Positions 1-64,000 of a DNA stretch of 64,000 nucleotides are shown piece after piece (position 1 is the first letter of the stretch; the number at the start of each line of letters is the position of its first letter). The position numbers and the translations under genes were made by a program. The notes under the pieces were generated by a model, which saw nothing but the letters and a program-made list of their open reading frames with translations, was not told the DNA's origin and did no database searches. Source of the DNA: Setoptus koraiensis (lineage: Eukaryota > Animalia > Arthropoda); assembly GCA_048013815.1 (NCBI GenBank), contig CM106586.1, positions 12,338,001-12,402,000 on the forward strand, in the 5' to 3' direction.

Positions 1-1525
1 TCCTCATCGCCGGCCAATCATCACTATTGTTTATGCGCAACTGCCGATTATCGCTGACAAACCGATGACCGGTGACCTTTGTTTCGGCTGTCATTGCACA
101 GGCTGACTTGCCAGGTATTTTGGGGTATTTCATCGGGTGCGCATCATTTGTAGTTCTCACTAACGCCAACAGGTTTCTCAGTAACGTGTCGCTGTCTATG
201 GGCGCTGCATTTGCGTGCCGTTGCCACTCATTGTTGGTGGGCGCCGCTGATCCACTTCCGGTTCTTCCATTGTTCTGTTCATGCCGCCGCCGCTGGTCTC
301 CGATACTGCTGCCCATCATCACTCTGACCGCAACACCCAACGGGCCCACGATGGAGCAACAAGGTGATTTTGTTGTCGTTTTATGAATCATCGAGTCAGC
401 TGACAGTTTGTTGCATGTATTTGTTGTATCTCGGGCGACACAACCCGACGCAGCCGGCGTGTGACATCGCCCCGATAATGAGCTGACGTTGCTAATTGAT
501 TTACACTTTCGCAACAGCGCCATCTGACAGTTGGTGGGCAATTTAGAGTGACAGTTGTCACTGTCAACACTGTCATTTGTGAGATCAGCTGTGTGTGGTT
601 GTTTTATCACATCGTCACTGTCGTTGCCTCGCATTGATGAGTCCGAAATGAGCCAACGCAATTGACTTTCCAAATTCCAATTAATGTCAGCGGCGTTGTT
701 GTTGTTGTTGTTGTGGCTGTAGTTGGCACCGTTCGCCTGTCGCTGTCGCTGTTGTTGGCGTCTACAATCGGACGACGACGACGACGACACGGACGATAAC
801 GAGCGGCGCATAATTCTCTTGGCGCTGTCACAGTGATTGTCGTTGTTGTTGTTGTGGTCAGTTGTTGTGTCGCTGTTTGTGCGGGGCAACAATTGATCAT
901 TTGTCGTCAAGTGGCCATTGTTTGTGGCGCTGTCCACTGCTCCGCTGGCCGCAGTAACAAATACCTGAGCGCTATGATAGCAGTGTGACAATGACAAATG
1001 TTGTGTGTGGTGACGCCGATCATTATTATCATCTAACAGGTTGTTGCGCGCCGTCACTCTTTGCTGCGGTCTCACTAGTGGTGGTTGCTGTTGTTGCTGC
1101 TGTTGTTGTTGTTGCTGTTGTTGCTGCTGCGGATGATGCTGCTTGCTAGAGATAACGGGCGACCAACACGAGGTTGGAGAACTAGAGGAGCCCGACGAAA
1201 AGGCCGAATCGTCCGCTCCAAAGTCGGCCATTTGAACCGGAAGCTGCCGATGCGAGCTTGCGGTTGTCGTTGTGTTTGTGTTTGATGTGATTGCATGTGT
1301 CGCTGTGGTTGTGGTTGTCGGCGTCATTGGTGATAATAATGTTGTTTCCTGTCTTTGTTGTTGCTGTTGTCTGTGCTGATGCTGCTGGCACAGTTGATTT
1401 GAATCGGTGTCCGTTTTGCACACACAGTTATCATTATTGTTAGCGCCTGTTGCATTTCTCACTAGTTGTCTTGCCGGAAATAGACGCTCGGTGGCGCTTT
1501 TTCTAGTTGTCGACTGCTGCATCAT
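1..1525 (-). CDS. 5'-part of a long Q/N/S/T/H-rich low-complexity protein (partial, runs off window start)
   Basis: Hand translation from ATG at 1525 (preceded in frame by TGA TAA) gives 508 codons with no stop to base 1: MMQQSTTRKSATERLFPARQLVRN...QMADFGADDSAFSSGSSSSPTSCWSPVISSKQHHPQQQQ...ALLRKCKSISNVSSLSGRCHTP... It is absent from the ORF track, probably because it has no stop in the window. No folded domain recognised. Confidence 0.6.
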   Translation of the reverse strand, partial: MMQQSTTRKSATERLFPARQLVRNATGANNNDNCVCKTDTDSNQLCQQHQHRQQQQQRQETTLLSPMTPTTTTTATHAITSNTNTTTTASSHRQLPVQMADFGADDSAFSSGSSSSPTSCWSPVISSKQHHPQQQQQQQQQQQQQQQPPLVRPQQRVTARNNLLDDNNDRRHHTQHLSLSHCYHSAQVFVTAASGAVDSATNNGHLTTNDQLLPRTNSDTTTDHNNNNDNHCDSAKRIMRRSLSSVSSSSSSDCRRQQQRQRQANGANYSHNNNNNNAADINWNLESQLRWLISDSSMRGNDSDDVIKQPHTADLTNDSVDSDNCHSKLPTNCQMALLRKCKSISNVSSLSGRCHTPAASGCVARDTTNTCNKLSADSMIHKTTTKSPCCSIVGPLGVAVRVMMGSSIGDQRRRHEQNNGRTGSGSAAPTNNEWQRHANAAPIDSDTLLRNLLALVRTTNDAHPMKYPKIPGKSACAMTAETKVTGHRFVSDNRQLRINNSDDWPAMR

Positions 1526-1960
1526 GATGATTTATCAATGTAACAAGTGTTTGTAAAACGCCTCCAAGTGTGGCTGTTGCGTTGAATTGTGCCGTTCGCT
1601 TGAGTTCAGTTGTGTCCCACTCGATGCATGATAATTGTTGCTGCACCAAACAATTGTTATCGTCTCGCTGCGATCGGCTGTCCGGCCGATCCGCTCGATC
1701 TGGCTGACGTAATATATATGTGTGTGTGTGTGATGTACGCGTTGTATAGGCGGCGCTGCGATTTGATTCGAGGTGGCAAAAAGACAAGTTATACAGTTAT
1801 ATAAGTTATACAGTTTTACAGTTACAAGTTGCACAGGTATAAGTTATGAGCGCAGGGTGGCGCGTAATTGGACGCGCCGTAAATTTGAGATTTGAAAAGT
1901 TTGAAATTGAATGAGCACAAAGGGGGGATTAGCGCCAATCACCATAATATGGTGCCATAT

Positions 1961-2054
1961 AGCACCACACTGCACCACCGCGCACCACACTGCACCACAC
2001 TGCACCACCGTGCACCACATTGCACCACGGTGCACCACACTGCACCACGCTGCA
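1961..2054. repeat. 10-bp minisatellite (TGCACCACAC)n, ~9 imperfect copies
   Basis: Direct reading of the tandem units. Confidence 0.85.
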
Positions 2055-3837
2055 GGGCGCTATGCGGTGGCCGACGGTTGCGAAGCACAAGTGCGATCTA
2101 GATCCAGATTAGATTATCCATACTGGATGCAGCATCGCGGTGCAGCGAGCTTGGATTGGATGCACGGCGGTGCAGCGAGCTTGGATTGGCGGCACGGCGG
2201 TGCAGCAGCGAGAAAAGTAAAAGCAAGTGTGAGCAGCGAAAAGTAACTGCAAACAAGGCTTTTCTAGGTGTGAGGCGGCCGCTGTGTCGAGTGGCTCTGT
2301 CAAGTGGCTCTGTCAAGCGGCTGCGTCCACTGTCAGCGGCCGCTGTCAGTGGCCGCTGACCAGCTGAGTGGCCAGCGATTACGTAAGCGGCGTTGCACAA
2401 TAGGTGTGTTTGTGACAGCGAGCGAGTCACCTGTTGCGTTGCGCTCGATTCGGTGTGGTTTAGTTTTGGGGCTTGCCGACTGACTGCAGAGCTGCAAAGT
2501 TATTTTTGGGTCGCTCGATAGCTCGCCGTTAATTTAGACAAATTAATCACGCTCCGTTCGGGCGATACTCGATTCGCTTGCTGGCGCTTGACTGGTTGAC
2601 TGGTTGCAAATTGCAATTGATTCAGTGTGTGCGCACTCGCCTTTTTTGCTCGACTTTCATCGCTCGACTTTATTTATTTTTATTGGTCCGATTGGCGGCC
2701 GTGTTGCGGCGCAACCATTTCACCGATAGGCTCGGCCCGCTGACGCTAGTTTGCATTCGAGTTGCCACTTGTTGCGCGGCCAACAACTTGTCGGCAACAA
2801 CTTGTCGGCAACAACTTGTCGGCAGCGATTTGTTGGCAGCAAGGCTCCCCTCGCCGGCCGCCAGTCGGCCGCTCGTCGGCCGCCAGTGGGGGATTCAGTC
2901 GGCCGCCTGTTGGCGATTCAGTCGGCCGGCCGGCACAACGGATAATAACGAAAATAATGGCCATTTAACCGTGACCAATAGGGCCCGTGGGCCATGCAAA
3001 CAGCCAACAACAAACAAACAGTTCGAGGGTGTGCGAGATTGTTGAAAACTGGAGCCGAAGATCGTCGTTGCCGTAGCTTTTTCGCGCCACCAACCAACCA
3101 ATTTGTTGCCGAGATGAGTGATTTTTCACTTTCGCACCGTTCGTTGGCACCGCTTGCTGGCGCCAATCGCTGGCTCCGTTCGCTGGGCGGCCGCCTTGCG
3201 AACCACAAGTTGCCAATCGCAAGTTGCGAATCACATTTGCTGTGATTAGCGCGCACCGTTCGAGCGCTGACATGACGCAATATTATGATGATTTGTGGGT
3301 CGCAAATGGTGAGAATTGTCATAATTTGGGCTGCACTGTCAGCGCTATGGCAGCGGCCAGCCGACAGTGCAGCGAGAGCACAAAGAGCCCATTAAAACAC
3401 AAGCCAAACACATTGTGCCGTCACCTTAACCTCGACACAAATAACCTGACTGATTGCACTCATTTAGCAGTCATGTGAGCGCGAAATTGTGCGCGAAATT
3501 GCCAGATATAACTAGCGTTTACGGGCTCGTTGTTTGTCGCACTGCGACAGTCGTAGTTTATAACGGTATAACAATACACAAAAGTTGTTATGTAACAACA
3601 GATACCTGTTGTGCGTGCAGCTAATGACAAACAACAAACAAACTGCCGGTGATAAATGGCGACTTGTTGAGCTCGTTACTGTCCAGCGGCCAGTGTCATG
3701 ACACATTCACTGTTTTCGTGCACTATATTTGGCAATTGTGCGTGCCGTATTTGCGATCACTCATTGCACTTGTTGCTGTTGGTTGTGCTGCGATTAGCTC
3801 AATAAGTTTGTAACTGCGCTTCACATGATGACCGGGT

Positions 3838-3921
3838 ATTTGTCGGGCATTTGTCGGGCAGTTGCCGTCATTTGTCGGGCATTTGCCGTCATTTGTCGGG
3901 CAGTTGCCGTCATTTGTCGGG
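3838..3921. repeat. 21-bp tandem repeat (CATTTGTCGGGCAGTTGCCGT), ~4 copies
   Basis: Direct reading; explains the PTNDGNC repeats in ORF 3723..3935. Confidence 0.8.
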
Positions 3922-5542
3922 TATTCGTGCGGCATTTATCGCCGTTGCGGGCAGTGCGGAGCAGGACAGGTAGCCGAAAATAGAGGCCGCTAAGCGGCAT
4001 GCAATAGCCACTCAATGAGCCGCTGATAGTAGCAGCTAGTAATTATCCAATCAACGACAGCAGCAACAAACGAGCTGCATTGTGTGGCGACTTTTCAATT
4101 GTGATCACCAGTCTGGGCCGCCATTAACCATTAACGGCCATATATCACACACACACACACACACAGCACAAATTATGCAACATTTCTCGATATAATAACA
4201 TAACATTGCATAATCATATATTGTCAGCGTAATACTACTACGGACAAGCGAACGAACAAATGAACGTTGCATGAACAACAATGCATATCGCTCAACTCAA
4301 ACCAATTTGGCCAGTTATAACTTATAAGACAACTAATTAGCATTGCAACGTCCAATTGAATTGCTTGCTCTATATAATTTTCTCAATGCTGTCGCCCGTT
4401 ACTGGCAACCATCAATGGTCACCGGCAACTCGTCATTTGAATACATTACGTGCGATTGTTTTGGCAAGCTCGACACACGATACCACCAAAACTGTTAATC
4501 TGATCGACTTTGTTTATTGTCGCTCTAGTGTTGCCCTGCACACAGCGACGACGAGACGATAATTGTAACAGTGATTGCGATCACCCACGGCATTTCTCAG
4601 CGCCGCTAATGACAGCGCCAATTGAGGCTATTCCAACTGTCTAACTACTCGCAATTATTGGCGTATCCAAGTAACCAAGGAAACTTAGACGCCAATAATT
4701 CATAAGTCATAACCCACTGGCAACAAGATGGTTCTCGTCAGCCCTTAAAAGACCCATATATGCGGGAATCGCTCTCACGATCAGTGTCAGATCTTGTCAG
4801 GTGGATATGAAACAAACAACACAACTTTGTTTTAGTAGAATCAAAATAGAAGATTGGAAATGAGCGAAAGCGATATTTCGACTAGAGGGCAATTCAATTG
4901 TGCTGAAAACAAATGTCAAAATAAATCAAAAAACAGTAAGAAAAAGAATTATAAAATTGAAGTCTCGCTTTTGCGGCGTCTTCTCATATTGACCACGGTA
5001 TGTTGGTTCAGTGTTGGTTCAGTATTGTTGTCGTAGGTGTTGTTGCTGCTGTTGTTGGTGTTGGTGCTGATGCTCTTGTCTAGTTGGCTGTTGTTGTTGA
5101 TTCAACCGAATGAACAGACGGAGAGTAGTAATCACAAAAGTAGTGTGAATTGAACGATAATTATATCATCGTATTCACATGTAATAATATTGTGTTGCTG
5201 ATATATCGTGTATATTTAAGCAGTTGTTGCTTTGCCAATAAGTGTTCCTGTCAGTTATTATAACTGTAACATTGGTGCACTTTTAATTGATAGTGAGTCG
5301 CACCATTACCATGGCAACTACAAGAGCGCTTGCTAATTAGTGTGTGTGTGTGTGTCGCACACATAACAGTACAACGGTTACATAACAGATGTATGACGGA
5401 TATAAATAATAAATAAATGACAGATATTGTGTGCAGTGAGTAGTAACAAGAGTGACAACGCTTGCCGACTCACAATTCGCATCTCACACAAATTGTGTCA
5501 CAATGTCACATTTGTGCACACCGGATACACAGTTAGCCGCTG

Positions 5543-5657
5543 ATCAGCTGATTGTCACTGGTCACAGGTGCACAACTGTGTCAGTTTGTGACAATCAGCT
5601 GATTGCCACTGGTCAAAAATGCACAACTGTGTCAGCTTGTGACAATCAGCTGATTGC
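5543..5657. repeat. 51-bp tandem repeat (~2.3 copies) built around palindrome AATCAGCTGATT
   Basis: ATCAGCTGATTG recurs at 5543, 5594 and 5645 with conserved intervening sequence. Confidence 0.8.
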
Positions 5658-5957
5658 AGCATGCTTGTTATTGTTGCCGCAAGTGACAGGTGCCTGTTGC
5701 GGGTTAGTTACATGCCAGTTGTGTGATGCAACAATATGGCGGCATAATATAAATTAAATAGATACATGGATTCATATTGTGGACACGACGAATGTGCCAT
5801 AAATGGGAACGAATGACAACTGAGAACAAATGACAAGTGCAAGTGAATGAGCGATGATTAGACACACAGTGTGCGGATTATAGTGTAGACACACATTATT
5901 TGTGTGATACACAAAGGCACTGGTTGTATCAATTTATGGCGACGCAATGTTGCGATG

Positions 5958-6101
<144 letters not shown>

Positions 6102-8580
6102 GACGACGACGGCGACAACAGTGGACGCCGGAAGTGACCAGGAACTGGCCAAACAATCACACACAGGCGAGCATGGTGTTGCGTTTGCGGTGGTGCAGCC
6201 ACTGCAAACCGGTGAGTGCGCCAGTAATGACAGCTCATTTGCTGGCCACCGACAACCGACTGACCTGTCGCACACACAACAACTGTTTCAACTGTTGTTG
6301 TTATGTAATATGTTGCTTGTAAGCCTGGGCTTACAAGCAACATATTACATAACAACAACATAATATCAGCTGCTCGCCTTGGCCAGGTGTCGGGCGTGAT
6401 GTTGCGGTGGTTGGTCGTGTCTGTCATTTGTTTATTTGTCCATTCATTCATTCGCTCGTTTGTTTGTTTGTTTGTTTGTTTGTTTGCATCTTGAGTTGAT
6501 GTTGTTACAGGGGCTGGTCGTTAGCGCATCGCTCTAGGCGCCAACAAACGGATTCTGGGCTCATCGCTCGGTTTGGGTTTGGTGCTTGACGTTTGGTCGC
6601 TGTGAGACACTCACCAGTTGACACCTTCAGCGGTCGCCTCGCTAATTGCATCGCACTCATTTCATTGCATAAGATAAATTGAATTTCGGCCGAGCGGCCG
6701 ATATTATGTTGTCATGCGAAGTGCAAGCCAGCGAGCGGCTGAGAGCGGCCGACACACACAGGTGAGAAAGTTACTAATTGTTGGCTCGACTGGCCGGCCG
6801 GCCGGCCGGACGACAGCGCATTGGCGCTAATTAGGCATGCTGGTGGGCAAATGAACGGCAACATTTGTGAGCGCCGTCACACTCTTTCTCAGCGGCCGCA
6901 GCGGTCGCCAATGATGATGGCCTGTCCGAGGCTCGACTGGCTTGCGAGGCTCGACTGGCTTGCGAGGCTTGCGTTTAGAAACGCACGCCAGGGTTTTGTT
7001 GGCCGGGCCGAATGGCTGTTGCGGCGATTTCGGCCAAAATTACAAATTGGAAATTAAAATAGAAATAGAAATCGAAATGAGATTGCCGCCGCAGCGGCCT
7101 CGATTCGGAATCGGGCCTTCGTCGGCGGCTCGCATCAGCGCGGCCACTGCCAACAAACCGCCAGATCGAAGCGCCAGATCGAAGCGCCGGATCGAAGCGC
7201 CGGATCGCAGTTGCAGAGTTTGATCGGAGCGCCAGAAACGAGAGCGAGACCACGGCGAGTTATCACTGCATCCCCGATCCCGAGGCTATTTTTTTTTCTC
7301 GTAAATATCGCGCCACTGACATGACTTGCGCAACGGTTGTGCAGCATCGCGCGGCAATATTCACAACAACAAGCATTATTCACAACAAGCAATATTCACA
7401 ACAAGCGATATTCACAACAAGCGATATTTATAAACAGCGCATAGCTTGTGTTTAAATATGTATTTATAAATATTACGCAATAATACACAATATATAATAA
7501 TAATGATATGATGCGTTGCGCAAGTGTCGGTATTAGCCAGTTTGCCGGCCAGCAAACATCATTATTGGTTAGCTGGCTTGAGATCGGTGAGATGGATGCA
7601 AGTGTCTCGACGTGTGTCGTGTTAACATGCCATTTTGACAGCAACGCCGCTCAAAATGTTTAAACGCGCCATGTTTTACCCTACAAATCTCAGCTCACAA
7701 TCAGCTTTGTCTATGGCTGGCCGTCGACAGCGACCGTTTTGCTGAAATAGTATGAAATAGTTTGTTAACTGTAAATTGGCGCCAACGGTGAGCAAAGTGT
7801 TACGCAAATGAGATCAGCGACTTGTGAGCTCCATCTGACAACTTGTGTGAATCACAGTGTGTTTGAGCACACACTGTGAATCACACTTGCAATCAGCTAG
7901 CTCAAATCAGCATTTCACTCACAAGTCAGGCGAGGCTCATTTCTATTTAGCTAGTTGTGGATTCAGTTGGACTAAATAAAAATAGATAAAATAAAACAAA
8001 ATAAAAAGAAAGCGAAAAGGGCCGTTTCTTTCAATGGTCGTTGACTCGTTCAATTTGTTTGGCTTTGCGCTGCCTTGGTTGCTTTCGTTTGGCCAGATGC
8101 GATTGATGGCCAAGCGCGGCCAAGCGGCCAAACGGACAAACGAGCAAACGAGCAAACGGGCAAACGGGCAAACGAGCAAATGAGCAAATGAGCTTGCCAC
8201 AGAGAGCATGAGTGTGCCGGCGAGCACGGCCACCAACTAATAAATAAATACAAGAGAATAAATGAATGGGACGACAGAGAAAGCCAATGAATGCGATGAG
8301 ACGAAGATGGTCACAAGTGAGCGAAAAATCATCCGTCTTGCATAATGCTCGACACAACAGCAACAACGGCAACAACAACGGCAACAACAACGGAACAACG
8401 GCAACAACAACGGAACAACGGCAACAACAACGACAACAACAACAACAGCGCAATAATGTTAATAAGGGTGGAAACAGCGGACATTGTAAATGCGCAATCA
8501 TTATCATTGGCTCATCAATTGCCGGCGACCGTTTGCCTACGATTCGCAATGTTTGTTATGGGCATCCGATTCACCTGTGC

Positions 8581-8612
<32 letters not shown>

Positions 8613-9026
8613 CTGTTGTTGCTGTTGTTGCTGTTTCATTCATTCAAGTTTGCATTTGTAGGCAAGAAAAAGAAAAAGAAGAAAAGGAGAAGCAGAAGGA
8701 GAAGAAGAAGGGGAAAGAGATGCGCAAACGGAGAAGAAAAGGAGCGATGATAATAATATAGCCGAGCGGCGCATAATAATAATTATATCCAATAATGCAA
8801 CAACGACAACTGGCAACATTGGCCAACTGATATAACAAGCGCAACAAAGCGAGACAGAACAATTTAAATCCATCATCGCGCCAGCTAATGATTACCATTT
8901 ATTACTGGTATCATTAAAGATAAAAGATCAACTTTGCAACTGCATCGACGCCATGCAAATTAGACCATGCGTCGATATGCGCTCACACTCGCCCAGCTCG
9001 ACAGGCTCACTCGCCGAGATGGACAG

Positions 9027-9168
<142 letters not shown>

Positions 9169-12100
9169 GCTCGCTGTGCGACCGTTACATGGCAGCGTTA
9201 TGCGTAATGTTGCGCAATGTGGCCGCCGCTTTGGTTGCTGTTGGCCAGATTGGACCATGCAAGAGTCGATGATGCAAGAGAAGAGCAGACTCGCCTGGAC
9301 ACAGCTCACATCATCGACGACGTTGATGAGCTCGCCTGGCATCTAGCAACAGCTGATGGTGGCAAAACAGCAGCAACAACAACAACAACAACAAACTGTA
9401 ACTGACCATTCGCCGAAAGTGACCAAATCACCTGACGTCTCTCTGATCTGATCACCTGTTCATCAGCTGTGCTCACAGCGGAGTTGCTGCACAGGTGAGT
9501 TGCACTTGTGTGTGTGTGTGTGTGTGTGTCAGCCGGCTGACACAGCTGAGGGCGTTATGTAACTTGCATAATGTAAGCGAGCATGCGACGGTGGTCAAGT
9601 GGCCACTATTTACAACTGCCGTTATATTGCCAATGGTGTCGTGAATGATGATTGCGATGAAACATGACAGCAGCGCACCGTTGGTGTTACCTGGGCATGA
9701 TACCATATGATATTCATACATACAAATGTGAGCATATCATATGTGAATGTTGCCGTTGTTGCCGTTGTTGCCGTTGCTGTTGTTGTTGCCGTTGTTGCCG
9801 TTGTTGCTGCTGTTGTTGCCGTTGTTGTTGTTGCTGGCGATGGGCGCATTTTGTTGCCGCAGCAACCACCATCGGCGCTCGCTCTGCGGCTCCCCCATTC
9901 GGCATTCGCTTGCATTGAATGCGCAAATGAGCCAAACGATGATTCATTTGCACCGTTTGCTCATTCATGCCTCATTGGCTCCGTTGGCTCCGTTGGCTTC
10001 GCTGGCTTGCCAATCGGCGCAGCCAATCAAGCCAACGAAACCGACGAAGCCAACAGGCCGACGAGGCCGATGGAACCGATGCGTCAGTCAGCTGACGGCT
10101 CTTTGTCCGTTTGTTGCGCCGTTGTTTGCGCGCCGCTGCAACAGGTGAGACAACAACCGGGCGACGACGCCTAACGGGACGCGCATAAATATTGTGAGCG
10201 CAGCAAGTTGCACTGACCAGTGGTCAGTGACTCGCCAGTGGAGAGCGCCGGTGCAGTTGGCCGACTGCACCCGAGTGTCTGCGATACCGGAGCCATGGCA
10301 AATCACCTCGCAAATCGCTCATTATTTAAATCTGACAATCTGCAAATTTGCGAGCCTTGCCAATACATACAATAAATGTGCTGGATAGCGCTGTCATGCT
10401 TGCCTCATCTCTCATCAGCTTCATCATGCAAATAGGAATTTTCAGCCAAATTTAGCTTCGCTTGGCCCGCTCGGCTCGTCGCTGCACCGTCGCACCGTCG
10501 CACCATTGCACCGCTGCCGACTTGGTGCCGCTGCGGCCGAGCCACACAACCTGTGAGTGACCAGTGGCGAGTTGAGCAACGGCCAATGCAGCATGGGCAA
10601 GCGATGCCAAATGAAATCTATTCCTATTGCCGGCAATAGTATTGCGTCATGTTTGGCATTTGCCATCTATCGTTATCGTCGCTGTGCGGAGCGCCGCGGC
10701 GCGGCCGAACCGGACCGGACGAGCTGTCAGTGGCGAATCGCCCATGAGCAGCCACTAATGCGAACAGCGGCCAGTCAATGAGGCGAAAACGAGCAGAAAA
10801 TGAGCCGGCCAACAAGTGAAGCGAACAGGCCAAAAGTTTGCCGAAATGCGACGAAACGGCGCTAATAACACGATAACGGCCGCTGGTTTCGCTTTCTGTT
10901 TTCGCTTTCTGTAACCGTTTGCGCAATCTTGCTTCTGCCGGCGCAACGAGCGACAGCCGGCGTCGGGTTACGCAACCGTTGTGGACAATTGTGTCAATTG
11001 CATAATTAGCGCCGCAAGTGGACAAATGAGTCATGAGCGAGCGAGCGAGCGAGCGATTGAGTGGACAAATGAGCGAGCGAGCGAGCGAGTGAGCGCATGA
11101 GATTGGAAAGCATGAAAGCGCAAGTGCGTTTGGCGAGCGCGCTTTGTCGAGCTCGTTTTGGCGAGCGCATTTCGGCGAGCGCATTCTGGCAAGTCAATTT
11201 GCAAATACGAATCACTTGCGTCGTGAGTGAGCTCGCCAGCTCGAGCGACTAATACAGTACATGTGTATTATGTACTGCACATATTAATTATGTGTGGTAA
11301 TGTGCAGTAATTTGCGCACGACGCGTCGTCTGTGCAGCTGTAGCTGGCTGCGCGCCACAACAGGTTGCAGTGTAAAACTTATTATTACATGCATGCGAAT
11401 GGCGAGAGGCGACAAGCGACAAGCGCATTGGCGCCGCCAAACGGCACCGCACAACAATCGCCATCGAGCGAGCGAGTGAGGCCATTAATTAAAAAGCAGT
11501 TTTCTAATTAGTCTAATTACCAGTGGCGACGCTCACAACAAACGGCTAAACGTCTAACGTGTGTTTAGGCTTGGGCGAGTGCGCGTCGAGCCGGCGCTGG
11601 CAAGACCCGCTCGGGCGACACAACAAAATCACCTGTCGAGCTGCAACGGCGAGCGGGCGGGCACAACGAGCGGCCCAACGAGCGGCACAACGAGCGGCCC
11701 AACGAGCGGCGCGGAAACAACTGGCTGCAATTAGATACAAGCGGACAGAGTTGCCAGATGGAGCGGATTGAGATGTTTCCATTATGACGATGTTGGGCAA
11801 CTGCCACAGCATAGAAATAAAGCCGAAATAAAGATCGAACGAAAGAGGAACTCACCTTGATTTCGGATTAGCGAGTCGATTGTTACAGGTGCCAAATCGA
11901 GTTGCTGCTGCTGCCAATATAAATGGACGATCACCTTTATTTAGACTTGCTTTGGTCGCTGGCTGGCTGGCTGGCTAGTTAAGTGCTAATTAAGACCGAT
12001 GGTCATCGTGATCGGCCAACAGCTTGCCGCTCATCGGCGACCACCGAACGCTAACCTTTTCTCCGCACTGGCACCAAAATGATAATGACGCTCGATTTGT

Positions 12101-14310
12101 ACGCTCGCTGACGGCAACTCGTTTTGAGAGACAACTGTCGATAAATGTTGTTGCTGTTTCAGTGTTTATAATTGTTTGCACCCAACGCTCAATTTGACAG
12201 AGGCCACATACAAACAGACGCTGGCATTGTTGTTGGGTCTCGCTGGCCGCCGTTGCCGTTGTTGTCGTTGCTGCTGTTGCTGTTGCCGTTGTTGTCGTTG
12301 CTGCTGTTGCTGTTGCTGTTGTTGCCGTTGTTGCGCCTGCCAGCACGATAATGCTTGCAATGATTTTAATTATTATCGGCTGTTGTTGCTGTTGTTGCTG
12401 TTGTCGCTGTCATTGTCGCCGTATAGCTGTATGGCTGTACGGCTGTATAACTGCACGACTGGCCAATGGTGGCGATATTTCCCTTTCGCTCGCTGGCCCG
12501 ATGCCAGCCGAATCAGCTGACAAATAAGCTGTCGTTGTTGTTGCTTGAATGAACGGTGCACGTGTGATTGACCTCAAGCCCACCAAACGTATGGGTCAGT
12601 TCGGGCCGACGGTCAGTTGTCGTGTGTCGTCAACAGTTTGCTGCTTGTTTGTTTGTTTGTTTGCTCGTTTGTTTGTTTGTTGCGTATTGTTTGTTGCGTA
12701 TTGTTTGTGGCTCGTCACAGGTTGGCTGCGTGACGCACGCCCGACTCACACTGTAATTTCTATCGACGATTCGCTGTCGACGATTGACCACTGGCTATCG
12801 TCAATTGCCGTCTGAACAGCGCTGCTTATTTGTACGTGTGTGCGTGTGTTAATTTGAATATTCAAATAATTGGTGAATGATTAGTGATGCAAGTCAGTTA
12901 GTGGGCAAGTGTGATTGGCGATGATGAAATTGAACTGTCCATTTGGGCTCTGTTTTGACTATTTTGACACACGGCGAGTGAGCAGTCGCTGTCAAATAAC
13001 ATTATTGTGACACGATCAGCTGACTATGAAACGAAAAGCAAACTGGTCACTGTTGCAGTTGTTGCTGTTGTTGTTGCAGTTGTTGCAGTTGTTGCTGTTG
13101 TTGTTCACTACTGACACACTCACTCACACGCATCAGACCAGCGAATGAACAGCAAAAATCAAAATAACAACAACAACAACTACACACACGCCCGATGGCA
13201 AGTGGGTGGTTCCACTGGCAACAAAGAAGACGCACACACACACACGGCCAGCAACTGCACCTGTCGTTGTTGTTGTCGCTGTTGTTGCTGTCGCCGTTGC
13301 TGTTGTTGCTGCTGCCGTTGCTGTTGTTGCTGTTGCCGGTGATGCAACGGCAGCAACAACAACAACAAGCTACAAGTGGCCAATGCAAATCTTTGCCTTC
13401 GCTCGTTTCAGTGCCCCCCCCCCTGCCCCGCCACACAAAACTCGACAGGCGGGGGGGGGGCACTTACACGGCAGACACACGCCGACAACAAGTTACGTAA
13501 TAGCAACAAGTGAGTGGCCAAAAAATGGCCACACGAGGCGCCATAGGCACCCGTTGATTTTGATGCAAATTTCAGCAGCAAACGGTGCGCCGGTCGGTGG
13601 CTACCTGTCAGTCACTGGCTGCTGCCGACCAAAACTGTTATTAGACCAATATTTGTGCTGCGTCCAGCCGACGACGGCGACGGGCTTGCTCGCTCAGCTG
13701 ATTCATTCGGATAATGGGGATAACTCAGATAGCGGATAATGGAGATAATTGACAATTGTGATAGCGGATAAATCAGTGCGGATAATTGCGTTATCATGCT
13801 GCACACTGAAGGCGCACGAGATTGCGCAAGACACCTGAGATTGTAAGCAGTTGTGTGCTCCAGTTGACAACTTTCGCTCGCGTGAGCCCAACTGTCGCGT
13901 AACTTGGCTTGCAACTGTCGACCAACAAGATAATTGCGCTTGGCTGTGCTGTATTTATCGGCGGCCATTATGCAACAAATATGCAAATTTCGGCCCGTCG
14001 TTATGCCGACCACCAGTGTCATGTTAAATTGGTACACAAGACAATGCATGATGCGACAGCGGCGACTTTGCTCTGGGCGCCACACAATTTGCGCGCAATT
14101 TGCGCACAATTTGTGATTTGTGTCAGGCGGTTGCAATTGTTGCGGCTCGCGAGCCATCTTTTCAATTTCGATTCATGCAACATTTATTTGTCTATTTATA
14201 GTTACGTAAACTGTCTCACTATGCATCTATCTATACAATTTATATTATCAGTAGTCAAGTTGATGCGATGTCGGCTGTGCGACTGGCCAATTGGCAATTA
14301 TGGCGCACAG

Positions 14311-14489
14311 TGTAACCATATTATGGGTTAGCTGAGTCTTTTATTTATTTTCGACTTACATCAAGTGAATACAATACTTGCTCTCCATCGCTCTCTCTTA
14401 TATACGCATGTTCGCACCTAGTCTCCGTCCTAGGACGGGACTCAATTCTGAGTACAATTTAAGTAAGCACATGCTCGTATGTGCTTATA
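14311..14489 (-). repeat. 3' LTR (179 bp)
   Basis: Differs from the 5' LTR at 7 positions by manual alignment (~96% identity). Its terminal TG on the minus strand is mutated to TA. A short purine run AGAGGGATA abuts it internally (weak PPT). Confidence 0.92.
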
Positions 14490-14527
14490 TATCCCTCTGG
14501 TTAATTGAGACTACGGGGGGAAGAGTT

Positions 14528-15409
14528 TCAGTCCCAATATTCCATTTCTTCGTCTGGGTAGGCTACTTCGGCTGGTACCCCATCATTGGGTTGCGGATCC
14601 GGGTCCTCTGGCCAGACAACTGGAGGCGGATCTGGGTCCTCTGGCCATACTACGGGAGGGGTCCATTGATTGGATGATTCGCCAGCTGAGTTGCTGGGTG
14701 TAACCGGTAGACACCTGTCTAGCCTATTATTATATATCATTGATACACCTTGGCTCCAATTTTGTTGCCGGTTATCTATGACGTTAACGTGGACTGTCCC
14801 CGATCCTCTGGTCATCTCTCTGAATTGCTGAGTTGGCTTCAATACTTTATGTTGTATGTACACCAGAGAAATGCGATTTGCATTTAAACCTGAAATCCTC
14901 GCTGCTTTTTCGTACAGCAATGCCACTGAATCTGTCGGTTGGTATCTAGCGGTTGCTGTTTGTTGTCCCTCAAAATCCAGTTTCACCGTTTGCGGTCTTT
15001 TATCAAAAACTTCTCTTGCCGGATTCGACAATAAACATTTTATGTCTGTGATAGTGCCTCTGGATATGCCTGAGCACTTCGGGAAACGTCGGCAATTGTC
15101 CAGGTGTCGGGTGATATTTCCCACAATCACATCGGTTGAACAGTACGGACAATTAAATTCCAGCGAAGCATGGATGTTCTTACTTGATAATCTCGGTGGT
15201 TTCAATGTGTTCAGGTTGAACGGAGCTTGGCAGAAACATCTTGAGTCATTCGCTAATATCATTTCGTAGCAATCTATGCAGTAGATTTGCTGGCATGAGT
15301 TCACAGTCACGTGTTCTTTGAAGTCCAATGCGACGCATTTACATATAACACAAATGTAGTTCTCCGCTATTTTCGGTAATTTGAAGCATTCTAACTCGAG
15401 GCTTGCCAT
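14528..15409 (-). CDS. Retroelement-borne RING finger / TRAF-type zinc finger / ubiquitin-like domain protein (293 aa)
   Basis: N-terminal CVIC...CQQIYCIDC...CFC (C3HC4-like with His replaced by Gln). Next is CPYC-x14-H-x3-C, resembling the RING+zf arrangement of TRAF/RNF41/PDZRN3 proteins. Then TATARYQPTDSVALLYEKAARISGLNANRISLVY...GTVHVNV, matching the ubiquitin-fold pattern, and an acidic tail with 2x PPVVWPEDPDP. Intronless and uninterrupted. Confidence 0.82.
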   Translation of the reverse strand: MASLELECFKLPKIAENYICVICKCVALDFKEHVTVNSCQQIYCIDCYEMILANDSRCFCQAPFNLNTLKPPRLSSKNIHASLEFNCPYCSTDVIVGNITRHLDNCRRFPKCSGISRGTITDIKCLLSNPAREVFDKRPQTVKLDFEGQQTATARYQPTDSVALLYEKAARISGLNANRISLVYIQHKVLKPTQQFREMTRGSGTVHVNVIDNRQQNWSQGVSMIYNNRLDRCLPVTPSNSAGESSNQWTPPVVWPEDPDPPPVVWPEDPDPQPNDGVPAEVAYPDEEMEYWD

Positions 15410-15737
15410 TGTTAATTAGATTCCTGGTTAATTAATTGGCTTAATAGGCTTTATTAGTTAAGTTGATTATTTAATATTCAACTGGTAGACGTATACTGTT
15501 GATCTTGGTAGGCCGATACCGGACCATACTTGCTTGTAGTGGCTCTTGCCACCTTTTGTTAGCAACATTTTCTCTGTTCTGTGCGTGGCATCGCACTTCC
15601 GGTGCACCCATTAGCACTCATGGTTATATCATAGGCTATCTCTCTGAGTTGCACCAGTTGCGACGCGTTCCACGTGTGGTGCGCGAGCGTGTGCGGTAGC
15701 ACACAAATATAAGCACTTCACATAATTGCCGCTAGGG

Positions 15738-16212
15738 CTATGCATGCGTCAGCATGCATAGATTTAAATATAATGACTCCTCCTATGCATGCGCTAGCAT
15801 GCATACGTGTACCGTGTGGGAATCTGTTGATACCTCCAGCCGCAGTTCAGGGAAAAACCGCTCGAGGTCGCTTTTTGTACACGCATTTTTCGTGCGTGAG
15901 ATCGAATGAGCAATCGAAAAACAAATCAACAAGAAAAAAAGAAGAAAAAACGTAAAATTTATCGAGACACCTCAACCTTTTCAGTGCTTTTTTAGGGTGA
16001 CGCCAGCACCCCTGGCGTCTTTTCTTTGAACTACGGCCGAAGGCATCGGCAGATTTCCACACGGTATATAAACATACACCTGTTGTTTCTTTCGCTATAT
16101 CTATTCAAATTCATGCTAATTCATCGTATCATCGAGGGGTCTGTATTTTCTCCTACAATCGTGCCCGAAATTCGATCGAATAGGGGCCCTATGCATGCGT
16201 TAGCATGCATAG
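15738..16212. promoter_or_regulatory. Three copies of palindrome CTATGCATGC-N4-GCATGCATAG inside the LTR element
   Basis: Copies at 15738-15761, 15783-15806 and 16189-16212. The arms are conserved and the 4-nt loops vary (GTCA, GCTA, GTTA). A regulatory role is inference. Confidence 0.55.
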
Positions 16213-16354
16213 GATACAGCGCCAGCTGTATCTATTCAAATACGTTTCGACGACGCTGTGTATGCGCCAGCGTACACAGGTATACCGTAGGTATACCTAA
16301 TTATTGGCGTTTACGCCGCTGTTCGTTTCGTTTCGTTCTTCTCCTGGCCGATGT

Positions 16355-17422
16355 CTAGAATTGGCTTCGCTTTCTACGCTTCTTCCTTTGTTGATTGGTA
16401 GGTCGTTCAGTTACAGCTTCATCCGCTTCTTCTTGCGTAACGTCTGTCTCTTCTAGCGAAACACTGCTTTCTGTAGTGTCTCGAGTAGGTTCAGGTGCGG
16501 CGATATCGTCGTCACCTCCGTTGTCCTCCTCAGCCTGCGAATTTTCTTGTAGGTTATCGATGAGAGGCACTTCCGGTGCCAAAGTATCATTTTCTTCTCT
16601 AACAAGATATCTTTCCATGCGTTCTACGTTGACAATTTGATGTTGTATTGGTCCTCTCAAATTAACCACTTCGTATTTGTTCGGGTTAACGAATTTCTTT
16701 GTTACCCTAAATGGTCCTTCTCTAATATAGTCGAATTTCTTTCCGACTAGAGTTCTTACCGGGATGGTCAAGAGAACTAGGTCGTTTACTTCGAAGCGGA
16801 TCTCTAGTCTACCGTCAGTGGTACGACTCAGGTTGCGCAGTTGGGACTTTCTTATAGCCCCTTGAATAACTTGGCGTATGGACTCAATCGTCTCATTCTC
16901 TTCGCCGCTTATAACTTCTCTTGTACCGATCAGTGTATCTACATCGATCGTTGGATCTTTGCCGAAGACAAGTTTGTACGAGGTTTGACCCGTCGTCTCA
17001 TTCACACTAGTATTGTACGCGAATGTGATGTCCCCAAGGTAAAGATGCCAGTCTTTCCTTTCGCTTTCTCCTAAGGCTGCAATACTTGCGCCTAGTATGC
17101 GGTGAAATCTCTCCGCTACTCCGTTCGTTTTCGGGTGATACGATGAAGTTCCTATTCGCCCTATCCCCTCTTTCTCGAAGAAGCTGTTTGCTTCTTCGCT
17201 CATGAAATTTGTTCCTCGGTCCGATAAAATAGTTCTCGGTATACCGAAGATCCGTAGGAAGTGCCTTTTCAGTTTCTTGCAGATGGTAGTTGTGTCGTGC
17301 TTCTTCAGAGGAACCAAGATCACCCATTTACTGAGGTGATCTACTATTGTCAGAACCCATTTAAGTCCCTTAGAGGAAGGTTTAACTTTACCCCATGTAT
17401 CTATCCCTACTAGGTTGAACAA
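16355..17422 (-). CDS. Gypsy-type integrase, catalytic core and C-terminus (N-terminal HHCC domain missing)
   Basis: DDE triad in GIDTWG, ILSDRGTNF and HPKTNGVAERF, plus a GPY/F motif (REGPFRV). The ORF starts at TTG right after an in-frame TAA. Confidence 0.9.
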   Translation of the reverse strand: MFNLVGIDTWGKVKPSSKGLKWVLTIVDHLSKWVILVPLKKHDTTTICKKLKRHFLRIFGIPRTILSDRGTNFMSEEANSFFEKEGIGRIGTSSYHPKTNGVAERFHRILGASIAALGESERKDWHLYLGDITFAYNTSVNETTGQTSYKLVFGKDPTIDVDTLIGTREVISGEENETIESIRQVIQGAIRKSQLRNLSRTTDGRLEIRFEVNDLVLLTIPVRTLVGKKFDYIREGPFRVTKKFVNPNKYEVVNLRGPIQHQIVNVERMERYLVREENDTLAPEVPLIDNLQENSQAEEDNGGDDDIAAPEPTRDTTESSVSLEETDVTQEEADEAVTERPTNQQRKKRRKRSQF

Positions 17423-17568
17423 ACCTTATGGTGCCTCTCTCCTCGTTCAGACCTGACTATATTAGTTGATCTTGAGTTATTGGGTTTACTTCGAGGCTCG
17501 TACTCGGCCTGGGTATATACTTCTTGAAGATTATTTTTTTGAAAATATCTACTACTCGTGATTCGTAT

Positions 17569-17580
17569 CCGTTGACGCCA
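17569..17580 (-). other. Putative primer-binding site TGGCGTCAACGG
   Basis: Begins with TGG (complement of tRNA CCA) 2 nt inside the 5' LTR. The GCCA end would fit a tRNA with a G discriminator such as Ser; the tRNA identity is not verified. Confidence 0.6.
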
Positions 17581-17582
17581 TA

Positions 17583-17761
17583 TGTAACCATATTAAGGGT
17601 TAGCTGAGTCTTTTATTTATTTTCGACTTACATCAATTGAATACAATACTTGCTCTCTATCGCTCTCTCTTATATACGCATGTTCGCACCTAGTCTCCGT
17701 CCTAAAACGGGACTCAATTCTGAGTACAATTTAAGTAAGCACATGCTTGTATGTGCTTACA
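17583..17761 (-). repeat. 5' LTR (179 bp), TG...CA termini
   Basis: TGTAAGCAC...TGGTTACA on the minus strand; paired with 14311-14489. Confidence 0.92.
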
Positions 17762-20700
17762 CACAGCCACAAACAATGGACAAGGCAACAAACAAAAATG
17801 CTAATCGACCCCAATACCTGTTGTGGCCCAATAGCCACAACAGCTGATCGATGTTACCGGCTAGTCAAGTGGAGCACAAGTTTCCATGGCGACCAAGCGT
17901 GTGGTTTGCACCATTCATGCGATGTGTCACTTTTGCTGCTGCTGCTGATGTTGTTGTTGTCGTGGATGTTGCTGTTGTCGTTGATGTTGCTGTTGTCGTT
18001 GATGTTGTTGTTGTTGTAATAACAACAACAACAGCAGCGAGCAGCGGCCATAAGTGTCACAGCCACCGTAAGGGCCCTCAAGCGACACTTTTTAAAGCTC
18101 GCCAAAGCCAGCCACTTTCAAGTGTCACACTTATCATGTGTCTCACTTGAGTGTTACGTCATGCGTACCGTTGCACACAATACTGGCAGTATTATACTGG
18201 CAGTCTTTTCAGACGCTTCAAATGCGTCTTGTGTCGTCGTGTCGTCAATGTATACCAATGAGACAAGCGCACATAAACACATGGAAATAGATCGATAGGC
18301 TGGCGAGATATAAACAGCAGCGACATTGACATTTGCACATTTGCTCAAAAAAGCCAGCAAGCCAGTGATGCAATAAGGCGAATAATACGAACACGGCCAA
18401 ACGAGCGCAAACTTTCCTCTTTGTTGTCCAGCTCACCTGTTTCTGGGCCGACTGTCTGGACACGGAGTCAGCTGTTGAGCGCATCGATTGTTGTTGTTGT
18501 TGTTGTTGGCGCTCTCGATTTCGATTTTCATTTCGATTTCGATTTCGTGTGCACATTGCTCACTTCATCAACAGTTTCATCAGCACCATCGTCAGCAACA
18601 TCGTCAGCAACATCGTCAGCAGCAGCAGCACCAGGGCAAACTTACGCAAACTTGCCAACTTCAACAAACTTACATCATGTCAGCTACATGACGTAAGCCA
18701 ATGTATGATGCAAGCCGCATGCAACAGACATGGCCAATGTGTCACAGAAAAACGAAACCATGTTTTGTTGTGTGATGCTTCGGCGATCTTGACAATTTTT
18801 GAGGTCACGCAATGTGCGCCAAGTGTTACATCATTTATAGTGGTGATATGTATTTTATAAACAGCTGACCGTCATGTAGTGTGTTGGTGTTGCGGTGGTT
18901 CGGCGCCAGTTTTGTTGGTGTCGCTGTTGCTGCTGGCCAATGTCACTGTTGCTGCTGGCCAATGTCACTGTTGCTGTTGCTGGCCAATGGTGGCCACTTT
19001 GGCCATCACAATACCGTATCGACCGATTGGCCGGTCACACACACACACATACTGTGTCATAATAAACATCATGTGTTACATGTGATATACATATGATGTA
19101 ACCACATTTAAAGAAACGTTACGTAACACACAGTCGGCTGGCACAGAGTTTCGCAACACGGAGTCTCGTAACACGGAGTCTCGTAACACAAAGTTTCGTA
19201 ACACGGAGTTACGTAACAGGTGACTTACTGTGTTGTGTGTCACAGTTGCTGTCATTGGTGTGGCCGTGCAAACAACAACAGCAACAACGACAGCAACAAC
19301 AACGGCGACCTGTGGCCTTGGGACACTGGCTGGCCGCACGCTACCTGTAACGGCACACAACCGACAATCGATACATTATTATGTAACTATGTAAACATTT
19401 TTCCCTGGCGGCCAACTAAGCGCTTGCAAGCCAGTTTGTGCCAGTGCGGCCGGCAACAGGTGAGCTGGCCAGCCGGCCAGCCGGCCAGTGAGACCACCAG
19501 CCAGGCAACCGCCAATTACATCGCTCTCAGTGGTGCAAATAACACTAACTATATGTTATTACTGCCCCTCACCTGTGCCAGCTTATCAGCTGACCGCTGT
19601 ACCGTTGGCTCGCGTCGGGTATTGGCCGCTCGCCAATGCCGGCGACTCTCGCCATTGGCGCTCGCTGCTGCCAGGCCGAGACGCTCGCCGATGGCCAGCC
19701 GATGGTCAGCCGATGGTCAGCCGACGGCCAGCTGATGGCCGGCTGATGGCCAGCCGATAGCCAGCTGACGGCCAGCGCATAGGCAACGGACAAATGCCAC
19801 GCTGTTGCCTGGATAAATCCGCCAAGACAGCTCAGACGACGACGACGACTAGAGCTGCAGTTTGAGTCGCTACAGGCACGCTCACAATGGCGAGGTTTTT
19901 GCGCACAAACGAATCTCACACTCGAGACTCGAGTCTCGAGTCGCCAATGTCGAGGCTTGCGCCGTCGTTTTTTCCAATGATATTCGCCAATGATATTCGC
20001 CAATGAAATGCATTCAATCGGAGCGCGCGAAAAGGCCAAAAGAAGAAGGAGAAGAGCGAGCCAAAAAGCACAATCGATCCGATGAGAACCGTGCCAGAGC
20101 CGCTCCGTCTCGGACTGTCGGACTGTGTCGACGGGCCGGCCAACTGGGCTAGCGGTCGAGCGGCGCTGCCTGTGGTCAAGATAAATAGTCAGCAAAAATT
20201 TAGTCGGCCGGCGCTATCTAAATATTTATCTTTGCGTCGCTGGCTGCCGTCGTACGGCACAGCACGGTGAGGTGTGACAGTGGCGTTGCCATAGAGAATT
20301 GCCAAAATCAATTCGGAAATTAAATTCGAGATTGATCAAAATCGCAAGCAGTCCCACTCACGGCAAGCAACAATTACCGGCGGTCGGTGGTTGTTGTCGT
20401 TGCTGTTGTTGTTGCTCGGTGCGTTTCCAAAATCAAAAATCAATCACGCCAATTCTCAATCGGGCTCCCTCCTCTGACCCTCGATAATCTCATATCTTCT
20501 GTAATAACTCATCCCTTTCTTTCCAATCGGCCGGCTTAACCAATCAAACACACACTTTATGGCGGACCGGTATTATAAGGCACGCACACACGCCCGATGA
20601 TTGATTTGGGCACCGCACATGACCTAATCAAACATTGGGCGGCCGCTCGGGCCAGCGGAAACGACAATCGCCGGCCAACCAATAGCCGGCCAACCAATAG

Positions 20701-21916
20701 CCGGCAATGATAACCGACGATAATAAGCCAGCAACAACAATAATAATTATGATGCGCATTTTAGGCGCCGGCGATGATTAGACAGGCTGGTTGGCCAGCT
20801 AACGGTATTCAAATGAACGCTGCCTCATGAATAGCGATGCGCCCATCGCAGTGGGCGACACAAACTTGCCATCCGTCCGCGATTGCTGCCATGGAGCTGC
20901 CAACGATTCGGCCGCTGAGTCTCTCTGAATCTCTGTCGATTTTTTTTTGAATTTATTTGAATTTTTCTGAATTTTTGTGAATCTTTGTGAATCTTTGTGA
21001 ATTCAAACTTTGCACCGAACGCTGCTGTTTCGGCGTAAGGCCGCCAGCAACGGGCAGAGGCAGGAAATGGACAAAAATAAACTAATTGATATGCAGATCA
21101 CGCTCGCAATGTTGCGCCAGATATTGTGGCTATTCATGGGTGAACTTTGTTTGTGGAAATAAAAACTTTGTGTATCATGTTGCTTTGTCAACAACTTTTG
21201 GAAATGTTGCACCGAGCACCCCGATCTGGTGACTTGTCGGCCTGCCCGACGGTCAGTGTCGGATGTGACCGGAAGCAAGTGTCAAACGGTGGCTGTTGGG
21301 CGTTAACTGCGTCAACTTGAGCCACAAATGGCGCCAGCCGTGAGCGCTGGTGAATTTGTTCAGAATTCACGACCGAAATGCCGCGAAAATGTTGTGAAAA
21401 TGTCGTTTCAAAGGGCCTTCGCCAGCAGCCAGCAACAACAGCAACAACAGCAACAACAGCAACAACAGCAACAACAGCAACAACAGCAACACCAGCAACA
21501 ACAGCGACAACAGCAACAACGGCAACAACAGCAACAGGTGCTCATGGCCGGTGTTTGAACAGACGCTCACATTTGAATAGTAGGTCAATCACACTCAAAC
21601 TCACACTCGGACGCACAGCGGTTGTGACGTGATCATCGTGGCCGGATGATTAATGATTACGACTAGTTGTTACTTTTTAATAATGATAATCTCTCAAAGC
21701 GCTCTATTGGCTCATAACGCCAACAAGTGCGATAGCTCACACCCGAAACTGCATGCTCAATCGATTATTAGATTGTGCCGAGCGGCCCACTGACCGAGCG
21801 CTTTGCTGCCGGCTGTCGATGTCGCTGTTGTTGTTGTCGCTGTTGTTGCTGTCGCTGTTGTTGTGATTATGGCCACGATGATGCCGATGAAAAATTGTAA
21901 CTTTCAACAGGTTTCC

Positions 21917-21954
<38 letters not shown>

Positions 21955-23292
21955 CGACAGCGGCAACAACAACCGCTGTCGATGCAACCCGCAACAATGC
22001 GACGGATAGACACAGTTATTAATGATTGCACATTAGCGCGCGAGCCGCACTATCAGCTGCAACTGTGCCGTCCAGAAAACCGAAATGGCGAGCAGTAAAT
22101 CGATAAAGGCAAATTATTTGACCATTCGAGCTGTTGAGCAAATCGACGACGACGACGAGCCGTTCCGATTGCAGCCAATGGAAATCTAATCAGATCAGGC
22201 CTGATTCGATTAGATTTCGTTGCTGTTGCTGCCGTCGGTTGTTGCTGTCGGTTGTTGCTGTCGGTTGCTGTTGTCGGTTGTTGCTGTTGTCGGTTGTTGC
22301 TGATGTCGGTTGTTGCTGTTGTCGGTGAATGGCGCTCGTTAGCGCCGGCAGAGAGAGTTGCATCAGCACTGTCCGAATGACCATTTTACACAGTCTACAT
22401 TTTTCCTTCTTTTTCTTCTTCCTTTTTGCTGCTTTTGTTGCCCGCCATTGCCCATGTTACATAATAATAATCGCTGTTAATACCGCTGTTAGTACCAATG
22501 GCAAGCCAACCAAATAGACTTATAACGCTATGTGTTATGATAAATAAAGTGAAGCTTGAAAGAGTGAAAGCGTCATGAATCTATTAACATTTAACAAAGA
22601 TTTACAACTGTTAGCTTGCAGAGCAAACACAGAGCACATGTTTCCCGTTTCCGGCTGCTCGTTTCATCAGCGGCAAATGCAACTTTTTTTGCCAACTATT
22701 TGCTTTCTTTTGATATTTGATAGATCTACATTTGAGACCTTTGATCTTTTTTTACCGTTTTCTTTTTCATCATTCGCAATCTTTATGCTGCTCACATTCA
22801 ATTTAAGTCACGTTCGTCAGATACCAACTTGCCGCAAATTGAATCACTGCTTCAGCTAGTTTGTCGCAATATTTGTATTAACATAATGCTGTCATTTGAT
22901 CGAACGAAATCGCACCATCCGATGTCGTGATAAATGTAACAAATTGACAGTTCACACCATAAATGGTTCGTATACGTTCATTATGCTCAAGTTATCCGAT
23001 CCTCATGTCCACGTTGAAGGGTCGTCATGCGATTTGCACGCTAATGATAATATTGTAACTACAGTAATCATGCTGCCAAATCGACTTTTAAAATTTTTTC
23101 TATAGTTGATGCTTGTGCCACATTATCATCCACCGATGTTAACTTCTAGGCGAAATTCGCATCTTGATATAATTGATCACCATCAATGGGTCTCGCAGGG
23201 ATCAACAATCCCTGTGAGACGAGGATATTTTATTTTCACCAGACCGCCAACCAGAAAGCCAACTCGCTTATCTGGATGGGAATGGCAGTTTT

Positions 23293-24440
23293 TTGCTCGC
23301 TGACTATGCAGCGAATTTTTTTTCAGTCCTGCTCACAATCGCCGTCATAGGAGGAGTCCCTAACAAATCAATAATGAATAACTTGAAACAACGGAAACGT
23401 TTCTCGCAGATTTTCCTTTGTTTTTGCATTATTCACATTTGCCTTCTTCTGATTGAATATTTGTCGAGGCGCAAAAAAAAGTTATTTAAATGACTGCAAT
23501 GGCTATCTCTCGAGTATAACAGTCGAGCTGGTGCGGTCGCTCATTTATTATCATAATAGAAAGCCATCCGGATTTCGGACATTAAGCAGCGCAGCTTGCA
23601 ACTTCATATGCATAAATTCATTCTCGGAATTTTATGAAAAAATGCTCGGATTTTCAATGTTTTCGTTTGTTCGTAATATTTCTATTTAAGTTCATGAATT
23701 TCAACAGTCACGTTATATCAGTTTCTGATCGGTGCTTCCGCAAGTTTTAGTTTAACAATGGGTGTCTTAGCGGATTTTTCTGATGTTCACCAAAATAATT
23801 ATTGTTGGTCATTGTGAGAAAAGTGTCTGATAGAAAACGGGATGTCGAACAACATGGAGCATTTATTAATGAACCGTGAATGGGCAGCAGTATGATATAC
23901 GTATACGCAATTTATTATGATATAAAGGTTCGTTATGTATATCATAGCAGAAGGAAGAATTTTTCATCATTAGCGACACTCTAAAAAATGTTCTGCTGTT
24001 AGAGAGTGAAAACAAGATTTAACACTTTCATTCATGATTTACGCTTATCTCTTTTCAGATTTCGATTGCATTCATTTATCTGTTGCCACTCATCAGTAAC
24101 TAACAAAATCAGATATAAAGCTGTTGTGGATTGCATGCAAGGTAATGGTTGCTGAACTCACAGCGAAGGCAGCTCTGCGGAGGTTGCTTGCATAGTGAGA
24201 GAACACTGGACTGATATTGGAAAAACATTGTGACTCATTCTATTATTAGATACTTTTGTAACAAAAGTGTCACGTTGTATCTGATCTAATGAAGCTTGCA
24301 TTTTGATTGCATAATGACTTTTCGGAGACAAACAAATTTTAAAAATGATTCACTGACGTAGATAAATATCATGCTGCCATCGATCGAAATTAGCTAGATT
24401 ATGCCAAGTTACGACACCTATTGTTGCAACGTCACACCAG
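23293..24440 (+). pseudogene. Degenerate paralogue of the GR-like gene at 27155-28243
   Basis: Frameshifted or stop-interrupted pieces resemble the neighbour in the same order: FFSVLLTIAVIGGVP...FSQIFLCFCIIHI; GYLSSITVELVRS (vs YYLSSRKSLGIDMIRY); FIISDTLKNVLLL (vs VVLDTLMQTRDVMLL); SYDTYCCNV (vs NYHNYVCGCHDV). Similarity judged by eye only. Confidence 0.35.
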
Positions 24441-24576
24441 ATTCGAGGAGCAACAAAAACAAACGAAGATATACAAAAAATCTACTTTTTGAATTGGATT
24501 TCAGTCACTAGAATAGAAATTTTGTTTATTACTAACCAAAAAATAAACAGTACACCTGTTATATGCAAAATCAATC

Positions 24577-25134
24577 ATGAGATTACAATTATTCTTGGTA
24601 CTTTCCCTATATGGTATCGGCAGCATTGCGATGGCTGCCAAAACTATGACTGATTGTGGTAAGTATTGACGCTTCATCGATTCTACTCACTAGAATGCAA
24701 TTTCGATGTTGCTTTATATGACAGAATCTCTCAAAAAATCACTCCATTTAGGCTCAACTGCTACAATTACAAAGATTGAATTCGCTCAATGCAATCTCGA
24801 AGGAAATGGAGATTGTGTGCTCAGTCTAACGGCTGGTAATCGTCTGAAAGTGACCTTTAAAACAAAACGAAACTATGAAGATGTAGTCCAACTGGGCGTG
24901 TGGTTGAAGATGTCCTTTTTCGACATCAAACTGCCCATTAGTTGCAGTGATAATATCTGTGGTCATTATGATGTTGTTTGTCCGATCAAAAAAGACGAAC
25001 CACAAACATTTAACATGAAAGTCAAGTTGCCCTCATATTTTCCAACTATGACCAGTAGAGTTACCGTGAGAGTGACAACCACTAAGCCGCGCGACACATT
25101 GGTATGCAAAGAGATCAATTTCAAGACTGTCTAG
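24577..25134 (+). CDS. Secreted ML (MD-2-related lipid recognition)/NPC2-family protein, group-2 mite allergen-like, 154 aa; join(24577..24658,24752..25134)
   Basis: Signal peptide MRLQLFLVLSLYGIGSIAMA. Phase-1 GTAAGT...TTTAG intron. DCGS start, Cys spacing (7 Cys) and CPIKKD...MKVKLPSYFP...LVCKE are typical of ML domains. Confidence 0.85.
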
Positions 25135-25599
25135 ACCTTATGTTGCGTATAATTTATGAGCCAGTAATGGAAAAAAAGAATAGCAAAGCCAGATAGAAGG
25201 ATGCAAATAAAATGCGTGTCTGGTGCGATTTCCATAAATCGCCAATCAAGGCTACCTGATGCTATCTAATGTCCCACACAAGCGATTCGGAGAGGCTTAT
25301 GATTGTATGCATAAGGAACACACTTGTGCCATCAAAAATTTCCATTTTGCCCGTCTAGTATCGTGACAATCTCGAGCGCTTGCGGGAATTCTCTCACTCT
25401 CCATCTATGGCGCAACGAATTTCAAAACCGGTGAATCTTGCACGGCATCAACGAGAAGGAAACTGACAATCTGAGCTGATGAGTTATTATTCGAGCAATT
25501 ATTTATTTTTTTCGATGATAGTCCAGCTAGCAAGCAGAAAGTTGCCAGGCCCCAGTCTGTTTTATCTCCTACGAGAATGCTTGCTTAGTCCGGCGTAAT

Positions 25600-26313
25600 C
25601 TATCTTGCATACGGGTAGAATTTAGCAGTTTTCACCTGATTTTTGTCTGGCACACGGATTCCCTTTCGTTCGTCTATGTAACGACAGACCAACACGGCCG
25701 AATACAGCGGCGAAATAGCCGTATCACTGTTGACAACCAATGTGATGAACGAATTATAACCGATTATCGATTGATGAGCAGCTCGCAAAAGATTCCTTGT
25801 GGCTGCATCGAAATTGAATGGTTGCCTGAACGGCTCACACAAATTCTCGTTTTTGTCAGTAACAAATTTTTGGGCGTTTATCCTATCGGCCAACTTGTCT
25901 TTCAAAGAAAGTCCAACAGTGTAATAGTTCAACAGGTTAGAATTGAATCCGTTTTCCCAATCATCGCGATCAAGTTGCAAACCAGCAACCACGCGACGGA
26001 CCTCACCCATATCTACGGCTGCCGACCTGGGTACTCCTGTGGCCACTTGCAATACCTTCATCATTTGTCGGGGCCAGTGCATGCGTTCGCTTTGGCGCTG
26101 GGCCTCGGTAGCAAAACCTAGAGCTCCCTTAACTTTTCTTCTTAAATCAAATTCTCTCTCGTACCATTTGTCAACTTGTTGATTTATAAGTTGAAATTGC
26201 ATTGCGAAGTCATCTTTCGCCTCACTGACACGAGAAAACAGTTGTATCAAACTGGCTGAAATTGTCAGTACAGTTAACAGCTTTGTCGTTCCATAAATTT
26301 TCTGCATCTTCAC
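25600..26313 (-). CDS. Intronless secreted orphan protein (237 aa)
   Basis: Long non-repetitive ORF with a hydrophobic N-terminus (LLTVLTISASLIQLFSRVSEA-K) and two Cys in the C-terminal half. No family recognised. Confidence 0.7.
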   Translation of the reverse strand: MKMQKIYGTTKLLTVLTISASLIQLFSRVSEAKDDFAMQFQLINQQVDKWYEREFDLRRKVKGALGFATEAQRQSERMHWPRQMMKVLQVATGVPRSAAVDMGEVRRVVAGLQLDRDDWENGFNSNLLNYYTVGLSLKDKLADRINAQKFVTDKNENLCEPFRQPFNFDAATRNLLRAAHQSIIGYNSFITLVVNSDTAISPLYSAVLVCRYIDERKGIRVPDKNQVKTAKFYPYAR

Positions 26314-27154
26314 CTGCTTGCTCTTCTATCGAGTGTCGTGCTACCTATAAAATGGCCTGGGATCTTGGCAGAAAACGTTTGTCGGTAGAGAGTGGCGCAA
26401 AATCTGTAGATTTATTGAATAAATTAATATAATCAAGATCTTCAATTTTCATGCGAGGCGAGAAGAAGCATTCCATTCGAATGCAATGATAAAGACGAAT
26501 ATTGGGCGACTGGAGACGAAAAGTTTTTTTCAGCGGAATCCTCTACTGTACGTCTTTGAGAGAGTATTTTTAGCCAGGCTCAAAAAATATCTCTATCGTG
26601 TCAGAATGCTATCCGACGGCGAATACGAGCCAGAGTCTGAGCGATGTATGCCAAATGGATTGCGTTTCGAAGTCCAACTTCGCACAGGCCTCGAATGCAG
26701 TTGATTCAGAGTCTCGTCATAGAACTCTCGTTGATTTATTTATAACTATTCTATTTTTGATGGTAGCTCAACAGTCTGCAACAATCGGGTAATCATGTGG
26801 TAAATTTATGCAACTACAAGGTAGTTAGCAGCAGCGGTTAGCAGATCTACTGTTAGATCAGCTGTCGATCACCTCATCACTTTAGAAATTCTAATTTTAT
26901 TATGCATCGTTTGTTCAGCTCCAAGGATTTGCCAGGTATTGCGCCAAAGAGCTCACACGTCATGGCAGCCACATACATAGTTATGGTAATTAGTTATGTC
27001 GATTTCATTGAAGACAACGGAAATATGGACTTCCAAACTTGAAAAGTAAACATCAAAAATTATGCGAGAATCCATTTACCGTTGCAATCAAACGCGGAAT
27101 TCACTAGTCATTCAGTTTTTGGTTGTTCTAGCGAATAGCGCCACACCCAGATTC

Positions 27155-28243
27155 TTATGAGACTTCCGGTATAAGTTTATCTTGACTCCGATAAGATGAA
27201 ACACATGATTGCACCAATGTCCACTTCAATAACAGTCGAGAATTCTCATAAATGCTTTGATATCCAATAATATTCATCATTATGATACTTATCGTTTGTG
27301 AATAGTTCAACATCAGACCTACGGAAACACGATATCCCTTCTTCCAAATTGCTTCTATGATGGTATAGAAGCGTCTCACCATGAAAAATACTAAATGAAA
27401 ATAAAATATGTACCAGGGTATGCTGACCCGTCTTCTGATCAACAGCATCACATCACGAGTTTGCATAAGGGTGTCCAAAACGACTGTCATAGGTAGGACG
27501 TTTCTTCTGGCTATCAATAGAGCTATGCGATCTGACACTGCCAATGTTATCCTGTGTATGATATAATATATTGCGATTTGATTACAACAGAATATATGAC
27601 CCTCAAGTATATTCGATAAGGATTGTAAGAGAGATTTTCGTCCAGCAAGATAACCTAAATAAAACCTTGGAAACATTACAACAAACCATATATGAACGAA
27701 ATAGCCATGGTCTCTCATGAATTGTTTCACTTTCCTAGCAGAGTTTTTAAAGATACTTCGACTTTTTCTGCCCGCTGATTGTTCACTGCGGAGGAGAGCT
27801 AATATATCGTCTCCATCATTCTTGTTAAGGATTAAATCAAAGTGATGATAATTCAACACTCCTACCACAAATGTTGCGACACTGCACATGAGTATAGTAA
27901 TGTTCGGAACTATAAACATTGCGAAATATCGAATCATGTCGATTCCAAGTGATTTTCTGGATGAGAGGTAATACTGTTGTTCATTTCGCAACCAAACTTC
28001 TTTGGCGAACATGTTGCTATAAATGACATAACCGTTCAGGAGCAATCGTTGTACAATGTTGATTGCTAGCGAATTGGTTAATTTGAGTGAACCCGTCAGC
28101 CTGAACATCAATTCAATCCAATAAATACGATCTTTCAGTGTTCTTTGCTTTCTCTCATTTTTAACTTTTCTAGAATTGCCAATGCTAGAAATTCCTGGTT
28201 TTCTCTTCGGACATTCGCGATGTTGAGATTCTTTAGCTGCCAT
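27155..28243 (-). CDS. Multi-pass membrane protein, probable gustatory-receptor (7TM chemoreceptor) family; C-terminus may continue in small exons to 26806
   Basis: 362-aa ORF with a basic N-terminus and about 6 hydrophobic segments. Downstream on the minus strand are candidate exons after TTTTCAAG (~27050; LEVHISVVFNEIDITNYHNYVCGC) and LTVDLLTAAANYLVVA* (26862-26806), which resembles the GR TM7 'TYLVV' motif. Confidence 0.6.
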   Translation of the reverse strand: MAAKESQHRECPKRKPGISSIGNSRKVKNERKQRTLKDRIYWIELMFRLTGSLKLTNSLAINIVQRLLLNGYVIYSNMFAKEVWLRNEQQYYLSSRKSLGIDMIRYFAMFIVPNITILMCSVATFVVGVLNYHHFDLILNKNDGDDILALLRSEQSAGRKSRSIFKNSARKVKQFMRDHGYFVHIWFVVMFPRFYLGYLAGRKSLLQSLSNILEGHIFCCNQIAIYYIIHRITLAVSDRIALLIARRNVLPMTVVLDTLMQTRDVMLLIRRRVSIPWYIFYFHLVFFMVRRFYTIIEAIWKKGYRVSVGLMLNYSQTISIIMMNIIGYQSIYENSRLLLKWTLVQSCVSSYRSQDKLIPEVS

Positions 28244-28772
28244 TCTCTATCATCTATTTTTTTTTTAATTTGTGTTCTTTGATATAGTAGCTCAACATAA
28301 TAATGTCTTGCTAACTTGACAAACTCGATTTGGTGAGGTTTTTCCGAACAGTATATTCCTAAGATTCGAGATTATCGCAGTGAATCTACTTGTCTCCGAT
28401 ATTTTATGCACGTCAATTGCGTGCATAAAAATATAAATTGTATAGCTCCTGGCTCAATATTGAGTTTGCTCCATGTTTGGCCTGTCAAGAGTTGAGGCAA
28501 GCATTTGTGTGATGAGATCACTAATGGGCTATTTCTTGCTTAATTTCTTGCATTCCAACATTGCTTGTGAACTATTCTCGATACTGGAAACGCAGAGGAT
28601 GGAAATGAAAAATAAGTTCATTACGTGACAATCGACTCCTACACTACTCAGGTATATCTTGAACGACACTTTTTGGTAGACGGTTACGCTCAATCTCTCA
28701 CGGTTACTATATTTTAACGTTTCGTATCGATCTGGTTGGTCTCTAACTTTGTTTGTCTTCTTCCTTGGTTAG

Positions 28773-28982
28773 TATTATAATCAAAACTCACACCATGTCA
28801 TATCTAATAGCGTTGTCAGTAAAATAGAAGCTATGAGTTTTGCCTTAGCCTACATCCGAGTTCTAGAGAAACTAATAAAAGAAAGAGTGCAAGACCCAGA
28901 AGCATTTATTAGCACTTCGCCTAATCTTTTCACAAACATCTTCGACGAGGATAACGTCGAATGGTGGGACAACCTTGAATGA
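28773..28982 (+). CDS. Terminal exon or small ORF (49 aa from ATG 28833; 69 aa from the acceptor), unknown
   Basis: Branch point CTAAC, pyrimidine tract and TTAG precede 28773. The open frame ends MSFALAYIRVLEKLIKERVQDPEAFISTSPNLFTNIFDEDNVEWWDNLE*. A donor CAG|GTATAT lies at 28651/28652. Confidence 0.4.
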   Translation, partial: YYNQNSHHVISNSVVSKIEAMSFALAYIRVLEKLIKERVQDPEAFISTSPNLFTNIFDEDNVEWWDNLE

Positions 28983-30074
28983 TTCACAGGTATATTTTGT
29001 GCGATGTTTTTTGGTAGATGATTGCGCTCCATTGAAGAATAGTCTTCGCAGAACTATTCCATTGAGCGTGAATGTTCTGGTGCCATGTCATAGAGCCTGG
29101 TATGCCATTAGACATATTGGTGGATATACCCGCTTAGAATCGCTTTGAATGGGATCCGGACGTCAGATATTTCGGTTACTATATATCGCTTGCTCAGATC
29201 ATTTAGGGTCAATTTTTCGAAATGTCAAACTGAATTGAATTGATGGTGCGACGCTCTCAATCGGCGTCTGGATAGGAGCGCAATATCGATGAATTCATAC
29301 CATAAATTTGGGGGTTTCTATAATAGAATATGCAGAAAATCGGTCTCGAAAATCGATTTAAACCTATGGGATCCAAATGACGAATGTTCGCTTCGGACTC
29401 GAGTTTATTACCCTACAGATGCCCATAGGCTTTACTCCGGGGATTTTGAATGCTATAATCGTTGTCTTACAGATGAGATGACACAGACCCGTCTTGTCAG
29501 CAGTCGGCCCTTTTAGTCAACTATGCTAGTGTATTATGAGACCCCTTGAAATTCCAGCAAAAATAAGTCAATCGCTCAGATCAGGAGTGGCGCGCAATGG
29601 CACCCAAATAATTAGATCCCGGCCATAGAGACGGGTGCACAACTAATGTTGACAATGCCATAATGGGTAGACTGTCTCACTGGTGAGGTAGATCTCTTCG
29701 GCAAAACTCTGATTCCAACATGACTCAAGCCTTTTTCAGTTCTCCTGTTTCGGGAGTCAACGAAAAGTTGTTGTTTCCCGAAAAAAAGCCTGATTTTTGA
29801 GATTTCTGACCTCGAAAATGACAGCATCATCCGCCTTTTCCGCTGTCTCCGGGCAAAGCGAGCACTGAATAGAAAAATGAAAATTCTTGTGACAGTACTG
29901 TCGGAATTGGCGTCATAGAGAAATGGGTTCCTCTGTTTAACAGAATCTGTTATTCACAATTGTGAGACAAATGGCCATTTATTATTATTATTGTTACACT
30001 GTAGTGCTGCTATAATTAGTCGTGTGGTTGCGCAATCTTTGATTGAGTCGGTCGATGCGAGCCGAACTGAAGTG

Positions 30075-33000
30075 TCAGACGATGCGCAAGAATCCGCCCT
30101 TATTGTACCAATCCATACTGGCCTGCATTGTTGCGACCTCGTGCTCGCTGGTTGTGGCGCGATTATGATTGTCGTGATGCTGATGCAACGGATTGAGTAT
30201 ATTGCTGTTGCTCTGTTGATGCGATTGGTTCATGGGGCCCAAATGATGTTCCATGTGATGATGCTGATTGTGCAAATTGTGCGATTGGTGATGGTGCTGC
30301 GACGCAGACTGGTGGTGCAAATGATGATGATGAGGATGATGTGAATTCAGGTGATGATGATAAGCCAAATGGTGATTGGTTTGTTGGTTGCCGGCTGGCG
30401 CCGATGCGTCGGTGTGGGTCGCTCGCGCCAACAGAGACGATTGCTGTTGTTGCTGTTCCGTATAATTGAGATGTTGTTGTTGTTGTTGTTGTTGTTGCTG
30501 TTGTTCCTCTAGGCCGAGCTGAAAATTGGCCGCTTGCTGCTGATAGGCGTTCGACGAGGTCGCGTTCGACGCGTTCGAAGACGAGTGCTGCGCGTACTGA
30601 GTGACCAGCGCCGAGTGGATCTGCTGCTGACCACTCAGCGATCCGTTGTCGGCCTGTTGTGGCGGCTGCTGCTGGCTCAGGTGATGCTGTTGCTGGTGAC
30701 TGTTGTGGCTCAGGTGATGTTGCGGCTGCTGATTAATGCCCAGAATGCCCGCGCTCAACCCGTTGCTCGCGCTCGACGAGCGGTAATGCACCGCGGGCTT
30801 GCCGGCCTGGTGATGATGGTGCGTGTTGAAGGCGCGCGCCGCTACCGCGGCCGCGGCGGCCGCCGCCGCCACCGTTGCGCTGACCGCCGACGACACCGCG
30901 CTTGCATTTTGTCCGGCGCCGCCCGAACAGTGGCTCAGCGGAGACGCGCCCAGCGAGTTGCCCGAGTGGCTCACCACTAGTCTGTGCGGCGACAGCGACG
31001 ACGGCGACGGAGTGGTCAGTCCGTCGCCGCTGCTGCTTGCGTAATCCGCCGCTGCAGCGTTGGTTGCACAATCGTTGCCGGTCCGACGCTGCGAAGAGCC
31101 GCCGGTCAGCTGATTTCTGTTGTGGTGCAAATCACTTGTTGTTGCTGCTTGCTGGCCGCATTGATCGCCGGCGTCGCCCGGCTGCCCGTTGGCAGCGGAA
31201 TCCGCGCCGGCCTTGTCCGAATTGGCGACGCCGAATTGCGAGTAAAGGTTGTGCGTCATGGCCATGGGCTGATAATACGCTTGCTGCTGGCTGAACTGCT
31301 GCTGCTGCTGTTGCTGATGATAAGCGTCTTGCTGGTGATTGAACAGCGCCGAGTCCGTCGGGCAAAACGCGGCCGGGCCGGTCGAGTTGCCGTTGCCCGA
31401 CAGTTGGTACTGCTGCTGCTGAACATTGTGGTGGTGCGCGCTGACGCCGTAACTGGCCGACAGGTGCTGCTGGTCCGAGTCGTCCGAGCCGGACGATTGA
31501 ACGGCCTTGTGATTGTGATGGCGATACCCGCCGACGCTGTTGTTGTTGTTGTTGTTGTCCGTGCTAGAGCAAAGCTGACCGCTGTCCGAGTTGCTGTTGC
31601 GACTGGCCAACAACCTTATGTCGTCCGATTGTCCAGTTAGCGAGTTATAAAGCTGCTGTTGCTGATTGTGATGGTTCGATGGCGCGAAACAGGCCTCATT
31701 TGTGTTTCTGTCCACGGGGTTGTTGTTGTTGTTGTTGTTGTCGCCGCTTGTTGTTGCCGAACTTGTGGTTGTTGTTGTCGTGCTCGGTGTTGCGCAATAA
31801 TTGTTGCTGCCGGCACCCATCGATTGAGCCGAAGCTGCCGAGCTTCTGCTCGACAGGCACGCGCCAGCCGTACCTGTCAAAGTGGCGCTCATTGGCTGAT
31901 TGTGATTTGTTGTTGATTGCATCATTTGTTGATGATTTGTCGCGCCACTATAAGCACCGGCTGGGCCGTGGCTAGACGCCGTCAAACCGGCCAGCTTGTT
32001 ACTGTTGTTGCCAATATTGCCCAATTGCTTAGTATTGTTTGCGGACGCGCCGGGGTGCGCACTCACGGCCGCATGATGATGATACATGCTCCAAATTAGC
32101 GACGACGAGGCGCACGCACCCAGCAAGGGGGGCGACGCCAGCGCCTTGTGAAGTTGTTTCTCCTGTTTCCGGTATTTGGCGCGCCTGTTCTGGAACCACA
32201 CCTATAATGTGTTTTTGTCATTTGCATATTATTATCATTTGCATATTAGTACATCATCACAACAGCGACTCAAATTTTCATGTCATTGTCATGGTCATTA
32301 TCATTGACAATCGTCGCCGGTTGTCCGATCGGCGTGACAGCGATGGCCGGAGCAAGCGAAAATCGATCGCTAGGTGCGCAATTTGTGGTTGGTTGCCGCA
32401 CAAACAAAAGTCAGTCGCTCACGGACAACGCACAAACGCCGGGCGCCCCGACAAGGGAGCAGGACTTTTGGCGCTCATCTCGCGTCACCGGATGCCGATC
32501 ACTGTTTGCATGCAGTCGCTATACTCACCTGTATCCGTGCCTCGTTCAACTTGGTCAGTCGAGCCAGCTCCTCGCGGCAATAAATGTCGGGATAGTGGCT
32601 CTTGGCGAAGGCCGTCTCCAGTTCTTGCAGTTGCTCCTGAGTGAACGTCGTTCTGTGGCGTCGGCGGGCCGTCGTCGGTGCATGATTAGTTTTGATTATA
32701 GACGACGTGTTGTTGTTGCCGTTGTTGTTGCCGTTGTTGTTGTTGCCGTTGTTGTTGTTGTGGTGCGCTGAAACAACACTATTGCTGTTTGTTGTGAGAA
32801 AGTTGTCTGAAATTGCATTCAATTGCTGCTTGCCATGGAAAACGAGCGGGGGTGGAGCGGGGCGATTGGCTTGAGCTACGTTGTTGTTGTTGTTGTCGCC
32901 GTTGTTGCTGTTGTTGCCGTTGTTGTTGTTGTTGCCATTGTTGCTGTTGTTGCTGTTGTTGCCGCTGTTGTTGCTGTTGACGCTGGGCAGACCCACGTGA

Positions 33001-34178
33001 GCCCTGCCGTTCGAGCCGTGCAGTTGATGCTGCTGCTGCTGCGAGTGATGATGGGCCACCACGTCCTGATAATGGCTTGCGCTGCCATATAATCCGTTCA
33101 GCGCGGCCTTGCTGGCCGCTGAACTGGCCAACGACGAGCTTGGCAACTTTTGTTTGCCACTTGTCGTGCCGCTGCCGCCGCTCTGCTGTCTTCTGACGCC
33201 GCTGTGGCCAGCCAGCGAGCCTTGTCTCGAGTTGGGGCCCTTCGTTTGAGACGTGGCAGTGCCAGCTTCCGGTTGCGGTGCACCAGCTGCTGTGCTGCTG
33301 GCTGGCAACGATGGTGTTTTGGCTTGATGACCGGCGATTTGAGCCACCATTGAGGATGGCGAAGATGACGAAGACGATGACGACGACGACGAGGATGACG
33401 ACGTTGACGACGACGACGATTTGGCGGTTGAATGTTGCATGAAGCTGTGATTACTTTTATAAGCTTTGTGATGCAACGACGAGCTTGCGGCGCTTGTCGA
33501 CGATGACGAACTCGATGACGATGTGGACGACGACGAGCAACGAGATAGGCGAGATTCCTTTGTTTGCTGACCAGTGGCGACTGTTGTTGCCGTTGTTGTT
33601 GCTGTTGTTGCTGCTGTTGTTGTTGCTGTTGTTGTTGCTGTTGTTGTTGCTGTTGTTGTTGCTGTTGTTGTTGCTGTTGTTATTGTTGTTATAGGCGGCC
33701 CGTTACTATTGCTGAATGGAGCATCAGTGATGCAGTTGGCGGTTATCGCGCCATTAGTCGTGTTACTATTATAGGTCTTGGTGTTTGTTTGCTGTGCTGC
33801 CGCTGTTGTTGCTGTTGTTACTGTTGTCGTTGCTGTTGCGTCACTTGCGCCACTTGTGTCCGACGATCGACTCTCTGGTCTGTCGGCGACCACGATTTGT
33901 CCACGCTGCAATTGCAGTTTATCGCTGCCAGCAGTTGTTGTGTCAATTTGTGTTGTATTATTCGCTGATTTGTGTGATTGGTGTGAAATATCCGTCGACT
34001 TTTGAGCCTCCTCTTGCTGCTGCTGTCTGCTGGTCAGCTGACAAGTTGACTGATTGTTATCGGCTCGTGGTTGGTCGCACCCGGTAGCAGTGGCCAGTTT
34101 AGTGCTGGCGTCAGCTGATTGGGCTTCGATGACACTATGACAGTTGCTGGGTGATTCACTAGGCACGCCAGCAATCAT
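30075..34178 (-). CDS. PROP1: PRD-class Q50 homeodomain protein, Prop1/unc-42 family, ~1258 aa; join(34178..32529,32201..30075)
   Basis: Homeodomain [46 protein letters not shown]|[15 protein letters not shown] matches remembered unc-42/CG32532-type sequences. A 327-bp GTGAGT...TATAG intron sits at the conserved Q46/V47 position. An in-frame stop lies upstream of ATG 34178. Confidence 0.88.
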
Positions 34179-34318
34179 TATCGAGCCACCGATTACGTCA
34201 GTCAGCGACGGTTTGTTAGTTGCCGACAGTCAATCGCGTATGCCAAACAATTAATGTGAGTGAGATCGGGTGAAATTGGTTGTCCGCTTGCTGGCCTGTG
34301 CGAGCCTGTGTGGATCAG

Positions 34319-36146
34319 CTGAACAGCGAGAATTACCATTAGTTGTCATTGGTCAGTATTGGTCAAGTGAGTGATGAGTTTCTACAGGCGACAATGGCAG
34401 CAGTTGTGACAGCAACCGTTCGCTTGTCACTGTGTCTAGACATGGCGTGATTAGGCCCATTTCTGGCTTTGTCAGAGCCCGCGACTCGTGCTCACCTGTC
34501 GTGTGACACACGACAGGTGAGACGGCACGACGGGTGAGACGACTTGACAGGTGAGACGACACGACGGGTGTGAGTTGCCAATTAGGGGATCGATGCGGGA
34601 TCAGTTTAAAAGTGTCCACAGTCAATGTGCGGGCCGCAATTGTTAGCTGGCGCTCAAATTGTCTCGTTGTTGTTGTTATTGTTGCGGCGCAACTATAACC
34701 AGTGTGTCAGCCAGACATAACGTGGCCGGCACAGCGGGCACAGGCTAATCGAATGAGGCCCGCGCCCCTTCGGAGGCCGGCGATTGACGAGCGGCAATAA
34801 TGACGCAATGATGATATTTTGTGTGTGTGTGTGTGTTTTATAGGTGAGGCGCGCAAATTAGTGCCGATACAAACACACGCACACTGACAAGCCGCATGAC
34901 ACGAATATGCAGCGCTGCAGCCAGCTGACTCCGGCCGCCTGCTACAATGTTACATTCTGTCCTATATCAAGCCGCTTTGAGGCCCCTGCAACGGTCGCCT
35001 GGCGCTTGTATATCGGTTGCGTAACGGCGCTACAACGGTTGCGAAACGGCCGTATACGGCGCTATTGTTGCGCCGCTTGTTACGTAACTGGGCGCCGCGT
35101 TGCAAATTAATCGAATTTACAACTGGTCTCGCCATTATTGCCATCATGGCGGCCATGGTTGGCGCGTGTATATAGTGCGCGTATGTGGCGCCAGTGTATA
35201 CATGTTTATATATACACGTTGTGCGATATGTTGTGGCGATAATAACCGCGCCAATAACAAGCGCCAACAAATTGCCCGCGCCCCCGTCATGTATCTGCCA
35301 CGTATACCTCGGCCGCTCGGTCGCCGGGTAACCGCTATAATACCGCCGAGTTGCCGTTATGTACCCGTTATGTTACCGTTATGTTACCGTTATGATAGCG
35401 CCATGTTATCGTTATGTTGCACTTGCCCCGCACTATATACATACATTCTATATACATATTACGTAAACAGTATATATATGTGTGCCGTGTATACACTGTT
35501 TAGGTACGCGGCTCGACGTGTGCGCGTGCCGCGCACCGCGTTACACGTGCCGGGCATGACTAAACTAAATCAACTGGCAATTATCCCGCGGCGGCGACGG
35601 CACATCGCACATTATCATTGTAGCGTGCGCGTCACTGGCTAGCTCGCTGGACGGCTCTCACAACTGGCTCAAAGCTCTCGCAACTGGCGCATAGTTCTCG
35701 CAACTGGCACATAGCTCTCACAACTGGCACATAGCTGTCACAGGGCGGCCAAGGGCGGCACAGACTGTGCCGGCGCGCCATATGCAACGTGCGACGTGAC
35801 GGCCCGTGGTTGATATAGGCGCAGTTGTGGCGCGCGTATATCAACCTGCGCTGTATTATCAGTACAGTATTGACAGTGCAGTATTATGCAACTTGTATAT
35901 CGCACTGCCCACAATGATACATGTAACACGATCGCCGGTATGGCACGAGTCGACACCTCGAGACGGCTCGTATCGATTGGCACGAGATTGGCACGCGATT
36001 CGCACGGGATACCCGCGACATTGCGCAACATCCGGCGTGCGATTCGGCAATTTTGCAATTTTTGGAAAAATCGCGACATTCGGGCTGCCTGCGATATTCG
36101 GGCTGTCGAAGACGACGAGACCCCCTCAAATGTTATGTGTACTCAC
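34319..36146 (-). other. Candidate 5'-UTR introns of the Prop1-like gene
   Basis: Minus-strand acceptor CTAAT...TCTCGCTGTTCAG ends at 34319; CAG|GTGAG donors lie at 34495 and 36146. Confidence 0.45.
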
Positions 36147-37417
36147 CTGTCGAGCAGCGTCAATTGGAGTGAGCTGTTGCGAATCCTTTGTGCTTCACGA
36201 GTGGCGCAAGTCGAGGCAAGCGAAGCGTCGCGTCGGTGCTGTCCGGCAGTGGCCCGAATCACGCCAGTGTTTGTCGTAATCAGCACAGGTAGTTGATTGT
36301 TGCGTGGGCGTGCAGCTATCGAGGCGACACCACCGTTTATGTTTTGTGTTATGGTCGCTGTTTTATGTTGGGGCGTTTTGGCGGGCCGGCGTTTCAACTT
36401 GCGTAGCGCCCACAACCGATGCTGGCGAGACGCCAGCAATCCAATTGCAAAGTTGATCTAATTTGGGCCTGTTTGCGGTGCTCGCCGTTGCCGCTGTTAA
36501 TTTGAGCGTATTCACGAGCGTAGTCACAACAAAAGTTAATTAGTCGCCCCCAATGATGAGTGTGTGTGAAACTGAACAGTGGCAGTGAGTTAAAAAGTGA
36601 CGACCGTGCTGTCCTATAATAAGCTAAGCAAGTTGTGCGTGCGCGTGATTACTATAATTAGGTTTTGTTATTAATTGTGTGATTAGTTAGTTAGCTGGTT
36701 GTTTGGTGCGTGCGCGTGCCTTCATGTAACTGTGTGTTGTTATGTAACTGCTTGCGTAACTGCCGCTGCCGCTGACGCAATGTTGGCTTATGGGTAACTG
36801 CTTATGGGTAACTGCTTATGGGTAACTGCTGCAATAATCGCGTTGCATATTAATAAAACCAAATTGAACTATACACAGGATGACTTATGGATAAGTGTGC
36901 GCGTGCTAACATGATTGAATCACATTCATCATTGGCACACTGGCCGAGTGGGGCGCGCTCACGGCTTGCAAACTGATGAATTTGATTAAATTGATCAATT
37001 ACACACACGCGCCTTGCTGCTGTTGCTGTTGTTGTTGTTGTTGTTGTTGTTGTTATATTAATTTATAATAGATTGAATTCAATCATGAGAATGATAAAAA
37101 GATTAACTCAATAAATTTACTTTGCTGCTCTCCTCTGGCGGCTGCGGGCTAACGGGGGCGCCCACTACTGGCTGGTGGCGAGTGACTGCGCCAGCACCGA
37201 CGACACTTTTATCATGGTCATGTAATCACTTTGCACTATTTTGATGATAACTCTATGTCTGTTGTTGGCGGGCGAAAAACAGATCAGATGCGCACACTCA
37301 CTGCCGGCCGACGGCGCAACATACACAACGGGCCATTATGTAACATAATAATAGACTGCACTGCATGGAATAGAATAGAGAGTGATTATGTACTTGGCGG
37401 CGGCTACAAATAAACGG

Positions 37418-37461
<44 letters not shown>

Positions 37462-37979
37462 TCGCTCTCTCGCTGCGTGCGAGCTCGTGTGGGCCAAAAT
37501 TTGATTTTAATGAAAAGATTCTTTTTATGAGTTTATCGCTTCTTTGGGACGCTTCATTTGTTGTTGTTTGCTGCTCGCCAGCGCCGCTATTACTATGCGA
37601 TACTATGCCAATAGAGCGCCAATAACGTGACCAATATAGGCGCTGGCTTCGTCGTCGTCGGCCAGCAAGCCAACAAGCTGACAGGCCGACAGGCCGACAA
37701 CAAGCCAGCGTGTGAGCGCATGCGTCGCCACCAGCTCCGGCCAGCCAGTGGGTGCAATATTGGTGCTGGCGTGCTATATGGCTGCTGGCAAAGCGCCCCC
37801 GAACGTCTGCATACGCGTACACAATCGATGTGCATAACTGCGTGTATCCCGCTCACTATATGAATGTCACAAAATTAATTTTGATCAATTTTGTCCTATA
37901 ATGCAACGGCGAGCCAGCCGCTGCTGCTGCCGCTCAGGTGACGAGTGCCAGTTGACCGACACAACGACACAGCGATGCA

Positions 37980-38068
37980 ATGACACAATGACGCTATGAC
38001 GCAACGACGTTATGACGCAACGACGCTATGACGCCATGACGCTATGACGCAATGACGCAATGACGCAA
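37980..38068. repeat. 8-bp period array (ATGACGCA/ATGACGCT), ~11 units
   Basis: Direct reading; most units contain TGACG. Confidence 0.8.
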
Positions 38069-38400
38069 CAATGGACACTCTTTTGGACAATTGGCCACCA
38101 AAAGCCACACCAACGGCGACACCAACGACACGACAACAATTGTCACATTTGCCATCATAGTGCGATCAGTTGACATTTATGCACAGCTGACACATTTCGT
38201 GGCATCAATGGCGTCATATTGGCATATATCAGTGATATACTAGTGTCACTGTTACTCAGTAGTGTCAGACTAAGACGAACAGTCCACCAAAGCAACCGTG
38301 GCTGTTCGAGCAACGATGGCCGCCGCCATCTGATCACGAGGTGGCACTGCGATGTGAATAAAAGCGCGATATGACCACGCAAATAAATGTGCGTGTCGAC

Positions 38401-38510
38401 CAGGTGAATAGATGTGCCGTACGAACAGGTGAATGAATGTGCCGTGTGATCAGGTGAATAAATGTGCCGTGTGATCAGGTGAATAAATGTGCCGTGTGAT
38501 CAGGTGAATG
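38401..38510. repeat. 25-bp tandem repeat CAGGTGAATAAATGTGCCGTGTGAT, 4.4 copies
   Basis: Units start at 38401, 38426, 38451, 38476 and 38501. Confidence 0.85.
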
Positions 38511-39521
38511 TGTCAGCAACGATCAGCGGCATCCTCAACAAATAAGCTGACCGGGGATGCCCACGTCGGTCGCTTCACACCAACGGTTTACTGAACCGCT
38601 GGCACGACACTAGCTAGCCAAATCATCGGCAAGCAGCCGAGCCGACTCGCCGAGCCACCACTAATACGTGTGTCATATAGGCCAACAAATGGCACAAATG
38701 GAATGGCTGGCTGGCTGGCTGGCTGGCTGGCGACAGACAGACAGACAGCTTTGTCCATGGGCAACTTTTGCGCGAGCTGCAACACAAAACCCGCGAGGCC
38801 CCCATGACGCACCCACTTAGCCGCGCATGAGACAGACTGGCCCGAAATGGAATAATTTGTTCTGGCGACCTCTCTCGGCTACTTATACTGGTTACATGGC
38901 ACACACACACACACTGTGTGTCTGCGGGATATAAATGCCGCGCCGGCCCGACAGACACCCCAGCATCCATATCCCATCGAGCGACGGAGCGACGGACCGT
39001 TAGTCGGACTGCAAGTTGGTTGCGCAACGGACAAACGTGCCCTGTCTCTTTGCCACTGGCTAGTCGCTGCATTGTCTTTTCTCTTTCTCTCACTCTCATC
39101 TGGCCTCTCTGTCATCGCTGGCCTCTCTGTCGTCGCTGGCCTCTCCGGCGTTGTTGGCCTCTCGGGCGTCGCTGGCGTGTTATCGTCGTTCCGCGAAACA
39201 GAAGCCAAGTGGCGATGAGCCGCCAGCAGCGAAACAAAAACCTTTCTCCGTGGCTCGCTCGGCCCACAATCGCCGGCACACACTCATACTTTCACTTTGG
39301 TTCACTTTGGGGCCCCCGTATGCGAGATTGGCCGCTCTGCGTGCCGCTCCAATTTCGGCTGCTCCACTAAACATGTACGCTCCTGTTTTGTGCCCGGCAC
39401 AAGTGAGTTAATGTGCTCTCGTTGTGCCACCCACTGAAGCCCGCCAGAACTCTAATCTATAATGGCATTACTATTTCGGCGGGGCCCAATCTTGTTGCTG
39501 CTGGCGCCGTTGTTGCTGGCG

Positions 39522-39567
<46 letters not shown>

Positions 39568-40778
39568 CGTCGCCCAATCATACACGCTACCTGCGTCGAC
39601 TACCAAAACTACTTATTGGCGTTTTATCTTTGATTCGTCCATTGGGCGCCACCAACGCTCTACTTTGGGGCCCGTGTGCAGCCCGTGCAACTGGCACACA
39701 AACCTTTGCAACTGGCACACTAACCTTTGCAACGGCACACGTACAGCGAGAGCAAGACAAGTGCGACAACAAGTTTGTACATCTCGCCTCTTCGGCTGCA
39801 TGATTGAGCTGAAACCATCGACAGCTCGAAGCTGCCTCTGTCGAAACACTGTGTATGTGTGTGTGCACTTACGCAACCACGCCAATAGAGCACCAGAACA
39901 ATGTGTGCCGCTGCTGTCAATGTGCCAAACACTGTGTGTTACATAACCGACACAATGGGGCACAAATGGGCCCCATTCGCTGACGGGCGCACTCTTTTGG
40001 GCTGTGCTGAGCAATTGATTTGCGGTGCATTAAATATACATTAGTCATTCGCATTAGATTCAATGCAACTTTGTCCGCGCGTGTAGTACATCAATTCTAT
40101 TGTGTTCCTTCAACACCCAGCCAGCAGCACCAACGACAACAACAGCGACAACAACAACAACAGCTACAACAGCCACAACTACCGCCGCCACTACAAATAA
40201 CACCATGTTTCTGCGTTAGAACTTGGAACGGGGCACCGTCGCTGAGCACGAACAATGGCCGGCATGCGAGAACGAACAGTTGCCAGTTTTTGACAACTTT
40301 ATCCTACTGGGACCCCATTAGTATTCATAATAGCTAGTTTGAATAGTTCAGCGCTGCTGTTAGCCGGTGCTCTCTTCCATGTCAAGTTGTTGTAGCGGCG
40401 AAATTTGAGCACAATTGGTGGCAAATTGACATTGCTTATTGTCGATCGACAAACGCAAAGTAGATTGATTGCAGTTGACCCGCTCTGTTCTTTCGCTAAA
40501 CTGACGCCACAAGCAATTCTTGATCGCTCCTCGCTCATCCAACCCAAACTCACAATCGATCCATTTGATACTAAATAATCTATTGTAATCTCAAATAGTC
40601 ATGCTCAACTTGCCACTGGAAACAACTATCATCCAACAACGCCTATGAGTGCTTTATTTCTCATAGGCAGCCCATAGACAGACAGCTCTAAAATCGAGCG
40701 ATATTATTCATCATCATAATGATTTGTGCACACTCGATATCGCGTTGTATTTATTAGTTGTAGACATTATCTTACATA

Positions 40779-41320
40779 TCAAATACAGGAAGCACTAATT
40801 TTGATTCGCAGGCAACGCGAATAGTCGCCCGAGCCAAAGCGTGGAGACTCTCTCCAAAAAATGGGCAAGCTTGTGGCTCGGAGCCGTCCAGTGCCCGTCC
40901 AACTGGAATACAGATGACACAATTTGTCAACAAGTATCTGTTGACGCAACGGCCTCAGTCCGTTTGAGTCCTCCTCTTCTACATCACACTGTACTGACTG
41001 TTTGCAATTGACTGACGACATACTCAAGTAAATAGTGGATACCGTAAAAGTCGTATCGTGCTTGTTGAGTTGCCACGTCGTCCACAACAGTTCCGGCAGA
41101 AGCGTTTTGGGTTCTCATTGTTGTCCACTTGACATGAAAAATCTTGTTCCGATGAGTTTTGCCACAACAATAACACACTTTTGTCCAGACGCTTTGTCTG
41201 CGCGTCTCTGCCCAATTGGCCTCAATTCGATGGCCTCGAGCTCGATTTTGTTAGATGACGCTGTCAGTGAGAGCTGGACACCATGTCACCTGTTCTAGAA
41301 TGGACGATATCACACGTTCA
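40779..41320 (-). pseudogene. piwi: Decayed C-terminal PIWI domain of a Piwi-clade Argonaute
   Basis: Collinear fragments across shifting frames: ERVI..R*HGVQ (RDGV motif), KCVIVVAKLIGTRFF, NASAGTVVDDVATQQARYDFY, QSVQ, DSNGLRP-RQQILVDKLCHLYSSWTGTGR, SHKLAHF, GESLH, LYL. An AATAAA follows about 25 nt downstream. Multiple stops, frameshifts and small deletions. Confidence 0.8.
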
Positions 41321-41740
41321 AAATGCAGATAAAGACACATGAGATCGACTGTGATAGATTCAACAAGGAAATAATTTATGATAATTGTGCATATAAGATT
41401 TAGAGTCCACGTAGAGAGAGAGACAGAGAGAGAGAGCGACCCCTGGTGCGATATCATCGCACATTTTTTAACAGTCAAATTTGGCGCCTTTATTTGGTCC
41501 ACTTTCTGATAGTGATGTCCATATACGCATATGATCCACGTATGACAACATCATGCTTCCGATGCTCAATGTTGCGTGTGTCAGTGTGTGTGTGTGTGTG
41601 TGTGTCCTAGAGAACCATTCACCAACCATTCGCCGTCATCTCGTAATCAACAAACTGCTGGCATTTTATTGATTTACTCTAAATTATACTAATATAAATA
41701 TTAATAATAATAATAATAATTATAATAAATATTACAAATC

Positions 41741-42072
<332 letters not shown>

Positions 42073-42103
42073 TGTGCGATTCAAAGCTAATTCTGTTCCA
42101 ACA

Positions 42104-44563
42104 TTAAGAATAAACATCTGGAGACTCATGAACAATCTCTGCTTTGGCTTTTAGAAAATCAGAAACAAGTGTGTTATTTTGAGAGAATTGCTCCTTTAGC
42201 AATGGTCTTTTAGAGGGCGGAATCAACGATTCCAGATACTCCTGAAGATGCCATAATTGATTTACAAGCACTATCAAAGATTCTACTGCCACAGATTTCT
42301 TTGGATTCTTTTCGTTTGTGGTGTCATTATTCAATAATGTCGCCAGGTTTATAATTCCATGGTTGTAGGATGATGATCTACGATGAGCAGTAGGGTTTAT
42401 TGTTGTTGAATTGGACGAACCTCCAGTAAGACTCTCCCTTATTGATTGTATAATTAGTTTCAATCTCGGTGATACGTTCTTTTCGTCGTTGGATCCAAAT
42501 TTCTCAAACACTGAAATTGTGTAATGGTCCAAGAGATTGTACAATCTTAGTAAGATATCGAAAGATATCGGCTCCAAGACGCTCATCATTTGTATGTATC
42601 GACCAAACAATCGTAGAACATTTAGAGAAGTATTGGTAAGAACTGGTCCAGAGAAAGTAGATGGATACTTATTGGGGGTACTATTTACCGCATCATGAAC
42701 TTTCGATTGGGGAGACAACTTGGACGGCTTGTTAGATGTGCTTGATTGCACATGACAATCATCTTCTGACAAAGGTAAGTCCCCGTCTTCATCAATGAAG
42801 TCCTTATTCAATTCATCAAATAGTTCATCGGATTCATCGGAACAACAATCGGCATCGTCGTAATCGAAGTAGTCCGCTTTATCGGACAAGGAGTGACCAG
42901 AATTGCCAGAGCTCAAGAACAAATCCTCCGAGTTGATGGTATCAGAATCGAGTATGTCGTTAAAAGGATTCACTTGATCCGCGGCGAGTTTAGAACTTAT
43001 ATTTCCCCTGTTTGAAGCATCTAATTTGGATGTGTTAGGGCTACCTTGTTCTTCATCCGATGCTGATTCTATGAGATCTGTAGTAAAATATGTTGTTAAT
43101 GTTTCGTCGAAAGATGTTTGTTTATAATTTTGATTGTTGACGTAACTTTTACTACTGCCTTGCACTCTTAAGAAAGAAAATTCCTTCAATTGTATCAACC
43201 TGAAACTACTTTTGACTGGAAGAACTTCCCACAACTCGTTCTCGAGGAACATTTTTAGTTCCTCAATTGAATTAGAATGATAAACTTTGAAGAAGTTTAA
43301 GGCTTGTTCATTGATCGTTTCTTGTAAATCTTTTGAGACTAGTTGATCAGAACATGCGAATTCATAACTAATTGAGATGATTCTTTCGATAACTTTCAAG
43401 ATTTTGATAAAGTCATCAAATCTATAGCACGAAAGGTCATGATTGAGGATGAGTATACGCAGTTTTTGCTTCATGTCTTGCCAAATTCTCGAAAGACCAC
43501 CAATTAACTTTTGTTCAATGTAAAATCTATTGAATTCTTCTACATTATGAGTTGAGGTTTGATCCAAAAGGCTACTCATCGTGGACTGGTCCTCTTTGGC
43601 CAAACTCAGATCAACATTATGCCAATTAAGAATACACCTGTAGTTGAGCATAATTATCCAAAATACTTTACATATTTCTAACAAACAGAGTAGAAAATTC
43701 TCCTTCGTAAGTAAGGAGCATAGCTCATGGAAATCCTTTTTGATCAATGCCTCACAGTTGTCCGATGACTGTTTCTCCATACCACTCTTGTTTATAATAG
43801 TGTTCTGAGTCAAATAACTCGATACTATAGAGTGAGCTTCATAATTTATGGCACTACAAAAATGCATCAATAGCTGATCGGCGGCCGTCTCAAATCTACC
43901 CATAAGTCTGTATGATTCTTGTAATTTGGCATATGTTTTAGTATTGAATGATAGACATATCTTCGAAAGAGCAATATCAACTTGTTCACCTATGAGTTCC
44001 AACGTATCATTCAGTTTGGAATCTAGTTCTTTAACACAATCAAAATAGCTCAGCTCCGCCAACATTCCTCTACTTTTCAAACATAGTTCTATGGCTTTAG
44101 GGAAATCTTCATCTTTTCCTACAATTGATCTTATCTGTGCAATTGTTTTTTTCAATGAATTTATAGCAGTCAGAGAATCAAGCAATTGGGCTAGCAGTTC
44201 TCTTTTTCTATGATTCTCAACAATCATCAAACCATTCTTGGTAAAACCTGACTTGATTCTATCTAGACACTCTCTTCCGTTAGTACAAACTTTTATAGAT
44301 TGTGTCAAAGATGATTGCAAATCTGTGATCCTTTGTAGTTCCTCAACATAGGCAGGTTGATTGTTGAGTATGAGGTCAGAGACCCGCCTTGTGACGACCA
44401 GCATCTGCCTCTCGAGCCTCTCCCGATGATCTATAAGATAATCAGTGGTCACCGGTGAAGGGAATAACTCGGTGAGATGATCCAATTTGAATTGGTCCTT
44501 TTCATTATAATAAACACGGTCAATTGATTTGATGACTAATTCATCGGGGTCCACAGGATCCAT
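42104..44563 (-). CDS. VPS50: Syndetin / VPS50 (EARP complex subunit), intronless, ~819 aa, C-terminally short
   Basis: VSDLILNNQPAYVEELQRITDLQSSL...CTNGR, EELKMFLENELWEVLPV and LTNTSLNVLRLFGRYIQMM match remembered VPS50/CCDC132 motifs. Likely start is MDPVD (44563); the track ORF extends to 44644 with a TTG start. Confidence 0.9.
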   Translation of the reverse strand: MDPVDPDELVIKSIDRVYYNEKDQFKLDHLTELFPSPVTTDYLIDHRERLERQMLVVTRRVSDLILNNQPAYVEELQRITDLQSSLTQSIKVCTNGRECLDRIKSGFTKNGLMIVENHRKRELLAQLLDSLTAINSLKKTIAQIRSIVGKDEDFPKAIELCLKSRGMLAELSYFDCVKELDSKLNDTLELIGEQVDIALSKICLSFNTKTYAKLQESYRLMGRFETAADQLLMHFCSAINYEAHSIVSSYLTQNTIINKSGMEKQSSDNCEALIKKDFHELCSLLTKENFLLCLLEICKVFWIIMLNYRCILNWHNVDLSLAKEDQSTMSSLLDQTSTHNVEEFNRFYIEQKLIGGLSRIWQDMKQKLRILILNHDLSCYRFDDFIKILKVIERIISISYEFACSDQLVSKDLQETINEQALNFFKVYHSNSIEELKMFLENELWEVLPVKSSFRLIQLKEFSFLRVQGSSKSYVNNQNYKQTSFDETLTTYFTTDLIESASDEEQGSPNTSKLDASNRGNISSKLAADQVNPFNDILDSDTINSEDLFLSSGNSGHSLSDKADYFDYDDADCCSDESDELFDELNKDFIDEDGDLPLSEDDCHVQSSTSNKPSKLSPQSKVHDAVNSTPNKYPSTFSGPVLTNTSLNVLRLFGRYIQMMSVLEPISFDILLRLYNLLDHYTISVFEKFGSNDEKNVSPRLKLIIQSIRESLTGGSSNSTTINPTAHRRSSSYNHGIINLATLLNNDTTNEKNPKKSVAVESLIVLVNQLWHLQEYLESLIPPSKRPLLKEQFSQNNTLVSDFLKAKAEIVHESPDVYS

Positions 44564-44738
44564 ATGGACTATTGAACGATTGTGATGATAATACAACCAG
44601 GTGATGAATCTATTGATCTTGCCAGACAATCGACAACAAAACAATTCTTAGAGATAATGATCATTTAATACAATTCATGAAAACAATTTTTCATCGTGAT
44701 AATATCTAATAGCACACATGTTAGTTGTTCGATAAATA

Positions 44739-46160
44739 AATACAACAATATGGCGAGTGTTTGGCGTTATTTCGAAGTTTCATTCGACTACGTCTATCGT
44801 GACACGGGCGAGAGCCCTTCACATCAGGCTAATCAATCAGTGGTGGGTATCGAATCTGACAGCAACAAAAAGATCCATGTTATTCTTTTGTTGACAATAG
44901 ACCATCAATAGTAATCCGTGAACAGTTTGGCAAGTAATGTTGTAATAATAATAATAATAACGATAATGATAATTATAATGAATTTAATAGAAAGCAAACA
45001 CACAGAAGCGATACGGGAATTCTCAGTTATTTGCTCTTTCGCATCATATGGTACTGTGTGTGATTGTTGGGTATCTCAACTACCCACGCGCAAAATTCTC
45101 ATTTTGAACTGAATCATGTGATTTCTGCTTGGTCACAAATGCAACGACTGGTAATGATGCTGTAACAATGTTTGCAATTTATCTGTGATTTTTAATTAGC
45201 AAATTCCATTTATCACTGTAGAATCACTCATTAAACATTAACATAGGACTTATAACATCTTCAAGTAATCTAGGCAACACTACTACTTAATTGCAGGATA
45301 ACAAGATATACAATGGGACCAAAAGCAATCTTACTTAGCTATTTCCTAGTGTCTGTGTGCGTTTTACCTTTGGCTAAAGTAAGTTCCACCATAATTGTTA
45401 TGACAAATCAAAAACAAAAATTAACCTAACATGTCAACCAGTAAAGATAATAATCACTCTTGTCATATCAAAACGAAGTGTGCCACGGAGCTCGTGACTC
45501 ATGAAGTTACTTTTGATATCTCTATTGATAATGTACCCGCGGGCACAATAAGAATGGGACTGTTTGGAAACAAAGCCCCACGAACAGTGGAAAATTTTGT
45601 TGCGTTCGCCGGTCAAGGTGTTCAAGGTAGACGGTATGAAGGATCAATATTCCATCGTGTTATAAAGGATTTCATGATTCAGGGTGGCGATGTAATTAAC
45701 GGCGATGGTACGGGATCGATATCGAAATTTGGAACTCAATTTAAAGACGAACTGCCGTCCTATCGCCATTCCGTGCCAGGCCTCCTATCGATGGCCAATT
45801 CCGGACCAGACACAAACGGGTCACAATTTTTCATCACCACAGTTTTGACGCCATGGTTGAACAATAAGCATGTGGTATTCGGTAAAGTGTTGGACAATCA
45901 GAGTATGCAAACTGTGAAAAAGATAGAAAATGCTCAAGTTGACGAATCTAGCCGACCACTGTCGGTTGTCGCCATATCTAAATCTAGCGTGCATCAATTG
46001 TCGTCCAATGAGCAAACGCGAGTTGACATTGGTGCCCAATAATGAGGGGTATCTCGCAATCATGACTTGGAATCAGTTGATATTTCTAACAACTTAATCG
46101 CATTATAAACACATATTATATATGAGCAAGACATGACTCTAACCTAATGAACTATGCCCT
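44739..46160. repeat. Segmental duplication copy 1 (intergenic block X + cyclophilin + 3' flank)
   Basis: Near-identical to 54182-55604 (offset 9444). Block X is also present at 50041-50599. Confidence 0.93.
45313..46042 (+). CDS. PPIB: Secreted cyclophilin-type PPIase (cyclophilin B-like), 209 aa; join(45313..45378,45479..46042)
   Basis: Signal-peptide exon MGPKAILLSYFLVSVCVLPLAK|GTAAGT; the only plausible phase-0 acceptor is AAG|TGT at 45478 (inferred). Active-site motifs FHRVIKDFMIQGGD, SMANSGPDTNGSQFFIT and WLNNKHVVFGKV are intact. Confidence 0.9.
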
Positions 46161-46508
46161 AATTTCGATTGTTTATTTATGTGTACTTATCTCGCAGCGC
46201 GTCGTACTTGTTCATACGTTCATTCTCGTCGTTCGTCATTTGAAAACGGATAGCTAAATAACGATGGGCCAATAAAAAGGTCAAACTTATCTGATCGAAA
46301 ACAACAAAGTGAGTCGAAGAATATGATATTCTTCACTTCTGTGTATCCGAGATTCGCTTCAGCTGATAGAGGAAACACAAACATATCAGGATCACAATGG
46401 CATCCTATAATTATATGAATCCGAACAACAGTATCGATGCGGGAATTGTGATCTATGCACTGTCCGTCAAATAAGATCTGCATCGAATCGGCAACAAAAA
46501 ATTAATGA

Positions 46509-47669
46509 TCACCAATCATTTTCCCCTAAATGGCGTTTCTTAAAATCTTCAATCCAATCTTTCAACATAGTCACTCTTACGTATCTAAAAGCCTTAATAC
46601 GTATCCCATTAACTGCGCTTATAACACCTTGGACTTCCCACTTATTCTTATATGTCGGACCATTCCTGACATAAAAGGCTGGTCCACCCGAATCGCCCGG
46701 ACCGCCTCCAATGAAACACGTCTTATTATTCGGATTAAATGTACAGAAATCCCGAGAGTGGTTATAAAAAACTGATTCGATAATATTGCTGCATGTTTCC
46801 TCATCGGATATTGTTGCAACAGCAGCTCTCAATTTATTTTCTGGCCAGAGAGGTTGGTTCTCGTAGTCTCCCCATCCAGCTATAGTTAGGTTTGTGCCCG
46901 GTTTTAAATGGCCAGAATTGCCATCAACTCTTTCTGCTGGCGGCAAGCAAGCAGGTCTAACATAATCTGTCCATTCAAATGGGCGGTCGAGCTTAATCAA
47001 GGCAGCATCAACGTCTTCTCCTGGATGTCGTTCATTGTATAACTCAACATATTCATTCTCTCTCACTTGCTGCTTTGCAGTAAGTGGCGCATCCAGATCG
47101 AATATGCCTGCATATATTTGCAGGGTCCCTTTCTCTGCCTTTGGTTCACGGTCGAAACAATGGTCAGCAGACAGAATGATTTGCTTGTGTATAATTGTGC
47201 CGCCACATCGATGCCGCGATTGATTTCTATGACTTCCGATTGACACTATCCACGGAATGTCCCCTTCAGATGTCACCCCACCTCCGATGATTCTTGGTTT
47301 GATTTGAGCAGCGGTCGACTTATTCGGCAACCATCTATTGCCACCAGGGTTTGGATTGATGCCACATTCTACATGATCATGGGAGGGTTTCCCGGCTCTC
47401 GGTTTATACACAATCGGGTTTGCACGTCCCTTCGTCCGCCTCGAATTGGATTTTGATTCCTCTCCACTCGCCCCAGTAGCAACATGTGATTTAATGTTCC
47501 TTTTCGCGTGGGACAATTCATAATCATGGCCAGATTGCGAACTGTCCGTTTGCCTCCGCTGTCCCAAAGCACTCACTTCCAACTTTTCATCTGGCACCAT
47601 TGCCAACATCGTCGCTAAAACACATATTGCAGCATAAAAAAGTGTTTGAACTTGTTTGGAAGCCATCAT
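46509..47669 (-). CDS. Secreted trypsin-fold (S1A) serine protease, intronless, catalytic triad intact (386 aa)
   Basis: Signal peptide, R|IIGG activation site, SADHC (His), DAALIKL (Asp), GDSGGP (Ser). Confidence 0.92.
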   Translation of the reverse strand: MMASKQVQTLFYAAICVLATMLAMVPDEKLEVSALGQRRQTDSSQSGHDYELSHAKRNIKSHVATGASGEESKSNSRRTKGRANPIVYKPRAGKPSHDHVECGINPNPGGNRWLPNKSTAAQIKPRIIGGGVTSEGDIPWIVSIGSHRNQSRHRCGGTIIHKQIILSADHCFDREPKAEKGTLQIYAGIFDLDAPLTAKQQVRENEYVELYNERHPGEDVDAALIKLDRPFEWTDYVRPACLPPAERVDGNSGHLKPGTNLTIAGWGDYENQPLWPENKLRAAVATISDEETCSNIIESVFYNHSRDFCTFNPNNKTCFIGGGPGDSGGPAFYVRNGPTYKNKWEVQGVISAVNGIRIKAFRYVRVTMLKDWIEDFKKRHLGENDW

Positions 47670-48002
47670 TTAGATTTCTCAAGCTTTCTTCCCCTCAAGA
47701 CAGCCTGTTTCGCCGATATATACATATGCAAATAGTTAGAAAATATCAATCGACTTGATCGTTATTCTTGATACGATAAATAACTAGAATGGTTTCTTTA
47801 TAGTCGCGCAAGCATGTCGACACAAATGTTAGATAGCATACAGAGATCGCATGTTTGTGGATTCATTGATGAAAGATCAATTTTCGCAAAATAGGCAAGA
47901 CTGTCTCTAAAGATGATATCAAATATCACGTTAATAGTTTAATCGGTTGGAAAAATCCCCTGACAGCCTCTGTCAGTCTTACTGTCTACTGTCGTACTGA
48001 TA

Positions 48003-48148
48003 GAAGAAACACAAACATCAAGATCATAATGGCATCCTATAATTATATGAATCCGAACAACAGTATCGATGCAGGCATTGTGATCTACACTATGTCCATC
48101 AAATAATATCTGCATCGTATCGGCAACAAAAATTAATGATCACCAATT
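48003..48148. repeat. Orphan third copy of the protease 3'-flank block (Y)
   Basis: Matches ~46370-46510 and ~51372-51512, with no protease ORF attached. Confidence 0.75.
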
Positions 48149-48446
48149 ATTTATCGTATGAATGTAGCATCGTATTCATTTAGTCATCGACAATATTGAC
48201 TAATAAAGGAACGATTCATGAATCAACGCGTTGATTTTACAAGTACGCAGGTTCTTATAATATTGTTGGCTGAAGTTAAATTAAACTTCTGATAGAAACA
48301 AGAGGCCAGGATGTAGATTAAGCGCGAAAACTCTGAGTACAAGTTTGGTGAAGTAGGAATCCCCAAAAATGCAAATAGAGTTGTCGAATAAGATAGGTTT
48401 TAGAAAAAAAAAATATTCAAAGAAAATATCGTAATTATAATGAACT

Positions 48447-49945
48447 TTATTTAGATTGGTCAGCCATCATTGAAACTTTGATTTGTGGCTTGGCTACCTG
48501 GTCCAATGATATTCGTTTACCATTGATATAAAAGTCCTTGAATTGCTTTATGTTGATTCTATTGTATGAGATGGACTCTTTGGATTTCCTGAAATTTACT
48601 TTGATATTATCCATCTTTGGCTCTATTATGGTGAAAATATCTCTACTGCTAGGTGAGTTTTGAGCAGATAAGTTGTGAATTGTCACCACTGTGAATGAAA
48701 AATCCTTATCGATAGCTATAAAAGTAAGATACATGGCTTGATTATAATTTATGGTGAATAGAAGCTTGATATGTAGAATGTTAATACTAACGGGACCTTC
48801 ACCAATAACGTTGCATGTGCTATGGTCGGTCGGTTGAGGAGTATTTTTTTCGTTGACAAGTTCTCTGATACTAGTTCTTCTTAGAACTACCGAAGTCACT
48901 TTGCGCAAACGTTGCTCATCGACAATTATGTCTTTTTCGATTTGTAATACGTTTGCAAGAGTGTCCACATCTTTCTTGTATCGTCTCGATGATTTTTTAG
49001 CGTTTTTCGTCAAGTCGGTCAAAGTAAGATTGATTTGCTTCAAATAGTCCTGCAGAGATTCAAGTAGCTCTTTTGGTTGATTCCAATTTGGCTCGATATC
49101 TGATGCTTCTTCCAGAAGATCAACAGCCAATTGAAAGTTTTGCATATAAACTAAAACTGTTGCATAATTAAATAAGAAATCCGATTGTTCTTGTATTGGT
49201 TTTGTTGAATTATTCGTGCTGGTCGACTTATCGTCGGAATGTTCGCTTGTCTCCTCGATTGGTTCCTCCTTAACCTGTGAATTTTCTGTTGAAATGACTT
49301 TCTCAAAAGCTGACCTTGACATTCTAATCAGCGAATCATCAACGCATTCCGAAGCAAAGAAGAGACACATGTAAGCTTTGGCTAGGTTGTAGTAGCTGAG
49401 CGGATCTTTTAGGTCTAGCTTAAGTGCCTCTTTAGACAATTCTAAACTTTTTAGCAATCCAGCTAATCTGGCCTCCGGTGAATTGACAGGTTTTTGGCGT
49501 ATACAAGCGGACAAGTTTCTGAGAACAACTCTATTGGGTTTATCACAATTTTTTAAAGCGCTTTCCAAACAACCGATAGCTCCATCGAAGTCGCTCTTCT
49601 TCTGATAGCACTCCGCTAGCTCTATCCAAGACTCGATGAGGTTAGGATTAAGTTTGATTGATTTTGTTAATAGATCGAAGGCACCTTGATTGTATTTGTC
49701 GTCTTTGTTGAGCAAACGACCTGTACGAGAATGTAATTGTTATTATTACCACTATTTTTATAATTACTGTTCGGATTAAAACTGAGTGTATGAGAGAATT
49801 CAAGAAGAATATGATGTATGATGTATTTGCTGTAAATTTCTCGATATAACTCACCTTTTTGCATCAGCTCATAAGACTTATCTTCCAAAGGGTTAGTCTT
49901 GGTTTGAGCCTCAGCTGGTCGCTCGGAACTGATTCGTTCCGTCAT
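48447..49945 (-). CDS. TTC5: Tetratricopeptide repeat protein 5 (TTC5), ~454 aa; join(49945..49855,49720..48447)
   Basis: KG|RLLN...LLTKSIKLNPNLIESWIELAECYQKK, NRVVLRNLSACIRQ, DFLFNYAT and EPNWNQP follow TTC5 TPR motifs. The C-terminal OB-like region (FTFIAID...VTIHNL...INGK) is present. Phase-1 GTGAGT...TACAG intron. Confidence 0.87.
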
Positions 49946-50040
49946 ATTCTCGAGATATTGTTTTATTTCTCTTCAGCCTTAGATTGACATAATAAGCTTA
50001 ATATTAGTTTTCGACGGTAGTATCGAAACACTTGATAGTC

Positions 50041-50599
50041 GAATACAGCAATATGGAGAGTGCTTGGCGTTATTTCGCAGCTTCAACCAATTCGACTACG
50101 TCTATCGTGACATGTGCGAGAGCCCTTCACATCAGACCAATCAATCAGTGGTGGGTATCGAATCTGACAGCAACAAAAAGATCCATGTTATTCTTTTGTT
50201 GACAATAGACCATCAATAGTAATCCGTGAACAGTTTGGCAAGTAATGTTGTAATAATAATAAGAATAACGATAATGATAATTATAATGAATTTAATAGAA
50301 AGCAAACACACAGAAGCGATACGGGAATTCTCAGTTATTTGCTCTTTCGCATCATATGGTACTGTGTGTGATTGTTGGGTATCTCAACTACCCACGCGCA
50401 AAATTCTCATTTTGAACTGAATCATGTGATTTCTGCTTGGTCACAAATGCAACGACTGGTAATGATGCTGTAACAATGTTTGCAATTTATCTGTGATTTT
50501 TAATTAGCTAATTTCATTTATCGATTCTTTTCATGTAGAATCACTCATTAAACATCAACATAGGACTTATAACATCTTCAAATAATCTAGGCAACACTA
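50041..50599. repeat. Second copy of intergenic block X
   Basis: Near-identical to 44739-45282 and 54182-54726; gives the repeated 64-aa spurious ORFs at 44918, 50226 and 54362. Confidence 0.9.
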
Positions 50600-50603
50600 G
50601 GTA

Positions 50604-50654
50604 CGTCAATTGTCGTCCAATGAGCAAAAGCGAGTTGACATTGGTGCCCAATAA
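50604..50654 (+). pseudogene. Cyclophilin 3'-end remnant (rest of the gene deleted)
   Basis: CGTCAATTGTCGTCCAATGAGCAAAAGCGAGTTGACATTGGTGCCCAATAA matches the last ~16 codons of the cyclophilin and is fused to block X at a CTA microhomology. Confidence 0.85.
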
Positions 50655-51511
50655 TGCGAAGTATCTCGCAAACATGACTTGGAATCAGTTGATATTTCTA
50701 ACAACTTAATCGCAATGTAAACACATATTATATATGAGAAATGGCACCAACTAATAGACTATGCCCTAATTTCGATTGTTTATCTATGTGTACTTATCTC
50801 GCAGCGCGTCGTAGTTAATCATACGTTCATTCTCGTCGTTCGTCATTTGAACACGGGTAGCTAAGTAATGATGGGCCAATAGAAAGGTCAAACTTATTTG
50901 ATCGAAAACAACAAAGTGAGTCGAAGAATATGATATTTTTCACTTCTGTGTATCTTTGCCTGCCGAGATACTTGAGTCTTATCATAAATCGGTGGATAGA
51001 AAATTTCATGCCACCAATCATCGGTAACTATGCGGCTAAAGAGTTACCGTCTCGTTGCTGGATCCAATTGATGGAGAAAATTGAGAGACAAGAATCACTG
51101 TACGTGTGAATAATCATTGAAATGAAATGAATGTGAAAAATCTGGGCACGAGCTGCGAATCAAAATCCGAGCCGGTGCTAGAGAATGCTAGAACTCACGA
51201 AGAACGATTGCGTATCATCGAATTGTCTTGTTTATGGTCGTTGTTGGTCAAGTTAGAACAAAAAAAATCATAGATGGGCAAAATGATGTTGTCTATCGAA
51301 CTATTGCTTTATTCGTACTATTGCTGCTGTTGCTGAAAGTTGAAGCGAATCGGAGATTCGCTTCAACTCATAGAAGAAACACAAACGTAACAGGATCATA
51401 ATGGGATCCTATAATTATATGAATCTGAACAGCAGCATCGATGCAGGCATTGTGATCTACACACTGTCCATCATATAATATCTGCATCATATCGGCAACA
51501 AGAATTAATTA

Positions 51512-52663
51512 TCACCGATCATTTTTCCTTAGATGGCGTTTCTCAAAATCTTCAATCCAATCTTTCAATAAACGCACTCTTGTGTATCTGGTTGCCTTAA
51601 TAGGACCCAGAGAACCTCCGATTATGATACCTTCGACTTCCCACTTACTCTTGTAGGTCGGACCATGCCTGAGATATAAGGCTGGTCCACCCGAATCACC
51701 CCAACTCGCTCCGATATAATCCGTGGTACCAATCGGATTAGAAGTACAAAAATCTTTAGAGTGATCATAAATCGGGAGTGCTTTGCCGCATGTTTCCTCA
51801 TCGGATATTGTTGCAACAGCAGCTCTCAATACTGTTCCTGGAACTAATGACCCGTTAGTTTGGTCCTTGAATCTTCCCCATCCAGCTATAGTTAAGTCTG
51901 TGCCCGGTTTTAAATGGCCAGAATTGTCATCAACTCTTTCTGATCCTGGCAAGCAAGCAGGTCTAACATAATCTGTCCATTCAAATGGGCGGTCGAGCTT
52001 AATCAAGGCAGCATCAATGAATTCGTTTTCTCGTTCCCTGTATAACTCAATATATTCATCCGCTCTCACTTGCTGCTTTCCAGGAAAAGTTGCATCAGGA
52101 TCACATACGCCAGCTTTGATTATCAGGCGCCCCTTGTCTTTTCTTTTTAGAGTGGTGAAACACTGGTCAGCCGACAGAATAATTTGCTTGTGTATAATTG
52201 TGCCGCCACATCGAAATGACTCATCATCTTTACTTTCGATTGACACTATCCACGGAATGTCCCCTTCAGACATCACCTCACCTCCTACAATTCTTGGTTT
52301 GATTTGAGCGGCGGTCGTCTTATTCGGCAACCATCTATTGGCACCAGAGTTAGGATTGATGCCACACTTTACATCATTAAGGGAGGGTTTCCCGGCTCTC
52401 GGTTTATGCACAATCGGGTTTGCACGTCCCTTCGTCCGCCTCGAATAAGATTCCTTTTCACTTGCCCCAGTAGCAAAATGTGATTTAATGTTCCTTTTCG
52501 CGTGGGACACTTCATAATCATGGCCAGATTGCGAACTGTCCGTTTGCCTCCGCTGTCCCAAAGCACTCACTTCCAACTTTTCATCTGGCACCATTGCCAA
52601 CATCGTCGCTAAAACACATATTGCAGCATAAAAAAGTGTTTGAACTTGTTTGGAAGCCATCAT
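51512..52663 (-). CDS. Trypsin-fold serine protease homologue, catalytic His replaced by Gln (383 aa)
   Basis: Paralogue of 46509..47669 (offset 4994). R|IVGG, DAALIKL and GDSGGP are retained, but SADQC replaces SADHC (CAT to CAG). Confidence 0.9.
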   Translation of the reverse strand: MMASKQVQTLFYAAICVLATMLAMVPDEKLEVSALGQRRQTDSSQSGHDYEVSHAKRNIKSHFATGASEKESYSRRTKGRANPIVHKPRAGKPSLNDVKCGINPNSGANRWLPNKTTAAQIKPRIVGGEVMSEGDIPWIVSIESKDDESFRCGGTIIHKQIILSADQCFTTLKRKDKGRLIIKAGVCDPDATFPGKQQVRADEYIELYRERENEFIDAALIKLDRPFEWTDYVRPACLPGSERVDDNSGHLKPGTDLTIAGWGRFKDQTNGSLVPGTVLRAAVATISDEETCGKALPIYDHSKDFCTSNPIGTTDYIGASWGDSGGPALYLRHGPTYKSKWEVEGIIIGGSLGPIKATRYTRVRLLKDWIEDFEKRHLRKNDR

Positions 52664-53189
52664 TTAGATTTCTCAAGCTTTCTTCCCCTCAAGACAGCCT
52701 GTTTCGCCGATATATACATATGCAAATAGTTAGAAAATATCAATCGACTTGATCGTTATTCTTGATACGATAAATAACTAGAATGGTTTCTTTATAGTCG
52801 CGCAAGCATGTCGACACAAATGTTAGATAGCATACAGAGATCGCATGTTTGTGGATTCATTGATGAAAGATCAATTTTCGCAAAATAGGCAAGACTGTCT
52901 CTAAAGATGATATCAAATATCACGTTAGTAGTTTAATCTGTAGGAATATCTGCTGAAAAATCCTCTGACAGCCTCTGTCAGTCTTACTCTCTGTTTGTCT
53001 ATTCAGTGCAAGTACGGAGTCGATCGTACTGACAGGGTGGTTGTTTACTCGCAGTGCAGAATGGTATTTTGTATCTGTCCGATTTGATCATTTTTCTTTG
53101 GTCTCTCTACTTGATGATTCTTCTTTCATTAATCTGTTCTAGAATTTCGAACAATTATTTAACATGTGGATGTGGCATCTCGCATTTGG

Positions 53190-53687
53190 TCATCGATCAT
53201 CCTGACCGATAAAGAAACATTTCATAAATCGACGCGTTAGTTTTGCAGGTACGCCGGTCCATGTACAGTTGTTATTCCGTACGTTATTCCTATATTTCTC
53301 CAAATATAATCAGTTCCTGAGGCACGCATCCAAGATTTGCCAATGAGCAATGACGGTCGCTAGAATTTACACTGATTGGCACGGCGATGGCCCCGCCACA
53401 AGAACCGTGTTCCATCGGGCAACGTTCGGTCCATCTGTAATGAGCTCTATCGCCAATACAACAATATCAAAATACCTGTCCTTCAAAACTACTTTAGATT
53501 CTCTAGATTCCCTGTAATCATGCGAAAAGATGGCTCCGAAATAAGGTGAAGAGGCAGCTAGAACTGATTCGTGGACCGGTATTGTTCGACCATCGACGAT
53601 CACTCCGAAATCGTATGTGTTCTCATCTCGGCTCTCTGGGATGGTAATGCAAGGTTTTTTCCAATTGCATAGAATATCGTTGTCCAT
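53190..53687 (-). pseudogene. BTB/POZ (kelch/BTB-BACK-like) domain relic
   Basis: DFGVIVDGRTIPVHESVLAASSPYFGAIFSHDYRESRESKVVLKD is a classic BTB motif. The same frame continues through stops (V*ILAT...ILDACLRN*L...NNC), loosely following the end of BTB and start of BACK. Confidence 0.7.
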
Positions 53688-53931
53688 TGTTTGAGGTGAC
53701 CAAATGAAATGATGAAAGAGGCCCAGATTGGTAGAGTTTCGTTGGAAGGATCACAGAGTATCCTGACAGAATATTCCATCTGTTGCTGGGATCGATTGGT
53801 GCAAGTTTCGAAAATGCCTATCCCCATCAATCCATGTCTACTCTTATCATTCGATCGACCAGCCATCAGGAGGACAGAAACGTGTTGATCGATAAGAACC
53901 AATCGTACCAATTTGGCCGCTTATTTTTGTT

Positions 53932-54125
53932 GAACTACCGAAGTCACTTTGCGCAAACGTTGCCCATCGACAATTATGTCTTTTTCGATTTGTAATACGT
54001 TTGCAAGAATGTCCACATCTTTCTTGTATCTTCTCGATGATTTTTTAGCGTTTTTCGTCAAGTCGGTCAAAGTAAGATTGATTTGCTTCAAATAGTCCTG
54101 CAGGGATGCAAATAGCTCTTTTGGT
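53932..54125 (-). pseudogene. Internal TTC5 fragment
   Basis: Matches 48884-49077, then jumps to sequence matching 49986 onward (about 0.9 kb including the start exon deleted). Confidence 0.88.
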
Positions 54126-54181
54126 GGACATAATAAGCTTAATGTTAGTTTTCGATGGTAGTATCAAAACATTTGATAGTC

Positions 54182-55604
54182 GAATACAGCAATATGGCGA
54201 GTGTTCGGCGTTATTTCGAAGCTTCATTCGACTACGTCTATCGTGACACGGGCAAGAGCCCTTCACATCAGACCAATCAATCAGTGGTGGGTATCGAATC
54301 TGACAGCAACAAAAAGATCCATGTTATTCTTTTGTTGACAATAGACCATCAATAGTAATCCGTGAACAGTTTGGCAAGTAATGTTGTAATAATAATAATA
54401 ATAACGATAATGATAATTATAATGAATTTAATAGAAAGCAAACACACAGAAGCGATACGGGAATTCTCAGTTATTTGCTCTTTCGCATCATATGGTACTG
54501 TGTGTGATTGTTGGGTATCTCAACTACCCACGCGCAAAATTCTCATTTTGAACTGAATCATGTGATTTCTGCTTGGTCACAAATGCAACGACTGGTAATG
54601 ATGCTGTAACAATATTTGCAATTTATCTGTGATTTTTAATTAGCAAATTCCATTTATCACTGTAGAATCACTCATTAAACATTAACATAGGACTTATAAC
54701 ATCTTCAAGTAATCTAGGCAACACTACTTCTTAATTGCAGGATAACAAGATATACAATGGGACCAAAAGCAATCTTACTTAGCTATTTCCTAGTGTCTGT
54801 GTGCGTTTTACCTTTGGCTAAAGTAAGTTCCACCATAATTGTTATGACAAATCAAAAACAAAAATTAACCTAACATGTCAACCAGTAAAGCTAATAATCA
54901 CTCTTGTCATATCAAAACGAAGTGTGCCACGGAGCTCGTGACTCATGAAGTTACTTTTGATATCTCTATTGATAATGTACCCGCGGGCACAATAAGAATG
55001 GGACTGTTTGGAAACAAAGCCCCACGAACAGTGGAAAATTTTGTTGCGTTCGCCGGTCAAGGTGTTCAAGGTAGACGGTATGAAGGATCAATATTCCACC
55101 GTGTTATAAAGGATTTCATGATTCAGGGTGGCGATGTAATTAACGGCGATGGTACGGGATCGATATCGAAATTTGGAACTCAATTTAAAGACGAACTGCC
55201 GTCCTATCGCCATTCCGTGCCAGGCCTCCTATCGATGGCCAATTCCGGACCAGACACAAACGGGTCACAATTTTTCATCACCACCGTTTTGACGCCATGG
55301 TTGAACAATAAGCATGTGGTATTCGGTAAAGTGTTGGACAATCAGAGTATGCAAACTGTGAAAAAGATAGAAAATGCTCAAGTTGACGAATCTAGCCGAC
55401 CACTGTCAGTTGTCGCCATATCTAAATCTAGCGTGCGTCAATTGTCGTCCAATGAGCAAACGCGAGTTGACATTGGTGCCCAATAATGAGGGGTATCTCG
55501 CAATCATGACTTGAAATCAGTTGATATTTCTAACAACTTAATCGCATTATAAACACATATTATATATGAGCAAGACATGACTCTAACCTAATGAACTATG
55601 CCCT
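54182..55604. repeat. Segmental duplication copy (block X + cyclophilin + 3' flank)
   Basis: Near-identical to 44739-46160; similarity ends abruptly after CTATGCCCT at 55604. Confidence 0.93.
54757..55486 (+). CDS. PPIB: Secreted cyclophilin B-like PPIase, second intact copy; join(54757..54822,54923..55486)
   Basis: Same structure as 45313..46042; only one coding aa change seen in the inferred mature protein (H to R near the C-terminus). Confidence 0.9.
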
Positions 55605-58600
55605 GGGGGAGCACAAAGCTGTGGCAAAATAAATTATATCATTATGTCACAATCCAAATTGAAACAGTAAATGGTGGGACAAATGCAATTACTAACAACA
55701 AATTAAGATAACTTGAAAGATTACAACAATCACTGGGAAGCCTCAGCATAGAAATAATAAAGGCTAAACGCTAGGTGCAGGGATACTCTAACAGTTATTT
55801 ACACACTTGAACTTGATTGTCTCAATTATAAAAGAACGTTCTCTGTAGGATCTCACCGCGGTGACGTTACTTTAATGCCATTGGCTTTACCATTCTACAG
55901 AAATTATTGACAGTCGGCTCGAATCGGAACCTCGGTGATCCTCGATTGCTAATCACAACAGACAGCCTGGAGCAGTGTGACAAAACTACGAGTGTATTTA
56001 CTTCATGGATTGACTTTCTCTTGAGAACATTTGAGCTTAAATGCTAACAATTAATTGGATGGATTGAGAGTGGATTTTCATGTCGTAGCTATGTCTTTGT
56101 GTCTTTGCCCATCAATGACATAATCTAGTATACATACAAACAAACGGTTGTGTCGTTGTTGTTGTTTTTTCTTGTGTTTGTTTGTTTTTCATTTGTATCA
56201 ATCAGAGTGTCTCTCTCTATCGTAGACTGTGTCATAATGTCAGCAGATAAAAAAGTGAACGCTTGCCGTTGTTGCCAGCAAGCTATGCGCCATCGAGACG
56301 ACTCTAACGTTAACAAAAATAAGTAGCATCTAATTGCATATGAATAGATAGAAATAATATAGTGGATAATACAAACTGTATGTATGTATGCATAGATGCA
56401 GCCATGATGACTTGCAATGAATTACAGTCGAGTGGCAATGGGGCAAAGTGGCCTTAAATAGAAGCTTTGTGATTAAATTAAGATAGATCTGTTGGGATTT
56501 GTATGCCGAGAGGGTTTTGCTTGAGTGTGTCGATGATGCAAACTCTCTTGTCTCTAATATCGTTGGCTCGAATCAATTATTCGCTTCCTTCGACACGAGG
56601 ATGGATGTTCAAGTGGCCATGCAAACATTATATAGTGAGTAGTCATTTCTATTCATCATCATCAAGCAACCTATCAGATATTTGAGAGAGTGTGCGTTTT
56701 TCTTCCATTGGGAATATTCTTCTTTCGGAATCGCGTCCAAAGATTGCCGCGCTCACCCACGTATCATGTGTGTGTGTGTGTGTGTGTGTGTGGTATATGC
56801 CAATAATGGATTTGTAGAAGTTGAAGTGTAACGTTGATGATTCCCCCAGAAGGATGGCTTGGAATTAAATTGAACGGAAGATTAGGCAAGCTGCTCTGAC
56901 TTGCTGTTATGTAACTGTGTGTTATAACGGTTGTCATGGCGGTCTTATATCCCGGACACGCATTATCTTTGATATAAGAGAGAACAGAAATACACAGAAA
57001 AGGTCTATTAGAGAGCAAAAGACCGAGCAAGAGTTAATCTTAATTCTTAATTTGGAACCACCACCGCCACCACTTCTTGTCACTGCTGTACACAGCTCCT
57101 CCGGCTGCTTGTATTTATTCACTGCCGGCCTATTAATTATTCGCTTTCACATGAAGCGCTCCGTCTAATGTCCTTTGGGTGTGGCGTTTATGAGGCCCAA
57201 AGCACCCAACAAAACAGTTTGCTGGGGCCCCAGCTTAAACGAATGCCTGCTGTGCTCGCCGGCCCCATCTTTATCTATGCTCGTCTATTTGTGTGCCCAG
57301 AGTCAATTCTTTGGTTGGTTTGGCGTTTTTTTTTGAACTTTTTATCTATGGTCTGGACCAGCTTTATTCATCTTGAAGCCGTCTTGGCGCCTCGCCTCGC
57401 CCCGGATTGGCCCCCGTTGCACAAACTGGGCCACACAAACTATTCTTTATGCTTAAAATAAAACAGTTAGCTGTGTAGTGGCACTTGCCCATGGTTGTGA
57501 CTCGGTGGTGCATTTCATTAAACAATTGGTTGTTCGAGCCCCAGTGCAGCAGCGAGCGAGATTCGCTGTGATTTTCAAATGGTGCAGCAGCAGCATCATG
57601 TGAAAATTGTTGGAAACACAATCAAAAAAGAAAAAAATTCTTTCACTCAACCCATCCAGCCAATCCGTCTATCCATCGTCTGGCTGTGTGAGTGTGTATG
57701 GCTTGTTATCTCATTTAGCCACCCACATGAACGCCTGATAGAAGGCGTATAGCCGGCGAAATGGCTCAGCTTCACCTAGGCCCGGCAGTTCGCGATGCGG
57801 TGTGAGTGTGTGTGTGTGTGTGTGTGTCTGGGGCTCCTGGTGCAGGGCGCCCATTGTAAAATAACACACACAAAACAAACAACATCCAGTGGTGCTGACA
57901 TGGCGAAGATGGGCTGCAAACGATTAAATTGGCTGCCTTTTTCTTGGTTACCGTTGGCTGCTGATCTACTGCAGATATATCTAACCACTGCTCTCAACTA
58001 CTTGTGATATACGAGAGCCACGATGACAGGAATATAACAAAAAGAGCTGGCAAACAATTAATGAAGGCTTTGTTTTTTGCCTGCTTTTTGTTTTCCTTCA
58101 TTCTACAACTTCCATGGGGATAATCTCAATTGAATCTGCAATTGTTCAACCAAACTATGGGGCATATCGTAAGTTGGCCCGACTCGACAAAACACTATTA
58201 GCTGAAAGATTTTGTGTTGGAGCGTCGTAATATTCTCATTCTCTCTAAACGGGTTACATACCGGGTATAGTTAAATGATCAGACAGATTACCGGCGTCGC
58301 GCGCTCGCGTGTGCGTATGTAGTATGTGTCTTAAATAACAATAATAGCCCGGGTCCCCAAAAAGTAAACGTTCTCTAATGCATCGTTTGTCTGACAAACA
58401 CACACACACACGCAAGAGGTGCCTACATTACACTTGAATGGATTTCTTTGGTATTGGCGAATTGATTTCTTGGGATTACCTGTAAGAGCTGGCCCCGTTT
58501 TGTCTGGTTAGGTGTTTTTTCTTTCGCCTGCCACAACAACAATTGCCTTTTGAAAAGTGGTTGCAGTGAGGCAGTTAGTGCAAATTTATTCAATGTCTAT

Positions 58601-61600
58601 CTACACTGTAGTTGATGCTGCCCGAATACCGCAACAACAGCCGCCCTATAAAACTGCACATTCAAATAAACATGTATTTGGATATCGTTCAATGTAGATT
58701 ATTCCTATAATATACAAATGAACTATTGGCCAATGCCAACAGTAGTAGTAGTTGCACGTAGTAAATCACTTCCGGCGAACACATACAATTGCATGAATGC
58801 CAAATAGGCAATGAAATTGCTTTTGGCATTAACTCGATAGGACAGTAGAATGAATGGGTGGCGCACTCAACTCTTGACGTGCCTCTTGAATCTAATATAA
58901 TGGTTTACAAATGAGACAGCTCAGTGGTTGGCCAGATAGTCAGGTGAAAGATGAGAGCGCGTAGACAAAATTGAAGCGATTGCAAGACATTCGAAAATTG
59001 CATTTATACAAGAGAAATTCTTTTGCTCAAAAAGAAAATTTGAATTTTCATTGGTCGTTGGCGTTTCTAACACACAAACACTTTCAACTGGCCCGGTTAC
59101 AGTGACTTGTTATTATGTGTGCTATATTGACAATAATATTCACTCCCGCGAACTCACCTGGCCCATCACTGTTGTTGACGGTGCGCGCAACGTTGTCCGT
59201 TGGGCCCAAGTCGGTTTGTCAGAAAGACAAACCGACACCATACAGAGACCCTGTAGAGATACAGGGCTATACGCGAAGGAATAGCTAGAATTAAGTCGGA
59301 GTCGCTGTTGTTGTTTTTGTCTTGCAGCCAGTGATGCCGCCGTTGCTGCTGCTGTTACTCAAATGTTGTGTTTGTATTCGTTTTATGACATCCTACAATG
59401 TGACTGTTGACAGCAGCGACAGCAACAGCATCAACAACGAGTACAACGATAGCAGCGACAACGACAACGACAACAACGACAACAACGACAACAACAAAGA
59501 AGAAGCAAAGAGGAAATGTAAAAATAAGAGGAAGGGGACCAATCCAGTGTGCCTTGGACACTGCCGAGGACTGGATGTCCTTTTGACTGCATGGAGCCCT
59601 TTTGCCCGAACAACATGAACAAGACACAGAGAGGAGAACAATAATCATGCACCAAAGTCAGTTGTCTCTTGTAAGAAGGTATCCAGAGACAAATAACTAC
59701 CGGAAATGGACTCAACTGTGTGTGCTGAACAAGATAAAAGTAACTCCAACTTCAAGGGTGCCCACTTTTCGGACCCGCTTTTAAAGTTGGCCGGCCCATC
59801 AGGGCTAGACAGCACTTGAGCACGTGTTGTCGCCACTGTCTGAAGTTGGTAGCATTTTATCAAGAATGACATGGTAAACAATGTGAAAAAATAGCCATGT
59901 ACATTTGTACAGAAACCACGCAATGCCATTTCCATGGGGCTTATCATTGGTTTAACGCTTGGTCGTGATTCATACAAGCACGTGTGTCCAGATAGCGAGA
60001 TCGACAGAAAAAAAAATCCACACAGAGGCTTCGAGGGGCGACTAGACAGGATTAGTTAGCAACAAATGGGCGACAAATTGATGGATAGCTGCAACCGTGC
60101 GTGCGTGTTAAAATTTCTAACTTGAAAAAGTTTCGATGGACAAGATTTGTTGGGATTCCCAACGAATCGCCAACAGAGCTCAAGTCATACGAAACCTTTG
60201 GCACCTGTTCTACCAGCGAGCACCGCTCCAATTGTGCGTTTTCGGAAAAATCCACGCAACATGCTGTGGAAACGGGCTCCTTCTATGAGCTTGCCAAATC
60301 GCTTGATTTTCCGTTCAAAGCCAGAACTGCTCGGCTCAATTCGTTTTCGTACAAGACGAACGACTCGTTTGTCTCAAACGATAAGAAGGTACGAAATTTC
60401 CGGAGAAAATGAGCGCCCGCGCGCGATAACTAAATCACACTGATGTATGCTGCTCATGCCGTCTGACAATTTATGCAACTATCTGTATGAGAAGAGCTAA
60501 AAAAAGAGCGAAAGCGAAAAATTTTCATTTGTTTTCGTTGTATCGTCGCCGGTTGATGCGAATTGATGGATTGAAAATTTTCAGTGAGTTTTTTTTTTGC
60601 TTTCATTTCAACAGTGCGCTCTATTAATAATCTCTAATATTTTATTCGTCTGGGCACGCTGCATTCATTATGTTGTCGGGCCTAAAAATTATTATTTTCA
60701 GTTATAATAAATCATCACGCGGATAGTAATTGGTGCCGACACACACACTGACAGTGCGCGCAAACAATGAAATGCCCATTCATCATTGTCTTGTTAGTCT
60801 TAAGCGAAGTAATTATAATATAATTATTATTATCATCGCCGAGGCATTTTTAGCGCATGTGTGTGCGAGTGAGAGTGCGTTTGCGGGGGTGGCTCGTGCG
60901 AAAGCAGTTACGGGCATGATAGTTATTATTAGTCGATGGCGTGATTGATTCAATGGATAATATGATAATAATATATACAATGAAGAGTAGATCGACAATT
61001 ACTCGCGTAGAACAGCGAATGGTTAACAGCGATACGGGAGCGGAACGCGATGATACATTACCTGTTATGCGCGAAAAATTTTTCGGCTCGTGCATTATTC
61101 AACATCTTATCAGTATCATGATTACCGCGATTGCTCGTTTTCAGCCAGCGCCACCGTGTGCCAGACACCGGTGATTGCCACCACGACGCCATGATGCCAG
61201 TTAGCTGTTTGTCGTCACAATTTGCCAATGAACGACAAACTGAATAGTCGTGGGCGGACTCAATATGCAAAACAACATGTAGTGGCGACAAACAATTCCT
61301 AGTTAGCAAGACAACGATACCGAAATTGGTGGCGGCCAATTGGCGCCACCGCAGCGTTCAGTGATCGATGGCGAAATCGTGGCAATGTCTCATCACATTC
61401 CATGCTCATTGGGGCGCTCTCGACAATGGCCCTTTCGCTCAATAAGACACAAAAAATCAATCACTGATCGCGAATATCTCGGCATGCGGCTTCAGCCGAA
61501 CTCGCCCGTCCATCTATCGGCGGATGAATTATTGCCGATGGTGTTCCGAAATACATACGACATCGCGTGCTCCATCTGTGCCGATTCAGTGCAACGTGAG

Positions 61601-63916
61601 ACGCTCTTGTGTCAATTACTTCAACTAATTTCAGCCGGAATTAGTTTCGCGTTGGCCATTTTATTTGCTTTTTGTTTTTTTGCTGTTTTGTTTCTTTGTT
61701 TTGGCCTGTTTTAGTTATTTAATGGCGGCTCGTGCGAGCGGTCAATTTTATTTTCGAGCCGCAGCCCAATAAACGGAGTCGTTGTCACAGTGCCAATTGT
61801 GTAGCGGAGAGTGTGGGACGAGTTTCAAATTAAACGACAGCAACTCTTTTTGTTGGCAAATCACAAAGAGAAACGAATGGAGTCGCAGTTGCAGTTGCTG
61901 GTCTCATGTTCGGACACCAGGTTTGTCGTGGCGCCCCTCATAGTGTGAGTGTGTGTGTGCGCGGCATAAAAATGCCTCAAACAGTCTCATCTGGCGGCGA
62001 GCAGCTATAAAGTCGTCGTGCGCCTAGCGATTGCGCCCTTCGGTCGGTCTGGTTAGTAGTGCGTACCTAGCGACTTTCGCGCGCATTTTGCGCACCCATA
62101 AAGTGTGTGGGGCCGGTGCTGACGATATTGCACCGACTAGCGCGCTTGCGGCGGCCATAGTGTGCAACGGAGAGCGGGCTAAAAAGAGTGTGCCATTAAA
62201 CGCCAACTACATGCTGATGGCGGTCGCAAATGAGGAGAGGATTGAATTGCCACAGCAGCAGCAGCAGACGACGACATTTGTGTTAGTTGACACAACAACA
62301 ACAGCAACAACAGCAACAACAGCAACAACAGCATCAGCAAAAATAGCGACAACAGCAACAACAACAACGACAGCGAAACAGCGACGACAGCAACCTCAAC
62401 TTCTGGTAGTTGCAGAAATGTCTCGATTGTGACACGAGCTGAACTCAAGTGAAACGAGCGGGCCCAAGTTTGCGCCAACAAGTCAGAAGAAAGAAAAGAA
62501 GATCACAAAGAAGACACACACACACACACACACAGCCGAGCTGACATTGAACAGATAGAGTGAGCGAATTGTTGCCTCGGAGCGATAAACTAAACGGCAA
62601 CTTTATCAACTAAAACAAGCTAGCTTGCCCGATAGCTGGCCTGCCACGTGCTTGTCAGGCAGCGCGAGCTTTCAAGGGCTTTCAACGGCTTTCGCGAGCG
62701 CGAGCACAACAAAGCGAACGGGGCCAGCAGCCAGGCACCACCGGCGACAAACAACAACAGCGACAACAACGGCAACAACAACAGCGAAAACAACGGCAAC
62801 AACAACGGCGACAACAACAGCGACAACAACGGCAACAGCAGCTACAGCGACGAAATGAAATACAATGAGAATAAAGATTAAAAAAATAACAATAGTTGAC
62901 AAAGAACAAGTTGATGAAGAAATAGCGGCGCCACTCAAGTGGTGGAGGTCAAACAACACACAAGTAGCACAAGTTTAATTCAATTTAATAGCCATCGAAG
63001 GCATCAGAGAACAATTGCGGGTAACAAGAAACTTAACAAGAAGAAACAATCTAGCGCACAGTTACAATAGGTCGCAATTGGCCAATATAGCAACGGGCCG
63101 CTAACGGGCCAATATAGCAACAGTATGCCGTTGCGTCCATCTAGATAAACAAACAAGCGCCCACGACAAATAAACTCCTACACTCACATCTCGCTCGCCA
63201 CGGCCATCTCACACAGCCAGGCAGCCAGTCTAGCCGATCCTATTCGAGCCGATCCTGTTCGAACCGAGCCGAACCGAGCGAGAATCACTCAAGGAGAAGA
63301 ACATCGCTCCGGGAACATTGTTCTTGGAGCGACACAAAAACAACAACAGCAACACTAACGAACCGGCGAGCACCAACTAACGAAACTCTGACAGACAACT
63401 CTCACGACATGACACAGAAAAAGCGAGCCAGAGATCTCGTCATCTCATTATCGAAATACCCAATTGGCTCTGGTGCTGTACGGGCGCGGGCGCGACTTTT
63501 GTCAGTATTCAGGTGAATCGAGTATTCAGGCGAGCGAAGTGTTCAGCTGAATCGAGCATCCAGCTGAACCGAGCATTTAGTGAATCAATTTTTTAGGTGA
63601 ATGGAGTTTTTAGGTGAATGAAGTTTTTAGGTAGTGAATGAAGAGTCAACCGGAAGAAGCAAGAATTTCCGCAAGCAACCAATAGAAAAAACCGAAAGAA
63701 AACACACACACACACACAAACACAGAAACGAAAAAGTTGCTTTGCCAACAATTTTCGCCGACAGCAACAACAACAGCGGCAGACAACGAAATTCGCTGCG
63801 AAACTCGAGTCGGGTCCGCCGAGCAACGCGGTCAGCTCGGTCAATCAACAAGAACACTTTTTATTTGCAATTGCAGTGTTTGCCAAAATAGGCGCACACA
63901 CGTACACGCACACAAC

Positions 63917-63959
63917 ATGCATTACGTGCGGCTAGTTGTGCTGGGCGACGCGGGCGTCG
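63917..63959 (+). CDS. First coding exon of a Ras-superfamily small GTPase (partial)
   Basis: MHYVRLVVLGDAGVG followed by a G|GTGAGT donor: beta-1 strand plus the start of the P-loop GxxxxGK(S/T). Confidence 0.8.
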
Positions 63960-64000
63960 GTGAGTAGCAACCATATACGCTTATTATTATTATTTTTATT

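Follow-up and report, generated by a model that had tools for sequence, protein, structure and literature searches.

A predicted RING-like and ubiquitin-like accessory gene in a dead Ty3/gypsy-type retrotransposon of Setoptus koraiensis

Introduction

Accessory genes are few among LTR retroelements, and those that have come to be understood (env, sORF2) have each altered ideas on the spread of LTR elements. A 64,000-nt stretch of Setoptus koraiensis DNA (contig CM106586.1, positions 12,338,001 to 12,402,000; hereafter the window) was annotated from its letters alone as holding an LTR element with an intact extra ORF between the integrase and the 3′ LTR. What does this ORF encode, does it belong to the element that carries it, and does its intactness speak of selection?

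Results

Structure of the element

The element and its intact third ORF were confirmed at window positions 14311-17761. The element spans 3451 nt, is read on the minus strand and is arranged as follows.

14306 to 14310, no strand: target-site duplication, left copy (CACAG); the same 5-mer borders both LTRs on the outside
14311 to 14489, minus: 3′ LTR, 179 nt; direct repeat with 17583-17761
14490 to 14527, minus: 38-nt gap from the ORF stop to the 3′ LTR, seen in the sequence itself
14528 to 15409, minus: accessory ORF, 293 aa plus stop, no breaks; RING-like, zinc finger and predicted ubiquitin-like domains and acidic tail
15410 to 16354, minus: non-coding spacer, 945 nt; no long open frame
16355 to 17422, minus: pol remnant, integrase catalytic core and C-terminal part, 355 open codons; matches to Pfam rve and Ty3
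17423 to 17582, minus: leader, 160 nt; no gag coding remaining
17583 to 17761, minus: 5′ LTR, 179 nt; direct repeat with 14311-14489
17762 to 17766, no strand: target-site duplication, right copy (CACAG); the same 5-mer borders both LTRs on the outside

The LTRs have TG..CA-type ends and differ at seven positions with no indel (K2P 0.040, 96% identical), and CACAG is identical on both flanks, a 5-bp match expected by chance about once in 1024. The minus strand is the sense strand of the element and is shared by the integrase remnant and the 293-aa ORF, as the initial annotation had it. A primer-binding-site-like TGG lies two bases past the 5′ LTR, in the leader; no tRNA genes were found within the window for comparison with it. 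The 38-nt stretch at the other end of the element closes with a short, purine-rich run, similar to a polypurine tract, that adjoins the 3′ LTR. The flanking host ORFs gave no Pfam matches.

The integrase remnant (17422..16355) matched Pfam rve (7e-12), and its best solved relative was Ty3 Gag-Pol (7q5b, 1e-24, aligned at its residues 1179-1449), with retroviral integrases far behind (1e-12). Its nearest relative (P0012) shares 51% identity over the C-terminal half. Judged by the LTRs, the target duplication and the integrase, the element is of the Ty3/gypsy (Metaviridae) type, a lineage call drawn solely from the integrase, as PR, RT and RH are missing from the window copy. The loss of gag, PR, RT and RH had been noted in the initial annotation and is borne out by the map, since the 5′ LTR and the integrase core lie just 160 nt apart and these genes cannot fit there. 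Pol is truncated at its 5′ side, and the protease, reverse transcriptase, RNase H and integrase N-terminal zinc domain are all missing. The window copy is a dead, non-autonomous Ty3/gypsy-type element from which gag and the greater part of pol are gone.

The third ORF and its relatives

The ORF (15409..14528) sits in sense orientation between the integrase and the 3′ LTR and stops 38 nt short of the latter, the same position that defines the sense aORFs found between pol and the 3′ LTR in plant LTR retrotransposons (PMC7264820). None of 2000 shuffles of the internal region contained at least 293 open codons (mean longest, 94).

Searches with the single sequence gave nothing usable: there was no significant match in Pfam or NCBIfam, a word-indexed protein search was likewise unusable, the PDB phmmer search returned a RAD18 UBZ finger (E 0.55) and RNF125 (E 2.3), and single-sequence AlphaFold reached a pLDDT of 35. 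Identification of the domains therefore needed relatives, which came from an exhaustive search of 1.84 billion representatives. Nine were found, all unnamed singletons, and none came from an annotated proteome. Five are full-length (266-277 aa, 19-35% identity) and colinear from Met1 to a C-terminal Trp, and the other four are fragments. An alignment-based word search for further members did not enlarge the family. With these relatives aligned, the protein could be divided as follows.

15215 to 15367, minus: RING-like cross-brace domain, aa 15-65; family profile against solved RINGs, E 1e-9 to 1e-7; pLDDT 85-95
15074 to 15166, minus: RING-adjacent C2HC zinc finger, aa 82-112; putative ligands C87 C90 H102 C106, invariant in 8 of 8 rows
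14768 to 14995, minus: predicted ubiquitin-like (beta-grasp) domain, aa 139-214; AF2 with the family alignment, pLDDT 71-88
14531 to 14767, minus: disordered proline-rich acidic tail, aa 215-293; pI 4.1; 15 Pro, 15 Asp+Glu, 5 Trp

The profile built from the ORF and its nine relatives matched the solved structures of RAG1 (8.7e-10), RNF125 (1.7e-8), BRCA1 (7.8e-8) and TRAF6 (2.4e-7), together with RNF4 (8.7e-10 to 1e-7 across this set) and, more weakly, the RING domains of RING2, PCGF5 and RBBP6. Matches to RAG1, RNF125 and TRAF6 run on through the finger, whose spacing is C-x2-C-x11-H-x3-C, and the modelled RING and finger superpose on the RAG1 N-terminal region (1rmd) with a TM of 0.72 over 109 columns. 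The expected RING and TRAF-type finger were thus recovered, whereas RNF41, to which the finger had also been likened, is missing among the matches listed. The putative RING ligands (C20 C23 H33 C39 C44 C47 C58 C60) are invariant in all rows that cover them, as are all 12 putative zinc ligands of the RING and finger together. Mean pairwise identity is 0.29-0.38 in the domains versus 0.15-0.21 in the linker and tail.

The RING departs from the textbook form. Set beside the C3HC4 and C3H2C3 patterns, its eight Cys/His are invariant but unusual in order: no row has the His that canonically follows the third Cys, and a conserved His precedes this Cys instead. RING spacing varies among rows, and in the window copy a single residue parts the last pair of Cys. 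None of the ten members (the ORF and nine relatives) reached the Pfam RING gathering score.

For aa 139-214 the model has the order beta-beta-alpha-beta-beta-beta, and Foldseek aligned it with ubiquitin, SUMO1, ISG15 and FAT10 (TM 0.75-0.86, rmsd 1.6-2.4, 74-77 columns), in agreement with the ubiquitin-fold segment first proposed; this is the call of a predicted structure from a 10-row alignment with a pLDDT of 71-88. No member of the ten matched Pfam ubiquitin, and the PDB profile matches span the N-terminal module only. The 293-aa ORF has no GG dipeptide; its predicted ubiquitin-like domain, missing the C-terminal Gly-Gly, is non-conjugatable. The tail is acidic and repetitive as had been described, with a 33-nt tandem duplication at 14593-14658, and the invariant Trp adjoins its C-terminus. 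A likeness of aa 134-179 to cadherin (matches P0005 and P0011) was rejected as a motif-level artefact: it stems from a short motif whose score adds up over 7 repeats in bacterial-type cadherin proteins, and the motif is not family-wide.

The initial annotation had also pointed out that the ORF occupies the env slot of errantiviruses. The position is indeed that of env, but no membrane segment or signal peptide was found in the 293-aa ORF (maximum 19-residue hydropathy 1.14) and no envelope-like fold match was found in BFVD; the lack of a membrane segment and of an envelope fold match rules out an Env function. Profile and model together describe a four-part soluble protein, in which a RING-like domain with a tightly attached C2HC finger is joined by a flexible linker to a predicted ubiquitin-like domain and an acidic tail with Trp. 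The family thus defined by sequence is small, rare and unnamed, with a variant RING ligand order and the RAG1 N-terminal module as its nearest solved relative.

Possible activity of the protein

Starting from the anatomy of the element, the domain folds and the conserved protein family, we infer that the ORF may be an E3-like accessory gene borne by the element lineage and left behind in a dead Ty3/gypsy-type copy, with membership in that lineage, ligase activity and any target being the inferred parts. We give this reading an even chance. Most likely, the RING and finger module would recruit a charged E2, be it of ubiquitin or of a ubiquitin-like pathway, while docking onto partner proteins would fall to the ubiquitin-like domain and the acidic tail with its Trp. 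As an E3-like ligase or adaptor, the protein could then modify host or element proteins in a way that helps relatives of the element that are still active. RING E3s have an E2-contact Ile or Val at the position matching Ile22, and the conservation of Ile22 (7 of 8 rows) speaks for E2 contact by this RING. The non-canonical His, the closely spaced last Cys pair of the window copy and the lack of Pfam RING and ubiquitin scores weigh against an E3-like gene of the lineage, as do the 945-nt spacer and the fact that the copy is dead and its ORF open to a degree compatible with neutrality.

A possible, if doubtful, alternative is a gene of the lineage whose protein has no ligase activity. Its RING-like module would then serve as a structural or protein-binding zinc domain, and the protein would be a non-catalytic adaptor or decoy acting via the ubiquitin-like domain and the acidic tail with its Trp; it might take up the ubiquitin or SUMO receptors of the host, or be an escort for element proteins. 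Such a role fits the non-canonical order of the ligands and the unreached Pfam RING threshold, as well as the fact that no conserved basic residue just after the last Cys was found in the aligned rows. Moreover, the invariant C-terminal Trp in its acidic context resembles a short docking motif, and the RAG1 N-terminal region, the best solved relative, is known chiefly as a dimerisation and regulatory module. Against it, the family profile matches many proven E3 RINGs at 1e-8 to 1e-7, and the Ile of the E2-contact type is conserved.

Relationship of the gene to the element

By definition, aORFs are found in all or most copies of an element family rather than in one only (PMC7264820). The nearest integrase relative (P0012) and a fragment of the ORF family (P0006) are both Logan singletons on a 6112-nt contig, and are probably on one and the same contig, as judged from equal size only. 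This is a circumstantial hint that the ORF family is linked to the integrase lineage. By the same criterion of equal size (a 1287-nt contig for each), P0001 and P0004 represent the two ends, N- and C-terminal, of one 45-70% identical relative; their split is decay as expected of a repeat.

The spacer between pol and the ORF contains three 24-nt palindromes (15738-15761, 15783-15806 and 16189-16212) and a degenerate one (16256-16279), with none expected by chance, as well as inverted arms of 59 nt each (15810-15868 and 16008-16066), and its predicted RNA fold has a z-score of -8.8. Its ORFs had no match in Pfam, and an Rfam search found nothing within the element. A 945-nt spacer in this place is atypical, and later acquisition could be one cause.

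It is conceivable, though unlikely, that this copy or a small sub-family took up a host gene for a RING and ubiquitin-like protein, spacer included, in a one-off or recent transduction, the ORF being irrelevant to the biology of the element. Besides the atypical, structured and non-coding spacer, such an event would suit the orientation of the ORF, as transduction of the retroviral type yields capture in sense (PMC7264820). However, no close cellular RING parent or other close cellular homologue was found among the 1.84 billion representatives, which returned only the nine unnamed singletons, several of them fragmentary. There is no poly-A or UTR remnant in the 38 nt between the ORF stop and the LTR, and the probable sharing of a contig by the nearest integrase relative and the ORF-family fragment also counts against transduction.

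Selection and age

The initial annotation took the intact ORF as a hint of selection or else of recent insertion, and neither suggestion held. At 4% LTR divergence the insertion is not very recent, and the neutral chance of no new stop having arisen in the ORF is 0.44, close to the 0.47 of the integrase remnant, which is just as open. The intactness of the ORF is therefore no evidence of selection, and the argument from 'intact' to 'selected' is ruled out by the neutral estimate. Long-term purifying selection on the family is suggested instead by the full-length relatives, in which the start and end of the protein, the 12 ligands and the fold core are all preserved at an identity of 19-35%. 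It is for this conservation in five relatives that we consider it very unlikely that the ORF is a functionless relic, a member of a decaying repeat-borne family whose frame stayed open here by chance, even though that neutral chance is considerable, the window copy is dead and four of the nine relatives are fragments.

Discussion

Comparison with known systems

The insect errantiviruses (gypsy, ZAM) and other envelope-carrying metazoan Ty3/gypsy elements have env as a third ORF (PMC13524379, PMC3383448). The window element resembles them in its Ty3-like integrase and in having, past pol and ahead of the 3′ LTR, a third ORF in sense orientation. It differs in that the ORF encodes a soluble zinc-finger and predicted ubiquitin-like protein with no signal peptide or membrane segment, and in the long non-coding spacer that parts the ORF from pol. 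The eLife survey of env-bearing Ty3/gypsy elements does not mention RING or ubiquitin. Accessory ORFs beyond gag and pol are also known from the MDG1 group of Drosophila LTR retrotransposons (sORF1 and sORF2; PMC11952523). These and the plant aORFs are likewise extra genes borne by elements and outside host gene sets, some of them in the same slot and orientation, but sORF2 is a short transmembrane fusogen-like protein (PMC11952523), the plant aORFs either resemble env or have an unknown fold (PMC7264820), and none of either kind is described as RING or ubiquitin-like (PMC11952523, PMC7264820). Our literature search found nothing on RING or ubiquitin-like genes in LTR elements and no named family with this architecture, which agrees with the first impression that no named lineage could be recognised. 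This type of accessory gene appears undescribed for Ty3/gypsy-type elements.

Among cellular proteins, the closest in plan are RAG1 (1rmd), RNF125 and TRAF6, the best profile matches, which share the finger directly after the RING and its C-x2-C-x11-H-x3-C spacing. They differ from the window ORF in the place of the His, which in the latter comes before the third Cys and not after it, and the window ORF has no TRAF-C/MATH, UIM or recombinase core; a predicted ubiquitin-like domain follows instead. E3 ligases with an integral ubiquitin-like domain include RING1/PCGF (RING with a C-terminal RAWUL), Parkin, UHRF1 and RBBP6. RING1/PCGF have a RING and a ubiquitin-like fold in one chain and in the same order, whereas the window protein is much smaller than any of these ligases and has no detectable sequence relation to them beyond the RING. 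No RAWUL structure was found among the top 50 fold matches.

Possible role against host defence

The ubiquitin/SUMO system has a central part in the silencing of transposons. If a retroelement lineage did carry a RING and ubiquitin-like protein of its own, this would give the first hint that retroelements, as viruses do, draw on the ubiquitin or SUMO of their hosts. RING and adaptor proteins are what large DNA viruses and lentiviruses use to disable restriction by the host. One might go further and propose that an animal Ty3/gypsy lineage carries a RING-finger-ubiquitin/SUMO-like E3 gene for counter-defence, its protein turning the ubiquitin or SUMO machinery of the host on those factors by which the element is silenced or restricted. 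We regard this as improbable; if true, the gene would be the retrotransposon counterpart of those viral RING and adaptor proteins. Among the viral RING proteins that redirect the ubiquitin or SUMO pathways of the host are herpesvirus ICP0 and the baculovirus proteins IE2, PE38 and CG30, and the functional analogy with the window ORF would be one of concept, a mobile or viral genome with a RING of its own. None of the four appeared as a named match among the BFVD matches listed; those were ubiquitins of viruses and TRAF-like proteins of giant viruses, matched at the level of domains.

Organization of the element

An LTR retroelement had been proposed at 14311-17761 of the window, and these coordinates are real: two 179-nt direct repeats with TG..CA-type ends (14311-14489 and 17583-17761) are each bordered on the outside by an identical 5-mer, CACAG. 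Between the LTRs there are 7 mismatches and no indels (K2P 0.040), and no third copy was found in the 64-kb window.

Features of the element, in sense order
17761-17583 (-), 5′ LTR, 179 nt
17582-17423 (-), leader with TGG two bases past the 5′ LTR, 160 nt
17422-16355 (-), open frame including the integrase core, 355 codons
16354-15410 (-), spacer without a long open frame, 945 nt
15409-14528 (-), accessory ORF, 293 codons
14527-14490 (-), segment with a short purine run at its end, 38 nt
14489-14311 (-), 3′ LTR, 179 nt

Gag is absent from the element, and three-frame translation of the leader revealed no coding sequence for gag or pol. At least one deletion has truncated pol from its 5′ side, with loss of the protease, reverse transcriptase, RNase H and the integrase N-terminal zinc domain. 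This copy is therefore non-autonomous and dead. The integrase remnant contains no stop and no frameshift is apparent in its matches, each of which is a single stretch; it matches Ty3 Gag-Pol (7q5b, residues 1179-1449, 1e-24) and Pfam rve (7e-12). The element is probably of the Ty3/gypsy kind, an assignment made from the integrase alone; a Pfam scan of the element reported no chromodomain. The accessory ORF is unbroken and its length is far beyond chance, as 2000 shuffles of the internal sequence never reached 293 codons (mean longest open stretch, 94 codons).

The spacer contains three near-perfect 24-nt palindromes (15738-15761, 15783-15806, 16189-16212; 0 expected by chance), a degenerate fourth copy (16256-16279) and 59-nt inverted arms (15810-15868 and 16008-16066) that form a long hairpin. 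Its RNA folds far better than shuffled sequence (z-score -8.8), and none of its small ORFs is matched by Pfam. Possible roles for the spacer are a structure for RNA transport or packaging, an internal promoter and a nested hairpin element.

Relatives and domains of the accessory ORF

As a single sequence, the accessory ORF gave no significant match in Pfam, NCBIfam, a word-indexed protein search or PDB phmmer, and its predicted structure was a poor fold. Exhaustive searching of 1.84 billion representatives with HMMER returned 11 matches, nine of them true relatives. Five (P0002, P0007, P0008, P0009, P0010) are full length (266-277 aa, 19-35% identity) and colinear with the accessory ORF between the initial Met and a Trp near the C-terminus; P0001, P0003, P0004 and P0006 are fragments. 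All nine are singletons without a name, found on Logan or ENA contigs of 0.9-6.1 kb, and none comes from an annotated proteome. The other two matches, the bacterial-type cadherin-repeat proteins P0005 (3336 aa) and P0011 (653 aa), were rejected as artefacts: they score on aa 134-179 seven times, via a short motif in 7 repeats, and this motif is not common to the ORF family. They stand as a caution on E-values summed over repeats.

A model was built from A2, the 10-row alignment of the accessory ORF and nine relatives. Its pLDDT is 85-95 over the N-terminal 110 residues, and the linker (113-136) and tail (216-293) come out as disordered. When the A2 profile was compared with solved structures, the N-terminal RING and zinc-finger region of RAG1 was the best relative (8.7e-10, profile positions 15-134), slightly ahead of RNF125 (1.7e-8), BRCA1 (7.8e-8) and TRAF6 (2.4e-7); RNF4 scored 9.2e-8, and weak matches were made to the RING domains of RBBP6, RING2 and PCGF5. 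ICP0, IE2, PE38, CG30, Parkin, UHRF1 and the RAWUL domain were not returned as matches. The model superposes on the RAG1 dimerisation domain (1rmd) with a Foldseek TM of 0.72 over 109 columns. The putative zinc ligands of the RING (C20, C23, H33, C39, C44, C47, C58, C60) and finger (C87, C90, H102, C106) are invariant, 12/12, in every row covering them. However, the His that usually follows the third Cys of a RING is missing in all family members, a conserved His instead preceding that Cys; the last Cys pair is one residue apart in the window copy, and no family member reaches the Pfam RING gathering score. These features mark the domain as a putative variant RING. The initial annotation had called the finger TRAF/RNF41-type: the type holds, the RING being followed directly by C-x2-C-x11-H-x3-C, but RNF41 itself is not among the matches listed.

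A ubiquitin-fold segment, also claimed earlier, is borne out by the AlphaFold model and Foldseek only. Residues 139-214 follow a beta-beta-alpha-beta-beta-beta order (pLDDT 71-88 over aa 140-215) and superpose on ubiquitin, SUMO1, ISG15 and FAT10 (TM 0.75-0.86, rmsd 1.6-2.4, 74-77 columns), whereas a PDB profile search and Pfam on family members gave no ubiquitin-family profile support. The accessory ORF contains no Gly-Gly, so the ubiquitin-like domain is integral to the protein rather than a conjugatable modifier. The tail (aa 215-293, 14531-14767) is proline-rich and acidic (pI 4.1; 15 Pro, 15 Asp+Glu, 5 Trp) and carries a 33-nt tandem duplication (14593-14658) of an 11-residue unit. A Trp near the C-terminus is invariant in the 9/9 rows reaching it, always in acidic context, and looks like a short docking motif.

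In the best-supported reading, to which we give about an even chance, the ORF is an accessory gene carried by the element lineage and encodes an E3-like protein. Its RING and finger would bind charged E2, and Ile22, at the usual E2-contact position, is kept in 7 of 8 rows; the ubiquitin-like domain and acidic Trp tail would dock partners. What the analysis shows is the folds and how they are conserved; ligase activity, its targets and a benefit to the element are inferred. The protein may instead be a non-catalytic adaptor or decoy, a reading favoured by the variant RING and disfavoured by the retention of Ile22, which we consider possible but rather doubtful.

Origin and constraint

P0001 and P0004, both on a 1287-nt contig, represent the N-terminal and C-terminal parts of a single close relative. 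The closest relative of the integrase in 5.8 billion clusters is P0012, which aligns to the remnant as a single block and is 51% identical over the C-terminal half. Both P0012 and the ORF-family fragment P0006 are Logan singletons, each found on a contig 6112 nt long; the two may share one contig, judging from equal size only. Taken together, these pieces and contigs suggest repeat-like behaviour of the ORF family and linkage to the element's integrase lineage. Against this background a host gene picked up by one-off transduction is unlikely. The 945-nt spacer is the main argument for the ORF having been acquired later; the matches in the 1.84 billion representatives include no close RING parent of cellular origin. 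GC3 does not discriminate, the accessory ORF (0.46) being close to the integrase remnant (0.44) and inside the host range in the window (0.38-0.56).

The initial annotation read the intact ORF as a hint of selection or of recent insertion, and neither stands. With the LTRs 4% apart the insertion is not very recent, and the ORF is expected to have gained some 18 substitutions since then. As 4.6% of possible substitutions create a stop, the ORF had a neutral probability of 0.44 of escaping a new one, against 0.47 for the equally open integrase remnant, and intactness therefore says nothing on selection. Across the family, mean pairwise identity is 0.29-0.38 in the folded domains versus 0.15-0.21 in linker and tail. 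This domain-focused conservation, with the ORF ends kept at such divergence, argues for long-term constraint as judged from sequence, and a functionless relic, however compatible with the neutral expectation for this copy, is the least probable explanation.

Comparison with known accessory genes

Errantivirus env and sense aORFs (PMC7264820, PMC13524379) occupy the same slot in the same orientation. Unlike errantivirus env, the accessory ORF fails the defining test of an Env: it has no membrane segment (maximum hydropathy 1.14), and this identity was rejected. The viral structure library BFVD gave domain-level matches only, to ubiquitins of viruses and TRAF-like proteins of giant viruses. Among insects, the closest concept is the accessory sORF1/sORF2 of the MDG1 group (PMC11952523), whose proteins are unrelated. 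No LTR element with a RING- or ubiquitin-like gene was found in the literature searched. The architecture is unusual and the family real, on the evidence of one dead copy and relatives known at the protein level.

Surroundings in the window

The window comes from an animal genome, apparently not a human one. Host genes in the window comprise a homeodomain exon and Vps54/syndetin-like, TTC5-like and trypsin-like genes. ORFs flanking the insertion have no Pfam match. Dense CAG/CAA-type triplet repeat tracts flank it on both sides (12200-13350, 17900-18030, 21400-22000 and elsewhere). The homeodomain-bearing exon (32499-34178, -) adjoins a 708-aa GC-rich open frame (30075-32201, -) without a Pfam match. 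Within 44700-56000, a segment of about 5 kb is duplicated in tandem.

Features within the segmental duplication
45431-46042 and 54875-55486 (+), paired 203-aa ORFs, cyclophilin-type by eye
46509-47669 and 51512-52663 (-), trypsin-like genes
48447-49715 (-), TTC5-like ORF

Follow-up and report, generated by a model that had tools for sequence, protein, structure and literature searches.

The window analyzed here is a 64,000-nucleotide stretch of the Setoptus koraiensis assembly GCA_048013815.1 (contig CM106586.1, positions 12,338,001 to 12,402,000, forward strand), and all coordinates given without a prefix refer to it. A syndetin/VPS50 gene occupies positions 42104-44644 on the minus strand (match to Vps54_N at 3e-65). 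Its product is short, at 846 residues versus ca. 964 in vertebrates, and only the first 56 of the 234 positions of the Syndetin_C model were matched; this also applies to related mites. Downstream of this gene, likewise on the minus strand, lies the frame-broken remnant of a Piwi gene (“the relic”). Between the two is a Sec61-gamma gene on the plus strand, with exons at 41741-41834 and 41963-42072 that are separated by a GT..AG intron. Joined, the exons form one 68-residue frame; the similarity searches were carried out exon by exon. Microsatellites of the (CA/GT)n and (GA)n types flank the relic (39480-39560, 41410-41440, and 41578-41606), and the stretch 40100-40200 encodes a poly-Q/T-like low-complexity sequence that gave spurious tblastn matches to the Q-rich N-terminus of L021.

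The relic was aligned with a frameshift-aware protein-to-DNA method, in which the aligner permits frame changes. Every Piwi-domain protein encoded in the same genome served as a query, represented by its last 330 residues. The minus strand of positions 40820-41246 proved to be collinear with residues 721-863 of the 870 in L015 (G000:C2:3886147-3888756), with a score of 236, 71 identities in 149 positions, and at least seven frame changes. L015 and L016 (G000:C2:14421593-14424205; score 238) were the best queries, while Ago-clade paralogues scored 49-57 on the same DNA. As controls, 25 shuffles of the relic DNA gave scores of 31-47, and scores of 30-50 were obtained for 24 other real segments of the window (1.3 kb each). 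When L015 was searched against all six frames of the entire genome, the relic was recovered at E = 1.4e-11. The PIWI-domain homology that had been proposed from the sequence alone (the “first-pass annotation”) is thus borne out, with 236 against at most 50 in 49 controls, and the frameshift-aware alignment suggested there as a check yields a minus-strand Piwi match with seven frame changes, i.e. a pseudogenized PIWI remnant. From 5' to 3' on the minus strand, the features are as follows:

41247 to 41320, minus strand: claimed “RDGV remnant”, indistinguishable from chance.
41124 to 41246, minus strand: segment 1, IELEAI to VIVVAKLIGTRFFMSSG, L015 residues ca. 721-763 (frameshift-aware and multiple alignments).
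41023 to 41122, minus strand: segments 2 and 3, with NASAGTVVDDVATQQARYDFY; 1-nt frame changes at ca. 41123 and ca. 41107; sub-cut-off Pfam Piwi match; PDB matches to Siwi and Drosophila Piwi only.
40983 to 41021, minus strand: the part with the most scrambling, whose counterpart in the intact paralogues is the LVSQLTRQGTV..YNV block; frame changes at ca. 41022, ca. 41000, and ca. 40983, the exact path being uncertain.
40880 to 40982, minus strand: segment with EDSNGLRP..QQILVDKLCHLYSSWTGTGRL; the ten best PDB matches are all Piwi-clade, with Drosophila Piwi at the top (E 0.002).
40820 to 40878, minus strand: tail with SHKLA and FFGESLHA; two frame changes and a deletion of six codons (VPAPCQ).
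40750 to 40755, minus strand: AATAAA hexamer downstream of the relic, with no A-tract after it.

When the minus strand of 40700-41700 was read in its three frames, the collinear blocks were IELEAI..VIVVAKLIGTRFFMSSG, NASAGTVVDDVATQQARYDFY, EDSNGLRP..QQILVDKLCHLYSSWTGTGRL, SHKLA, and FFGESLHA; they are distributed across all three frames. The Pfam Piwi model (PF02171) matched the ORF at 40984-41178 with an E value of 5.1e-4 and 19.8 bits, which is under the cut-off of 28.9. A second Pfam match among the individual pieces, to Zemlya, fell on an unrelated ORF and was discarded as spurious. The part of the gene that is represented is the last ca. 150 of ca. 870 codons, corresponding to the C-terminal third of the PIWI domain. 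The relic therefore amounts to about 17% of a Piwi gene; it lacks the N, PAZ, and MID domains and has no open frame. Of the slicer tetrad, the relic includes only the His position (in SHKLA); the part that would bear D, E, and D is absent.

Six motif blocks had been listed in the first-pass annotation. Five of them (IVVAK..TRFF, GTVVDD..RYDFY, KLCHLY..WTGT, HKLA, and GESLH) align to Piwi proteins of the same genome; the sixth, the “RDGV remnant” near position 41290, does not withstand comparison with shuffled sequence, as its score of 18 is below the shuffle mean (19.3) and was reached by 190 of 300 shuffles. A weaker similarity said to extend to ca. 41550 was also not significant (score 42, reached by two of 40 shuffles), and the stretch in question falls in the upstream region of Sec61-gamma, which is conserved in a related species. 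No Piwi similarity above noise was detected upstream of 41246. The downstream poly(A) signal that had been adduced is present as an AATAAA at 40755-40750. With one such hexamer per ca. 1.4 kb of strand across the window, the chance that one would be found within 100 nt is about 7%; the signal is thus uninformative as evidence.

The relic had been attributed to the Piwi clade rather than to the Ago clade, and this attribution was confirmed by two approaches. In a PDB sequence search with two pieces of the relic, the top matches were to Piwi-clade chains only (Drosophila Piwi, PIWIL1, PIWIL2, Siwi, and Ephydatia Piwi-A), with no Ago-clade chain among them. To place the relic in a tree, its frames were read as one sequence, with an X inserted at each frame break. 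It is located inside the Piwi-clade group, whose split from the Ago-clade paralogues is supported at 100/100, and there it joins the L015/L016 pair on a long branch with moderate support (84/84). Over aligned codons, the relic is 48% identical to L015/L016 at the amino-acid level and 64% identical at the nucleotide level. Motifs common to the relic and this pair include FFM.SG and GESLH; in the multiple alignment, the GESLH of the tail is also found in L017. The relic occurs once in the genome; at the nucleotide level, its DNA otherwise matches only L016 (65%) and L015 (67-74%), in both cases at the 3' end. Because the DNA is single-copy, the relic is located in neither a repeat nor a transposon-borne fragment, and a transposon-captured gene fragment was ruled out on this basis.

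The assembly that was searched for intact relatives comprises 48.7 Mb in two contigs. The PF02171 profile returned ten long open frames over the cut-off and, in addition, two weak matches of a fragmentary nature, the relic among them. Viewed in wider regions, nine of the ten genes each consist of one open frame, 643-1146 codons in length. L014 is the exception: it is broken into two frames, of 583 and 286 codons, and its Piwi-domain match contains three stops. Six of the ten are open genes of the Piwi clade. Alignment with Aubergine, Tetranychus Piwi, and a Siwi-like protein demonstrated that five of these (L015 through L019) keep the D-E-D-H slicer residues, whereas the short L023 has lost them. 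Structure matches placed L015 with PIWIL1 (5.9e-155) and Siwi (4e-149), compared to ca. 1e-32 for human Ago2; L018 matched Piwi-clade structures at 4e-183, and L020 matched human Ago2. L015 and L016 are 92% identical in protein sequence and are 10.5 Mb apart on one contig. Their third-position identity of 0.90 indicates a recent duplication or gene conversion. The orthologue of L019 in a related species (P0001, from sample SRR33593474) is 93% identical to it.

Cofactors of the pathway were also present. A Zucchini/PLD6 homologue with a 250-residue, single-PLD frame matched MitoPLD/Zucchini structures at E 3e-26, and the genome contains four Maelstrom-domain open frames and seven Tudor-domain frames. 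A further Maelstrom-domain match on the minus strand (G000:C2:3212431-3212805) has six in-frame stops; its direct neighbor (C2:3212885-3213235) is a Maelstrom-domain frame that is open. The match may belong to a gene divided by an intron, or it may represent a half that has decayed. An expanded PIWI/AGO3 subfamily, together with Zucchini, Armitage, Maelstrom, and SoYb, has been reported for the eriophyoid Aculops lycopersici (PMC7738191).

These genes bear on the first-pass suggestion that the relic would document how this lineage lost Piwi and its piRNA pathway. A precedent exists among mites, as house dust mites and the scabies mite have no Piwi proteins (Mondal et al. 2018, PMC5805368). The present genome, however, contains the six Piwi-clade genes with open frames, of which five retain DEDH, along with the Zucchini, Maelstrom-domain, and Tudor-domain genes. 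The nearest named relatives of L015 are “piwi-like protein 1” sequences of Aceria tosichella, Halotydeus, Brevipalpus, Tetranychus, and Panonychus; dust mites are not among them. The host is accordingly an acariform mite other than a dust mite, and probably a gall mite, with which its tiny, intron-poor genome of two chromosome-scale contigs is in keeping. The probability that the relic records such a loss is therefore negligible. Intact paralogues elsewhere in the genome had been named beforehand as the finding that would make the relic an ordinary dead duplicate, and this is what the search returned; a homologue of Zucchini, another gene whose absence was to be looked for, is present, so there is no loss of this cofactor. 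Since the genome keeps the genes of the pathway, the relic is silent on the loss of piRNA defense.

At least three other fragments of Argonaute-family genes were found elsewhere in the genome:

C2:13057991-13059119 (L024:3992-5120), minus strand: frame-broken copy of the Ago-clade gene L020, in three frames, 43-84% identical in amino acids depending on the piece, ca. 120 kb from L020.
C2:1976384-1976566 (L036:3385-3567), minus strand: mini-fragment of ca. 180 nt in which residues 1-34 of L016 (79%) are joined to residues 532-562 (77%).
C1:2001011-2002009 (L037:1512-2510), minus strand: partial copy of the Ago-clade gene L022, residues 261-592 (PAZ to MID), 96% identical, within a 420-codon open frame.

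The second of these is what is left of a Piwi gene after an internal deletion, and the third could be either a recent partial duplicate or a truncated gene. Given several such fragments and the frequent duplication in this family, the relic is one of several by-products.

For comparisons of gene order, the close relative was contig L026 of the Logan sample SRR33593474, whose syndetin is 88-89% identical to that of S. koraiensis in protein and 81% identical in DNA. L026 is collinear with the window from cyclophilin through syndetin. The next segment, which contains the Sec61-gamma gene and its upstream region (41475-42135, 73% identical to the related species), is inverted in L026 (L026:5661-6319). 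In the window, the 3' end of Sec61-gamma abuts and overlaps the last syndetin codons; the syndetin tails of the two species differ from there on, with 10 versus 20 residues after ..KAKAE. Homology with the related species stops at 41475, ca. 230 nt from the 5' edge of the relic. The inversion and this end of homology together place the relic against a rearrangement breakpoint that is lineage-specific, and unrelated conserved DNA determines where the relic ends on its 5' side. No match to the relic was found in the remaining 1.3 kb of L026, where the DNA instead matches G000:C2:11584001-11584526; this result comes from one syntenic contig that is rearranged in this region and ends 2.3 kb past syndetin. 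In distant relatives, syndetin is followed by a histone-fold gene and kinesin or by the end of the contig. No Piwi gene is adjacent to syndetin in L026, L027-L029 (all three of which stop just past syndetin and so carry no information on the downstream side), L034, or L035. An ancestral Piwi locus beside syndetin is accordingly unsupported, there being no adjoining Piwi gene in the close relative and in two or more distant ones.

The age and selective history of the relic were estimated from three-taxon branch lengths with either L019 or L017 as the outgroup. On the relic branch, there were 0.35-0.36 substitutions per site at codon positions 1 and 2 and 0.36-0.41 at position 3. The corresponding values on the L015 branch were 0.02-0.03 and 0.31-0.36. 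These figures are rough, being Jukes-Cantor estimates over 131 codons with near-saturated outgroup distances and an uncertain path through the scrambled middle. The ratio of the two position classes on the relic branch is near 1, which argues that the relic has been neutral essentially throughout its history. At third positions, the relic and L015 are identical at a fraction of 0.53, compared to 0.37-0.40 (saturated) for L015 with L019 or L017; hence, the relic shares a later ancestor with L015/L016. The 92% identity of L015 and L016 to one another makes their own duplication much younger than the relic. Syndetin differs at 0.32 of third positions between this species and the SRR33593474 relative. 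By this measure of third-position divergence, the relic would be roughly twice as old as the species split and thus would considerably predate the separation from the nearest sampled relative. In that case, the relative should carry the relic; the lack of it in L026 counts against this age, although L026 is rearranged at this point.

Taken together, the data suggest the following sequence of events. A partial, 5'-truncated 3' copy of a Piwi-clade Argonaute gene would have arisen from the L015/L016 lineage after this lineage split from those of L019 and L017. The copy then would have drifted neutrally, accumulating ca. 0.35-0.4 substitutions per site, at least seven frameshifts, and small indels. 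It was presumably dead on arrival, either as a partial DNA duplicate or as a 5'-truncated copy, rather than being the remains of a full gene that once lived. These two modes of duplication are not separable by the loss of introns, as introns are lacking in the parent genes, each of which is one open frame; the AATAAA has no A-tract, and the marks of a retrocopy would in any event have decayed at ca. 0.4 substitutions per site. That the relic is a non-functional, 5'-truncated duplicate of a Piwi 3' end that has been neutral since its origin is considered likely. Judged from its substitution pattern, it probably never functioned as a gene at this position, though a short functional period is possible. 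No product is encoded by it, and nothing about the state of the piRNA pathway follows from it.

The alternative closest to this account is that of a unitary pseudogene, in which a full-length Piwi gene lived and died at this position and its 5' 2.2 kb were removed by the rearrangement that brought Sec61-gamma alongside. The end of homology so near the 5' edge of the relic is in keeping with such a history, as is the inverted Sec61-gamma segment, the breakpoint of which adjoins the relic. However, the ratio of positions 1 and 2 to position 3 on the relic branch (ca. 0.9-1.0) leaves little room for a past under purifying selection, no orphan 5' half of an L015-like gene was found elsewhere in the genome, and, as noted above, Piwi genes do not adjoin syndetin in the relatives compared. 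A unitary pseudogene is consequently deemed unlikely. A gene split by the inversion was rejected on similar grounds: the missing 5' half was not found, and the sole small L015/L016-like fragment, C2:1976384-1976566, covers different residues.

Two other explanations start from a relic that is not simply dead DNA. The relic could be a putative transcript, e.g. one that diverges from the Sec61-gamma promoter ca. 420 nt away. As a Piwi-derived non-coding RNA or a source of small RNAs, it would then not be inert and would feed or titrate small-RNA regulation of the Piwi paralogues. Its orientation is sense with respect to divergent transcription from that promoter, and an AATAAA lies just beyond it. 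On the other hand, small-RNA targeting would require a closer match to the parent genes than the 64-74% nucleotide identity observed, the substitutions follow a neutral pattern, and the syntenic contig of the relative lacks the relic; a regulatory role of this kind is very improbable. It is more improbable still that assembly or sequencing errors in an intact gene produced the appearance of a pseudogene. Such errors would have to account for at least seven frame changes, a neutral pattern, a 5' truncation against a conserved neighbor, and a 36% nucleotide divergence from the nearest paralogue. The explanation favored here thus remains a truncated duplicate that has decayed neutrally.

As such, the relic is one more dead partial copy from an expanding Argonaute/Piwi family in a small, intron-poor mite genome. 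Neither the relic nor the retroelement located 23 kb away is to be read as a sign of lost piRNA defense. The relic may nonetheless serve as a rough yardstick for the rates of neutral decay and indel formation (about 0.35-0.4 substitutions per site).

The relic can be compared to several known systems. It shares collinear C-terminal PIWI-domain blocks with the Piwi-clade Argonautes, such as PIWIL1/Miwi, Siwi, Drosophila Piwi/Aub, and the mite “piwi-like protein 1”. Those are full N-PAZ-MID-PIWI genes, whereas the relic is a frame-broken fragment in which the first three tetrad positions are absent. L015 and L016 differ from it in having open frames (870 and 872 codons, respectively) that are under strong purifying selection. 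The house dust mites that have lost Piwi are acariform, as is the host of the relic, but that lineage has no Piwi-clade gene at all, and the present genome keeps six. The resemblance is to the duplicated, truncated pseudogenes of expanding families: like them, the relic is a fragmentary, single-copy, frame-broken, and neutral copy of one member of a multi-copy family.
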